From contig JASCQW010000133.1 in NCBI GenBank assembly GCA_030264375.1, positions 5,062,671 to 5,126,670 of the forward strand: a stretch of DNA of 64,000 nucleotides, given 5' to 3'. How positions within the stretch are numbered: the first letter of the stretch is position 1; each line of letters opens with the position of its first letter. The translations under genes were made by a program, and so were the position numbers. The notes under the pieces were generated by a model that saw only the letters and a list, made by a program, of their open reading frames with translations, ran no database searches and was not told the origin of the DNA. Source of the stretch: Carcharhinus longimanus. Taxonomy: Eukaryota. Positions 1-64,000 of this stretch are shown here, piece after piece.

Positions 1-454
1 CAGTCTACTTAACTCTAAGCTATTTCTCCATGCTGTACAGATATATGTGTTAACAGCACCTTTACCTATTGCTCACATAACCATTCTGGCAAATCTTTTC
101 CGCACCCTTTCTGATAATTTCATGTCCTTCTTAAAGTGTTGTGCCCAGAATTGGCCGTTATGCTCTAATGTGTTGTTTGAATTATAAAATGATACAGCAC
201 AGAAAATGTCCATTCAGCCTGTTGTTTCCAAGATGGCTTGGATGACCATTTTTGCAAATCTTTTCCACATGCTCTCCAATGACTTTAGGTCTTTTCGAGA
301 GCCAGCCAGTGACGAGGTGCCAGTTTCCTTTTATTGTCAGTCATAAATTAGTTGGCTGCTCTTTGGAAGAGATGCCCCCTTGTGTTATTTGGGTTGTTGC
401 GTCTTAGGTCAGTCATGTGAGAGACCAAGTCGATTAGGATTACATTCACTGAAG

Positions 455-820
455 CTTAGCAGAGTGAGAGCGGAGCTCGTAGAAACTTATAAAATTCTAT
501 TAGGATCGATTCAGAAAGAATGTTCCCGATGATGGGGAGTCCAGAACTAAGTGTCATAGTTTGAAGATGAGGTAAACCTTTCAGGGCTGAGATGAGGAGA
601 CATTTCTTCATCCAGAGTGGTGAATGTGTGGAATTCACCACCACAGCAAGCAATTCAGGCCAAAACGTCTGATTTCAAGAAAAAAAATTGGATATAATTC
701 TTGAGGCTAAAGAGATTAAGGGATATGGAGGGAATGGGGCATCAGGAAATTGAATTCGATGATCAGTCATGATCAAAGTGAATGGCGGAACAGGCTGGAA
801 GGGCCGAATGGCCTGCCCCT
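455..820 (+). mobile_element. CR1/HER1-like LINE 3' fragment
   Basis: Typical CR1 3' end (GAAACTTATAAAATT...GATCAGTCATGATC...GGAAGGGCCGAATGGCCT), shared with other copies in the window. Confidence 0.75.
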
Positions 821-831
821 CCTTCCACGTT

Positions 832-884
832 ATGAGGTGGGTATGCCGGCGTTGGACTGGCGTAAACACAGTAAAAAGTCTTCT
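832..884. mobile_element. 53-bp terminal fragment of the fold-back (Penelope-like) family, flanked by a 12-bp direct repeat
   Basis: ATGCCGGCGTTGGACTGG...CACAGTAAAAAGTC matches 56408-56455; TCCTTCCACGTT at 820-831 and 885-896. Confidence 0.7.
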
Positions 885-899
885 TCCTTCCACGTTTCC

Positions 900-1290
900 A
901 GCGGCAGTCTGCAGTGAGCGGCTGAACCGCCCGCTCCGGTTACCATGGAAACCGACTCGCGCCCTTCAACCGTCTCCTCCTCTCCGCGAGCGCCCCGGAA
1001 CCGGAAGTGTCGTTACTTTGGTCGGCCGTTGGGTATCATGGCGACAGCCTGAGGGAGGAGGTGGTTGTTTTTGGTGTTCTAGCGCGAGGCCGGCACCATG
1101 AAGACAGTGCTAATGGTAGCCGAGAAACCGTCTTTGGCTCAGTCTATCGCCAAGATCCTGTCGCGGGGTAAGTTAGCCCAGCGGTAACCGGGCTCGGGGT
1201 TTCCGATGAGCGGCGGCGGCTGCTGCTGCTGGTGAACGAGAAGGTGACGCTTTCCCATCGTTTATAAAGCGGCTGATTGCATCGTGCGGA
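900..1290 (+). promoter_or_regulatory. CpG-rich promoter/first-exon island of TOP3B with RFX X-box, tandem ETS/GABP sites and a YY1-like motif
   Basis: High local GC/CpG against an AT-rich background; GTTACCATGGAAAC (939-952) fits X-box GTTNCCATGGNAAC; CCGGAACCGGAAGTG (995-1009); CATGGCG (1037-1043). Confidence 0.8.
1098..1167 (+). CDS. TOP3B: TOP3B coding exon 1 (MKTVLMVAEKPSLAQSIAKILSR)
   Basis: CACCATGA start; TOPRIM motif AEKPS; donor G|GTAAGT; 70 nt. Confidence 0.97.
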
Positions 1291-1414
1291 TAAGCCAAAG
1301 TGCATTAGAGCTAACTTAGAGAGCTTTGTGAAGTTTGCCTCCTGTAGTGATTTTGGCTGATTTAGATTACAGGAACAGCGATTGAGGTGAGTAACCAGAA
1401 AATCTGCTTTTTGA

Positions 1415-1660
1415 TGGTTGAGGATAAATTTTAGTCTGGACGCTGATAATTCTCCTGAACTTCACTGAATAATGACATGGGAATTTTTATGCCGAAATTG
1501 AGCAAGTAGATGGGCCTCGGTTTAGTGTCTCATCTGGAATGTGGTATTTCTTACAGTGCAGCACTCTCAGTTATTATGATGAAGCGACAATTCAGATTAT
1601 GTGCAAGATTGGGGTTTGAATCCATGATGTTCTAATTTGGATGAAAGTCTCACCACTGGA
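1415..1660 (-). mobile_element. Deu-domain SINE (SacSINE1/AmnSINE1-like), decayed
   Basis: CCTCGGTTTAGTGTCTCATCTGGAA...ACAGTGCAGCACTC is the reverse complement of the recalled Deu core; related copy at 58670-59050. Confidence 0.55.
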
Positions 1661-1819
1661 ACAAGCTATCACCTCTTTGCTTTTTTACAGTGTCCCTTTT
1701 TATAAAGCCTAGTGTCTCAAACGTTTTAAAACACTTTCTCAATCTGCTCTGTTACCATCAATGTTTTGCACATAGATGCTCCCATGTTTCTCTGTTTTAG
1801 AAATGTACTCTTAAGTTCA

Positions 1820-3430
1820 TATGGCCTTTCCTTATTCTTCCTACCAAAATGCATCACTTCATACTTCTCTGCGTTAAACTTTGTCTGCTATATATCCACC
1901 CATCTGCCAGCCTATCTGTCTTGAAGCCTGTCACTCTCCTCTGCATAAGTTTTGTGGCCATATGAAATTTTGCCATGTACATCAAGTCTAGGTCATGAAT
2001 ATAGATTTTTTAAAAACTGGTTTTAGTAAATATCTTTGGAACATCACTGTATGTCTTCAGTCCAAAAAGTAACCGTTTACCACTATTCTCTATTTCCTAT
2101 CACTCAGCTAACTTTGTGTTCATACCACTTCTAGATGTTTTCTTCCATGAGACTCAGCTTTGCTGGCAAGTCTATTATGTGGAACTCTTGTCAAACACCT
2201 TTTGAAAGTCGATGTATGCCATATCAACTGTGACACCTTCATTAACTCAAAGAACTCAGTTCAGTTAAACACGATTTACTTTCATGGGCATTCCTTAATT
2301 AACGTTGTTCAAGTTATTGTTAGTCCTGGATTATTATATGAAACCTTTCCCATCACTTAGGTTAAACTGACTGCCTTAGTAAAGACAGATACAAAGTATT
2401 CATTTAGTATTCCAGCTATGTCCTCTGCCTCCAAGCATAGTTCCCTTCTTTTGGTCTGCAATTGGCCTCACACCTCCTCTTATTATTCTTATTATTTATT
2501 TGCCTTTTGAAAACTTTTGGATTTCCTTTTGTTAGTTACCAGTCAGCACTTATACTCCCTCTGCCTCTTTTATTTACTTTATCACTGACCCTCTGAATTA
2601 TCATTGTTAAGCTTGGTTTTCATTTGTGTTATCAATCTGACATCTTTTTTTTTTACTTCATCTTATTTTCTTGTCACCCATAGGACCCTGACTTTGTTTG
2701 CCCTGCCTTACCCCTTCTGGCAATGCACCTTACCTATTCCCAAACCATCTCTTTAAAAGTAGCCCAATCTTCTGTTACAGCTTTGCCTGCCAGTCTTTGA
2801 TTCCAGTTTATCTCGTACAGGTCCATCCTCACAACTTGAATAGTTGGCCACTTTCCAATTAATTATTTTTACTCTAGATTGCGCCTCGTCCTTTTTCATT
2901 GTTACTCTAATGCTATGGTATATGATCACTGTTCCCTAAATACCCTCAAATGACACTTGACCCCACCTCACTGTTCCCTAAATACCCCTCAAATGACACT
3001 TCAAAAACTTTCTTTGCCTCTCCCTATTGCTATTGCTTTTTAAAGTTTTTATTTTGAAAATTAACGTTGCCCACGATCACTACATAGTTCATATACCTCT
3101 CTCTAATTTCCTTAGAAAATTGCTCCTCTGTATCTTTCCAATAGTGGGTAACCCATAAAGTACATCCAGTAGTGTAATGACACTCGTCTGTTTCTTAATC
3201 CTAACCAGAGGATTTCTGCCCTTGATTCCTTCAGGACATCCTCTCCAACACTAACATTCACCTTGATTAGTACTGCCATCCTCTTCTTTCTTTCCCTACC
3301 TTTACTGGACATCTTCTATTTGGAGATATTTAGTATATAGTCCTGCCCTTTTTGAACCAGGTCTCTCTCATCATTACAGCAACATATTTGCATGCGGCTA
3401 CCTGTGCTTGCAGCTTACCAATCTTATTTG
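1820..3430 (-). mobile_element. Old decayed CR1-like LINE
   Basis: CCTACCAAAATGCATCACTTCATACTTCTC is the reverse of the CR1 'KCEVMHFGR' segment; many stops. Confidence 0.55.
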
Positions 3431-3451
3431 CTACACTGTGTACTTACATAT

Positions 3452-3557
3452 AGTAAGAAGTCTCGCAACACCAGGTTAAAGTCCAACAAGTTTATTTGAT
3501 AGTAAACCCACTAGCTTTCGGGATTTGCCCCTTTGCCAGGTGAGTGGAGAGTTCTGG
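3452..3557. mobile_element. Single arm of the fold-back Penelope-like family
   Basis: AGTAAGAAGTCTC...CACCAGGTTAAAGTCCAACAAGTTTATTTG...CTAGCTTTCGG...CAGGTGAGT matches the arms at 26518 and 56445. Confidence 0.75.
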
Positions 3558-3999
3558 CCACGCGCTCTAAAGTGACAGAGTTCATCATCAGTACCTGCAC
3601 TAATGATTGGGGTGATTAAAATTGGGGATGTTCAAGAGGCCAGAATTGAAGGAGCTCGCATATCTGGGAGGGTTGAAGGGCGAGAGAAGTAACAGATAGT
3701 GAGGGGGGAATGGGCTTGGAGGGATTAGAAAAAAAGGATAAGAATTTTAAAACAAGCTTTGCTTGACTGGGATCCAGTGAAGGTTAGTGAGCAATGTAGA
3801 GGAATGACACTTGGTACAAGTTAGGATACAGATGGCAGTTTTGAATGAGTTTAGGCTTATGAGATGTGGGAGACAGGACACTGGCAAGAAATACCTTGGA
3901 ATTGCCAAAGAACAGTTAATAGTCATACAGCTCTAAATTAACTTTCTCAAAACCCAGAGTTAAAATTGGCCCATACAATCGGAATAGAATAAGACTATT

Positions 4000-4985
4000 T
4001 GACCCACCAAATCTACCTGAATTATGATGAAAAGCAGTGCAGTTATCCTACTCGACCTGCCCCCCTGCTTTCCCTGAACATTCATCATTCCTTTTGAAAG
4101 TTGCTATTAAATGTGTTTCGACCTAACAGCCAATCAGGGAGTGTGTTCCAAATTTCAACCACTTGTGTGAAGAAAGTTTTTCCATGTCTCGCCTATGATT
4201 TTTTTTTGCCAGTTGCTTCTTAAATTTGCATGCTCAAGTTATCAATTTGCAGCTATTGGAAACCGACAAATAAAAATAAACTACATAAACCCTCATGATA
4301 TTAAACACTTCTGCTTTAAGGAGAACATTTCCTACTCCAGCTTCTTCAACCTGTTCACGTAATTGCAATCCCTTATGTCTAGAACCATTGCAGTTAATGT
4401 CTTCAGTACCCTATCCACAGCTTTCAATGCTTTCCTAATGCCCACATTGGACAAAATACTTCAGCTGGAGTTATAATACTCTTTTGTATAGTTCAGCATA
4501 ACTTCCTGGCATTTGAGCCCCCTAGTTCTATATATGAAGCCCAGGATCTTATTTGCTTTCATTGATTGCTTTGTTAATCCAACCTACCATCTTCAAAAAT
4601 TTGTCCACAACGCAGCCAGGTCTCACTATTCTTACACACACTTGAGAATTGTATGATTTAGTTTGTACTGTTTCTTCTTATTCCTACTATCAAAATGTAT
4701 CACCTCAAACTCTTCTGCGTTGCATTTCATCTGCCCATTCCACCAACCTGTGTTTTTGAAATCTCTTATGCTTTTCTGCACCGCTTACTACATTTCGAAT
4801 TTTGGTGTCATCTGCATCTGCCCTTTTTATAAAATGGTCTTCAGTTTTGCTAACAAACCTATTTATGGTGCTTNNNNNNNNNNAAATGCTTTTTGAAAGT
4901 CCATGTAATCAACAACTGAACTACTCTCATCCACCCTTTCTTGTCACCTTATCAAAAAACTTACCAAGTTAGTCAAACCAGGATC
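4000..4985 (-). mobile_element. Decayed CR1-like LINE
   Basis: Reverse CR1 RT/3' motifs (CTATCAAAATGTATCACCTCAAAC, GTGTCATCTGCA). Confidence 0.55.
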
Positions 4986-5742
4986 ACTGCTTTTGAGAGA
5001 GGAATAACAAAAAAGCTGTTTAAGATAGGAAAGAAGAACAGTTTGTGTGCCTGATAGCAGGTTACTAACATCAAAGATGCTTTGTAGGTGGCTTCTGTGC
5101 AGCACAGGACTAAATGTCTTTGAAACCTAACAAAGGCATGATGGGCCAAATGGCCTCCTCCTGCACTGTAACATATGAGTCGAGGAAGAAACCACCCTTG
5201 GAACAGAAAACTGCATGCAATGGTGAAATTCTTACCTTAAGAAAATACATGGTTATCCTCACAGTACAGACGCTGCAGATTCCAGAGAAGTTGATGGATT
5301 TGGAAAGCGTTCTAGTGAATTTGCTGTTATGCTTTGTATTTTTATATAAAGGAAAACCACTTGTGTATTAGATCAGAAATGGGCTAATTTTCCATTTGCG
5401 TACATTTCTTTTAGTTACTACGTACGCTATTTAGGTAATGGATAGCTCCTGGATAATAATTGCAATTCATAATAGTTGGTGGATGCTATTGAGATAACAG
5501 TGAGCTTTTGAGACCATTCTAAGTTAGTCATGCTTCCTCAAGTAAAGAATAATTCACAAAAGTTGAATTTGTTATGGTGATTTACACCTGTCCAGTGAGA
5601 CTACACTAGAAATAGTTGGTCCTATGAAACATCTTAATTTTTCAATTCCCAATAATTTTCAAAAGCTAAGCAAGAGGAAAAAGAATGTTTTCCTACCTAG
5701 GAACCTCAGGATGTTTTCTGATGCTGTTGTTGTTTAGGGAAT

Positions 5743-6060
5743 ATAGAATCATAGAACCCCTACAATGCATAAGTAGGTTGTTCAGCCGATGAAGCCTTCA
5801 CCGACAACAATCCCACCCAGACCCTATCCCTGTAACACCACATAGTTACCTCTGCTAATGCCTCGCACACTAATGGTCAATTTAGCATGGCCAGTCAACC
5901 TAACCTGCACATCTTTGGAGTGTGGGAGGAAACTGAAGGACCCAGAGGAAGCCCATGCTGATACGAGGAGAATGTGCAAACCCCATACAGTCACCCGAAG
6001 CTAAAATTTCAACTTGGATCCCTGGCGCTGTGAAGCAGCAGTGCTAGCCACCATGCTACC
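5743..6060 (-). mobile_element. tRNA-derived V-SINE (HE1-like), CR1-type tail
   Basis: Reverse of TGGCTAGCACTGCTGC head, central GTTTGCACATTCTCC...CCAAAGATGTGCAGGTTAGG core, TTCTATGATTCTAT tail. Confidence 0.8.
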
Positions 6061-7221
6061 TCATCATAAGGGGCATGAGATTTCAATGCATTATCGATCT
6101 TCTCACAAATACTTCAATGCTCCTATCCCAGAAAGTGAAATCATCATCCAGAAGTCCATCCCTATGCCCCTAATGAATCTTTGAGCCGTCAAAACCACAA
6201 GATTCTAGGTTTGATTCCCATTCTGTGGTCAATCAGTAGATCCCAGTGAAGCAGTTGTGAAGCTACCACAATCTACATTCTTGAGAGAGATATATTTCTA
6301 ATAAAAAAGATATGGGGAACAGGTGAGGAGGCGGATTTGAGACCAGGGAGCGATCAGTGATGGTCTGAATGAATGGCGGAGCAAGCTTGAAGGGCTGAAT
6401 TTGCTACTTCTGCTCCTAATTCCTATGTTCCTAATTCCTATGTTAAATTGGGAGTGGAAAATTGCGGTTTGTGTAAAAACTGTAGTAATTATGTGAGACC
6501 TAGATTTCTCTTGTCTGTTCTGTGTGATGTAATTTAGTCTGCATTTTGATAGGTTCCAAAAGTCAGTGAACAATTTCAAATAGGTTTTAGTTTTGGACAT
6601 CACTCAGTATTGTAACTGAACTGTTTTCAAAATAAAATGAAAGAAAATTAATCTTTACATATATACAGGGCCTTGAATCATCAGAAATATTTAGAAGCTC
6701 AGCAATGTGAATTACTTTTAGAGTGCCATAACTAGATAGATGTAGTGACCATTTTGTGCAAGCAACAACCTGCAAACAAAATTGAGAAGAATGGCTAGTT
6801 CTGTTGTATTTACTGAGGGAAAAGTGATGACCAGGACAACCAAAAGAACTATTTGCTTTTCTTCAAATTAGAGCCACATGATATTTAATCCCATTTAATA
6901 TACCAGACAGATATTTTTATGTAGAATGCAGTTACTGGTCTGAGACTGGTTGATGCATTTCGGGTATCAACTGGGTTGGACTTCGTATAAACTATTTGGC
7001 CCATGCCTGGATATCTCCTGCCCATGTGAGAACTTTGCACACACACTCTTATACATCAGCCTTCAGATTGGAGCTATCCTTAAAGAAAAGAGAGTTGAAA
7101 ATGATTGAATTTGAATGTGGAGTTTGTAAAGGAACAAACAATCAGCTTGTGAATTTGGTCTCAGCAGTTCCTCTGAAGTTCGCTGTGCACTAAGCTTGTT
7201 TTTCATTTGCCTTCTAATCAG

Positions 7222-7353
7222 GTAACTTCAACTCCCGGAAGGGATTAAATGGCGTATGTTCTGTACACGAGTACACTGGGATTTTCCTGGGTCAGAGTGT
7301 TCGGTTCAAGGTGACATCGGTCTGTGGTCATGTGATGACCTTGGATTTCATAG
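7222..7353 (+). CDS. TOP3B: TOP3B coding exon 2 (NFNSRKGLNGVCSVHEYTG...TSVCGHVMTLDFI)
   Basis: CAG| acceptor, |GTAATG donor; type IA TSVCGH motif; phase matches neighbours; 132 nt. Confidence 0.96.
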
Positions 7354-8229
7354 GTAATGTGGATCCTGGTGTGGTTTTCTTCTATTTGGGAAGGGTAAAA
7401 ATTGTTGTCTGATGTTGAGGGTAATGACTACAGCAGTGGCTGCTTGTAAGTGTATTCCTCAAATGGGTATTCCTCAGTCTGGTTGTTTTTAAAGCTTAGA
7501 TTTTGAGAATATGCTTGTTATTATGTTTAATGAGACTTTGGTGGGGAAGAGACTGGTGCATTAACTGATCACAGATGTGCAGAAAAACATTAAGTTTGGA
7601 CTGTTGGTTTGCGTGACTCTATCAACTCTGTTATCAATTGCTTAGACGTGTTCCTGAAGTTTTCAGCACATGACCTCCAGTTGTCCCATTCCAACAACCC
7701 TTTTCCTCCCATCTCCAATATTTTTCAGACAGAGATGTTAAAGAAAATGAATTAGAAAAATGGTTGTTTTAATGCCCCTCTAATTTTTCTCCTGGGTTGC
7801 CTGCAGCTGCAGCCAGGAGATGGGTCTTGAATTCCTGGAAAATCTAAGACTGTTCTGGAAGGTTTGCATCCCAAAATGTTTGCCCTCCTTTGTATGTTCA
7901 CCTAAGAGTCTGAATGTAAAGTTACAGAGCTGAAGTCTTTCAATCTGATTGTATTATTTTGTATGACACCTTTTTATATTAGTGACTGGCTCCAGTTTTT
8001 AATACCTATGCAACTTAGCAAGGCAACAAATTCCATTTTGTTGGTATAAATGTACATTGGCACTATCAGCAGGTTTTGAATCAAAAAATACAGTTCCAGT
8101 TCAATCTTCATATTACTAGATGTAAACTATTGCTTTCCATATCCTATTAAATCAGGTTTTCTGTTCGTGGTAAAGAGAATGGGGTGGCTGTGCGAGTATT
8201 TAGTTTATCACTGGGTCTTGGTGAACTCA

Positions 8230-8650
8230 TAAAAGTCGTCGTCTTTGGTATTCACTCGCTTATGCGAATGATTGTTCACCTAACACACTCCATATCATTG
8301 GTCAAGGGTTCTGTGGGTCCTTGCTTGGCTGAGGAGCCTGATCCTAGAGCCACATCTTTGACTGCACGCTTTTGGGAGATGGGATTGGTCTTTGGGCTTG
8401 AGATCACTAGTATTCATTTCTCAGGCTCCTTTTCTGGACTTCCTCTTATTATTGGGTGTTTTCAAGGAATTGTGCTCCTCCTATCAGGAGGTTACTCCAA
8501 GTGGGTCTCTTCTGAGCAAGGGCCTCCCAGGCGTTGAAGTCTGTGTTGCATTTCTAGAGGTTCATGATGTCTTTGAAGCACATCCTTTATCCTCCTTTTG
8601 TTCAGGAGCAAATCTTCAAATCGTGATGCTCAGTTGCTGCAAGAATGAAG
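8230..8650 (-). mobile_element. RTE-clade LINE 3' fragment
   Basis: Minus strand reads CFKDIMNL*KCNTDFNAWEALAQKRPTW and CSQRCGSRIRLLSQARTH, resembling the RTE C-terminal WExLA..R..W and CxSRIGLxSH motifs. Confidence 0.65.
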
Positions 8651-9090
8651 TGTCCAGTGGCTTAGTGAAATATGTGAACTGTTGTAATGCCTTTTTAAAA
8701 TTATATTGCTTCCTCATTAATTAAATACACAGATATAGTAGGATTAAGAATCACAGATCTGTGATTGGATTTGAATTGTGATAAAAAGATACCTTTGCTC
8801 CAATGTGACTTACTCTTGGCGGTTGACTGGCACTTGCAGCATGATCTGTCCATATTTTAATCACTCATTAGCATCAGCAAAAATGTTTGCACAGTTTCAT
8901 CATTGGTCCAGTCCATATTGAACTTCTTACTAGCTTTTAAAGTGGGTAACGCTCTGAAACAGGACATGGAAAACATGAATGGGCTTTTCTTGTGCTGTTA
9001 TTATCCCTGCATTTAGTGCTACAACACAATGGGATTACTTGACTTTGATCTTCAAAGGTGAAGCAATCCTGGCCGTGTCTTTATTTTCAG

Positions 9091-9197
9091 GTAAATATAA
9101 CAACTGGGATAAAGTTGATCCTGCAGAACTTTTCAGCAAAGCACCAACGGAAAAGAAAGAAGCCAACCCTAAACTCAACATGGTGAAGTTCTTACAG
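9091..9197 (+). CDS. TOP3B: TOP3B coding exon 3 (KYNNWDKVDPAELFSKAPTEKKEANPKLNMVKFLQ)
   Basis: TTTTCAG| acceptor, |GTACGA donor; 107 nt. Confidence 0.96.
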
Positions 9198-9238
9198 GTA
9201 CGAAAAACAAGAGTCCTCAATTCAAAATGTTTTTCTCA

Positions 9239-9655
9239 NNNNNNNNNNNNNNNNNNNNNNNNNNNNNNNNNNNNNNNNNNNNNNNNNNNNNNNNNNNNNN
9301 NNNNNNNNNNNNNNNNNNNNNNNNNNNNNNNNNNNNNNGTAGCATGCTGCAGCTTTTTGCCTTTTAAATAATAATCCCTCCTACTATTATTTCTGCCAAA
9401 GTGGATAACCTCACATTTGCCAACATTATACTCCATCTGCCAGGTCCTCGCCCACTTGCTCAGCCTATCCAGATCCCGCAGCAGACTTTCCACGCCCTCC
9501 ACGCAATTTGCTTTTCCACTCATCTTCGTGTCATCAGCAAATTTCGTCACCCAACACTCAACCCCCTCCTCCAGATCATCTATATAAATGGTAAATAGCT
9601 GAGGCCCTAGTACCGATCCCCACGGCACTCCACTAGTCACCAACTGCAAATCAGA
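9239..9655 (-). mobile_element. Young CR1/HER1 LINE RT fragment
   Basis: ORF 9236-9685(-): SGVPWGSVLGPQLFTIYIDDL...KFADDTK...WQMEYNVGKCEVIHFGR. Confidence 0.9.
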
Positions 9656-9946
9656 ATAGCAATATAGGTAAGTTCCTTGGAGCATGCATTAATATGGCCC
9701 ATTTTCAATGGGTTCCAGTACTATGTAATTGAACACAGTTCTTTTTATTTTGTTGGATAAGGTTTTGCTCACTATGTTACTACTTATTCAGGAACTATTT
9801 ACTCGTTATCAATAGGTTGAATCTTTATAACACTATGATCTTAGGTGAGAATCAAGTGTTTGTCCAACAAAGTAAATCAAATACTGCTCAGTTAATTATT
9901 TGAACACTTAATGACACTCATTCACTAGTATGTCTGTTTTGAACAG

Positions 9947-10021
9947 GTAGAAGGACGAGGCATTGATTACATTGTGCTATGGCTGGATTGTGACAAAGAA
10001 GGGGAAAACATCTGCTTTGAG
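9947..10021 (+). CDS. TOP3B: TOP3B coding exon 4 ([25 protein letters not shown])
   Basis: TOPRIM acidic DxDxEGE motif; AG|...|GTAAGA; 75 nt. Confidence 0.97.
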
Positions 10022-10139
10022 GTAAGATATTTTATTATGGGACAAGATAATACATATTCATTTGACAGTCCCCAAAACAGAAACTTTCATTTTGGTTACA
10101 AAGGTGAGAACTGAATAAGGATGGACAATTGTAACAACT

Positions 10140-10390
10140 TCTCAGCAGGGACAATCTTGTCCTTCAGTCGTCGAGGTCCCGAGCTCTGGCGCTCCCTCCC
10201 TTTGCCCTTCCATCTCTGCACCTCATTTTTCTTCTTTGAGTTCTTAAAACATACCTCTTTAACCAAACTTTTGATCATCTGACCTAATATTTCCTTATGT
10301 GGCTATTTGTCATATGTTGTTTTAATACTCTAGAAGGCACTTGGGATTTACATTATGCTAAAGGTGTTATATAAATGCAAATTGTTCGCT
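10140..10390 (+). mobile_element. L2-like LINE 3' fragment
   Basis: CTCTGG..CTCCCTCC...CTTAAAACATACCTCTTT...AAAGGTGTTATATAAATGCAA, typical of L2 3' ends. Confidence 0.5.
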
Positions 10391-11488
10391 GTGCTATGTG
10401 ATATTTCTTTGCTATCAAAATCTGATGCTACGCTTTGCATGCAATGAGATAAGTGGCCAGAATGCTGTCCATACCAGTGCACAATTTAGGGCAATTACTA
10501 CTCTCATTTGGATTTGTCAATTCTCACTAAAATTCTGAAAATCACCTTGATTTTAACCAAAATATGTAATAGTTGAGAAGTTATATAATTTTGGGCGTTA
10601 TTTTCAAATTGTAATTCTTGTTGTAGGAGTGCAACTACGTTCGTGATCCTGAGTGGCCTAAAGGCATTGACAATATAGCTCAAAGGCTTGACAATTCCAA
10701 TTTGTTCCCCAGGACATTTTTATGAGAAAAAACAAATAGATAATACTCAGTAACTGGAGAGAAAAAAGAAAGCTTTTGCATTTTGGTTTTATGACAACAC
10801 CATCAGCCAATTATATGATCCCTGGACTGCCATGATGTATATTACGTGCCTTCAAACAAACTATAACTCCATGATTGGACCAGAATAGCTGGATGAATAG
10901 CAAGCAAAAGCTCCAGATATTAGTCTTTCTATGTTTGCTTACATTCACGACAGTTGCATAAAATGCTTGCCCTCAAAGCATGGCCCTGCAAACGTGCCAC
11001 ATTTACCTTAGGTTCACAAATGTACCTGTACGGTCTAGTTGTACACCTTTGTTCACATTATTCACAGTATAATGGTTGGGTGTGAAACCTGAAAGGTTCA
11101 ATTGGCTTTTCAAGTGGCGGGGGCGGTGATATCCAGTCTAATCTTTTTAAGAAATGGTGGCACTTTCCAGCATCATTGCTGGTGTACATTGACATTGAGG
11201 ATTTATAAATGAAAATCCTGTTTGTCAAACCAATTGGAATTTTTTTTGAGGACGTAACTAGCAGAATAGATAAAGGAGAATTGGTTAGCAGACAAGAAAC
11301 TGAGAATAGGAATTAATGGGTCTTTTTCAAAGTGGCAGGCATTTGGGAATGAGGAAGAATAATGTTGCAGAATGACTGTCTGTTGGGAATGTGAAGACCT
11401 CATTACAGACTTGATTAGGTTCACTTTCCTACAATAGGTAAACTTTACATTCAGAATATTGTACTATAATGTGTTTTTGTTTATCCAG

Positions 11489-11685
11489 GTACTTGATGCT
11501 ATTCGACCTGTTATGAACATTCCTCGTGGAAATGAGAGAGTGATTTATCGTGCAAAGTTTAGTGCTATAACAGATAGTGACATTAACAATGCTATGAACC
11601 AATTGGGAGAACCGAATCGGAATGAGGCACTATCAGTGGATGCACGTCAAGAGCTGGACCTGAGAGTGGGATGTGCTTTTACCAG
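11489..11685 (+). CDS. TOP3B: TOP3B coding exon 5 (VLDAIRPVMN...RAKFSAIT...DARQELDLRVGCAFT)
   Basis: Conserved FSAIT and RQELDLRxG motifs; CAG|...AG|GTATAG; 197 nt. Confidence 0.97.
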
Positions 11686-11822
11686 GTATAGCAAAGTTTA
11701 TATGTACAATCTCTAGATTTCATAGTTAAATGCACAAGGCTGGATGCCTTTCAAGCTCCTTCATTAATAGAATTTAATTACAAAGCAGTGGTTTATAGTC
11801 AGTTAATGATGTATATCTAATG

Positions 11823-12172
11823 TTATTATTTAAAAGGCAAAAAGCTGCAGCATGCTACGGTGCAGAGGGACCTAGGGGTCCTTGTGCATGAGTCACAAAA
11901 ACCCAGTCTGCAGGTGCAGCAGGTGATCAAGAAGGTGAATGGGATGCTGGCNNNNNNNNNNNNNNNNNNNNNNNNNNNNNNNNNNNNNNNNNNNNNNNNN
12001 NNNNNNNNNNNNNNNNNNNNNNNNNNNNNNNNNNNNNNNNNNNNNNNNNNNGGGAGAAAGCGGGAAAGTGGAACTGATCCACTTCAGGTCAGCCATGATC
12101 TTATTGAATGGCGGGGCAGGCTCGAAGGACTAGGTGGCCTACTCCTGCTCCTATTTCTTATGTTCTTATGTT
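11823..12172 (+). mobile_element. Young CR1/HER1 LINE 3' end
   Basis: QRDLGVLVHESQK; 3' UTR GGCCTACTCCTGCTCCTA and (TTCTTATG)n tail. Confidence 0.85.
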
Positions 12173-12234
12173 CGAGTCTTCAAACAGAAAGCTTTCACGT
12201 TGTCACTGGCAAGTAAGTTTTAAATTTAAGTTTT

Positions 12235-12485
12235 TAGTTTGTTTATTAGTGTCACAGGTAAGCTTACATTAAAACTGCATTGGAGTTATTGTGAAAATCC
12301 CCTTGTTGCCACACCTAGGGTACACTGAGAGAGTATTTAGCATGGCCAATCTTTTGGACTGTGGGAGGAAACTGGAGTACCAGGAGGAAACCCATGCAGA
12401 CAGGGATAGAATGTGCAAACTCCATACAGGCAGTGGCCCAAGCTGGGAATCAAACCTGAGGCAGCAGTGCTAACCACTGTGCTAC
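12235..12485 (-). mobile_element. V-SINE with alternative (non-CR1) tail
   Basis: Same head/core as 5743; tail reverse of GTGGC..AGGGGATTTTCACA...TAATGTAAGC. Confidence 0.75.
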
Positions 12486-13258
12486 ATGTTTACTGTTAAC
12501 CAATAAAAAGTTCTTCAAGGGATGCAGGCGCTAATTATTAGCCATGTTTTGACCACACTCAGCAATGTTAATTTGAAAACCTATCTGGAAGCTCTCACTT
12601 GGAGCAATCCTATAAACTTTACTACAGGCTGGCCATTTCTTTTAATGAAATATTGTATTCCTGGTAGTTTGTTGGGAGTATAGTGGAGTGACCTCACATT
12701 TTATCTCTCATGGTGGGTGGAGTTATAAAGTAATGTTTGCTTTCTATTTTTAATATCTCAGTTTGGAGTTAAAGTGAGGTTGCATCCCTTGTCTATTCTG
12801 AAACTCCACTTCCCTCTCACTGGAAGAATTAATGACATAGATCATTTCCTCTCGACAGTTCTCATTTCTCTAATGGAAACACCATATGCAGACTGTGCAT
12901 GTCTTCTGGCCACACATTGTCCTGCTTGGAAAGATAGTGCTGTTAATTGCTATAATTATTCCCCAATGTGTACAAATGCACAAATTGTTTATTTAGCTCT
13001 TCATGTAAAAAATAAACTGCTGGACTTTGGGAGGAGATTTGATTTGTGTTCTTGAAGGGAAGCTTTATGAAACTGGTATAAATTGCACAAAGGAAAAGTA
13101 TAAAGGGCATTGCTTGTGTGGCGTCTCTTGTTGGGGATGTGCCTTACTGTTTGTTGTGTGTACTGTGCTCTCCATTGAATAATAAGTCCCCATAAGATGA
13201 GAAAGTTACCATTTCTCAGTATAGAGTGACCAATGCTTTCGTTACTATGTTTTTTCAG

Positions 13259-13415
13259 ATTTCAGACCAAGTACTTCCAGGGCAAATACGGGAATTTGGA
13301 CAGTTCCCTCATCTCATTTGGACCCTGTCAGACACCCACTCTTGGCTTCTGTGTCGAGCGGCATGACAAGATCCAGTCTTTCAAGCCTGAGGCTTACTGG
13401 GTCCTGCAGGCAAAG
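13259..13415 (+). CDS. TOP3B: TOP3B coding exon 6 ([11 protein letters not shown]...[12 protein letters not shown]...YWVLQAK)
   Basis: GxCQTPTLG motif; CAG|...|GTTTGT; 157 nt. Confidence 0.97.
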
Positions 13416-13591
13416 GTTTGTGTTGAAATACCATGAAGTCTGAATAATCCTGGTGCATTCAAGGAACAGTTAGCTGAAGTTAATTTTGCAATTTGAGAAT
13501 AAACATGTTTGCAGAGCTCCAAGAAGCCAAGATGTTTTTTCATTCATTCTGGGAAATGAGTTTTTGTGTGTGTGGCATATCGTTGATTATA

Positions 13592-13898
13592 GCACAGTAG
13601 CATAGTGGTTAGCGCTGCTGCCTCACAGCACCAGGACAAGCGTTCAATTCCAGTCTTGGGTGACTGTATGAGTGGAGTCTGCACGTTCTCCCTTAAACTG
13701 TGTGGGTTTTCCTCGGGTACTCTGGTTTCCTCCCATACTCCAAAGATGTGCAGGTTAGGTTGTGTATGGCCATGGTAAATTGAACCTTAGTGTCAGGGGG
13801 ATTAGTGGGGTTACAGGAACAGGCCCTGGGCGGGATTGTTGTCGATGCAGGCTCAGTGGGCCAAATGGCCTTCCTTCTGCACTGTAGATTCTATGATT
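13592..13898 (+). mobile_element. Near full-length V-SINE (HE1-like)
   Basis: A-box TAGCATAGTGG, B-box GTTCAATTCC, V core, CR1-type tail GGCCAAATGGCC...TTCTATGATT. Confidence 0.85.
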
Positions 13899-13952
13899 AT
13901 CTTTTGATATGCTAACAGAATAGGTGGGTTTTATCTTCAGCAATTTACTAGT

Positions 13953-14207
13953 CACATAGAACATAGAACATTACAGCGCAGAACAGGCCCTTCGGCCCAC
14001 GATGTTGCGCCGACCAGTTACAAAAACANNNNNNNNNNNNNNNNNNNNNNNNNNNNNNNNNNNNNNNNNNNNNNNNNNNNNNNNNNNNNNNNNNNNNNNN
14101 NNNNNNNNNNNNNNNNNNNNNNNNNNNNAACAACCTTATCAACTTGATTCCCAACTTTCAGGGATCTATGTACACACACACCTAGATCCCTCTGTTCATC
14201 CACACAG
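13953..14207 (-). mobile_element. CR1 3' fragment with gap
   Basis: (CATAGAA)n tail; ORF 14018-14224(-) EQRDLGVCVHRSLKV. Confidence 0.75.
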
Positions 14208-14475
14208 TCACAGTGCTGACCCACAGAATTATCATCTTTAAAAGTTAAGAGCTAGCAAGAGCCTAGATGTGACACATTGGATTCAGCCTGCTTTCATACC
14301 TTTTGTGAGGTATTCTTTTACTGACTACTCGGTGCAGTGTATTGGAGTGCATTGATTTCACTGGCCACGATGTGCAAAAGATCAGAGCACTATCCTTCCA
14401 TTGGTGTTGCATATTGGAGCAACCTTGTTGTATTAGACAAAAGTAAGTTAATGCGAATGCTAAAGTTTGAAACAG

Positions 14476-14599
14476 AAGCAAAAAATGCTAGAAAATCTCA
14501 ACCGATCTGACTCAAGTCATCCAGATTTGAAATGTTAGCTCTTTCTCTCTCTCCACAGATGCTGTCAGATCTGCTGAGATTTTTCAGCATTTTCTGCTT
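14476..14599. mobile_element. Short fold-back element (second Penelope-like family) with about 36-bp inverted arms
   Basis: AAGCAAAAAATGCTAGAAAATCTCAACCGATCTGAC pairs with GTCAGATCTGCTGAGATTTTTCAGCATTTTCTGCTT. Confidence 0.65.
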
Positions 14600-15399
14600 T
14601 TCATTCTACTAGCTGTTGGGTGCAGCATCAAAATATTGTTCTGTTACTGGGCACAGTGCCTTGAAGCACCCTTCTCTGTGGTGATAGTATTATTGGAACA
14701 CCATCCTCCTCCTAGCGAATTGGTGAGGAATTTTAAAACTGATTAATAGCTGGTGGGCATGTGATGTTGCAGCAAATTAGCTTTCACTGTTAGGAACTGG
14801 ACTGAAAACAAAACCATTGTTTTTGATTTCCTTTTCCCTTGCATGTACCTGATTGACAGATTGATTGAGGGGGGCATAGAGCTAGTTAAGAAACTAATGA
14901 ATGTGCAACACAACTAAGTGGGACTGAGAACTGTACGAATCCAAGAGTTGGGTGCAAGATGGAGTGAGCCAGCTTTTAATCATAACTATACTGAACCTTG
15001 GTAGTTCAGGATTAAAATTAGTGTCTATTGATGGTCTTATCAATTGGTATTTCATTCCAGATGTGACATTTAGTGGGGTGGGGGATAGGCAAGTCACTAT
15101 TTTCTTAAACTGCTAGCCACAAGTGAAGAGCAACACTGTTTTATTACAGTACAAAACTGGAAAGGGTTAATAAAGAAGTGGGACTATTCAGGAAACAGCG
15201 ACTAACTGACGCCAAGCAATAGTTTTAAAACCCCGATTTTGTCTGAAGCAGTATTGAGGGGAGATGGATGTTCATATTTTGGAGGGCTTCGACAAGCTGA
15301 AATTTGATTAGGACAGAGCGATTGATCTTGAATTAAACACTATGTAGATGTAGGGTGAAGGGAGAGTGCATTGGACAGAGTTTTAATGCAGAGTCATTT

Positions 15400-15895
15400 A
15401 TGGCATAAGGTTGCCATTCTAGTCTATGCCGTCTCTCTGTGGAGCAATCCAGTCAGTTCCCCGCTCTATCCCTGTAGACCTGCAAGTTTACTTATTTTAA
15501 ATGCTCATCCAATTTCTCTTTGAAACCATTGGTCATCTCACCATCTTCGTGGGCAGCAAGTCCCGGGTCACTGCCACTCACTGTGTTAAAAATGTTCTTC
15601 CTTAAATTCCCCTGCATCTCTTGTCCAAAACCCTCATTATATCTCTCCTTAACCTTGTGCCATTAGCTAATGGGAACAGTTTTTCCGTGACTAACTTATT
15701 CCAAACTGTCTTAATTCTGTACACCTTTGTCAAATCTCTCCTTAGTTTGCTTTGTTCCAAGAAGAATAATCCAGTCTAACATCCCCCATCCCTGGAACCA
15801 TTCTGGTAAATTACCGCTCACAGCCCTTGCATTCCCCTTGAAATGTAATGACCAGACTTGAACACAGTACCTTGTTGTGACCTAATCAGAGCTTT
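15400..15895 (-). mobile_element. Decayed CR1-like 3' fragment
   Basis: Reverse CR1 3' motifs (CCATTCTGGTAAAT, GACCAGACTTGAACACAGTAC). Confidence 0.5.
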
Positions 15896-16474
15896 AAGGA
15901 AAAGCATATTTTATTTGTTTGTGATCCTAAAGCATTTCACCATTTTCTAATCATATATATAGCACACACTTTTTCTGTTACTGTGCTTGGTGTGATAGAC
16001 TCAGTGAATATGAAAAGAATTGTGAATAAAATTAAACTATAGAATCATCAAAGATTCCTCACTCATTCCCACCAGCTGTGCAATTCTTTAGGAACTCTAT
16101 ACTGCAGATTTACACTAATTCACCATCTTGCTACTACCAGCTTGCTCCTACTTTGCTAAGAGGCTTTCTCGGTTCTCAGGCTTTTCTGTTAACCAATTGG
16201 CATCAGATTGTCCAGAATTATTTGAGAAGAAAATGTCCATATTTTAACCTGTTCTGTACTGACCTTTGCACCAACTGACCCCTTCTTGGGCCACTGTTGA
16301 TGCTTGGAGATTTTCACAGTAACGCCATTGCAGTGTTAATGTTAGCCTACTTGTGACACTAACAAATAAACTTTAAAATGTTATCATTGTAATCCCTGTC
16401 ACAGTATTGAAAATAATGAGTTTCTAGAGGATGAATAGATCTACAGCTTCTTCCCTGCTGCCATCAGACTTGTG

Positions 16475-16640
16475 AATTGGATCATTCTCTACACCCTAGC
16501 TATGATTGTAACACTACGTTCTGCACCCTCTCCTTTCCTTCTCTCCTGTGTACTCTATGAATGGCATGTTTTGTCTGTGTTAAGAAACAACACTTTTCAC
16601 TGTATACCCATACATGTGAGATCAATAAATCAAACCAAAT
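16475..16640 (+). mobile_element. Rex1-type 3' tail fragment
   Basis: ACACCCTAGCTATGATTGTAACACTACGTTCTGCACCCTC, also at 26330-26400 and 63960-64000. Confidence 0.65.
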
Positions 16641-16693
16641 TTTCAAGGTGCAAAAGAACAATATGATGATTGTTCTCAATCTGTTCTCACCAG

Positions 16694-16807
16694 ATCAGTA
16701 ATTGTGCTGGGGATTCCATGGTTCTGGACTGGGATAGAGTTAGAGTATTTGACCGGGAAGTTGCACAGATGTATCTGAATATGACAAAATCCGCAACAGA
16801 AACAAAG
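16694..16807 (+). CDS. TOP3B: TOP3B coding exon 7 (ISNCAGDSMVLDWDRVRVFDREVAQMYLNMTKSATETK)
   Basis: LDWDRVRVFDRE matches vertebrate TOP3B; CAG|...|GTAAGC; 114 nt. Confidence 0.95.
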
Positions 16808-17756
16808 GTAAGCAAGTGTGAGAGTATAGATCTTTCGTCACTCTGAATCTCTTGGGGAGGTGTGGGAGGGAAGGGGTGGGCAAGGGGGACTAAGAGCATA
16901 TGGATACTGACGCATGGTAAGACAGTGGTCAGGTTATCGGGAAATTAGAAACTGCTATCAATAAAAGTTACCATGAAGCAGATGACTTGTTGTAAAAACC
17001 CAACAGTTTCACTTAAAGCCCTTTTGAGAAAGCAGTCTGCCAACCTAATCTGCTCTGATTTATATGTGATTCCAGCCTTCTTACTGAGTCGTAGCTGCCT
17101 TCTGAAGTGCCCTAAAAAACCATTCAGTTACACCAAAACTGCTACAATTATTGCTATGCTTAAAGAGCAAGACACGCCACACTCAGCAGCTAAGGATAAC
17201 CCATAAATGCTCACCATGCCAGTGATACACACATCCTGAGAATGAAAAATAGCTCAATGTGCAGAAAGAAAATTATTTCCTACGTGCACATTTGGGTAAT
17301 CACCAGAGCAGGAAGAGAAAATGCAGTCTAAACGCACAGAGTGGAATCTGTAATCTCTGGAGCGAGCAAGATGTGGGGGGGTGGGGTGAAAGAGGAAATT
17401 GGAAAGCTGTAGATGGGAGGGGAAAAAAGAGGATTTCAGTTCCAAGCTAAAAAATCATGGGCATTAAATTCTACAACTTGCCTTTGTACCAACTGAAAGA
17501 CCAGAGTTTAAATGTAGAGCCTGAAAGAACCATTGCACAAATAGCAAGGCCTCCAGGACTATACTTCAAGATTACCCTAAACAAGGCAGATTATTCTCCA
17601 TGCTCAACTCCTGGACTTCTATTTCACATACATGAATGTCATCTCCTGTAACATATGATGACTTACGAAAGAAAACTGCTAACTGAAGACCTGGGCTCTT
17701 TTTCTTAACTGTAGAAGTATCTTGTGGTTGAATTTGTATGTTAATTTTTGTTGCAG

Positions 17757-17847
17757 GTAGAATCTGTGAGTAAAAAAGAGAAGGTGAAACAGCGACCGCA
17801 GGCGCTAAACACTGTGGAGATGTTGCGTGTAGCCAGCTCTGCCCTAG
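17757..17847 (+). CDS. TOP3B: TOP3B coding exon 8 (VESVSKKEKVKQRPQALNTVEMLRVASSAL)
   Basis: PxALNTVE motif; TGCAG|...G|GTATGC; 91 nt. Confidence 0.96.
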
Positions 17848-19320
17848 GTATGCTGCGTATTACATGCATCTCTAATCATTACTGGGGATAAATTTGATTT
17901 CTTAGCTATGAGAAGGGTCTGGATGTTATAAAATGAATATGTAGTATGTATTTTTACTTTTATCTTTTTATCTGATTTGTCAAGGTGATGTTTTAGTGTT
18001 GGGGTATGGTACATTATCCATTTAGAGCAGCAGTGTCAGATGGAAGACTCCCAGATCAACTTACTGACTTCTGAACAGCGAGCCTTTCTGTATTAGCATG
18101 ACATTTTACCATGTTCTCACTGAGTGAGAACTTTACCCACTGAACAATGAGTTATGTGCTTTGGGTCTATGCCTACTTAGGTTGAGACTGCCTAAACTTG
18201 TTTCAGAGAGGACCTTGACGGTCAGCAGATAGGGGCACAGCAGACAAGTGATTTAACATATACTGTGACACAATAAGTGGATTATGGTTCATAATTCATA
18301 TGGCGAATTTTGACGCTGGTTGCAAACTACTTGACTGGTTTTTGGGCACAAACTGTATGCGTGTGTTCATTGTTGCCACTGTGCGGCTGTATTGCCGTGG
18401 CAGTATGATATTGGGGACTGAGATGTTACTAGTTTCAGTAATTATGCAAGTAAATAAAACAAAAATTTCTGAAAGTCCTCGCAAATTCAATGCAAGTTCC
18501 AGGACGTCTGTGTATTTCTGCAAGCTACAGGTAATTCTGTTCTGACCAGCTGCTTTCCATTGAAAATAGACAGGATTTTTCAATGAATTTGCATCTATTT
18601 TTGGGACATTGTGTGAATGGTGGTAGGAAATGTGGCAGGGAGGCTTCTGTCATGGCTGGGATTTTCCACAGAAAGTGACATGACTATTGAAATCGAGGTG
18701 AGCATCTTGAATTGGTGGGGGTGTGTCCTCAGACATCTTTCCCATTGTTATCCTTGGTCATCTGAGTGTCAGAAGTGCCATTGATTGACTAAGACGATCT
18801 GTTAAGTCAGTTTACCTGTAATTCCTTCGTATTTTTTGTTTATGTTTATTAATTTCCCCCCACCCACCATAGTTGCCTCTTATTTCCAGTTCTGCAAAAG
18901 GGTTATCACTTGACTGTGAACCTCTTTGTCCTCTCCATAGATGCTGACTATTTTCAGCACTATGTTTTGTTTCAGATTTTACTGCTGCTGTTAAGTGATG
19001 GTAAATAAAGTAGCAGGGTGGAGCTACACCATTAACTAACTGGTACCAAGTTCACTGCATTTCAGATTGTAGAAGGCAAAAATAATTTCTCAAAAAAAAG
19101 GTTTTCTGTGACAATATCACATTTTTGTTTGCTAGATTGTAAAATGGCAACCTCTATTCTTACTCCACCTTCTCAAACACAAGAATTAATACCTAGAATT
19201 ATTTTTTCAAAAATTGCCTCAAGACACCACAGTTATGCAAAGTGAATAAAGTGATTAATTGCTTCTGCCTCTCAAGGATATACACTGATGGTTGACTTTC
19301 TGCTTAATTTGTTTGAACAG

Positions 19321-19475
19321 GGATGGGCCCACAGCATGCCATGCAAATAGCTGAGAAGCTGTACACCCAGGGCTACATCAGCTACCCTCGAACAGAGACC
19401 ACCCAATATCCAGAAAACTTTGACCTCAAGGGAACCCTCCGACAGCAAGCAAACAACCCCTACTGGAGTGAAATG
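19321..19475 (+). CDS. TOP3B: TOP3B coding exon 9 with catalytic tyrosine (GYISYPRTET; TAC 19383-19385, codon 336)
   Basis: Type IA active-site motif; summed exon lengths put the Tyr at residue 336 as in human TOP3B; 155 nt; donor |GTTGGT. Confidence 0.97.
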
Positions 19476-19900
19476 GTTGGTAAATGAGTGGTCTTTGATT
19501 GAAGGATGTAGGAGTTGCTTCCCTTTTTGTTATACTAATTTCCAGCTGGGGTATTGATGGCACTGATTTTTTCAGTACTGTTACTTGTTGCTTTGACAAT
19601 ATAGTTTTTAATATAAAAAGAGGTGTTCAGTCTCAAATTGTTCAGGAAGACGTAGAGGAGCAGAATAATTCAAGATTGCGAACTGGGAGAGGTCCTATGT
19701 GTCAAGGTTATGGAACTGGAGGGGTGTCATGTGTTTGTGACTCACCAGCCAAAATTAAATTAAGGCCTCAATGAAGGAGAACTCTTCACTGATGGAATGG
19801 ACGATCGCCTAGTTCACTCCACCAGTTTGTCCCCCAAAAGTGCAAATAGCTATTTGTTTATTCACTACTCCCTTGACCAATGGGAGCAGCGAATAAACAA

Positions 19901-20158
19901 TGGCACAGTGGTTAGCACTGCTGCTTCTCAGCACCAGGGATCAAGGTTTGATTTCCAGCTTGGGTCACTGTCTGTGCGGAGTCTGCATGTTCTTCTTGTG
20001 ACCCTGTGGGTTTCCTCCCGCAGTCCGAAAGATGTGCTGGTTAGGTGCATTGCCACGTTAAATTCTCCCTCAGTGTACCAAACAGGCACTGGAGTGTGGA
20101 GACTAAGGGATTTTCAGTGTTAATGTAAGCCTATCTGTAACTAATAATATACTTTAAC
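19901..20158 (+). mobile_element. V-SINE with alternative tail
   Basis: TGGCACAGTGGTTAGCACTGCTG head; GACTAAGGGATTTTCAGTGTTAATGTAAGCCTA tail. Confidence 0.75.
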
Positions 20159-20348
20159 TTTTCTTTCTCCCTCTACACTCTTTGCTAGTTCACCATGACA
20201 GCCACACATCAACTTGTAGTCAGCTGTGCCATTTGTTCTCTAAATTAGAATTTTTTTACTTTGTCAAACAAAATTGGCTGGGGAATAATTATGGAAGGAG
20301 GAGGAATATTTTATCTGGCAATGATGTTGGGATAATTTTTTTTTATAG

Positions 20349-20454
20349 GTAAAGACACTGTTGGCTGAAGGCATCAATCGTCCTCGGAAGGGTCAGGATG
20401 TTGGTGACCATCCTCCCATCACCCCGATGAGGTCTGCCACAGAAACTGAATTAG
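20349..20454 (+). CDS. TOP3B: TOP3B coding exon 10 (VKTLLAEGINRPRKGQDVGDHPPITPMRSATETEL)
   Basis: DHPPITP motif; TAG|...G|GTACAA; 106 nt. Confidence 0.96.
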
Positions 20455-21214
20455 GTACAAGTTTATTGGCTTTATCCTCAGCAGAGTTATCCACACTATA
20501 AGTCTTGGATGGCCCTCAGAGCCCTGACAATTTCGGTGCTCATTCATGAAATTTTTATGGATCGATCTTATTCACAATATTCTCTGAGATTAATTTCATG
20601 GACCTGCAGGTTTGGAAAGAATTTCTCTTAATGCTGTTGCCTCATTGGTGGATAAATCCTCATTTGGAGCACTGGGTTGAAAATAATTAATCAAAACATG
20701 AGGATCTGTGGTTTTTGGCTAAGTGACTCACAATTTTAAAAAAGCATGGGCACTCCTAGATGAAGTTAATGATCTGAGTTGCTGTTCTCCTGGAAATGAC
20801 ATACCAAGTTATACTTTTTTTTCAGAATTTGGTTAGAAGTAGTACTATTAGAACTGCTATATCCCTGTGTGTAACTGAAGGCCTTTTGCAGTCTGTTATG
20901 GATATAAAGTCATCAAAATGATCCTCTTTCTTTCCCAACCCTTCCCCAACATACACAATGAGCAGTCCTATTTTGTTGACATCTCAGAAGTCTGACACAT
21001 TGAAGCGTGCTTGGTTCCTTGCTGTCAGTATCTTGTTCTGCATCAGCTATTGCAAAATCATGACAGTCAGATAGCAACAGGAAATGCAAATAGGTATGAC
21101 TGAAAAATCAGCCTAGTTAGCTGGTCTCAGCTCGAGTGATGGTAGCCTCTAACAGTGGTCAAGTTTGGAGGAGAAATTTGCGGCATTTCCTCATCCTGAT
21201 TTGTCTGTTTATCT

Positions 21215-21615
21215 GTTGATTCTTTCATGGGGTGTTGGCAAGGCTGGCATTTGTTCTTGCAGAAGGGCCTCCTTCCGTACTGATGGGATTTTATGATTCC
21301 TTATCCCTAACAGCCTGTGTGGCTGACTTAGGTCATTTCAGAGGGCAGTTAAGAGTCAACCATATGTGGACCTAGAGTCACATGTAGAGCAGCTAAGGAA
21401 GACCAATTTCCTTTCCTAAAGCATAGTAGTGAACCAGATGGTTTTTACAATGATCAATGATATTTTATGGACAATTGCTTAATATTCCAGATTTATAAAT
21501 TGAATTTGAATTCCACTAGCTGCTATATTGGCATTTTAACCCTTATCCCCAGAACATTAGCCTGGGCTCCTGAATGACTGGTCTAGTGACATTTCCACTA
21601 CTCCACTGTCTCCCT
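21215..21615 (-). mobile_element. Third tRNA-like SINE family (other copies 45495-45848 -, 49357-49558 +, 16985-17250 +)
   Basis: Shared segments TTAAGAGTCAACCA, GTGAACCAGATGG...TTTACAA, GAATTCAAATT; A/B-box-like head at the right end. Confidence 0.6.
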
Positions 21616-22854
21616 AATAGTTCCTGGGGTCACCCTGTTGGAAATAGGGTGAAATGTGTGTTGATAAGGTCAAAATCTTCCAAACTGTGGGAAGAAAATG
21701 GAAGAAGTAATCTTCAATCAGATTAGCAAGATGAGTGGGTATAGCAAAATTACTTTCTGGGAGATATTGATTATCCTCTTAATCGACTAAGGCTGAGAGC
21801 AAGCAAGTGGAATCCTGTAAATATGTACAAAACTCCTTTTTCCAGCAGAATGCTACATGTCTATAAAGTAGGGGAAATTGATTGATCTTGTCATGATTAA
21901 TGAAATGAATTAAGTAGATGAGCTAAATATGAGTGAGCACCTTGGGATTGTTAATCACAATATAGGGTTTGAAATTCAACTAAAAATGGAAAAGTTAGTA
22001 TGAAAACTAGAAACCAGTTTGGATTAGGGCTGACATGAGAAAAATAAGGAGTGAGCTAGCTGAGGTAAAATGGAAGAAGATATTGGCAGAATGTAACCCT
22101 TAAGGAGGTTAAAATGTACAAAATAAAAATATTCCAGTAAAAAAAAAAGTAAGGAAGTGTTGGTAGCTTTAGCATGTCTTAGATAAATAAGATGGTTTTA
22201 AAAAAATTGATATCTGCTGAGGCACTAAATTTACAAGCGCTGGCAAGTACAAAGGTGGAGATGCAGTCACAAGAAAATGCTGTGTGTGGATGATGGGAAA
22301 AGAGGTGTCCAAGACTTTTGTCCTGCTTCTCCCGGTTCCCATAGATTCCGATTGCTAAATAAAGCATCATTCTTAACCAGGCCTCTTCGGCCTACTCTGC
22401 TGCACCTTGCCAGAATTACTCCCAAGTCGTGTTAAAAATCACAACACAGCACTAATGGAACTTAGGAATACAGGTTTACAGCAACTTAAAGGTAGACTTT
22501 ATATTAATAGGGCCATGTTTAAAAAAAAGTTGTATCCTTTATCTCTTGCGTAGAATTGTAAAAGGTAATGATGAGCCTTTACAAGACCTCAGTTATTGTG
22601 TTGTACACAATGTTGGCTCCATATTTGGAAAGGATATTGAGACATTAGAAATAAATGCAATTTTATTAGGATGTTGCCTTCCACAAGAAATACAAATATG
22701 AAGCAAGACTTGAAGGATAACGTTGGCTGGAAGTTTGCTTTTATTCATTTATGGGATGTGAATGGTATTGGCAAGACGAGCATTCCTTGCCCATTCCTAA
22801 ATGTCCCTGAGCAGAGAGAGGTGAACTACAACTTTGAACTGCTGCAATCTTTTA

Positions 22855-23029
22855 AGAACATAAGAAATAGGAGCAGGAGTAGGCCATCCAGCCCCTCGAG
22901 CCTGCCCTGCCATTCAATAAGATCATGGCNNNNNNNNNNNNNNNNNNNNNNNNNNNNNNNNNNNNNNNNNNNNNNNNNNNNNNNNNNNNNNNNNNNNNNN
23001 NNNNNNNNNNNNNNNNNNNNNNNNNNNNN
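22855..23029 (-). mobile_element. Young CR1/HER1 3' end inserted into an older repeat
   Basis: AAGAACATAAGAAATAGGAGCAGGAGTAGGCC is the reverse of the 12140-12170 tail. Confidence 0.75.
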
Positions 23030-23908
23030 CTTATTTTAAACAGGTTTTTAACAGGTAAAAATCTTAGCTCTCTCTCTGCTCCTTCACTCGTCTGCTTCAG
23101 CAAACAATGGAAGGCTTTTGGTACAGTGCTGTTACTCGGGATCTTGACCCAGCGACTGAAGGAGTTGCAATGTATCTCCAAGTCAGATGACCATCATTGT
23201 GCACCTGTTTGTGCATATGCTCCTGTGGCCCTTGTTCTACCAGGGAGTAGAGGTCCTGTGTTTGGAAGGTGCTGCCGAAATAGCCATTGTGAATATGATA
23301 GCATTGACAACATTAGGCTGTTGTTTGACTGATCAGTGGAACAGCTCTCCATGGTGACTTGATCCCCTTTTGAAATTTATTCTCTCAGCTTTTTGATGAA
23401 GGTTGGTTTCCTTCCCATTGGTGAAGTAAAACCCCCAGTATCGTATCTACCCAGCATTATGTACTATCCCTCAGCAATGGGTTTTAAATGTTATTTAAAT
23501 GTTTATTTAACAGGAGGTTGCTGACGGATGCTGATTGTTCATGTACGTACCTCTCTCTTTTGGTTTCATTTCACAACAGTTCCAGCTGTGTGTCATCATT
23601 CAACAGCTACTAGATGCTGCGAAATGGTTAACAAAAGAAACAATGCCACGTAGTCCTTTTTTTTAAGAACTGAATTGACTTCCAAAGCAATGGGAATTTA
23701 ATGAGCCCAATTCTACATAATGGAATTATAGAATGCGATCTCTAAAATATCAGTGATAATGAAGTAGATATGAAATTTTACTTAGTCAGTTGTAGCTTAT
23801 TATTCACTAACATAAATATGATTTAATGTCATTCTCAATTTTTCCTTTTCAAAATTTATTAGTAATTTGAAGCTAAAGTTTAAATGTCGAATACCTTTCT
23901 CTTAACTA

Positions 23909-24257
23909 GGCAGCACAGTGGCTCGCACTGCTGCCTCAGTGTCACCGGGCCGGGGTTCAGTTGCAGCCTTGGGTCACGGTCTGTGTGGAGTTTGCGCATT
24001 CTCCTTGTGTCTGCTTGGGTTTCCTCTGAGTGCTCCGGTTTCCTCCCGGGTTCCAAAGATGTGCAGGTTAGGTGGATTGGCCATGGTAAATTGCCCTTTA
24101 GTGTCCCAAGATGTATAGGTTAGGAGTTTAGTGGGGTAAATATGTGGGGTTAGAGGGATAGGGCCTAGGTAAGATGCTTTGACGGAGAGTAGGTGCAGAC
24201 TAGATGGGCCGAATGGTATCCTCCTACACTGTAGGGGTTCTATTCTATGATTCTATT
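23909..24257 (+). mobile_element. Full-length V-SINE (HE1-like) just upstream of exon 11
   Basis: GGCAGCACAGTGG head, V core, CR1-type TTCTATGATTCTAT tail. Confidence 0.85.
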
Positions 24258-24394
24258 ATGCATGTACTAGATGTGCTACGTGATTTGGCTGATATATTGG
24301 GCAGAGCTGAATGATCTTTATTCTGTATTCCTGTTCATTGGATTCTCATTTTTCTCTAACCTGGTGTTTTGTTGTCATTGTTTCACTGTTTCAG

Positions 24395-24541
24395 GTAGTG
24401 ACGGCTGGAGGCTATATGAGTACATCACCAGACACTTCATTGCTACAATCAGTCATGATTGCAAATATCTCCAAACCACCATTGCGTTCAGTATCAATAT
24501 GGAACATTTTACGTGTTCGGGGAAGACACTGATTTCACCTG
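24395..24541 (+). CDS. TOP3B: TOP3B coding exon 11 (SDGWRLYEYITRHFIAT...GKTLISP)
   Basis: CAG|...G|GTAAGA; 147 nt; conserved YEYITRHF. Confidence 0.96.
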
Positions 24542-24619
24542 GTAAGAGTAAAGTTAATGTTTATACAGTGAATTCACTGAGAGGAAAGGGAATATATTAA
24601 AAAGTGCTTCATAAATTCA

Positions 24620-26465
24620 TCGCTGTTACAACAAGTTCTCAGTAAGCGCTTGGCCCAGATGGGTTACCCGGGCAAGCACTCAGATCCAGTGCAGACCAGC
24701 TGGTGGGAATATTCGGAGACGTCTTTAACCTCAATCTGAGGTCCCTATCTGCTTCAAGAAGACAACCATTAGCCCAAAGGAAAACCAGGCAGTGTGTCTT
24801 AATGACTATGATCCGGTGGCTTTGACATTCATCATTATGAAGTGCTTCAAAAAGCTAGTCATGGCATGAATCAATTCCAGCCTCCCAGACTGCCTGGATC
24901 TACGACAGTTCATCTACCGCTGTAACAGGTCCACAGCAGACGCCATCTCCCTGGCCCTGCACTCAACCCTGGAACACATGGATAACAAAGATACCTACAT
25001 CAGACTCCTATTTATCGACTACAGCTCAGCCTTCAACACCATTATTCCTATGAAACTCATCTCCAAACTCCATGGCCTGGGGCTCGGCTCCTCCCTCTGC
25101 AACTGGATTTTGAACTTCCGAACCCACAGACCACAATCAGTAAGGATAGGCAACGCCACCACCTCCACAATCATCCTCAAAGCTGGTGTCCCACAAGGCT
25201 GTGTCTTCAGCGCCTTATTATACTTCTTATACACCGAGGACTGTGGCCAATTCCCCTCCAACTCAAGTTTGCTAATGGCACCATCATAGTACATCAGATC
25301 TCAAACAATGACAAGATGTGAGTACAGGAAAGAGATGGAGAACCTGGTGAACTGGCGTGACAACAATAATCTCTCCCTCAATGTCAACAAAATGAAGGAG
25401 ATTGTCGTCAACTTCGGGAAGCATAATGAAGGACATGCCCCTGTCTATATCAATGGGGACAAAGTAGAAATGGTTGAAAGCTTCAAGTTTTTAGGTGTCC
25501 AGATCACCAACAATGTGTTTTGGTCCCTGCAAGATGACATGATCATTAAGAATGCCTCTACTTTCGCAGAAAACTAAGGAAATTTGGCATGTCGACTACA
25601 ACTCTTTCCACCTTGTACAGATGGACCATAGAAACCGTTCTTTCTGGTTGTATCACAGCTTGGTGTGGCTCCTGCTCTGCCCAAGACTGCAAGGAACTAC
25701 AAAGGGTTGTGAAGGAANNNNNNNNNNNNNNNNNNNNNNNNNNNNNNNNNNNNNNNNNNNNNNNNNNNNNNNNNNNNNNNNNNNNNNNNNNNNNNNNNNN
25801 NNNNNNNNNNNNNNNNNNNNNNNNNNNNNNNNNNNNNNNNNNNNNNNNNNNNNNNNNNNNNNNNNNNNNNNNNNNNNNNNNNNNNNNNNNGACCATGCTG
25901 CCTGATTTCGCTAAAACCCCCTATCCATCCAGGGACCATATCCCTCTATTCCCATCCTTATTCATGTATTTGTCAAGACGCCCCTTAAAAGTCACTACCA
26001 CATCCACTCGGCAACAAGTTCCAGGCACCCACCATCCTCTGTGTAAAAAAAAAAATCTGCCTTGTGGATTTCCTTTAAACCTTGCCCCTCGCACCTTAAA
26101 CCTATGCCCCCCGGTAATTGACTCTTCCACCTTGGGGAAAAAAGCTTCTGACTATCCACGCCTCTGATAATCTTGTAGACTTTTATCAGGTCGTCCCTCA
26201 ACCTCCATCGGAAAAAGATACAACCTCAGTTGGAAAAAGACAAAAGTCGAGTAACCTACTCGAGAACAGCTTCTTCCTTGCTGCCATCAGACTTTTGAAT
26301 GGACTTACCTCGCATTAAGTTGATTTTTCGCTATACCCTAGCCATGACTGTAACACTACATTCTGCACCCTCCTTTCCTTCTCCATGAATGGTATGCCTT
26401 GTCTGGATAGTGCAGAAGAAACCATATTTTTCATAATAATCCATGGGATAGTAATAAATTAAATT
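24620..26465 (+). mobile_element. Rex1/Babar LINE, 5'-truncated and frameshifted, with nested CR1 fragment (25891-26205, -)
   Basis: [18 protein letters not shown]...LCNWILNF...RPQSVRIG...GVPQGCV; VEMVESFKFLGVQIT; SGCITAW; 3' tail ending AATAAATTAAATT. Confidence 0.88.
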
Positions 26466-26490
26466 CTGTTGCTGAAAATTACAACTTTAA

Positions 26491-26678
26491 ATGATGTGGA
26501 GAAGCCAGCATTGGACTGAAGTCTCAACACCAGATTATAGTCCAACAGGTTTATTTGGGATTATGAGCTTTTGGAGCGGTGCTCCTTCCTCAGGTGACTC
26601 ATCTGAGAAGGAACAGCACTCTGAAAGCTGTGATTCCAAATAAACCTGTTGGACTTCAACCTGGTGTTGTGAGACTTC
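26491..26678. mobile_element. Fold-back Penelope-like element: about 160-bp imperfect palindrome (26518-26678) with hammerhead-like cores
   Basis: Left arm 26518-26597 is the reverse complement of right arm 26599-26678; possible TSD AACTT(T/G)AAA. Confidence 0.8.
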
Positions 26679-28148
26679 TAACTTGAAATAAAACATTAGT
26701 TTCCATAAGGATGAATTTTAAAACTCTACTTGGGTTCTGAAGGATCAGAAGAAAATGAATATTAAAACATTGCACCCTCTAAGTTGCAATATTTTACATT
26801 GCTAAATTCCTTCAGTGGTAAATTAAATAACTTGCATATTTTCAAACTTATTTTGTTTCACAAGAAAAATTTAACTTTCTAATTAGAGAGCCTCCAGTTC
26901 ACTACCGATCCTGCATCCCCAGCCTCCCAGTTCCTAATCCTCCTCATTGCCTCGCATCCTACCCTTCCCCAAACCTCAGAGTTGTAACCTTTCACCTTTG
27001 CAACCCTCAATATTGTGACCATTTCCCAATCCTCTTCACCGTCTCCAAGTTGTGGCCTTTTCTGCCTCCCTGAACCTCCCACTTCCTGACTTGTTCTCTT
27101 GCCACTTCCCTACTCCGATCTGGTGTTCCTGTTCAAGATCCAAATTCAGTTCAGATCCAGAGCCCTGCCGTTGTGGAAATGTGAATCTCATTGGTGCAGA
27201 AGTACCAAGCTGGAGCTGCTGTAGTCCATTTCTTAAACACACACGTTCGCCACTTTGCTCTCCTAAACCTTCACTGTGTGAAAGGGCTCAGGAGAAGAGC
27301 AGTGAGACAGGGGAGTAGCTTTGACAGTCATGTTTAAAAACAAAACATGGATTGTAGCAGCTAAGTCACATCTGGATCTTGAACCTGAATGCACATCCAG
27401 ATGACGAAAATGATGAGAGGGTATGTCCGGGAGGCCATAACTGCTCCAAAATGGTGTCCGTTGGATCCATGGGAAATTATGTCAAAAGGATTATGTGATG
27501 CTCATTGAGATTACAGGCCCCAATCGCGAAACAATATTAAATGGAGGAATATAAATGACTAATTATACTACACCCTTCTGTCAAAGGTACTGCTGCTGTA
27601 GTTTTACAGAGCAGGGTGTGGTTCCAATGCAACTGCTATAAACGTTTTCTACTTGAATGCAGAAATTTGTAATTTATAAACTGGGCACAGAAGATGATTT
27701 TATACATTCTTATTTTAATTTATATTGTCCTATGGATATCTCTATTCCTATGGGGCCTTAATATTGCAGTAGGAAATCAAAATATTTGCATATGCACTGC
27801 CACTGAGTTTTTTTGAAGGGTAAAACTGGCAAAAACTTGCACTTTTGGGGCATTTTTAAAGCTGGATGGAATTAACTTTGTTAAAATATATTGCTTTTTG
27901 ACCAGAATAAATTTTAACTGAGAATGAAACGCAGCGCAACTCAGAAAACAGTTATTACCGATTTGTTTTGACTGACATTTTCCACAGCATTTGTTTGTGC
28001 AGGAGTTCAATATGCCTGATTGTATCCTGTTGTTATGTATCACTGTTGATTAAGATGTGTGTGGAGGAAAGGTTGGAGAAGCCAGCTTGTTCAGTATTTC
28101 TGGGTGTTTCCCATGTCGTGTATAAGGGACTTTGTTGTTCCTCTCCAG

Positions 28149-28322
28149 GTTACACTGCGGTGATGCCATGGCAGAGCCTGGCAGAGGAGGAGACCCTTCC
28201 CATTTGTGAACGAGGTGACATTTTTACTGTCGATGAGATTAAGTTGTTAGAGAAACAGACAAATCCACCTGACTATCTGACGGAGGCAGAACTCATCACA
28301 TTGATGGAAAAACATGGCATTG
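28149..28322 (+). CDS. TOP3B: TOP3B coding exon 12 (YTAVMPWQ...PPDYLTEAELITLMEKHGI)
   Basis: PPxxLTEAxLxxxMEKxGI motif; CAG|...G|GTAAGT; 174 nt. Confidence 0.97.
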
Positions 28323-29777
28323 GTAAGTCAGTACATATCCAGCCATTGGTCGTTCTGGTCTAACTTTAGCTTTTAAACAATTTTTAAGGCACTTGTCATG
28401 GTTCAGTGCATCATTTAATGCTGTGTAAACACGCACATTATGTGTTAGAGATGAAGTATAGTGATAGGCCTGAAAATGGTAATGAATTCACAATGTAACA
28501 AGCATAAGGATAGTTGTTTTATTTTTAAAATTTTACCACCAGGACTTTTAGCCCAGCACCACAGATGTTAATACTGTTTCTCATTATAGTAATGAAACCA
28601 AGAAACATTCAAACACCCACAGCTGCAGTCTCAACTTCAGCCTCTGACCTTGAACACTCCCCCTCCAGTTTATGTACTTATTTCAACATCTGATCCTGTC
28701 CTTGTCTCAGCACTAATTTCAGTCTCTGATCACCAATCTCCCCTTTCTATTCATTCTCTAATTTCAATTTCTAAAGTTAGTTCGTTCATTTTGTCTAATG
28801 ACATGTGCATTCCTTTCAGGTAATATTTTAGCCACAGCCTTTTCAATCCCAGCACTAGTTTCAGCAGAGAACCATTGCCAGGCTCTAAGCCAATGTTGTT
28901 AATCCATTTTGTGTCCAAAGGTGGTCCCACTGTAATCTCCTTGCATTTTCTGTTTTGATAGTTGAGTGGAATTTTACAGGGGGTGGGTGGAATAGGGTGG
29001 GGCTTTTCTCAGCACAACCCCCACACAACCCCCTCCCCCCCCCACAAAGGAAAATTGGTGCCTCTTTAATCAACACTCAACAAGGCTGTCCCACCTCGAA
29101 AGCTGCCAGCCAATCTGACTGGCTCTGGCAGTGCCCACAGCCCCAGAATTCAGTATGTGCACTTCCAGAATTCAAGGAAGCCCTGGGAAGAAGACAACGT
29201 GGATCCCAGCGTGGGATAAGTTGGGTTTATTGGATAGGAAATGACCAGGGAGCAAGGGGGAAGAGGGATTGAGGGGTGTGGGGGCATCGATTTGAGACCA
29301 GGCAGGGAGTAACAAAGGTGGAGTAACGTCTTGATAGTGGAGGATGGGTGCCTTTGTTGGACAGAAGGCTTGGGGTGTGCAGAATGTACCTCCTCTTCTT
29401 CCCACATTTTGAGCAGAATTCTTAAAATAATGACCTACCCACTCCCACTTGCCTCCCTATGCCAACCATTTTATTGCGTGGGCCATATAATATTCGGGTC
29501 ACTTGGTTTGCTAATCAGTTTAGTTGCCCTTTAATGCCTTATTTAAAAATGGATAGAGGGCTGCTGATTTTTGTACCAGTCCACCTTTTGTATTATGGGG
29601 AATAGGTCAGAGTTGGGTCGGAATATGGAGGGTGAGCCACCCATCGTATTTTATGTTTTCCCTTCCCTGCCACAAATATGTCTGCAGTGAGTCCTAAACT
29701 CTAGCCCCAGCTGTATTTATTTGCAGCTTTCCTTTTTTTTCCCTCCCTTCTCTCATTTGCCGACTCTTCAAACCCCC

Positions 29778-30075
29778 TTTGACAGCACCTTCTAAACCTA
29801 CACCACCTAGAGGTGCAGACACGCAGGAACACGCCTACATGGAATTTCCCCTCGAAGCCACACACCATCCTGTTTTGGAACTATATCGCTGTTCCGTCAT
29901 TGGTGCTTGTTCAAAATCCAAGAGCTCCACTCCTAACAGCGCGGTGGGTGTACCTACACCGTAAGCCCTGCAGTGGTTCAAGAAGATGACTCACCACCAC
30001 CTTTTCGAGGGCAGTTAGGGATGGCCAACAAATGCTGTCATAGCCAGAATGCCCATGTCCCATGAAAGAAATTTT
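29778..30075 (+). mobile_element. LINE 3' fragment of a second CR1-like family (other copies 62325-62935 -, 22738-23290 -)
   Basis: CTGCAGTGGTTCAAGAAG...TCACCACCACCTT...GGGCAGTTAGGGATGG...CCCATGAA, shared in reverse with 62325-62430. Confidence 0.6.
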
Positions 30076-30393
30076 AAAACATTCCAGGATTCTAAATTTT
30101 CACTTCAGTTTCCATTTTTTTCCCCGTTATGTAGACTGACAAAACCAAGGGGTCACAAAATAGTTTTCACTAAGTTTCACTTGAGGAACTCAAACCTACC
30201 TGTTTAAGAGTGAGGAACTTTGCATTGTTTGGAGTGTTTTGTAGTTTCTGTAAACTCACATGAAATAACTTATATTTATATCACATGTTTAACATAATAA
30301 AACATACCAAGATACTGCACAGAAACATTACAAAAGATAATCTGGCAATGAGCCAGTTTGGCGGATATGACCAAAGGCTTAGTCGAAGGACAG

Positions 30394-30691
30394 TTTATTC
30401 ATTTATTAGTTCCAAGTAGGCTTATATTAACACTGCAATAAAGTTACTGTGAAAATCCCCTAGTCGCCACCTCTGCCTTTACAGGTACACTGAGGGAGAA
30501 TTTAGCATGGCCAATACACCTAACCAGCGCGTCTTTCAGACTGTAGGGGGAAACCGGAGTACCTGGAGGAAACCCATGCAGACACAGGGAGAACGTATAG
30601 AGTCCACACAGACAGTGACCTAAGCCAGGAATCGAACCCAGGCCCTGGTACTAAGAGACAACAGCACTCACCGCTGTACCACTGTGTTGCC
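30394..30691 (-). mobile_element. V-SINE with alternative tail, nested in an L2-like remnant (about 30330-31400, -)
   Basis: TTACTGTGAAAATCCCCTAGTCGCCAC tail; GGAATCGAACC is a reverse B-box; flank CTTAAAGGAGG...GGGAGGGAATTCC is L2-like. Confidence 0.75.
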
Positions 30692-32930
30692 TCATTGTCT
30701 TAAAGGAGGAATACAAGGTAGAGAGATGGAGAGGTGTAGGGAGGGAATTCCCAAGCTTTAGGTCTTAGGCAACTGAAAGCATGGCCATCAGTGGTGGGGT
30801 AATTGAAGATCTAGGATGCTCTAGGGACCCAAATTAGCTGTTCACAATACCTCGGAAGGTTATGGGGTTGGAGGAGATTACAAGAAAATATGAAGGAAGT
30901 GTGATGGGGGAAAGAAGGATGTGAATTTTAAAGTCAAGACATTGACCTAGAGCCAAATTAAATCAGTGAGTGCAGGGATAATAGGCGAGCAGGACTCAGT
31001 ACAAGTTAAAACACAGATACCAGTGTTTTAGATGATCTCAAGTTTAAGGAGGGTAGAATGTGGAAGACAAGCTAGGCATAGTCAAGTCTAGAGGTCACAA
31101 AAGAATAAATGAGACTTTCAGCAGCAGAGGAGCTGGTCTGTAGTGAAGATAGGTAATGTTAAGGAGATGAAAATAGGGGGTCTTCATGATGGCACAAATA
31201 TGTGGATGGAATCCCATGTTGGGATTAAATAAGGTTGTGAACAGAGAGGTTTAATCTCAGACTGGAGCCAAGGAGAACAAGAGTTGGTAGTTAAGGAGTG
31301 GAGTTTGAGGTAAAGATCAAAAACAATGGCAGTTATACTGGGTGTCAGAGATTTAACAACAGCAGAGGAGTGGAGAGGCGGTAGTGAAGTGGTACACCTA
31401 TTCCTGGATCATCTTATTACTAATCCTGAAGCCTAATTAACACTACGTTATCGGGGGTGATCAACCGTTACCAAACAAATACATCTACATTGACCATTCC
31501 ATTACTGACTCATTGGTTTTGGATTTGACAGTTCCATTACCAATTTATTTTGCATCCAAATTTATAGTTCCATTACCAATCTGTCCATCTTCATGGCTGA
31601 TCAGCTGCATCTGCTGACCATCCATTAATAATCCAGTTTATAGCTGAATTGACTGGCCCTCTACCAGTTCTGTGTTGTGGAGGCTAACTGTCCCACAGTT
31701 AACCCCTATCCACATCAGCACCAATGGTCACCAGTAAAGCACCAATTATAGCCTTATTCAGATGGAACCACGTAACAATTTTCATACATCACGTTAGCAG
31801 TCTAGTTGGATCAAACTACCAAGTTTGACCATTTGTTTCTAGACTACTTGCCATAGTTTTCAACTTGTAAGACCTCAGATTATAATTGAGATGATTTTGG
31901 TGCTCATACAGAACTAAAGTTATAATTTTCTGACGTCACTGTACTCGATATTGAAGTTCCTTTGGGAACTGAAAAATGAGTAAGTTGATTCTTGTTTAAT
32001 ATTCACTGCAGTTAGCATAGCGTTTATTGTCCAATTATCTGCTGGTGTTTATGAGTCATATCTATAAATACACTCCAGTGATATGTTTGTATGGCAGATA
32101 GCATCAATACTGTCAAAGCAGTTACTCCAATTAGGTATGTTGCTTTGAAAATATGAAATAAAAACAGAACATCAAAAATGTAATTATTTTCTGTAAGAGA
32201 ATGCAATTAGAATTCATTTCAGTTCGACTTGGGTTCAAATTTCCAAACAAACTTTTGAGTTTGAAGCCCCAAACTTCAGCTCTGAGTTTGAGTTTAAATA
32301 TATTTCTGAANNNNNNNNNNNNNNNNNNNNNNNNNNNNNNNNNNNNNNNNNNNNNNNNNNNNNNNNNNNNNNNNNNNNNNNNNNNNNNNNNNNNNNNNNN
32401 NNNNNNNNNNNNNNNNNNNNNNNNNNNNNNNNNNNNNNNNNNNNNNNNNNNNNNNNNNNNNNNNNNNNNNNNNNNNNNNNNNNNNNNNNNNNNNNNNNNN
32501 NNNNNNNNNNNNNNNNNNNNNNNNNNNNNNNNNNNNNNNNNNNNNNNNNNNNNNNNNNNNNNNNNNNNNNNNNNNNNNNNNNNNNNNNNNNNNNNNNNNN
32601 NNNNNNNNNNNNNNNNNNNNNNNNNNNNNNNNNNNNNNNNNNNNNNNNNNNNNNNNNNNNNNNNNNNNNNNNNNNNNNNNNNNNNNNNNNNNNNNNNNNN
32701 NNNNNNNNNNNNNNNNNNNNNNNTTGCTTGTCAGGCATTTTATGGCCCACTTTTCCTGAATTTGGGAAAGATTGAATGAAATAATACCTCTGACTTCTCC
32801 TACCAAGGCCAAAACCTAAGGCTGCAGGTTTATCCCAGTGGCAAAACAGTTAGGGCTCTGAGAAGACTGCATATGGTGCTTTATCTGAGACTTGGTAATG
32901 TTAAACAAAATTGTATCTCTTGATTTTCAG

Positions 32931-33059
32931 GAACGGATGCCAGTATCCCTGTCCATATCAACAACATCTGTCAACGCAACTATGTCACTGTTGAGAGTGG
33001 CCGCAGATTGAAACCCACCAACCTTGGGATTGTTCTCGTTCATGGATATTACAAAATTG
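32931..33059 (+). CDS. TOP3B: TOP3B coding exon 13 ([18 protein letters not shown]...[15 protein letters not shown])
   Basis: GIGTDAS spans the exon 12/13 junction; TTTTCAG|...G|GTAAAA; 129 nt. Confidence 0.97.
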
Positions 33060-33214
33060 GTAAAAGTGCAACTGAGGGAAACTTCCTCCAGCTCTGAAAC
33101 CAGGAGCTTATTTAAATTTTCAACTGTGCTGATCTGCCTTGTGTGTTTTAGATGATTTGTAAATATGATCTAATTGTTGCTCTTTGGAGTTCCTTTATAC
33201 AAACTTATCAGTCT

Positions 33215-33216
<2 letters not shown>

Positions 33217-33252
<36 letters not shown>
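33217..33252. repeat. (CA)n microsatellite, about 18 units
   Basis: Directly visible. Confidence 0.95.
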
Positions 33253-33256
<4 letters not shown>

Positions 33257-33436
33257 ACTGGAAAGAGTTGGCAGATTGTCTCCACAGAACCAATATTAAC
33301 AGAAATGCTTCTTTTTACTCTTGAAACCTACAGGACCTGAACTCTATTCAGTCTGACCATAATCTCTGGAGAAAGCTCTATCCAAGTTTCCTAACGTTCT
33401 GTCTCAGATCAGTGAACTCAATGTGGGCTGGGAGGA

Positions 33437-33747
33437 TCATAGAATCCCTACAGTGCCGAGAGAGGCCATCCAACCCATCAAGCCTACACCGACAACAATC
33501 CCACCCAGGCCCTATCCCAGTAATCCCACTTATTTACCCTGCTAATCCCCCTAATCCACACATACAGGTTAGATAGCACGCCCTATCCATCTAACCTGCA
33601 CGTCTTTGGACCTTGTGATGAAACCAGAGCACCCAAAGGAAACCCACACAGACATGGGGAGAATGTGCAAACTGCCACGCAGTCACCCGAGGCTGGAATT
33701 TAACCTGGGTCCCTGGCATTGAGGCAGCAGTGCTAACCACTGTGCCG
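33437..33747 (-). mobile_element. V-SINE (HE1-like)
   Basis: ATCATAGAATCCCTACAGTG ... GAGGCAGCAGTGCTAACCACTGTGCC. Confidence 0.85.
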
Positions 33748-33878
33748 AGGTGGCAGTATTGTTGGGAGTGGATGCTGGGTGGTGGTGTCAGTGGATATTA
33801 TCAAGCAGATTCCATCAGTTGGGTGCTGTGCCCTTTTCTCTAGTTGGTAATTTGTATGATCTTTTTGTATTTTAACAG

Positions 33879-34028
33879 ACCAGGAACTTGTCCTTCCCAC
33901 CATCCGCAGTGCAGTCGAGAAGCAACTCAGCCTCATAGCTGCGGGCAAAGCTGACTTCCCACCAGTTCTGGAGCATGCCCTCAATATCTTCAAGAGAAAG
34001 TTCCATTATTTTGTAGACTCCATATCTG
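33879..34028 (+). CDS. TOP3B: TOP3B coding exon 14 (QELVLPTIRSAVEKQLSLIA...FKRKFHYFVDSIS)
   Basis: CAG|...G|GTACAA; 150 nt. Confidence 0.96.
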
Positions 34029-35075
34029 GTACAACTAAATGTTATGATGTTTTGTACTGTAACAAATTCTGTGACTAATTGTTAAACTGTTCAATAGTCA
34101 GAAACAAGAGCATGTTTTGTAAGGCACCTCTCAGACACAGAACTTGATTCTCCATTCAGCGCTGTTGTCAATTCTCTGCTGGGAACAGAGCCTTGCGCAA
34201 TTTTTCCCAAGGTCTGAACAGTTACCCACATCTCATCTGTAGATTTGACTGAGTAGGAATCTTTCACCTGTCACGGCTCATAGGCCATATTTAGATAACA
34301 TGGAAGAATTGCAAAAGTTTCATCAAAACTTCTGCATCAAGGACTTACAAGACAGGCATCAATCTCAGCCCCAACACTGCATATGTTCCACAGTGCTCAA
34401 TGTTGGGTTGGTGGAGTGGGCAAGAAAATGGAAGATGGTGTTTACCTCACACTTAGAGGTGATGTATTTCAGGTCAAACAGTAAACTGGAATATGCTGGG
34501 AAAGGTAGATGAAGTGAGAGATCTTGGCATTCAAGTGCACAGATCCCTGAAGGTAGCTGTACAAGTAGCTATGGTTGTAAAGAAGGCGGTTAGAATGTCC
34601 CACTATTGCCTGAGCTGAGATGAGTTGCCACAGCTTAGACTTGGGTCTATCAATACTCAATCAGACACTGTGTTTACACATTAGGCCATTATTCAGAGTA
34701 CTTTGTGTTCAATTTTTTCAACAAGAGTTTTGATTTGTAGAGGTGGAATTGATGTTCCTGGCTGACAATAAGCATCTTTTTCAGATAATAATTCTGTCTT
34801 ATTAGATTGTAACAGTGTCTGCATCCAAAGGCTGGAACTGTCCTGCTTGCATCCTGCGGTAATACAGTCTTTGTCACTGGGGTTATACAGTATATGTCAG
34901 AAAAGTATTTGCCGTTGCTAAATTGATTGCATTTGGGTGAATCTTGACCTGCATTGGAGGTCTGGAAGAGGTTTACTCTTGGAAAGTCAGTGGAGAATTG
35001 GCGGTTGCTTACTCTTCAACTTTCAGTGCTCTTTTGTGGCTACTTTTGCTCAGTCTGCTCTCTGTTGCTCGACAG

Positions 35076-35176
35076 GTATGGATGAATTAATGGAGGTGTC
35101 ATTTTCTCCAATTGCTGAGACAGGGAAGCCTCTGTCCCGCTGTGGCAAGTGTCATCGATTCATGAAGTACATTCAG
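35076..35176 (+). CDS. TOP3B: TOP3B coding exon 15 (MDELMEVSFSPIAETGKPLSRCGKCHRFMKYIQ)
   Basis: Start of the C-terminal Cys-rich zinc-ribbon region; CAG|...CAG|GTTGGT; 101 nt. Confidence 0.96.
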
Positions 35177-36779
35177 GTTGGTAAAGTGCATCTACAGCTT
35201 CAGGGAGGGAGTTTGTAGAGGGCCAGGGATTGATTCACTTTCAGTAATCCCAAGCATGGTCTCTTGAAATTGCATTAATATCTGTTATCGATACAGTGTT
35301 CATGTGTGCAACAAATGCTTAAGAATTGGAACACGCTGCCTGGCAGGATGGTGTATATGGATTCAGTTGTAAACTTCAAAAGGTCATCGGATTAAATTCT
35401 TGAAAGAGAAAATAATTTGTATGGGGAAAAGTTGACATAATGGGAATAACTGGATTGATGTTTGAAAGTGCCTGCTTTTATTTGATGACCTGAATGGTTT
35501 CATTCTGTGTTGTACTGTATGATTCTATAAATATGATTCTCATCAATATGTTTCAGGAATCAAGGAACCCAGTGGTTATACTAAGTTACTTAAAGAAGGG
35601 AGGTTCTTGTGCAGCAAATTCAAGTACAGTCAGGGACAATTATGAATCTTATGATGAAAAAAGTATAACAATGACAGTAAGCTGCAGCCAATTTGAACAT
35701 GAGATACCAAACAGAAATAAGATTAACAACATTTACTTTGCTTTCGTGGCAGATAAATGCAAGTGGGGCACTGAGAACCTGCCTGTCCTTTTAAAAAGTA
35801 TTAACGACTTTTTTAACATAGAGAACAAACATTTAACATTGTATTTGAAAATGACACCTTTGACAATGCAGCACTCCATATCTGTATAAGTGCCCAATGT
35901 TGTATCCCAGAGACCCATTGGTGAAAGATAGAACTGGAGCCAATCTTTACTTACTTTAATATTTATTTACAGAATTACATATTACAAGTCTAACAACCTT
36001 TTTAACCCAACAACAATTTTAGTCTGTTTATTTCTACCAGGGCTGAAGTAAATCCTCAATTAATACTCACCATCTTCATACTTTTAAGAACAATTCATAA
36101 TTACTATCCAAGTCCTTCAATGGAACTTGACCAAAAGATACATTTCAGGCACAGATGGTTTAAGGAAAGTGCTGGACATCAATCAAAACCCCTGCTGGTG
36201 TGAATCTAGAATTCCATTCATGAAGAGGTGTCATGCATTTGAAGCATTAACTTGTAGCTTTACAGATTTTTATTATTTACTGTGCGTTTCTACAATTTTC
36301 TGTTTTTGACTCTGATTTCCAGCATTTCAGTTTTTATTTCTAGAAATCCACAATCTATATGCGTTATTCTTTTAGTTTGTGCATACTTACTAGGCCAGTA
36401 AATATAAGACTAGTACCACAAAACCATAGAATTCCTACAGAGCAGAAAGAGGCCTTTTGGCTCAATGAGTGTGTATCGACTCTCCAAAAGAGCATCCTAT
36501 CCAGGCCCTCCCCTGTAACCCCATATGCATTTATCATGGCTAATTCGCCTAACCATGACATCTTTGGATACTAAGGGGCAATTTAACATGGCCATTCCAC
36601 TCAACCGGCACATCTTTCGACATACCCTCACACTGGGAAGTGAATGGAAATCCAGCAAAAATACACACTATGGTTATAGGCAATTAATGGGAGTTCAGGG
36701 CTTTCATTCTTTAATTACCAAGTCTGTGAATGGGTTTCCAGGGCTCTCGTAGTGAATGGAAGTCCAAGATGCTCTGTGA

Positions 36780-37290
36780 TATGGCAATTGACCCAACCAA
36801 TCCATGCTGGTACTTATGCTGTCTCATGCCTACTCCCATGTTTCTTCTTCTAAACGTACCATCATAACCATCTATTACTTTCTCCCTGAAGTATTTGTCT
36901 AGTTTCTCCTTAAATGCATCTAATATTATTTGCTTCAGTTTCTCCCTGTATTAGCAAGTTCCAGATCCTTACCACTCTTTGAAGGAAATTGTTTTTTCCT
37001 CGGTTCCCTATTGGATTTCTTTGTGACCATTTTGTTTTAATGATTTCTAGTTGTGCTGTTTCCTGCAAGAGAGAACATTCTGGATCTACTCTGTAAAAAC
37101 TTCATGATTTTAAATATCTATTAGATTACGCCTCAGTTGTTTTTTCAGGAAAAAAGGGCGCCAGCCTGTCAATCCTTTTACTGATATGTATACCCATGCA
37201 TTTCTGATACATCTTTGTTAATCTTCTCTGCACCCTCTCCAGTGTCTCTATATCTCTTTCATAATGTAGTGACCAGAACTGCAAGCAGTA
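36780..37290 (-). mobile_element. Older CR1 fragment (resumes at about 38355-38460)
   Basis: TAATCTTCTCTGCACCCTCTCCAGTG...GACCAGAACTG, reverse CR1 C-terminal motifs. Confidence 0.6.
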
Positions 37291-37309
37291 CAATCAGAAC
37301 TGCAAGCAG

Positions 37310-38352
37310 CAATTGTTTACGATTTACATAGATGATTTGGAGTTGGGGACAAAGTGTACTGTGTCAAAATACGCAGATGACACTAAGATGGGTGGAAGAG
37401 CAAAGTGTGCAGAGGATGCTGAAAGTCTGCAAAGGGATGTAGGTAGTCTAAGTGAGTGGGCAAGGGTCTGGCAGATGGAGTACAATGTTGGTAAATTTGA
37501 GATCATCCATTTTGGTAGGAATAACAGCAAAATGGACTATTATTTAAATGGTAAAAAATTGCAACATATTGCTGTGCAGAGGGACTTGGGTGTCCTTGTG
37601 CAGGAATCACAAGGAGCTGGTTTGCAGGTGCAGTATTAAGAAGGCAAGTAGAATTTTGTCCTTCATTGCTAGAGAGATGGAGTTTAAAAATTGCGAGGTT
37701 ATGTTATAGCTGTATAAGTTGCTGGTGAGGCCACATCTGGAGTACTGTGTACACTTTTAGTCTCGTTACTTTGAGATCGGNNNNNNNNNNNNNNNNNNNN
37801 NNNNNNNNNNNNNNNNNNNNNNNNNNNNNNNNNNNNNNNNNNNNNNNNNNNNNNNNNNNNNNNNNNNNNNNNNNNNNNNNNNNNNNNNNNNNNNNNNNNN
37901 NNNNNNNNNNNNNNNNNNNNNNNNNNNNNNNNNNNNNNNNNNNNNNNNNNNNNNNNNNNNNNNNNNNNNNNNNNNNNNNNNNNNNNNNNNNNNNNNNNNN
38001 NNNNNNNNNNNNNNNNNNNNNNNNNNNNNNNNNNNNNNNNNNNNNNNNNNNNNNNNNNNNNNNNNNNNNNNNNNNNNNNNNNNNNNNNNNNNNNNNNNNN
38101 NNNNNNNNNNNNNNNNNNNNNNNNNNNNNNNNNNNNNNNNNNNNNNNNNNNNNNNNNNNNNNNNNNNNNNNNNNNNNNNNNNNNNNNNNNNNNNNNNNNN
38201 NNNNNNNNNNNNNNNNNNNNNNNNNNNNNNNNNNNNNNNNNNNNNNNNNNNNNNNNNNNNNNNNNNNNNNNNNNNNNNNNNNNNNNNNNNNNNNNNNNNN
38301 NNNNNNNNNNNNNNNNNNNNNNNNNNNNNNNNNNNNNNNNNNNNNNNNNNNT
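37310..38352 (+). mobile_element. Young CR1/HER1 RT fragment, mostly gapped
   Basis: ORF 37313-37639 FTIYIDDLELG...KYADDTK...WQMEYNVGK...QRDLGVLV. Confidence 0.9.
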
Positions 38353-38795
38353 TAAGAAATAAATGCCAGTGTTTGGTTTGCATTTTTTTATGGCCTAGCG
38401 AACCTGGAGCACAACTTTTTAATGGTGGATGTATTTGTACTCCACGATCCCTTTGTTCTGTGGTTCTGTAGTTATCAGATCTGTGATGATGTCCAGGATT
38501 GTATTTCTACAGCTACCAGAAATGTGAATGTTGTCCAGAGTTTAATTCTCTAGTTGAAAGGTCTTTGAATGGGTATCCAGGGTTCTAGTTCTGTAATTAC
38601 TAGGTTTGCAAGTGGAGGTCAGGCACTAAAACACTGGTTGGTGAGTATGTCAGTGAAAGTTCAGAGCTCCAACACGAATTGCTGAATATGTATAAAATAG
38701 TACTGGACCTAATGCCTGGAAGATGTTAAACCCACGTTGCACTACTAACATTATTACATTATTAGTAGTACTAACATTTGATTGTTATCTCCCAG

Positions 38796-38991
38796 GCCAA
38801 ACCCAGCCGGATGCATTGTTCGCATTGTGATGACACCTACAGCTTACCCCAGAATGGAACCATCAAACTGTACAAAGAGCTCCGCTGTCCTCTGGATGAG
38901 NNNNNNNNNNGGTCATCTGGTTCCAGAGGGAAGAGCTACCCGCTATGTCCATATTGCTACAACCATCCACCGTTCCGTGATATGAGGAAAG
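38796..38991 (+). CDS. TOP3B: TOP3B coding exon 16 (AKPSRMHCSHC...CPLDE[gap]SSGSRGKSYPLCPYCYNHPPFRDMRK)
   Basis: CxxC pairs; 10-N gap at 38901-38910; CAG|...G|GTGAGA. Confidence 0.95.
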
Positions 38992-40005
38992 GTGAGAGCT
39001 GCCAAAACCAATGCTGACTTCACTCATTGGTTCATTTTGTGAATTTGTCACAAATAGAAAATAATTCTGCTTCTCCTGGTTTGTTTATTTTTATTTTGTT
39101 TTGTCGCTTCCTGAGCATGCTGACTCTTACTGTTGTGTAGGTATCATCAGTACCCAATCTTGTGGCCATTTTTAATTTGAGAGTGTAAACAGCGACTCGT
39201 GGCAGATGTTTGACTGTACTGAATGTCACAGTCTTCATCCACAAAAACTAACCTGTAGGAGTTATTGGAAAGCATTTCACCCCACCCTAGATCAGGGCTT
39301 CTGAAGCTGAGTATATTATCCACTTTCAGCACAAACAAGAGATCGATCCTAATACCTCCTGATTTGAATGGCTCAGTATCACACCATAGTGTTATCCCAC
39401 TGGGGAAGGTCTATCCACCCTCGCAAAAAGGAGTATCTATTATGCACACCTCCCCCCAACCTAATACATGACCAAACCTATAGCTCAATGTCCATAATCC
39501 AGAATGTAGGCACCAGCAAATTGAAATGTGTAGGTGCTGTGAGAAATCAGGAAATAGTGAATGATTAGAAGCATAGGCTTTCAAGAACAGAAAATTGCTT
39601 GTGGGAAAGCACACCTGTGGGGGCATGTTATGAGAATTCTACTCAAATAACCAAGTTACAGTGTGCTATTTTGAATTTGGCTGCAGTATGTAAATTGCAT
39701 ATAATTTGTGATTTATTTCTACAATATAATACTTTCCCACATTATACTAATGCAGCCTTTTGGCTTTAACCATTTAAAAGTATTCATTCTCCCCTGCCCA
39801 CCACAGCCTCCTGTATCCCGTCTGTTTCCAATACATCCCCAAACTCCTCTTCAGCCGTCATGCTTTGTCATTGTGCATCATTCTATTTAATGAACAGAGT
39901 TTGAATCCTATGAGTTCAGTGCTCAGGACTGGATGAAAAATATCTAGAAATGTCAGTGCGATATAGAAGATGTACCTCATGACAGAATTCTTTTTTTCCC
40001 CTCAG

Positions 40006-40493
40006 GAATGGGGTGTAATGAATGCACCCATCCAACATGTCAGCATTCACTAAGCCTGCTGGGGATTGTCCAGTGTGTGGAATGTGAAAGTGGTGTGCTT
40101 GTCTTTGACCCCACCTCGGGCCCCAAGTGGAAGATGGCTTGTAACAAATGCAACGTAGTGGTGCATTTCTTTGAAAATGCCCACAGAGTGAAGGTGTCAT
40201 CTGAAACTTGCGATGTGTGCGAGGCTGCAATTGTTGACGTGGACTTCAACAAAGCAAAGTCACCGCTACCTGGCGAAGCAACACAGCATTCAGGCTGTGT
40301 CTTCTGCGATACGGTGTTTCAGAACCTCGTTGAGCTGCAGTATGCCAAAATGAAGNNNNNNNNNNNNNNNNNNNNNNNNNNNNNNNNNNNNNNNNNNNNN
40401 NNNNNNNNNNNNNNNNNNNNNNGACCCCCAGGCAGGAACAATCCAAAGAAACCCAAAGACAAAATGGCTGCATTAGCTGCTTATTTTGTGTAG
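40006..40493 (+). CDS. TOP3B: TOP3B terminal coding exon 17 (MGCNECTHPTC...KDKMAALAAYFV*)
   Basis: Multiple CxxC; C-terminus matches vertebrate TOP3B (KDKMxALAAYFV); TAG 40491-40493; N gap 40356-40422 where the RGG box is expected. Confidence 0.97.
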
Positions 40494-41664
40494 GAGTTAA
40501 TAGGGTCTTGAACACCCCGTTGATATTAGTTGAGGAATTTGTGCTTTGTTTGTCCCTTGTTCCACTTTGTTTCTTTATTGATTTTAAACGAGTTGAACGA
40601 GCTTCCCAAATGGCTGAGCCAGAAAGTGCATGGCCAGTGCACAACTGAGCTGATTGGTAACAGCTATGCCAGCACTGAAAAACAGCCAGGGCAGGAATGG
40701 GGCCTAAGAGTTTCCTTTAGTCTATCTGAGTTGGGAAGGAAATGGTCACGAGTTCTTGTTATTCATTACAGTCCAGGAGTCATTGTATAATAGTACACCT
40801 TGTGAGTATCAGACAAGGATAGGATTGACCTTGGCAATGACACCCTGCACACTTGAATATACTGCCAACATCGATCATCTTGGCTCATGAGTGAAAAAGA
40901 ACCACACAGAGTATTTAAGACAAAGATTGTTTTAATCGTGTGCTGAAATTGGCATATTAAACGATAAATTTTTATAATGCACAGGAAATAATTCAGCCAT
41001 GGAAAAATTTTATAAAGCCCGCAGTGAAAACCATGAGAAACAAACTCCATCAACTTTGCTGGTTCACTGCAGAATTGATATCTATCCTGGATGCCAGACA
41101 TAGTAAGTTGGCATCATTTACAAAAGGTGAACACTGGAGAAGAGGCACTTCTGCAATCAATTTACAAACTAGAACACAAAATGAAATAGTTTAAACTTTT
41201 TTTTAGCAATATTAAAAAGTAAAGAAACACTTGTATTTATTTAGTGCCTTATCACATCTCTCAGAAACATTCAAAGTATTTCACACACAATTACTTGAAG
41301 TGTAGGAATTCTGGAAATCTGAAATCAAAAGAAAAAATGTACAGCAAATCAGTTAGTATCCAAAGGAAAGGTTAAAAGATTTCAATGAATGTTCACATGC
41401 CTATTGTTCTTCAACATTGATTAAGCTGCTATGAATTTCCAGCACTTTCTGGTTTTACGAATATTCAGTCTGTGTTTGTTTTCCTAATGGTTGTTTCATT
41501 CAAATGTTGGGATATGATAAAAAATTTGAAGTTTCTCTGGCTTTGAATTGCCTGTAAGATCCACAGCATCTTTGAAATCTCTCCATTTTTGGGAGAGTGT
41601 CCTGATGATGGTTGTGCAGTCAGTCAGAAGGAAATCTCTGACAGATCTTTATTCTGGAGCTCTG

Positions 41665-42100
41665 AATAAACTGGAAATGTTTTACATTTACATTAGACTT
41701 TTACTCTTTTTAGTCTTCCAGTTACAAACACGTGAAAAGGACAATGTGTAGTGTCCAAGTTCATTTCATTTTTGGTGTTATCTTCCCATTTTTTAATGCA
41801 AAATATTATATTTAATATAACAATGCCTTTAGAAACATGGAGAACTGTCCAAGAGAAGGATGCCAGCTTTCCTTATGATGAAACAAATAAAATTAAACAG
41901 AGCATAGAATGACAGTGTTGTAGAAGAGGTGATATCTACAAAAGAACCATTCTGTTAGTAAATCTGAGGCATAATACAAACAGGCACTGATTACTGTGGG
42001 TACATGTGTACATCTGGACAGTTATAATACAAATTGTTATCTCCTTCAATTATTCAAATAAACAGATCTGTATTCATGTGTATTTGCAACATTCTCTTTT
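41665..42100 (+). terminator. Candidate TOP3B polyadenylation signals (AATAAA at 41665, 41886, 42057)
   Basis: Three canonical hexamers 1.2-1.6 kb after the stop; the 42057 site is followed by TG/T-rich sequence. The site actually used is unknown. Confidence 0.45.
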
Positions 42101-43429
42101 TAATCCTTATCTTGTCTTTATCACTGTTTTCCGAGAAATTTGAGCAGGATTGATCGATTTTCCTCAACTGTGGACACCTTTTAGCTGTTGGGTTGAGCTG
42201 TGAAGCCCTGTTGTATAGTTATGCAGTTCCTCTGTGACAATTTGTTTTGAGCTGGCGAGGGACTATGTATGGTTTGCTGCTAGACCAACACTCCTAATTG
42301 ACTGCCATTGAAATTATTTGCAATCAGGTTCGGATGACTATCGGCCCTGACATTTTATTCTGAGATAATATAGTCTGATGTTCACTAAATTTTGCCAGTG
42401 GTCATGATAACAAATTGGTTTGCTCAAGGGCAACTTTTAGTGCTGTAATACATGAATACCAGAACCCCAAGGTATATAATAAAGCCAAACTAGACTCCAA
42501 TTTTTCTATTTTGGCATAAATGTGAGGGTAGGATGTTTCGCTCCAGGAGTAATTACACTGACAAATTAGGGATCTTTTATAGTACAACAAACTTATGTTT
42601 AAACTGTGAAGTCTAACAAATTAAGCAACTTAACTATTAACAGTAGAACAACATTTAAATGAAAAGGAAACAACTTTAATTTCTAACTTATCACTGTTTC
42701 AGTTCTACATAGGCAATATCCCTCTTATAGACTTAAATGCACTTTAAATACAGTTAATCATAAATATAATTGCTATGAGCGTAGACAGTCTTGAAGCTTT
42801 AAGAGAAAATAAGCTTGAGCAGCTTTCAGAAGCATCTGTCTTCAAATAATTCTCAGCTGGAACTAACCACTTTTTGCAAAAGCTTTTTCCTTTCTGCTAT
42901 AAACCAAGTCTGCTCAAGCCACATCACATGACCCTGTCGACTACTCATCAGAAATCCCAAAAGAACTGAAGTAAACAAAAGTCCATTAGCTCTACTTAAA
43001 CACTTGCAAGGTTGAAATTAGTAATTATCCTGCTCAGCCAAAATCTGAACTGTTCCTTATTGATGGTATGAACCATTTTGAACTAACTGTGCAGGGGAAG
43101 TATTAAGTGTAATAATGCCCTAACTTTGCNNNNNNNNNNNNNNNNNNNNNNNNNNNNNNNNNNNNNNNNNNNNNNNNNNNNNNNNNNNNNNNNNNNNNNN
43201 NNNNNNNNNNNNNNNNNNNNNNNNNNNNNTCTTATTGAATGGCGGGGCAGGCTCGAAGGGCTAGATAGCCTACTCCTGCTCCTATTTCTTATGTTCTTAT
43301 GTTCCCACCAAACATACTGACTGCCTGTAGCACATAACTTAATTTTTATACATTCCCCATTGCACTAACATCACACTAGCCTACCTTTGTGTTATCTTAT
43401 TTTTATGCCTGCAGTGGCTGTTTTTGATG

Positions 43430-43763
43430 CATAGAATCACAGAAGAACCCTACAGTGCAGAGACGCCCTTCAGCCCAACATGTCTGCATCAAACACAATC
43501 CCACCCAGGCTCTACCCCCATATCATACCCACTAATCCCTCTAATCTACGTATCCCTGGATACTAAGGGGCAATTTCTTAGCATAGCCAATCAAAATAAC
43601 CCGCACATCTTTGGACTGTGGGAGGAAACCAGAGCACCCAGAGGAAATCCACACAGACATGAGGAGAATGTGCAAACTCCACACAGACAGTGACCTGAGC
43701 CGGGAATCGAAGCCAGGACCCTAGAGCTGTGAAGCAGCAGTGCTAACCACTGTGCTACCATGC
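43430..43763 (-). mobile_element. V-SINE (HE1-like)
   Basis: GAGGAGAATGTGCAAACTCCACACAGACAGTGACC...GGGAATCGAA...CAGCAGTGCTAACCACTGTGCTACC. Confidence 0.85.
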
Positions 43764-44210
43764 CTATCTCATGACCTTACTGCAACAGTCACAGAAGACT
43801 TTGTATCTGAACAGTGCTTTTAATGTAGAAAAAGTGCTGTGATGTTTCAGAGAGGCATAAGGGAAAAAATGGAGAATGGGCCTGTTGTGCGATAATTCTA
43901 TTACCAACAGATTTCAAGCTTTATTCCAATCATACAAAGGAAGAGACAGTCTGAGGCAATCCAAAACTGACTGAAGATTAACAAAAGGCATTATTTATAC
44001 ACAGTCACGTACTTACCATTAATCTTGTTACTTATAATCAGGTGCAAAACATATGTCTCAGACTCTAGTTACTTGTTTCCTGAGAGTGTACCCATTAGGC
44101 ATTGTTCTCACAAGTGGAGGCCCCATATCTTGCCCCTAGCCTTGTGCTCCTGCATCCTGTAGTTTTGATTCTTTTTTTATCTTGCAAGGCACATCTGCCA
44201 CCTGCCAGTT

Positions 44211-44455
44211 CTGCCTTTCCCTGCTTGGTGGTTTATTTTGCTAAAAGATACTTTTCAACTAATTTCTTATCCTGATTAGAACAGCATACATGCTATTCAT
44301 CAGTCTTGCTTTCCCTGCTTGTGATTTTTAATATCCTGCTTTTCCCTGCTTGGGTCTTTTTTTAGTCCTCTCTTGCTCTGCTTGGAGTTTTATTATTCTG
44401 CTTTTCCCTGCTTGGGGTTTTATTTTGCTAAAGGATATTTTTCAATTTAATTTGT
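44211..44455. repeat. Degenerate minisatellite, core CTGCTTTTCCCTGCTTGG x about 5
   Basis: Cores at about 44211, 44306, 44336, 44373, 44398; first and last share a further about 35 bp (TTTATTTTGCTAAA.GATA.TTTTCAA). Confidence 0.7.
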
Positions 44456-46099
44456 TTAACCCTTTCAAGCCAAAGGAGAGCATTGGGAGGGATAACTAGA
44501 AACTTGGTCAATGAGATGGGTTTTCAGGAAACTCCTAAAGAAGGCAGAGTGAATGATGGAACAGAGTGAATAGTGGAACTGAGCCATGACAGATCAGCCA
44601 TGATCTTATTGAATGGCGGGGCAGGCTCGAAGGGCCAGATGGCCTACNNNNNNNNNNNNNNNNNNNNNNNNNNNNNNNNNNNNNNNNNNNNNNNNNNNNN
44701 NNNNNNNNNNNNNNNNNNNNNNNNNNNNNNNNNNNNNNNNNNNNNNNNNNNNNNNNNNNNNNNNNNNNNNNNNNNNNNNNNNNNNNNNNNNNNNNNNNNN
44801 NNNNNNNNNNNNNNNNNNNNNNNNNNNNNNNNNNNNNNNNNNNNNNNNNNNNNNNNNNNNNNNNNNNNNNNNNNNNNNNNNNNNNNNNNNNNNNNNNNNN
44901 NNNNNNNNNNNNNNNNNNNNNNNNNNNNNNNNNNNNNNNNNNNNNNNNNNNNNNNNNNNNNNNNNNNNNNNNNNNNNNNNNNNNNNNNNNNNNNNNNNNN
45001 NNNNNNNNNNNNNNNNNNNNNNNNNNNNNNNNNNNNNNNNNNNNNNNNNNNNNNNNNNNNNNNNNNNNNNNNNNNNNNNNNNNNNNNNNNNNNNNNNNNN
45101 NNNNNNNNNNNNNNNNNNNNNNNNNNNNNNNNNTCCCTAAATTAGTCTCCCCTCAATCTGGTTTCCAATGTGGAGTGCCATAAGCGTAGACAAAGGTCAT
45201 GGGTGGAAGAAGGAACTCACAATGTTAAAATGGCGGCGCGGGCTCGTTGGGCCTGTTTCCCGAGCTGTTGTTCTTTGTTCTTTGTTATCATGATATCTCA
45301 CAGCCCAATCAGCTGATGTACAACCCTTTCACTAAATTTAGATCATGCAAATTAACTCAATAAATGTACTCCATTCACAGACCATTAGAGCATTCAATGT
45401 AAATTGGGTGCCATGCACTTGGACATACTAGACATCATCTTTTTGGGCATGTCATGTATCCTGAAGCTTCATGGTAACTGTGCCTAATAAGCTGTTTTTC
45501 ATTCATTTATGGGATGTGGGTGTCGTGGGCTGGGCCAGCATTCATTGCTCATTCCCAACTGTCCTCCATTCTTGAGGGCATTTGAGAGTCAACCACACTG
45601 TCGTGGGTCTAGAATCTCATGTAGGCCTGACCAGGTAAGGACAGTAGATTTCCTTCCCTAAAGAACATTAGTGAATCAGATGGGTCTTTTATGACAATGA
45701 GCAATGGTTTCATGGTCATCATTAGGCTTTTAATTGAATTCAAATTTCACCATCTGCTGTGATGAGATTTGAATCCGGGTCCCTAGAACTTGCCCAGGGT
45801 CCCTGAATTACTAATCCAGCAACAATACCTGTATGCCACTATCTTCCCACAGTCAAGGAAAATTTCTCCACTGACATTAATGTAGAATCAAGGGAAACAA
45901 CATGGTTGACTGTGGCTTTGGAGAAAGTATCCACTGAGGTTTCTGACTTCCCTGGATCCATGTAGCCTAAAGAAAAAGTGTTTTCTTTCCTTAAAAAGAG
46001 TCTCTGCTGAAAGTCATTCATGGACAATTTAAAGTTATTTAATGGATAACTTTAGTGCAGCCAGCTAAACCCAACTATAGACAAAATTATTAACAATAG

Positions 46100-47295
46100 A
46101 TGTCTATATAGATGATTGGCATGTGGGAGGCTTTCAAGTATAAGTTGCTAGGGATTCAGAACTGGCACATTCCTGTAAGGATCAAGGATAAGTATGGCAA
46201 GTTTTGGGAACCTCAGATAACGAGAGATATTGTGAGCCTAGTCAAAGAGAAGGAGGAAGCATTTGTCAAGGCTAGGAGGCTGGGAACACACAAAGCAAGT
46301 GTGGAATACAAGGAAATTAGAAACTTAAGCAAAGTGTAAGGAGGGCTAAANNNNNNNNNNNNNNNNNNNNNNNNNNNNNNNNNNNNNNNNNNNNNNNNNN
46401 NNNNNNNNNNNNNNNNNNNNNNNNNNNNNNNNNNNNNNNNNNNNNNNNNNNNNNNNNNNNNNNNNNNNNNNNNNNNNNNNNNNNNNNNNNNNNNNNNNNN
46501 NNNNNNNNNNNNNNNNNNNNNNNNNNNNNNNNNNNNNNNNNNNNNNNNNNNNNNNNNNNNNNNNNNNNNNNNNNNNNNNNNNNNNNNNNNNNNNNNNNNN
46601 NNNNNNNNNNNNNNNNNNNNNNNNNNNNNNNNNNNNNNNNNNNNNNNNNNNNNNNNNNNNNNNNNNNNNNNNNNNNNNNNNNNNNNNNNNNNNNNNNNNN
46701 NNNNNNNNNNNNNNNNNNNNNNNNNNNNNNNNNNNNNNNNNNNNNNNNNNNNNNNNNNNNNNNNNNNNNNNNNNNNNNNNNNNNNNNNNNNNNNNNNNNN
46801 NNNNNNNNNNNNNNNNNNNNNNNNNNNNNNNNNNNNNNNNNNNNNNNNNNNNNNNNNNNNNNNNNNNNNNNNNNNNNNNNNNNNNNNNNNNNNNNNNNNN
46901 NNNNNNNNNNNNNNNNNNNNNNNNNNNNNNNNNNNNNNNNNNNNNNNNNNNNNNNNNNNNNNNNNNNNNNNNNNNNNNNNNNNNNNNNNNNNNNNNNNNN
47001 NNNNNNNNNNNNNNNNNNNNNNNNNNNNNNNNNNNNNNNNNNNNNNNNNNNNNNNNNNNNNNNNNNNNNNNNNNNNNNNNNNNNNNNNNNNNNNNNNNNN
47101 NNNNNNNNNNNNNNNNNNNNNNNNNNNNNNNNNNNNNNNNNNNNNNNNGATATCTTGACAAATACATGAATAGGATGGGAATAGAGAGATACGGTCCCTG
47201 GAATGGTAGGGGGTTTTAGTTAAGTCGGGCAGCATGGTTGGTGCAGGCTTGGAGGGCCAAAGGCTGTTCCTGTGCTGTAATTTTCTTTGTTCTTA
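46100..47295 (+). mobile_element. CR1 LINE, mostly in a gap
   Basis: MWEAFK...IPVRIK...EPQITRDIVSLVKEKEEAF (CR1 ORF2 segment); 3' tail TTTTCTTTGTTC. Confidence 0.75.
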
Positions 47296-47299
47296 GTTA

Positions 47300-49355
47300 A
47301 GTTGGGTATTTTGACAATCTCAGCGGAACTGAAGAGTGTTATGAGGGGTTGTGGTTTAATTCCACCTGGAAGGGCAGCATATTGGGTATTCAGAAAAGTG
47401 TTCAACACCCATGTAATGGCCAGTGCCTCTGTCTCAATAGTGGCATACCTTCATTTGGTTTCCATGAGGACTCTAGAAGCTAAAAAATAGGCTTTCTATC
47501 CCCTTTCTTTTGCAGCTGGATGAACAGTGCTGAGGCCAGTGGCGGAAGCATCAACTGTGATAATGGTTGGCATGGACATCTGAATAGGCTAATTATTCTT
47601 TAATGGATTGAAAGACCTTGAGTTGTTCAGTGCCCCAGAACCATTATTGGCCCATTTTCAGGAAGTCTCTTGAGGTTCCCTTGACTGCGGCTAAGTTAGA
47701 ATTAAACTTCCCCACCTGGTTTACCATCCCAAGGAAACATTGACTATCGATGATGCACATTGGTTATGGAAACTCAGTAATGGTCTTTGTTTTCTGAGGA
47801 TCGACTATAATACCATGTCAGTGGTTGATGTATTCTAGGGATTTTATGTGGATCTGGTGAACACTCATTTGCTGTTCAGCCTGAGGCCTTCTTTCTGGAG
47901 AGCCTTAAGGTCCTCTCTTAGTCTATGGCTACGTTCTGCTCTTAAGAACAACAAAGAACCCAAAGAACAATACAGCACAGGAACAAGCCCTTCGGCCCAC
48001 CAAGCCTGTGCCGATCTCATTTACTCATCTAAACGAACCGCTTATATCCCTCTATTCCCCGTTTGTTCATATGCTTATCAAGACGAGTCTTAAATGTGGC
48101 TAACGTGACTGCCTCAACCACCTCAGTTGGCTGTGCATTCCAGGCTCCCACCACCCTCTGTGTAAAAACCTTCCCCTACACATCTCCACTGAACCTTTTC
48201 CCCCTTATCTTTATCTTGTGCCTCCTTGTAATTGTCATTTCTGCCCTGGGGGAAAGAGCTTCCAACTGTTCACCCTATCTATACCCCTCATAATTTTATA
48301 AACTTCCATCAGGTCGCCCCCTCAGCCTCCATCTTTCCAGGGAGAATAATCTCAGTTTATTCAATCTCTCCTCATAGCTAATACCCTCCATACCAAGCAA
48401 CATCCTGGTAAACCTTTTCTGCTCTCTCTCCAAAGCCTCCATGTCCTTCTGGTAGTGTGGTGACCAGAATTGGACACAGTATTTCAAACATGGCCTAACC
48501 AATGTCTTATACAGCCGCAACATAATTTGCCAACTTTTATACTCGATGCCCCAGCCAATGAAGGGAAGCATGCCATGAAGTTTCTTCATCAACTTTTTCA
48601 CCTGTGCTGCCACTTTTAAGGATTGGTGGACCTGCACGCCCAGATCTCTCTGTGTGTCTATGTTCCTGACTGTTCTGACATTTATTTCATAGCTCATGTA
48701 GAACTCTGTATGAGAATTTTGGCCACCTGATAGTTAACACCATTTTTTTGCCCTTAAAGATTTTTGACATGGTACATTGGAATATCTCAGGGGTAGACTG
48801 AACGCTGAAAGGGAGGCAGTTAAAGAAAAAATGACCAAAGGCATGATAAAGGTCATCAGTAGTCTAGATTCCTTGTCAAAGGATGTTTGCTAAAACCCAC
48901 TGTTTGTATCAGGTTTGTAAAGGATACTATTGGCAAGCTTGACCAAACCATTGTCTACTGAAGCCAATGGGTGGACTTCTCCCTATCCTGCTTCATTACG
49001 TTGCATAAGAGCCACACAAAGTTGGAGGTGGCTACTGAGCTTAAGAACGGTGACTGGACCAATAGATTAATCGGTGACCGAGGAAATAATGTCCCTGTGT
49101 AACATATGGTTGATTTCCGGCTTAACCTTTTTCAATAAGGGTGTAGTACACCCCAGAGGCGAAAAGACACAGTGGCAAGGCATTTGGAAGCAGTGAAACA
49201 CTCTATCCAATTTTCCACTTCCCTGTGCCTTAGAAAAAGTTTTGCCATTTCCAGTTGGAATGTGACTGTGGGGTCCAATGGAAGAACCTCATTGTCTTTC
49301 TATATGCTGCCTCACTGTGTATGTGCATTCCTGCTAAGTAGGGAAATGCCTTGAA
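47300..49355 (-). mobile_element. Decayed Ty3/Gypsy pol (RT + RNase H), split by a CR1 insertion
   Basis: Minus strand: DKESRLLMTFIMP/FGHFFFNCLPF..STPEIFQCTMSKI; LQKEGLRLNSK; FLGMVNQ; DASATGL; RYATIETEALAITW. Confidence 0.8.
47945..48692 (-). mobile_element. CR1 3' fragment nested in Gypsy RT
   Basis: ORF 48296-48697(-) QRDLGVQVH...LYKTLVRPCLKYCVQFWSPH...LFSLERWRLRG; (CAAAGAA)n tail. Confidence 0.9.
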
Positions 49356-49568
49356 GAGGTGGTGGCCCAGTGGTATTGCTGCTGGCCTAGTAATCCAGAT
49401 ACCCAGGATCATACTCTGTGGACCTGTGTTTAAATCCCATCATAGCAGGTGGTAGAATGTGAATTCAATAAAAAAGTTCTGGAATTAAAATTCTGATTAT
49501 GACTATGAATGAATTGTTGTAAAAACCCATCTGGTCCATTAATGTCCTTGAGGGAAAGAAGTTAAATT

Positions 49569-50651
49569 TGTGTTTCTGCATTTGTATGTTAATGAACTTG
49601 TAGTTTAGTTCCAATTTAAACATTATCTACATGTTGATAATATCTAAAACAAACACAAGGTAATAAAAAGCTGTTGCCAAGCAAACATGGGCCTATAGAA
49701 TAACAAATGCAGGTTGACTGCACTGGGACAAAGTAACCCAGGAGCAAGGAGATTTTTACAGAATCTTCTGGAACAGGGACATAAAAGAGGGTTGCTGAAA
49801 GCAGACCCCAAACTAAAGAACATAAAAATTCCCGAAACCAGGGAAAGAGACAGAAGCAAGTTCCAAGAAGAACTTCTGGAAAAAGGAGCAAAACATAGGA
49901 ATCTAGAAAAAGATTCAGTTCAGCGAAGTTAAGAGTGAGGAGCAGAGAGTCCCAAGTTAAAAGACAGAGCTGCAAGATGCAGACCTGGGACAATATCAAC
50001 CAGAGATCCAAAGTGATAAGAATAATGGTGACTCCTTAATATAGCCTGTGAAGCAGTGGTGTTCTATTGGCATGGCTGAGTATCTGAGAGATTATATGGA
50101 AGGTGAAGCTTGATTCAGGGCAGAGAAACACTGAAAGGGGAGGTTGAAACCCTGGAGGTGGATGCTAGGTGAGGGCATTATTTGAGGGGAAGATTCCAAG
50201 AGTGGAGATTGGAAAACCTCATGTGAAAGGCAGGGTTCCAGTGAGACCAGTTGGCTCAGAGATCTATAGCACCTACTTTGGGTGATTTCTGTCACTTGGT
50301 CTCAGAGTGTGGAATGTCTGATTACAGTTTGCCTATTGATTTACATGAACTGTGCACTTACTGAAAACATTAGTGTACAAGATAGATTTTGTAATTTGCG
50401 TTATCTCTACAAATCTATATATATATGTAAAAGTACAGGTGGAGTGGAGGAGTGGTTTATTGTAGTCCATTTTTTTTGTTCAATAAAAAATGTATTCTTT
50501 GGCTAAAAATTATTAGCTGACTCCTGTGATTCTGTTCAATCACCACCTTCCATGTAGCTAAATAAAAAATAAAAATTAGGATCTATCAAACCATGTTTCA
50601 CACTAGCATCCAATCTGTCCAGGAGTAGCATCAGCTGGGGTGGTCACAACA
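49569..50651 (+). mobile_element. Possible solo LTR
   Basis: TG...ACAACA ends, internal AATAAA, no ORF; no TSD found. Confidence 0.3.
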
Positions 50652-51408
50652 CTTAGGTTTATCCCACCCTGCCCCTGGAGTTTTAAATTGGAAAGCTGAA
50701 CAGGAGTTTTGTAGAGTTATAGAGCAATATAGCATGGAAACAGGCCCCTCGGCCCAACTGGTCCATGCTGCCCTCCCAGCTAGTCCCAATTCCCCACATT
50801 TGGCCCATATCCCTCATCCTTTTCCATCCACGTCCTTATCCAAATACATTTTAAGGTTGCTATTATTGTACCTGCCTCAAACACTTTCTCTGGCAGTTCA
50901 TTCCACTCTCCTTGTGAAGAAGTTGCCCCTCAGGGCAAGTTGCCCCTCAGTGAGCCTCACATCTGTGGTGGGTAAAATTGCTGGAAGGTATTTTGAGAGA
51001 AGTTTCCACCTGCAACAGCTGCATAGGAAATGACAGGCCGAATGGCCTCCTTCAGTACAGTTACCATTCTGTTAAGTACGTCCCTGTAAATCCATGGGAA
51101 CTGGACAAGCCCAGGTTCCAGGGCTGAAATGTTGACGGATGTGATTGTTGCCCTGAAAGGGTGGGGGGGAAGGGGGAGAGGTGAGTGCTTAGTCCCTTAG
51201 TACCTCTGTTCTGCCATTCACACATTCTGCTCACTTAATGGATACTTATCACCTTTTTCAGCCTTCTTTGTCATAATTTAATTTCCTTTATCCAATTACA
51301 GCCCCTCATAGTATAAATTTCATCAGATTTTCTTTGATCCTAGCTCTGACAAGAGGTCACCCAGACTTAAAGTTGGCTCTATTCCAAGGAAGCAGAACAT
51401 CCCAGCCA

Positions 51409-51587
51409 GGCAGCACAGTGGTCAGCACTGCTGCCTCACAGTTCAGGGATTCAGGTTCAATTACGGCCTCCGGTCATTGTCTGCTTGGAAATTTTAATTC
51501 TCCTTGTGTCTGCATGGGTTTCCTCTGGGTGCTCCAATTTCCTCCCACCGTCCAAAGATGTGTGGATTCAGTGGACTGGCACGGTGC
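51409..51587 (+). mobile_element. 3'-truncated V-SINE abutting the PPM1F promoter array
   Basis: GGCAGCACAGTGGTCAGCACTGCTGCCTCACAG...GGTTCAATT...TCCAAAGATGTG. Confidence 0.8.
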
Positions 51588-51588
51588 T

Positions 51589-52036
51589 CAGAGAGCATGC
51601 GTTAGACTGGGGTGGGCGGGGCTAAAACAGGTTAGCAGAGCGCAAGCGTTAAATTGGGGTGGGCGGGGCGAAGCTGGGTAACGAGAGCGCAAGCGTTAAA
51701 TTGGGATAGGCGGGGCTAACCTGGGTGAGCAGTGCGCAAGCGTCAGACTGGGGTGGGCGGGGCTAACCTGGTTTAGTAGAGTGCAAGTGTTAAACTGGGT
51801 TGGGCGGGGCGAAGCTGGGTTAGCAGAGCGCAAGCGTTAAATTGGGATGGGCGGGGCTAAACCTGGTGAGCAGAGCGCAAGCGTCAGACTGGTGTGGGCG
51901 TGGTGCGTAACTGTAACGCATGCGTTTATATAAGGGTGGGCGGGGCGAGCGTTGCCAAATCGAGCGCATGCGTTATTAGGGTTGGGCGAGGTGCCTTTGA
52001 AGGAAGCGCATGCGTTATTGACGGGTGGGCGGGGTT
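51589..52036 (+). promoter_or_regulatory. PPM1F promoter tandem array: about 10 units of about 47 bp, each with GCGCA(A/T)GCG and GGGCGGGGC
   Basis: Unit starts at about 51589, 51636, 51682, 51730, 51777, 51824, 51871, then 3 looser units; lies directly upstream of the CpG-rich PPM1F coding exon. Confidence 0.85.
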
Positions 52037-52153
52037 GGGATAATCACACCTGCGCAGTCCTGTTGCCAGCGGGTGGCTGACAGTTGGAGGCGCGTGAGCT
52101 GTCGGTTAGTCTGCCGCCGGCAATGACCCAGAGGGACTTGGCATGAAGCAGTA

Positions 52154-52359
52154 ATGACTGCTGCACCGGAGAAGGGCGAGACGATGGTGGCACCGGAGGG
52201 CAAGGATGTGCAACAGCTCTTGGACTCTTTCGTGCAAGAGTTTCCGACTCCCCTAGGCCCTGAGGACTCGTTACCCGTGCGCCTGCAAAGCCCCGTGCTG
52301 AGCAGGGATGAGCTGGAGGGGGAGTGCGCCGAAATGGGGCTGAAGCTGCTGCGGGACAG
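52154..52359 (+). CDS. PPM1F: PPM1F (CaMKP/POPX2, PP2C family phosphatase) first coding exon; remainder lies beyond the window
   Basis: LLDSFVQEFPTPLGPEDSLP...VLSRDELEGECAEMGLKLL aligns without gaps to the recalled human PPM1F N-terminus (FLDTLLQDFPALLNPEDPLP...VLSQEEVEGELAELAMGFL); donor AG|GTGAGA; synteny with TOP3B. Confidence 0.88.
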
Positions 52360-52529
52360 GTGAGATTGCAGGCTTGGGCTGGAATGCTCACTTTTCTGAT
52401 AAATTACCACAGCATGTTTAGTCTGAGCTGCCACCATCAGCTTTACGGTTAGGGTTACTCAGGCAGGGACTGTATGGAATGCATGAAATGTATGACCAAT
52501 CTTTTAAGGTTTCTTTGAGGATTGAACAA

Positions 52530-54150
52530 GTAAGGTAGACCAGTGGCTGCAATGTCTTATATTTGCATTTCCAAAAGGCATTTCCTAAAAGATTATGACT
52601 GAAGTTACAACCTCATGTTGTTAAGATGATATTGTCATGGATGGAGGAATGGTGAGCACTTGGGGTAATGTATCTTTCTTAAATTGGTAAAATAACTGGG
52701 TTATTGCAGGAATCAGTGGGGCCTTAAGCATTTACAAGTTATATTAATGACTTGGATGAAGGAACTTATTGTAGGCAAATTTGCTGCTGATAGGAAGTGA
52801 CTTGATGCACAGTCAAAACAAAAATAGATAAGTGAGTAGACAAAGATTTGGCTGATGCAGTATAATATGTTAAAATGTGAGCTGTCTGCTTTGAGAAGAA
52901 CAGCAAAAATGAATATTTAAATACTGAGATTGCAAGGTACTGTGGTACAGAGGGATCTGGGTGTCATTGTACATGAAACACAAAAGTTAGCATGCAGGCC
53001 TGAGACTTTTCTCTGGTAGCTCTTAACAAATTTTTTCAGCATTGTAGTTAAATTTTATCTGTCAAAGGAGACTTCAGGCCAATCCACATCCAGCAATCTG
53101 CTCTGAAAATTCTGTTCATGTTTTGACAATTGTGATAAGTTGCACCACAGAAGCTGAGACCTCCACAATGTTTAAGATAATCAACAATATTCTAAATAAA
53201 ATTACTAACTTTTTAAGTCCACTTGATCTCTCTACTTTTAAAAGATTCCAGGATTTGCATCTTTGCTTAAAAAAATCAGTTCTTTATAGGACTGTGTACC
53301 ATATAGTGTACCAAGTTTTAAAAAAATCAGTTANNNNNNNNNNNNNNNNNNNNNNNNNNNNNNNNNNNNNNNNNNNNNNNNNNNNNNNNNNNNNTTAGTG
53401 AAGCTAGATTATTATCATCCACAAGGTACTGAAGGTTATGGGGACAAGCACATGTTAAGGCCACAGTCAAACCAGTCACTTCCCTAGTGAATGGTGGAGC
53501 AGGCTTGAGGGACTGAATGACTTACTCCTGCTTCTATTTCTTATGTCTTTAAAACACATGCTCATTTTGTGATCATGTGTAAGAGTTGGCCAGTCTTTAC
53601 ACTTTACAACAAAGATAGAGGGACAATGCTATTCATACTTTTAAACCAATTTATATAGTTTGAACTGTGGCTGTAACTAGACAAAAGTGCATTCCAGCCT
53701 TAAAAAAAAGAGCTACAAATGTGCAGTGTCTTAAACAATTGAGAGGGTGCAGAAGAGATTTGGTAACTAGAATGGCGACAGGAATGAGTTCTTCAGTTGT
53801 GTGGTGAAACTATGGTTTCTTGCCCTAGAGCAAAGAAGATTTAAGAGGAGGTTTGTTCAGAATTAAACTGTTTTGACAGTAAAATAATATTAGTGTTTCC
53901 AGTGACAGTAGATTTGATGACTATAGGAGACAGGTTTACAGAAGAACCAGGGGTGATGTGAGAAAGCAGTTATGACTGTGAATGCACAACCTGAAAGAAT
54001 GATGGAAGCAGACTTGATAGTATCTTTCAAAAGAGAATTGCACAAATTCTTGAAGGGGGAAAAAGTACAAGGCTGTGAGAAAGGGCAGGGTGGGACTAAG
54101 TTGAAAATGCGAGTACAGGGGCTGAATTGCCTCCTGTGCTGCATCATTTG
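52530..54150 (+). mobile_element. Several decayed CR1 fragments in the PPM1F intron
   Basis: TTTCCAAAAGGCATT, TTTGCTGCTGATA, CAGAGGGATCTGGGTGTC, and 3' tails at about 53460-53550 and 54120. Confidence 0.6.
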
Positions 54151-55949
54151 ATGAAAGGTTACATTTTTGTTCACTTTCCATTATGGTTTCTTGTATTTGG
54201 GTTTATTTTTGTCTGTACAGTTTACCCTGGGGCCGGAAAAGAAACTTCTGAGTATATATTTCAATTTTCTATCGATTTATAGGTTTATAAATAGTCTGCA
54301 AACAATTCCATATTGTGGTGTTACCTTTGACATGAAAGCTTTGGTTTACTATAATACATTTTTTTGTATTTTTTTATAACATAGTTTTTTTTTTGTGAAA
54401 TTAAGGAGGCCCACAGCATTTTAGTTCAGTTAGGCAGCTGGGTGGGGGCACTAAAGATTTCCTGAAGGTACAGCAGCTATTGTTCAAATGAGGATGTAGC
54501 AGCTATTACTGAGATAAGTAAATATTTCTGACAGCGTAGCTTCTACAAATTCTTGCTCTAATTTCTCAACCTCTTCTATTTCTGAACAATCCAACATAAA
54601 TTCAAAATCAATGAAAAGGGCAGCAATAGTTCTGAGCAAGTGGAAACTGTAATAAATAGAATTACAGCAGCCAGATTTTATTTTGTAGATTACATTGTAC
54701 CTACTAATCTGTACGGAACTAGAGCAGTGTTGACCACTTCATGAAATTAGCACTAACACTTGTATTTCATGAAGTCCAAGAAAAGGCAATCTCAATACAA
54801 TTGACAATTATGAGAGACTTTAAGTGCACAATAAAAAGAACTGGTACAGAAATTTGTTCTTTGAAAATTCCAAGGATTCATGAACTTGATAGATGGAAAC
54901 CGTTATTATTTGGCTGAGAATTCAGTTTCAATTCCTGCTTATTTGGATAAGAATTGGGGAAACAAAACCCTCTATGCTAGTAAGGTTAGAGCCTTGCTAT
55001 TTCCTTTGATTTTTTTTTTGTGTGCTCTTGTGTTTATAAAAGATAAAGGAATTTGTTTCCTTTTTTTGTCAGCTGGCTTTTTGTCTCACACTTTGCCAGC
55101 TTTGGTGTTTTCTCCTGAACCGTCCAACTTAACCCATTATATCTGCATTTGTATCCCATGAAGTGCCACAATTCTGCACAAGGATGTTTTAAACAAGGAT
55201 TAGTATAACATGCAGGTAATCTACCAAGTAAAATTTGATTGCAATATTTGAGACTGAGGGCAAAGTTTTTTTAGCTCTTTGGTATATTACTCGCAACGTA
55301 ATGAATTCAATGGCTGGGTGTACAAACCACTTGAAGAATTGTGCTGACGTGCCAATTTCTATCAGGTCCCAGTAATCCTTGTTTTGCAAGTGAGGTTTGT
55401 TCAATATTTGACGTTTTCTGAGGCAGAGACAAAACAGTAATCTTGGATTAATGAATGTTGAGGTTCAAAGGATTGTGTCCCTGAAATAGATGGGATAGTT
55501 TAACGTAAGCAGCAATAACCATGGCTGTTGTGCTTGAGTTGACAATTCAGTTGCATCCTTGAGGTTATTGATAGAGATTGCATCTTAATTTGGAGTTGGA
55601 TTATCTTTCTTCAGTTGATTAGATGACGTTGCTTTAAATTCTATAAGCAAGAGCGAGAGTTTCTCTGCCGTCCCTCCGGTATTTTCAATGTCTAGATTTT
55701 GTTTGTGGATGGGAGGTGTGAATGTCTGTCGACCTGGAGGAGGATATTAAAACAGGGCCTGGTTGATGATTTTTCGGGAATTTGACTTATCCTTTTCTTG
55801 TTCTGTGAAACAGGCACCAGAGTAGTTTCTCACTTTTGCCTCTTGATGGGTGACTAAAGTAGAAAATAGTAGCACTTAACTGTTCTGAAGACAAATAAAC
55901 TCTAACCCCTCACCCAAAAGGAAGTTACTAAAGGTTCTGGTGTGTTGGA

Positions 55950-57510
55950 TTTGATTTAATTTATTATTGTCACATGAATTAGTATACACAGAATGTAGTG
56001 TTACAGTTATAGCTAAGGTTTAGAGAAGGATCAACTTAATGTAAAGTATGGTCCATTCAAAAGCAGGGAATCAGCTGTTCTTAAGTTGGTTGGTACATGT
56101 CCTCAGACTTTTGATCTTTTTCCTGACGGAAGAATGTGTGTTCTGGCTGTTTTCCCGAGGCAGCGAGCAGTGTTGACGACGTCAGTGGGTGGAAGACTGC
56201 TTTGAGTAATGGACTGGTTTTCGTTCACAAGCCTTTGTAATTTCTTGTGGTCTTCGACTGAGCAAGAGCCATACCAAACTGTAATACAACCAGAAAGAAT
56301 GCTTTCTTTGGTCCATTGGTGAAAGTTGTAGCGGGTATGCCAAATTTCCTTAGTCTTCTGAGAGGTGCTGGTGGGCCTTAACTATAGCATCTGCATGGAG
56401 GGACCAATGATTTGGAGATGCTGGCATTGGACTGGGGTAATCACAGTAAGAAGTCTTTCAACACCTGGTTAAAGTCCAACAGGTTTATTTGGTAGCAAAA
56501 GCTACTAGCTTCCAGAGCGCTGCCCCTTTGTCAGGTAAGTGGGACTTGACAAAGTGGCAGCACTCCGAAAGATAGTGGGTTTNNNNNNNNNNNNNNNNNN
56601 NNNNNNNNNNNNNNNNNNNNNNNNNNNNNNNNNNNNNNNNNNNNNNNNNNNNNNNNNNNNNNNNNNNNNNNNNNNNNNNNNNCTTGACAAAGTGGCAGCA
56701 CTCCGAAAGATAGTGGGTTTTGCTACCAAATAAACCTGTTGGACTTTAACCCAGTGTTGAGACTTCTTGCTGTGGAGGGACCAAAACAGGCTGTTGTTGA
56801 TCTGGGCACCTAAAAACCTGAAGCTCTTGACCATTTCTACTTTGTCCCCATTGGTGTAGACAGAGGCATGCTGTTCACTACACTTCCTGAAGTCGATGAC
56901 TGTCTCCTTTGTTTTGTTGACATTGATGGAGAGATTATTGTTGTCACACTAGTTCACCAGATACTCCGCCTCGTCATTGTTTGAGATCCAACCTACTATG
57001 GTGGTGTCATCAGCAAAGTTGAAAATTGTGTTGGAAGGGAATTTGAGCACACAGTCATAGATGTATAAGGAGTGTAGTAAAGGGCTGAGGACAGCCTTGG
57101 GGAGCACTGGTGTTGGGAATGATCGTGGAGGTGGTGGTGTTGCCTACGCTCACCAGTTGTAGTCTGTGAGTTAGGAAGTTCAGGATCCAGTCACAGACGG
57201 AGGAGCCGAGCCCCAGGCCATGGAGTTTGGCAGTGGGTTTGTAGGAATAGTCGTGTTGAAGGTTGAGCTGTAGTCAATCAATAGGAGTCGGACGTAGGTG
57301 CCTTTGTTATCTATGTGTTCCAGAGTTGAGGACAGGGCCAGGGAGATGCTATGAACTTATGGTGGTGGTAAACGAACTGAAGTGGATCCAGGCAATCAGG
57401 GAGGCCAGAATTGATTGGTGCCGTGACTAATCTTTTGAAGCACTTCATACTGGATGGGTGTCAGCACCACTGGACAATAGTCATTAAAGCACATTGCCTG
57501 GCTTTTCATG
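55950..57510 (-). mobile_element. Rex1/Babar LINE, interrupted by a fold-back element
   Basis: Reverse of AACAAAGGCACCTACGTCCGACTCCTATTGATTGACTACAGCTCAACCTTCAACAC (same family as 24980-25040); VKSFRFLG; AATAAATTAAATC tail at the left. Confidence 0.85.
56408..56772. mobile_element. Fold-back Penelope-like element with 12-bp TSD TGGAGGGACCAA
   Basis: TSD at 56396-56407 and 56773-56784; arms GGTTAAAGTCCAACAGGTTTATTTGGTAGCAAAA / TTTTGCTACCAAATAAACCTGTTGGACTTTAACC. Confidence 0.85.
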
Positions 57511-58391
57511 AACTATACTATTGTACCAAATTCTTTTAGATTATATCGTATCTGTGGCTGAAATAGAATCCAAACACCAGAATATAGATATTTCCTTTTA
57601 TAATTTTAAATCAAGATTACTTCTATTTTTAATTTTTGCCAACATCAAATCTGTGCCAACTTGTATAATATTGCTCTCTATAGTGAGTACATTAGATACA
57701 TTGGTAGATTTTGTCACCTAGCTTTTGACTCTTGCATGTTCGTATATATATATTGCTTTCTGTGGCTAGACCAGTCTTGGTATTTGCTGCCACATAAATC
57801 AGCCTCTGTTGTTGGCCTGCCTTTTGTATTGTGCTTTTTATTTCCCTTTTTGCTCTTTTATAGTTACCAGGTGCTGGAAATAACAACAGATGTTAATGAT
57901 AGCTCCACTAGTTTTAAGTCCCCTTCCAGGAGAGAATGTCCACTGTATGGTTTGGAATGTGAGGAATTTTGGCAATGTCTTGTTCCACCCTCTGGTGGTC
58001 ACACACACTAGAAGGATTTTTGGCTTAGGGGCAGGGGTGGGACAGAGGAGGTGGNNNNNNNNNNNNNNNNNNNNNNNNNNNNNNNNNNNNNNNNNNNGGG
58101 GACAGGAGACAATAACTTGAGCTCCTGCACTGATTGCCTGGTAGTGTCAAGCAACACATTCTGTTGACATCTGTAAAAGTAGCTATACAGAAAATCATAC
58201 TAAGGTCAGAACATTAACAAGTCTGATCATTGGGAACTCTTTACAGTCTTTTGAAAACTTATTGAAATAATTATTGTAACTTAAGAAATAGGTTGATCTG
58301 TCAATCTTTCTTTTAGTTTGCGGAGGCATTTGTGATCAGGAGAATTCCTGAGAAAAATGTAAAAGAAAGAAAGATTTGCATTCATACACTT

Positions 58392-58663
58392 CATAGAGTT
58401 CCTACAGTGCAGAAGGAGGCCATTTGACCCATTGAGTCTGTGAGACTCTGACAGAGCATCTTATGATGTGTGAGCATCTTACTCAGGCCCTATCCCTGTA
58501 ACCCCATGTATTTAACCTGTCAATCCACTTCAACTGCACATTTTGGACTGGGAAGAAACCAGAGCATGCAGAGCAAACTCCACACAGACACAGGGAGAAC
58601 ATGCAATCTCACACAGTCACCCAAGGCCAGAATCAAACCTGAGTGCCTGGTGCTGAGGCAGTG
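58392..58663 (-). mobile_element. V-SINE (HE1-like), nested in a Deu-SINE-like remnant (to about 59050)
   Basis: CCTACAGTGCAGAAGGAGGCCATT...CACACAGTCACCCAAGG...GTGCTGAGGCAG. Confidence 0.75.
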
Positions 58664-59669
58664 GAACATTTCATGATCTCAGGACATTTCAATGTTTTAT
58701 GTCAAATTGTGGAATTTTTTAGTGTACCTACTGTTGTAAAATAGAAAACACAGTTAATTTGCATGCAGGAAGCTCCCACAAATAGCAATGTGGTGATAAC
58801 CACATTTCATTGGCATATTGATAAATATTGCCTATAAGTATGAGGAGTAACTTCACCTTTTTTCTTCTTTCAGATAGTTCCATGGGATTTTAATGCTAAC
58901 TAAGGGGGCTTAGTGTTTCATCGGAAAGCATTCCCTTTGTAATGCATCATAGTATCAGCCTAGATTTTTATGCTCAAGTCTGGAGTTGGACTGGAACTCA
59001 GAACAATTTGACTCAGGCATGACTGTTTCCACTTGGGTCATGGCTGATGACAGTGTATGGCTTAAAGTTGTAACACTAATAAATGTGTTATATAAGTTAA
59101 TGCTTGGAACACTTTTGCAGGGCTTGATTAGTTTGACAGGTAGGGTATTATGACAAGTTGAAATTAGAGAATTCAAGCTTGGTTACATTTTAGATGCTGC
59201 TTTGAGTTGAGAGACTGGAATCTGCCAGGAGTCAAGTCTTTTTTTGGAGATTCTGCTGTATGAGTTTCTTTCTCAGAATTGCTGTTTGAGAATATACCTA
59301 TCTATGGAAAATACTGTCTGGATCCCTTCTGGAGAAGTGTTAAAAGGCTAGAAATCTAGCACCATGAGAGCATACTTGTTTTTTGTGCTAACTAATTCTG
59401 AGAAGAGTGCATGTCTTTGGGGATATAGCTTTTAAACTGGAACAATGGAGATTGTGAGCTATTAAGAATTATAGTTTAGTTAGGCAATATGCTGAGGAGA
59501 TAGGCCTTAAGCATCTTGGTCGTACGGATCAGAATGTTGTTTTCCATGCCTATTTAGTTGATTACTTTTCTAACGCATGTGCTGAACTCTTCATCAGGAG
59601 ACTAGTTGTCTGTCAAATTAGATCCAAATTCACAGATCACTTCCAGGGGTGGTATTGAATTTTCAAAAG

Positions 59670-59860
59670 TTTATTTATTGATGTCACAAGTAGACTTGCA
59701 TTAACACTGCAATGAAGTTGTTGTGAAAATCCCCTAGTCGCCACACTTTGACTCCTGTTCGAGTATGATGAGGGAGAATTTTAGCAAGGCCATTACACCT
59801 AACCAGCATGTCTTTCAGACTGTGGGACGAAACCAGAGGACCTGGAAGGAACCTTTGCAG
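59670..59860 (-). mobile_element. V-SINE 3' part with alternative tail
   Basis: GTGAAAATCCCCTAGTCGCCACAC...CCTAACCAGCATGTCTTTCAGACTGTGGG. Confidence 0.7.
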
Positions 59861-59864
59861 ATAC

Positions 59865-60960
59865 GAAGAACAAGGACAGTGCGCCAAGCTGGAAATGTCG
59901 CCAAGCTGTCCACAGTCCGATTGCAGGTGGAAACTCAGCACCCTGTCACATAATTACAGTTTTCTTGACACTGGCACCAAGGGAAAACATGATGCAGGCA
60001 GCAGAAACCTTTGGAGCTGGTCTGTTGTTTTGGAATCAGCAGACAGAAGTTCTATGATGAAGACCCATTGCGTGAAATGGCATTATGTTTGGCCTTGTTG
60101 AATTTTCAACTTCTGCCAAGTGAGTGGTCAGTCTTGCAGTTGGCACCAAATGCTGCACAGATCACATCTTTTAGTGATGGCCAGGTTTGTGCTGCTGAGA
60201 GAACTCAGATGACATCATGACACCTAGTGCTGATGTCTGCCATGGAAGGTGGTGTTGGTAATGCAAAACCTTGTAGTAGCTGTTGACCATTTTTTGTTAA
60301 TCCTGCCAGTACCATGATGAACGAGGCACAATTTGCCATGGAACTCTGTCTAATACAACCTTTGTGTCAAAGTCGCTTAATAGAAATAACTTTTCCCCAC
60401 ACAGCAAATGCCATAGAAGCGATCTGTGTCTTCACTATTGGCATGTATGGTTGGTGCGTAAGCATAGATGATGATGATAAAAGAACCATCTGATGGTAGA
60501 GGAAGTGGTAGTTGTTCAGAGGTTGTGACATGTATTTCCATTATCTGCATAATGTTGACTGCAAAACTTGCTCTATATTCATGGTGCTCATTAGACCTCA
60601 TTTTGATCCCCATTGTTAGCCTATCTAGTCTCATGGAGGGCAGCTATGTTGATATGGTTAACTTGTGTAGCTCATGTGACATCTGAAGTACATTATCTGA
60701 CTGCAGGTCTTTGTGTATGCCAGGACACAGTTCTGACTTTGCAGTTTCCCAGTCAGGAAAACTTCACTTTTTTCTTCATGGTGCCCTTTAACATCTGCTT
60801 GTTGAGATAATGTCCCTGATGCTCTTGCACCCATAGAGGAAGGTTAAAGCTAACAGGTCTCTACCTTATTGACTGGGACTGCCCTCTTTGAGGTGGGTGG
60901 TGACTGACCAATGGGATGTAATGATTCTTTCCAATGGAACCCTGTCCTTCCACACTAATC
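59865..60960 (-). mobile_element. RTE-clade LINE endonuclease region, decayed
   Basis: ORF 60377-60634(-) ...LPL...IIIIYAYAPT...EDTDRFY, the APE motif typical of RTE. Confidence 0.65.
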
Positions 60961-61539
60961 AAGCTGGACTTGTAATCCATAAAGGTGCTATATCCTGTGT
61001 TGGTTCCCTCACTGATAAGAGTAAGAATGAAATGTCCCCTCCAATTGTTTTAGGCTGTATATTCTAGGCAGGATTTGATGGCACAGATTTGCCCAGCAAT
61101 TGAATCTCACTTTCTTTATGGATTGAATCCAGAATGGTGAAAACTTTCATTTCTGAAGTCCACTTGGGTACAGATGTTGTGAAAAATACTTAAATACATC
61201 ACCAGCTGTCTACAGGATTCTACTCATGTCTTGACTCCCCTGACCAATCTCCACAAGACAATGTGCTATTTGACCCATGGCTGGGACCTGATTGGACATT
61301 ACGGTATGTCCATCACCACTGCTGGCTGGCAGGATTTCAGAACCCATGAGGAAAGGTCTCATTGTCCTCATCTGCAAACAGAAGGGGTGAACAGGGAGGA
61401 AATCCAAAATTGGTGATCAATTTTACTGCTTAATCTTGGACAGAATTTTATAATCTGTGTTATCACTAATCAAGTTCCACACCCCAACTACAGAGTGAAG
61501 AATCTACCTCTGATATCCATCACCAATCAAGTTGGCGTA

Positions 61540-61795
61540 ACTATAAGGTTCATGGCGAGAGATATAGGAGGGATGTCCGAGATAGATTCTTCACTCAGAG
61601 TGGTTGAGGTCTGGAATACACTGCCTGCTGTGATAGTGGAGTCAGACACCTTAGGAACTTTCAAGTGATTATTGGATAGGCACATGGAGCACACCAGAAT
61701 TATAGGGAGTGGGATAGCTTCATCTTGGATTTGGACATAGCTCAGTGCAACATTGAGGGCTGAAGGGCCTGTACTGTGCTGTATTGTTCTATGTC
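61540..61795 (+). mobile_element. CR1 3' end
   Basis: TTCTTCACTCAGAGTGGTTGAGGTCTGGAATACACTGCC...GGGCTGAAGGGCCTGTACTGTGCTGTATTGTTCTATG. Confidence 0.75.
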
Positions 61796-63349
61796 GTAAG
61801 TTCAGTCTGCTCAGGAGCTGATGTTCCACTTGGATCAGGTGTACCTGGCAGAAAATCTGATAGCCTTGCGCTACTTGGATATGTTGGCCTATGTGGACAC
61901 CTGTTTCATCAGCTTGGAGCAGGGCAATGCCTTTGAAAGAATATCTCATATAATGTGATGGCTGGGCTCTTCATAATGAAATCTGAGGTCATCTGCAGTT
62001 GGATACAACTACTGTACCCAAACATCAATATGCATCATCAATGGGTGGGGATCACGGAGCATCTGAAATCAGTTTAAACTGGCCTCAGGAACCAAAGTTA
62101 ATTGTGGCAAGGTGAGATTTTCCTGAGAACTGGCTGACTGCCCCTTTGTCTCCTTCACTAAGGTCGGTATATAAAGTTGCATGGGGTGTAGTTCAGAGAC
62201 TGGGGCATGTGCCCAAACACACACTGGAAGGAGTGTGTAGCAATGCTGTAACAAAAACCTGGCTTGTGGGAGCATTATGAGTAAGAAGCTGATCACCAGG
62301 TGCAAGATGCACTTTTTAAAAAAATTTATGGGACATGGGTGTCGCTGGCTAGCCAGCATTTATTGCCCATCCCTTGTTGTCCTTGAGAAGGTGCTGGTGA
62401 GCTGCCGCCTTGAATCGTTGCAGTCCACGTTTTATGGGTTGACCCACGATGCCATTAAGGAGGGAATTCCAGGATTTTAACTCAGTGACTGTGAAGGAAC
62501 AGTGATATATTTCCAACTCAGGATAGTGAGTGGCTTGGAGGGGAACTTGCAGGTGGTGGTTTTCCCATTTATCTACTGCCCTTGTTCTTCTTGATGGAAG
62601 TGGTCATGGGTTAGGAAGGTGCTGTCTTAGGATCTTTGGTGAATTGCTGCAGTGCAACTTGTAGATAGCAGCAGCGTGTACTACCAAGTGTCAGTGGTGG
62701 AGGGATTGAATGTTTGTAGATGTGCCAATCAAGTGGGCTGCTCTGTCCTGGATGGTGTCAGGCTTCTTGACTGTTATTGAGGTTGCACCTATCCAGCAAA
62801 GTGAGGAGTATTCCATCATACTCCTGTCTTGTGCCTTGTGGATGGTGGATAGGCTCTGGGGAGTCAGGAGTTACTCGCTGCAGTATTCCTAGCCTCTGAC
62901 CTTGTGTAGCCACTGCTTGTGGTGAGTCCAGTTGATTTTCCTGCATGTGGCAAAGGTCTGGACCATACCCCACTCCTGCATCATGATGATCTCACAAGCT
63001 ATCTTCTGCTTTGTCTGGAAATTGAGAATGGACTGTGTCCATAAGAGCATGATATACTAACAGACAAGTGGGAGAAATTGTCGACTTCATGCTGTTGGCC
63101 ACTCTTGAATCTGGCTGTGTGAATCTGTGTAGATTCCCTGTAAGTGAGCACCAAGTGTCACTGCGTGCTGAGGTTCTGTCCCCAGTGTTCTAAAATATAG
63201 ATCAGGCTACATTGCTGTGGTACATTCTAGCCAGTTGGACCATGCCATATCACATCTCTCTTGTAGAGATGTTTATGCCGAATAGTTTTGACCACAATGC
63301 ATTGGGTACATAATGCCCTAAGATTGTATAGGGGGCGATGATGTGTCCT

Positions 63350-64000
63350 GGTTATGCTTCAACACCATTATTGCTATGAACTCAACTCATCTCCAAACTC
63401 TGTGGTTTGGGGTTTGGCTCCTCCCTCTGTGACTGGACCCTGAACTTCCTAGTTCACAGACCACAATCAGTAAGGATAGGCAACAACAACACCTCAACAC
63501 CAGTGCCCCACAAGGCTGTATCCTCAGCCCCTTGCGATACTTGTACACGTGACTGTGTGGCTTACTTCTCCTCCAACTCGATTTTCAAGTTCACTGATGA
63601 CACCACCATAGTTGGCCAGATCTCTCGCAATGACGAGATGGAGTACAGGAAAGGGATAGCGAATTTGATGAACTGGTGTGATGGCAATAACCTCTCCTCA
63701 ATGTCAACAAAACGAAGGTGGCACAGTGGTTAGCACTGCTACCTCAGTGCCAGAGACCTGGTTCAATTCCAGCTTCAGAAGAGCAGCCAGTGTAACTAAG
63801 GACCCCACGCAACCCAGACATACTCTTTTTTTTCCACCACTTTCCATCGGGAAAAAGATACAATAGTCTGAGTATACGTACTGACCGAATCGAACAGCTT
63901 CCCTTTTGCCATCACACTTTTGAATGGACCTGCCTCGCATTAAATTGATCTTTCTCTGCGCCATAGCTATGACTGTAACTACATTCTGCACTCTCCTTTC
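63350..64000 (+). mobile_element. Rex1/Babar fragment with internal deletion and a SINE head (63718-63772)
   Basis: [22 protein letters not shown]...[13 protein letters not shown]; Rex1 3' tail at window end. Confidence 0.8.

Follow-up and report, generated by a model that had tools for sequence, protein, structure and literature searches.

Promoter minisatellites built of transcription-factor sites are a known class. The mouse Dhfr promoter, a housekeeping CpG-island promoter, contains about four 48-bp repeats with an Sp1 GC box in each, and has no NRF1-like partner that we know of. In alpha-satellite higher-order repeats, a multimer of diverged monomers is repeated as a block in many copies, with block identity far above that of the monomers. 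The human TRIB3 promoter carries a 33-bp VNTR with a factor site in every unit, which arose by repetition of a single, conserved module and shows one to five copies, proven polymorphism and dose-dependent expression (PMC7425993). In the human gene for the reduced folate carrier, the promoter carries a polymorphic 61-bp repeat that binds Sp1 and AP2 and has a measured effect (PMC3899988). In CpG-island promoters that combine NRF1 with Sp1, NRF1 lies upstream of Sp1 and protection from methylation is expected (PMC11269187, PMC8286816); such promoters usually have one or few sites, often with the full consensus. No description of an array at the PPM1F locus was found in open-licence papers and preprints, as judged by title and abstract opening.

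The array reported here lies in a 64-kb window (the whole stretch of DNA that was analysed, to which all coordinates refer) and consists of ten modules in tandem at 51589–52036, with a GC box and an NRF1-like motif in each on inspection of the sequence. Its features are as follows.

51589..51910, + strand: distal minisatellite, units 1–7, with a 47-bp period and a three-unit (141-bp) duplication (TRF, lag identities, permutation tests)
51911..52047, + strand: proximal units 8–10, with both motifs, an unchanged distance between the motifs and diverged spacers (motif and spacer cell counts, alignment)
51593..52015, no strand assigned: ten NRF1-like 10-mers, starting at 51593, 51640, 51687, 51734, 51781, 51828, 51875, 51916, 51964 and 52006 (consensus comparison; human affinities of comparable cores in PMC10810270 Table 2)
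51613..52035, + strand: ten GC boxes, starting at 51613, 51660, 51707, 51754, 51801, 51848, 51895, 51937, 51983 and 52026 (consensus scan)
52023..52039, + strand: four-G-tract (G-quadruplex-type) motif over the unit 10 GC box (pattern scan)
51656..51678 and 51797..51819: similar four-G-tract motifs (pattern scan)

Spacing between the seven distal cores is exactly 47 bp and the proximal spacings are 41, 48 and 42 bp (47, 47, 47, 47, 47, 47, 41, 48 and 42 bp from core to core in order), with unit 7 shortened to 41 bp. Over 51589–51900, TRF reports a period of 47 bp with 6.6 copies and 78% matches and a period of 141 bp with 2.2 copies and 87% matches, the two top scores among 13 rows in the window. 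The initial annotation had described a tandem array of about ten NRF1-like and GC-box units, a period of about 47 bp in the first seven, and diagnostic strings in units 1/4/7, 2/5 and 3/6; all of these are found where it placed them. A loose composite pattern, which was written from the array units themselves, has ten matches in the window, all ten inside the array. The unit junctions form loose inverted repeats of 15–16 bp.

Like the Dhfr promoter, the array has one GC box per unit of near-equal length in a promoter of the housekeeping CpG-island type, but it has more copies, an NRF1-like partner in each unit and a three-unit layer that Dhfr is not known to have. Like alpha-satellite, it repeats a multimer of diverged monomers as a block, but in 2.2 copies and at 86.5% identity versus 78–80% for the monomers. 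It shares with the TRIB3 VNTR the repetition of a single module with a factor site in every unit, but comprises ten diverged units with two motifs each, seen on one haplotype. With the folate carrier repeat it shares a long unit, two factor motifs and a promoter position, with a different second factor. It has the NRF1-upstream order of the combined NRF1 and Sp1 promoters, but in ten phased modules that are all sub-consensus for NRF1. The array looks like a real but fairly ordinary, old promoter repeat; it is also an unusually clean example, with ten two-motif copies at three divergence depths and motif, spacing and CpG retention in one sequence.

The gene context is defined by three further features.

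52154..52359, + strand: first coding exon of shark PPM1F (protein phosphatase 1F), with a donor GT at 52360 (homologue search, tblastn)
51471..52370, no strand assigned: CpG island over the array, the leader and the first coding exon (windows with GC > 0.5 and CpG o/e > 0.6)
1098..40493, + strand: TOP3B, the upstream gene on the same strand as PPM1F (Pfam domains in ORFs; ends read from the sequence)

The last GC box lies 119 bp before the PPM1F ATG (52154). The identity of the gene was confirmed by homologue search and tblastn: a 59-residue part of the exon had eight hits among 33 candidates, each a named PPM1F from a shark or ray (80–86% identity in sharks and 69% in a stingray), and residues 1–69 of two full PPM1F proteins aligned at 52154–52360. 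A PDB sequence search with the exon peptide gave no match at E ≤ 10. No second PPM1F coding exon was found by tblastn in 52360–64000, so the intron is at least as long as these 11.6 kb. Six CpG islands were called in the window (200-bp windows, GC > 0.5, CpG o/e > 0.6), with only those at the PPM1F and TOP3B starts exceeding 300 bp; the sequenced part of the interval from the TOP3B stop to the array contains no other. The island at 51471–52370 has the length (at least 200 bp), GC content (above 50%), CpG o/e (above 0.6) and location at a gene start expected of a CpG island, and the promoter-type position claimed for the array, just upstream of PPM1F and inside this island, holds. No strong splice acceptor precedes the ATG (AGs in 51900–52153 have at most nine pyrimidines in the 15 upstream positions, compared with 11 and 15 of 15 for two TOP3B acceptors), so the exon looks like the first exon. 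In human PPM1F the first exon is non-coding, and assembly gaps of about 1.4 kb between TOP3B and the array could hide such an exon here. A promoter role is the natural reading of the array from its position.

The TOP3B stop codon (40493) lies 11.1 kb before the array. The gene was recognized by Pfam matches to Topoisom_bac in three and Zn_ribbon_TOP3B in one of 48 scanned ORFs, selected from 307, and by terminal residues that we take to be those of TOP3B. Downstream, two out-of-frame ATGs precede the PPM1F start, at 52123 (seven codons) and 52143 (three codons), and a second in-frame ATG is present at 52184.

The GC boxes are strong candidate Sp/KLF sites. The Sp1 consensus is KGGGCGGRRY, which is matched by seven of the ten boxes, in agreement with the earlier assignment to Sp/KLF, and seven of the eight matches in the window fall within the array. 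The boxes are present as previously worded, except that the unit 3 box reads AGGCGGGG. In all ten units the GC box lies 19–21 bp downstream of the 10-mer, and this distance within the module is constant while the spacing between units floats. Four-G-tract motifs number 12 in the window, three of them in the array. Two other motif assignments were rejected: p53 half-sites are absent from the array, and a Pax-type core is not located at the 10-mers. Nothing on NRF1–Sp1 spacing was found in passages of PMC6238301.

The 10-mers are NRF1-like in every unit, as the initial annotation had proposed, but all are sub-consensus. The full NRF1 consensus GCGCNTGCGC occurs in none of the ten, with one mismatch in seven units, two in units 1 and 8 and three in unit 5. 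No unit has two intact TGCGC half-sites; seven units combine one mismatch with one half-site. The last base of the 10-mer is T in all ten units. The centre is a 2-bp A/T-rich step, AT in units 1, 8, 9 and 10 and AA/TT in units 2–7, the latter lying outside the cores measured in Tables 1 and 2 of PMC10810270. The AT centre had been assigned to the proximal units and is indeed found in units 8–10, but unit 1 has it too. The canonical core described in the proximal units is likewise present as CGCATGCG in units 8–10, but the window has no copy of the full GCGCATGCGC. The core of units 9 and 10, read on the opposite strand, bound human NRF1 with 1.27 µM versus 0.31 µM by ITC, with flanks that differ from those in the array; ‘weak binding’ is the entry for the double-change core that unit 8 carries, a lone half-site gave 3.76 µM and single changes in the site lowered reporter activity about threefold (PMC10810270). 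The proximal units are therefore not canonical NRF1 sites, since their cores bind human NRF1 less than the full site, and by these human data the putative NRF1 cores of the array would be about fourfold weaker or worse. The invariant T may have been inherited from the founder module, kept by selection for low affinity, or read by a different factor. In unit 5 (51781–51790) both CpGs of the 10-mer have been lost by C-to-T changes and the GC box is intact; none of the other motif CpGs, 30 in all, shows a loss of the deamination type.

In our reading, held with moderate confidence, the CpG-island promoter of PPM1F has the array as its upstream half, a cluster of strong Sp/KLF sites with low-affinity NRF1 sites that is old and has mostly been point-mutated since. 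Sp/KLF proteins on the strong GC boxes would hold the island open and unmethylated, and NRF1 on the weak sites two turns upstream would assist them. The binding and position rules applied here derive from human cells, in which an NRF1 site upstream of Sp1 contributes additional initiation, the stretch between the sites is depleted of starts, the most 3′ factor picks the start and factors of the NRF1/Sp1 type prefer a zone of roughly −120 to −40 (PMC11269187). Starts are therefore predicted just after unit 10, at about 52050–52120, where they would be set by the most 3′ modules. The predicted effect of NRF1 weakens with distance in one example promoter, and saturation is described in strong promoters (PMC13017510), which together suggest that the distal units add little output. 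They may matter more as a buffer against the SINE-like repeat that abuts the array.

51408..51587, + strand: 5′ half of a dispersed SINE-like repeat, CpG-poor, ending at unit 1 (repeat search, alignment)

The repeat is presumably HE1, and nine other copies at 70–79% occur in the window. Against a CpG o/e of 0.27 for the whole window, the array has values of 0.97 and 1.43, and the abutting SINE half one of 0.26. Of the motif CpGs, 27 of 30 survive, compared with 13 of 83 CpG-type cells in seven SINE copies, and retention extends to unit 1 and ends sharply at the SINE. In a cartilaginous fish, the genome is globally methylated, transposons included, and start-site methylation is inversely related to expression (PMC5437953). 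Elsewhere, Sp1 sites are described as protecting CpG islands (PMC6923324) and NRF1 as binding only unmethylated motifs (PMC6923324, PMC8286816). Because the motif CpGs have been kept in a globally methylated genome group, the array is probably unmethylated in the germ line.

The motifs are retained better than the spacers. Departures from the majority in units 1–7 number seven in 140 motif cells and 31 in 176 spacer cells (p = 0.0008, a value that treats as independent cells which are not); counted as minimum distinct changes, the difference is seven in 20 motif columns versus 20 in 27 spacer columns (p = 0.058). Units 8–10, in an alignment anchored on the motifs themselves, match the majority of units 1–7 at 53 of 60 cells in the motifs and at 31 of 76 in the spacers (16 of 29 in the linker and 15 of 47 in the outer spacers, which fall to 32% identity). 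The weaker of the two statistics for units 1–7 leaves room for a reading that we regard as rather unlikely, in which only the proximal modules matter and the distal seven arose neutrally, through slippage within an island that was already unmethylated. The loss of both 10-mer CpGs in unit 5 and of one in unit 1 is consistent with it, as is the dominance of the most 3′ factor over start choice (PMC11269187), but neutrality of the distal units sits poorly with their GC boxes, which differ in only three of 70 cells versus 31 of 176 in the spacers, and with CpG retention as far as unit 1 and its sharp end at the SINE. Should unit number differ among related sharks, they would allow a test of whether extra distal NRF1/Sp modules add output or only protect from methylation.

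A bolder reading, which we consider doubtful, is that the two-factor module is under selection, with its 10-mer held off the NRF1 consensus (for low affinity or for a reader of the GMEB type), that the tenfold array forms a graded, methylation-sensitive barrier against the SINE, and that unit number differs between shark lineages and sets the PPM1F level. If true, a basal jawed vertebrate would provide, at this locus, a natural titration series with which to study promoter grammar. The narrower proposal that the main protein on the 10-mer is not NRF1 but another factor, such as the SAND/KDWK proteins GMEB1/2, seems to us improbable. The consensus of GMEB1/2 (PIF) is ACGY, one to nine bases and RCGY. 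This pattern fits eight of the ten units, among them unit 8, for which poor NRF1 binding is expected, but it is loose, and six of its 16 matches in the window lie outside the array. The NRF1-breaking T is kept in all ten units, including units 8–10 with outer spacers at 32% identity, but may simply come from the founder module, and the fixed 2-bp A/T centre is the geometry of NRF1 (PMC10810270).

The initial annotation had recognized two layers of duplication, and both are supported by lag identities and permutation tests. Self-identity of the array is 86.5% at a lag of 141 bp versus 80.4, 78.4 and 79.8% at 47, 94 and 188 bp, and is 84.4% at 235 bp. Nine of 13 pairs of units with a common minority base lie three or six units apart (mean expected 3.1; p = 0.0095 over all 5040 orderings, for which about p = 0.03 is fairer because period 3 was chosen post hoc), while the corresponding values are p = 1.0 for period 2 and p = 0.79 for period 4. 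Among nine shared minority bases, period 3 is followed in full by six, in part by one and contradicted by two. An earlier, cruder test on all 47 columns, including the diverged unit 7 tail, was not significant (p = 0.27). The three-unit pattern is genuine and modest, and fits one old internal duplication plus later drift. The suggested higher-order repeat is not supported in the satellite sense: the multimer is more alike than the monomers, but with 2.2 copies, only 6–8 points above monomer identity and 23 of 171 positions different between the 141-bp copies, many near-identical multimers are not what is found. The tails of units 1 and 6 (51622–51635 and 51857–51870) share a shifted register (one base gained and one lost) that keeps the exact 47-bp unit length and conflicts with period 3.

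The idea that the array was amplified outward is not supported, since the outermost unit 1 is the most distant among units 1–6 (mean of 10.2 differences versus 8.0–9.4) and shares its AT centre with units 8–10, and the closest pairs, 4–7 and 3–6, are both internal. A tree of the units leaves six of seven inner branches open and, apart from a split of units 8–10 from units 1–7 at 88/94, gives no order. Nor are the proposed structural meanings, nucleosomal or helical, supported: 141 is arithmetically three times 47, and the proximal spacings of 41, 48 and 42 bp break the helical phase between units. We suggest instead that early duplication of one composite module (a weak NRF1-type site, about 10 bp and a GC box) gave rise to units 8–10 and to a forerunner of the distal block, which would then have expanded as a 47-bp minisatellite before one three-unit stretch was duplicated internally; since then the distal block would mostly have gathered point changes. 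Shark substitution rates are 1e-9 per site per year or less. At such rates the 23 differences in 171 positions would place the 141-bp duplication tens of millions of years ago.

An active VNTR rheostat, in which unit number would differ from one individual to the next and tune the expression of PPM1F, is in our judgement quite unlikely, and it is disfavoured by low purity. The array has the head-to-tail units of at least 10 bp with a factor site in each (by sequence) that define a promoter VNTR, every unit carries candidate activator motifs, and the TRIB3 VNTR (PMC7425993) and the folate carrier repeat (PMC3899988) are precedents. Its purity is low, at 78% unit identity, with no unit pair under five differences in 47 and a longest exact match of 29 bp, at a lag of 188 rather than 141 bp; impure repeats are described as stable (PMC3899988), so copy number would be expected to be stable here, yet in one study the correlation between purity-based predictors and the variability observed was only 0.13 (PMC4027155). 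G-rich units with G-quadruplex motifs could be unstable, and near-identical copies could have been merged during short-read assembly. The distal units lie 240–560 bp before the ATG, beyond the preferred zone of roughly −120 to −40, and the predicted NRF1 effect falls with distance in the example promoter (PMC13017510).

That the array is a dispersed satellite or transposon-derived repeat, near the gene by chance, is very improbable: it begins exactly at the SINE cut-off point, but blastn finds no further copy elsewhere in the 64-kb window (best outside match E = 3.5), Rfam has no match at E ≤ 1 in 50500–53000, the CpGs have been kept, and units 1–3 align with the 3′ parts of eight SINE copies no better than shuffles (p = 0.145–0.99). 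Derivation of the unit from the SINE 3′ half had been considered on short shared words seen by eye and was rejected when none of the eight copies beat the shuffles. A structured RNA at the array was rejected on the absence of Rfam matches in this search, and a coding array was rejected on its short reading frames, which reach at most 68 codons within the array.

Several minor observations concern other elements in the window. The TATA consensus is TATAWAWR; a perfect word lies in the unit 8 linker with a CA dinucleotide 30 bp downstream (51927–51957), 23 such words occur on the + strand of the window, and an alternative start there would place units 9–10 in the transcript. Pattern scans list, at 51951, 51996, 52062 and 52090, half X-box words around the array and leader and one more NRF1-like site, with one mismatch, in the leader. 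A CHR-like TTTGAA follows the unit 9 GC box and, with 89 such words in the window, is likely to be due to chance. The TOP3B promoter (939–1010) has no NRF1/Sp array; it contains an ETS-type motif at 1001 and, at 939, a full X-box-like palindrome that occurs just once in the window. RVT_1 fragments in TOP3B introns, at 24870–25286 and 37265–37636, are probably LINE remnants, and a 31-bp tandem repeat (3.6 copies, 72% matches) lies at 44310–44421 between TOP3B and PPM1F.
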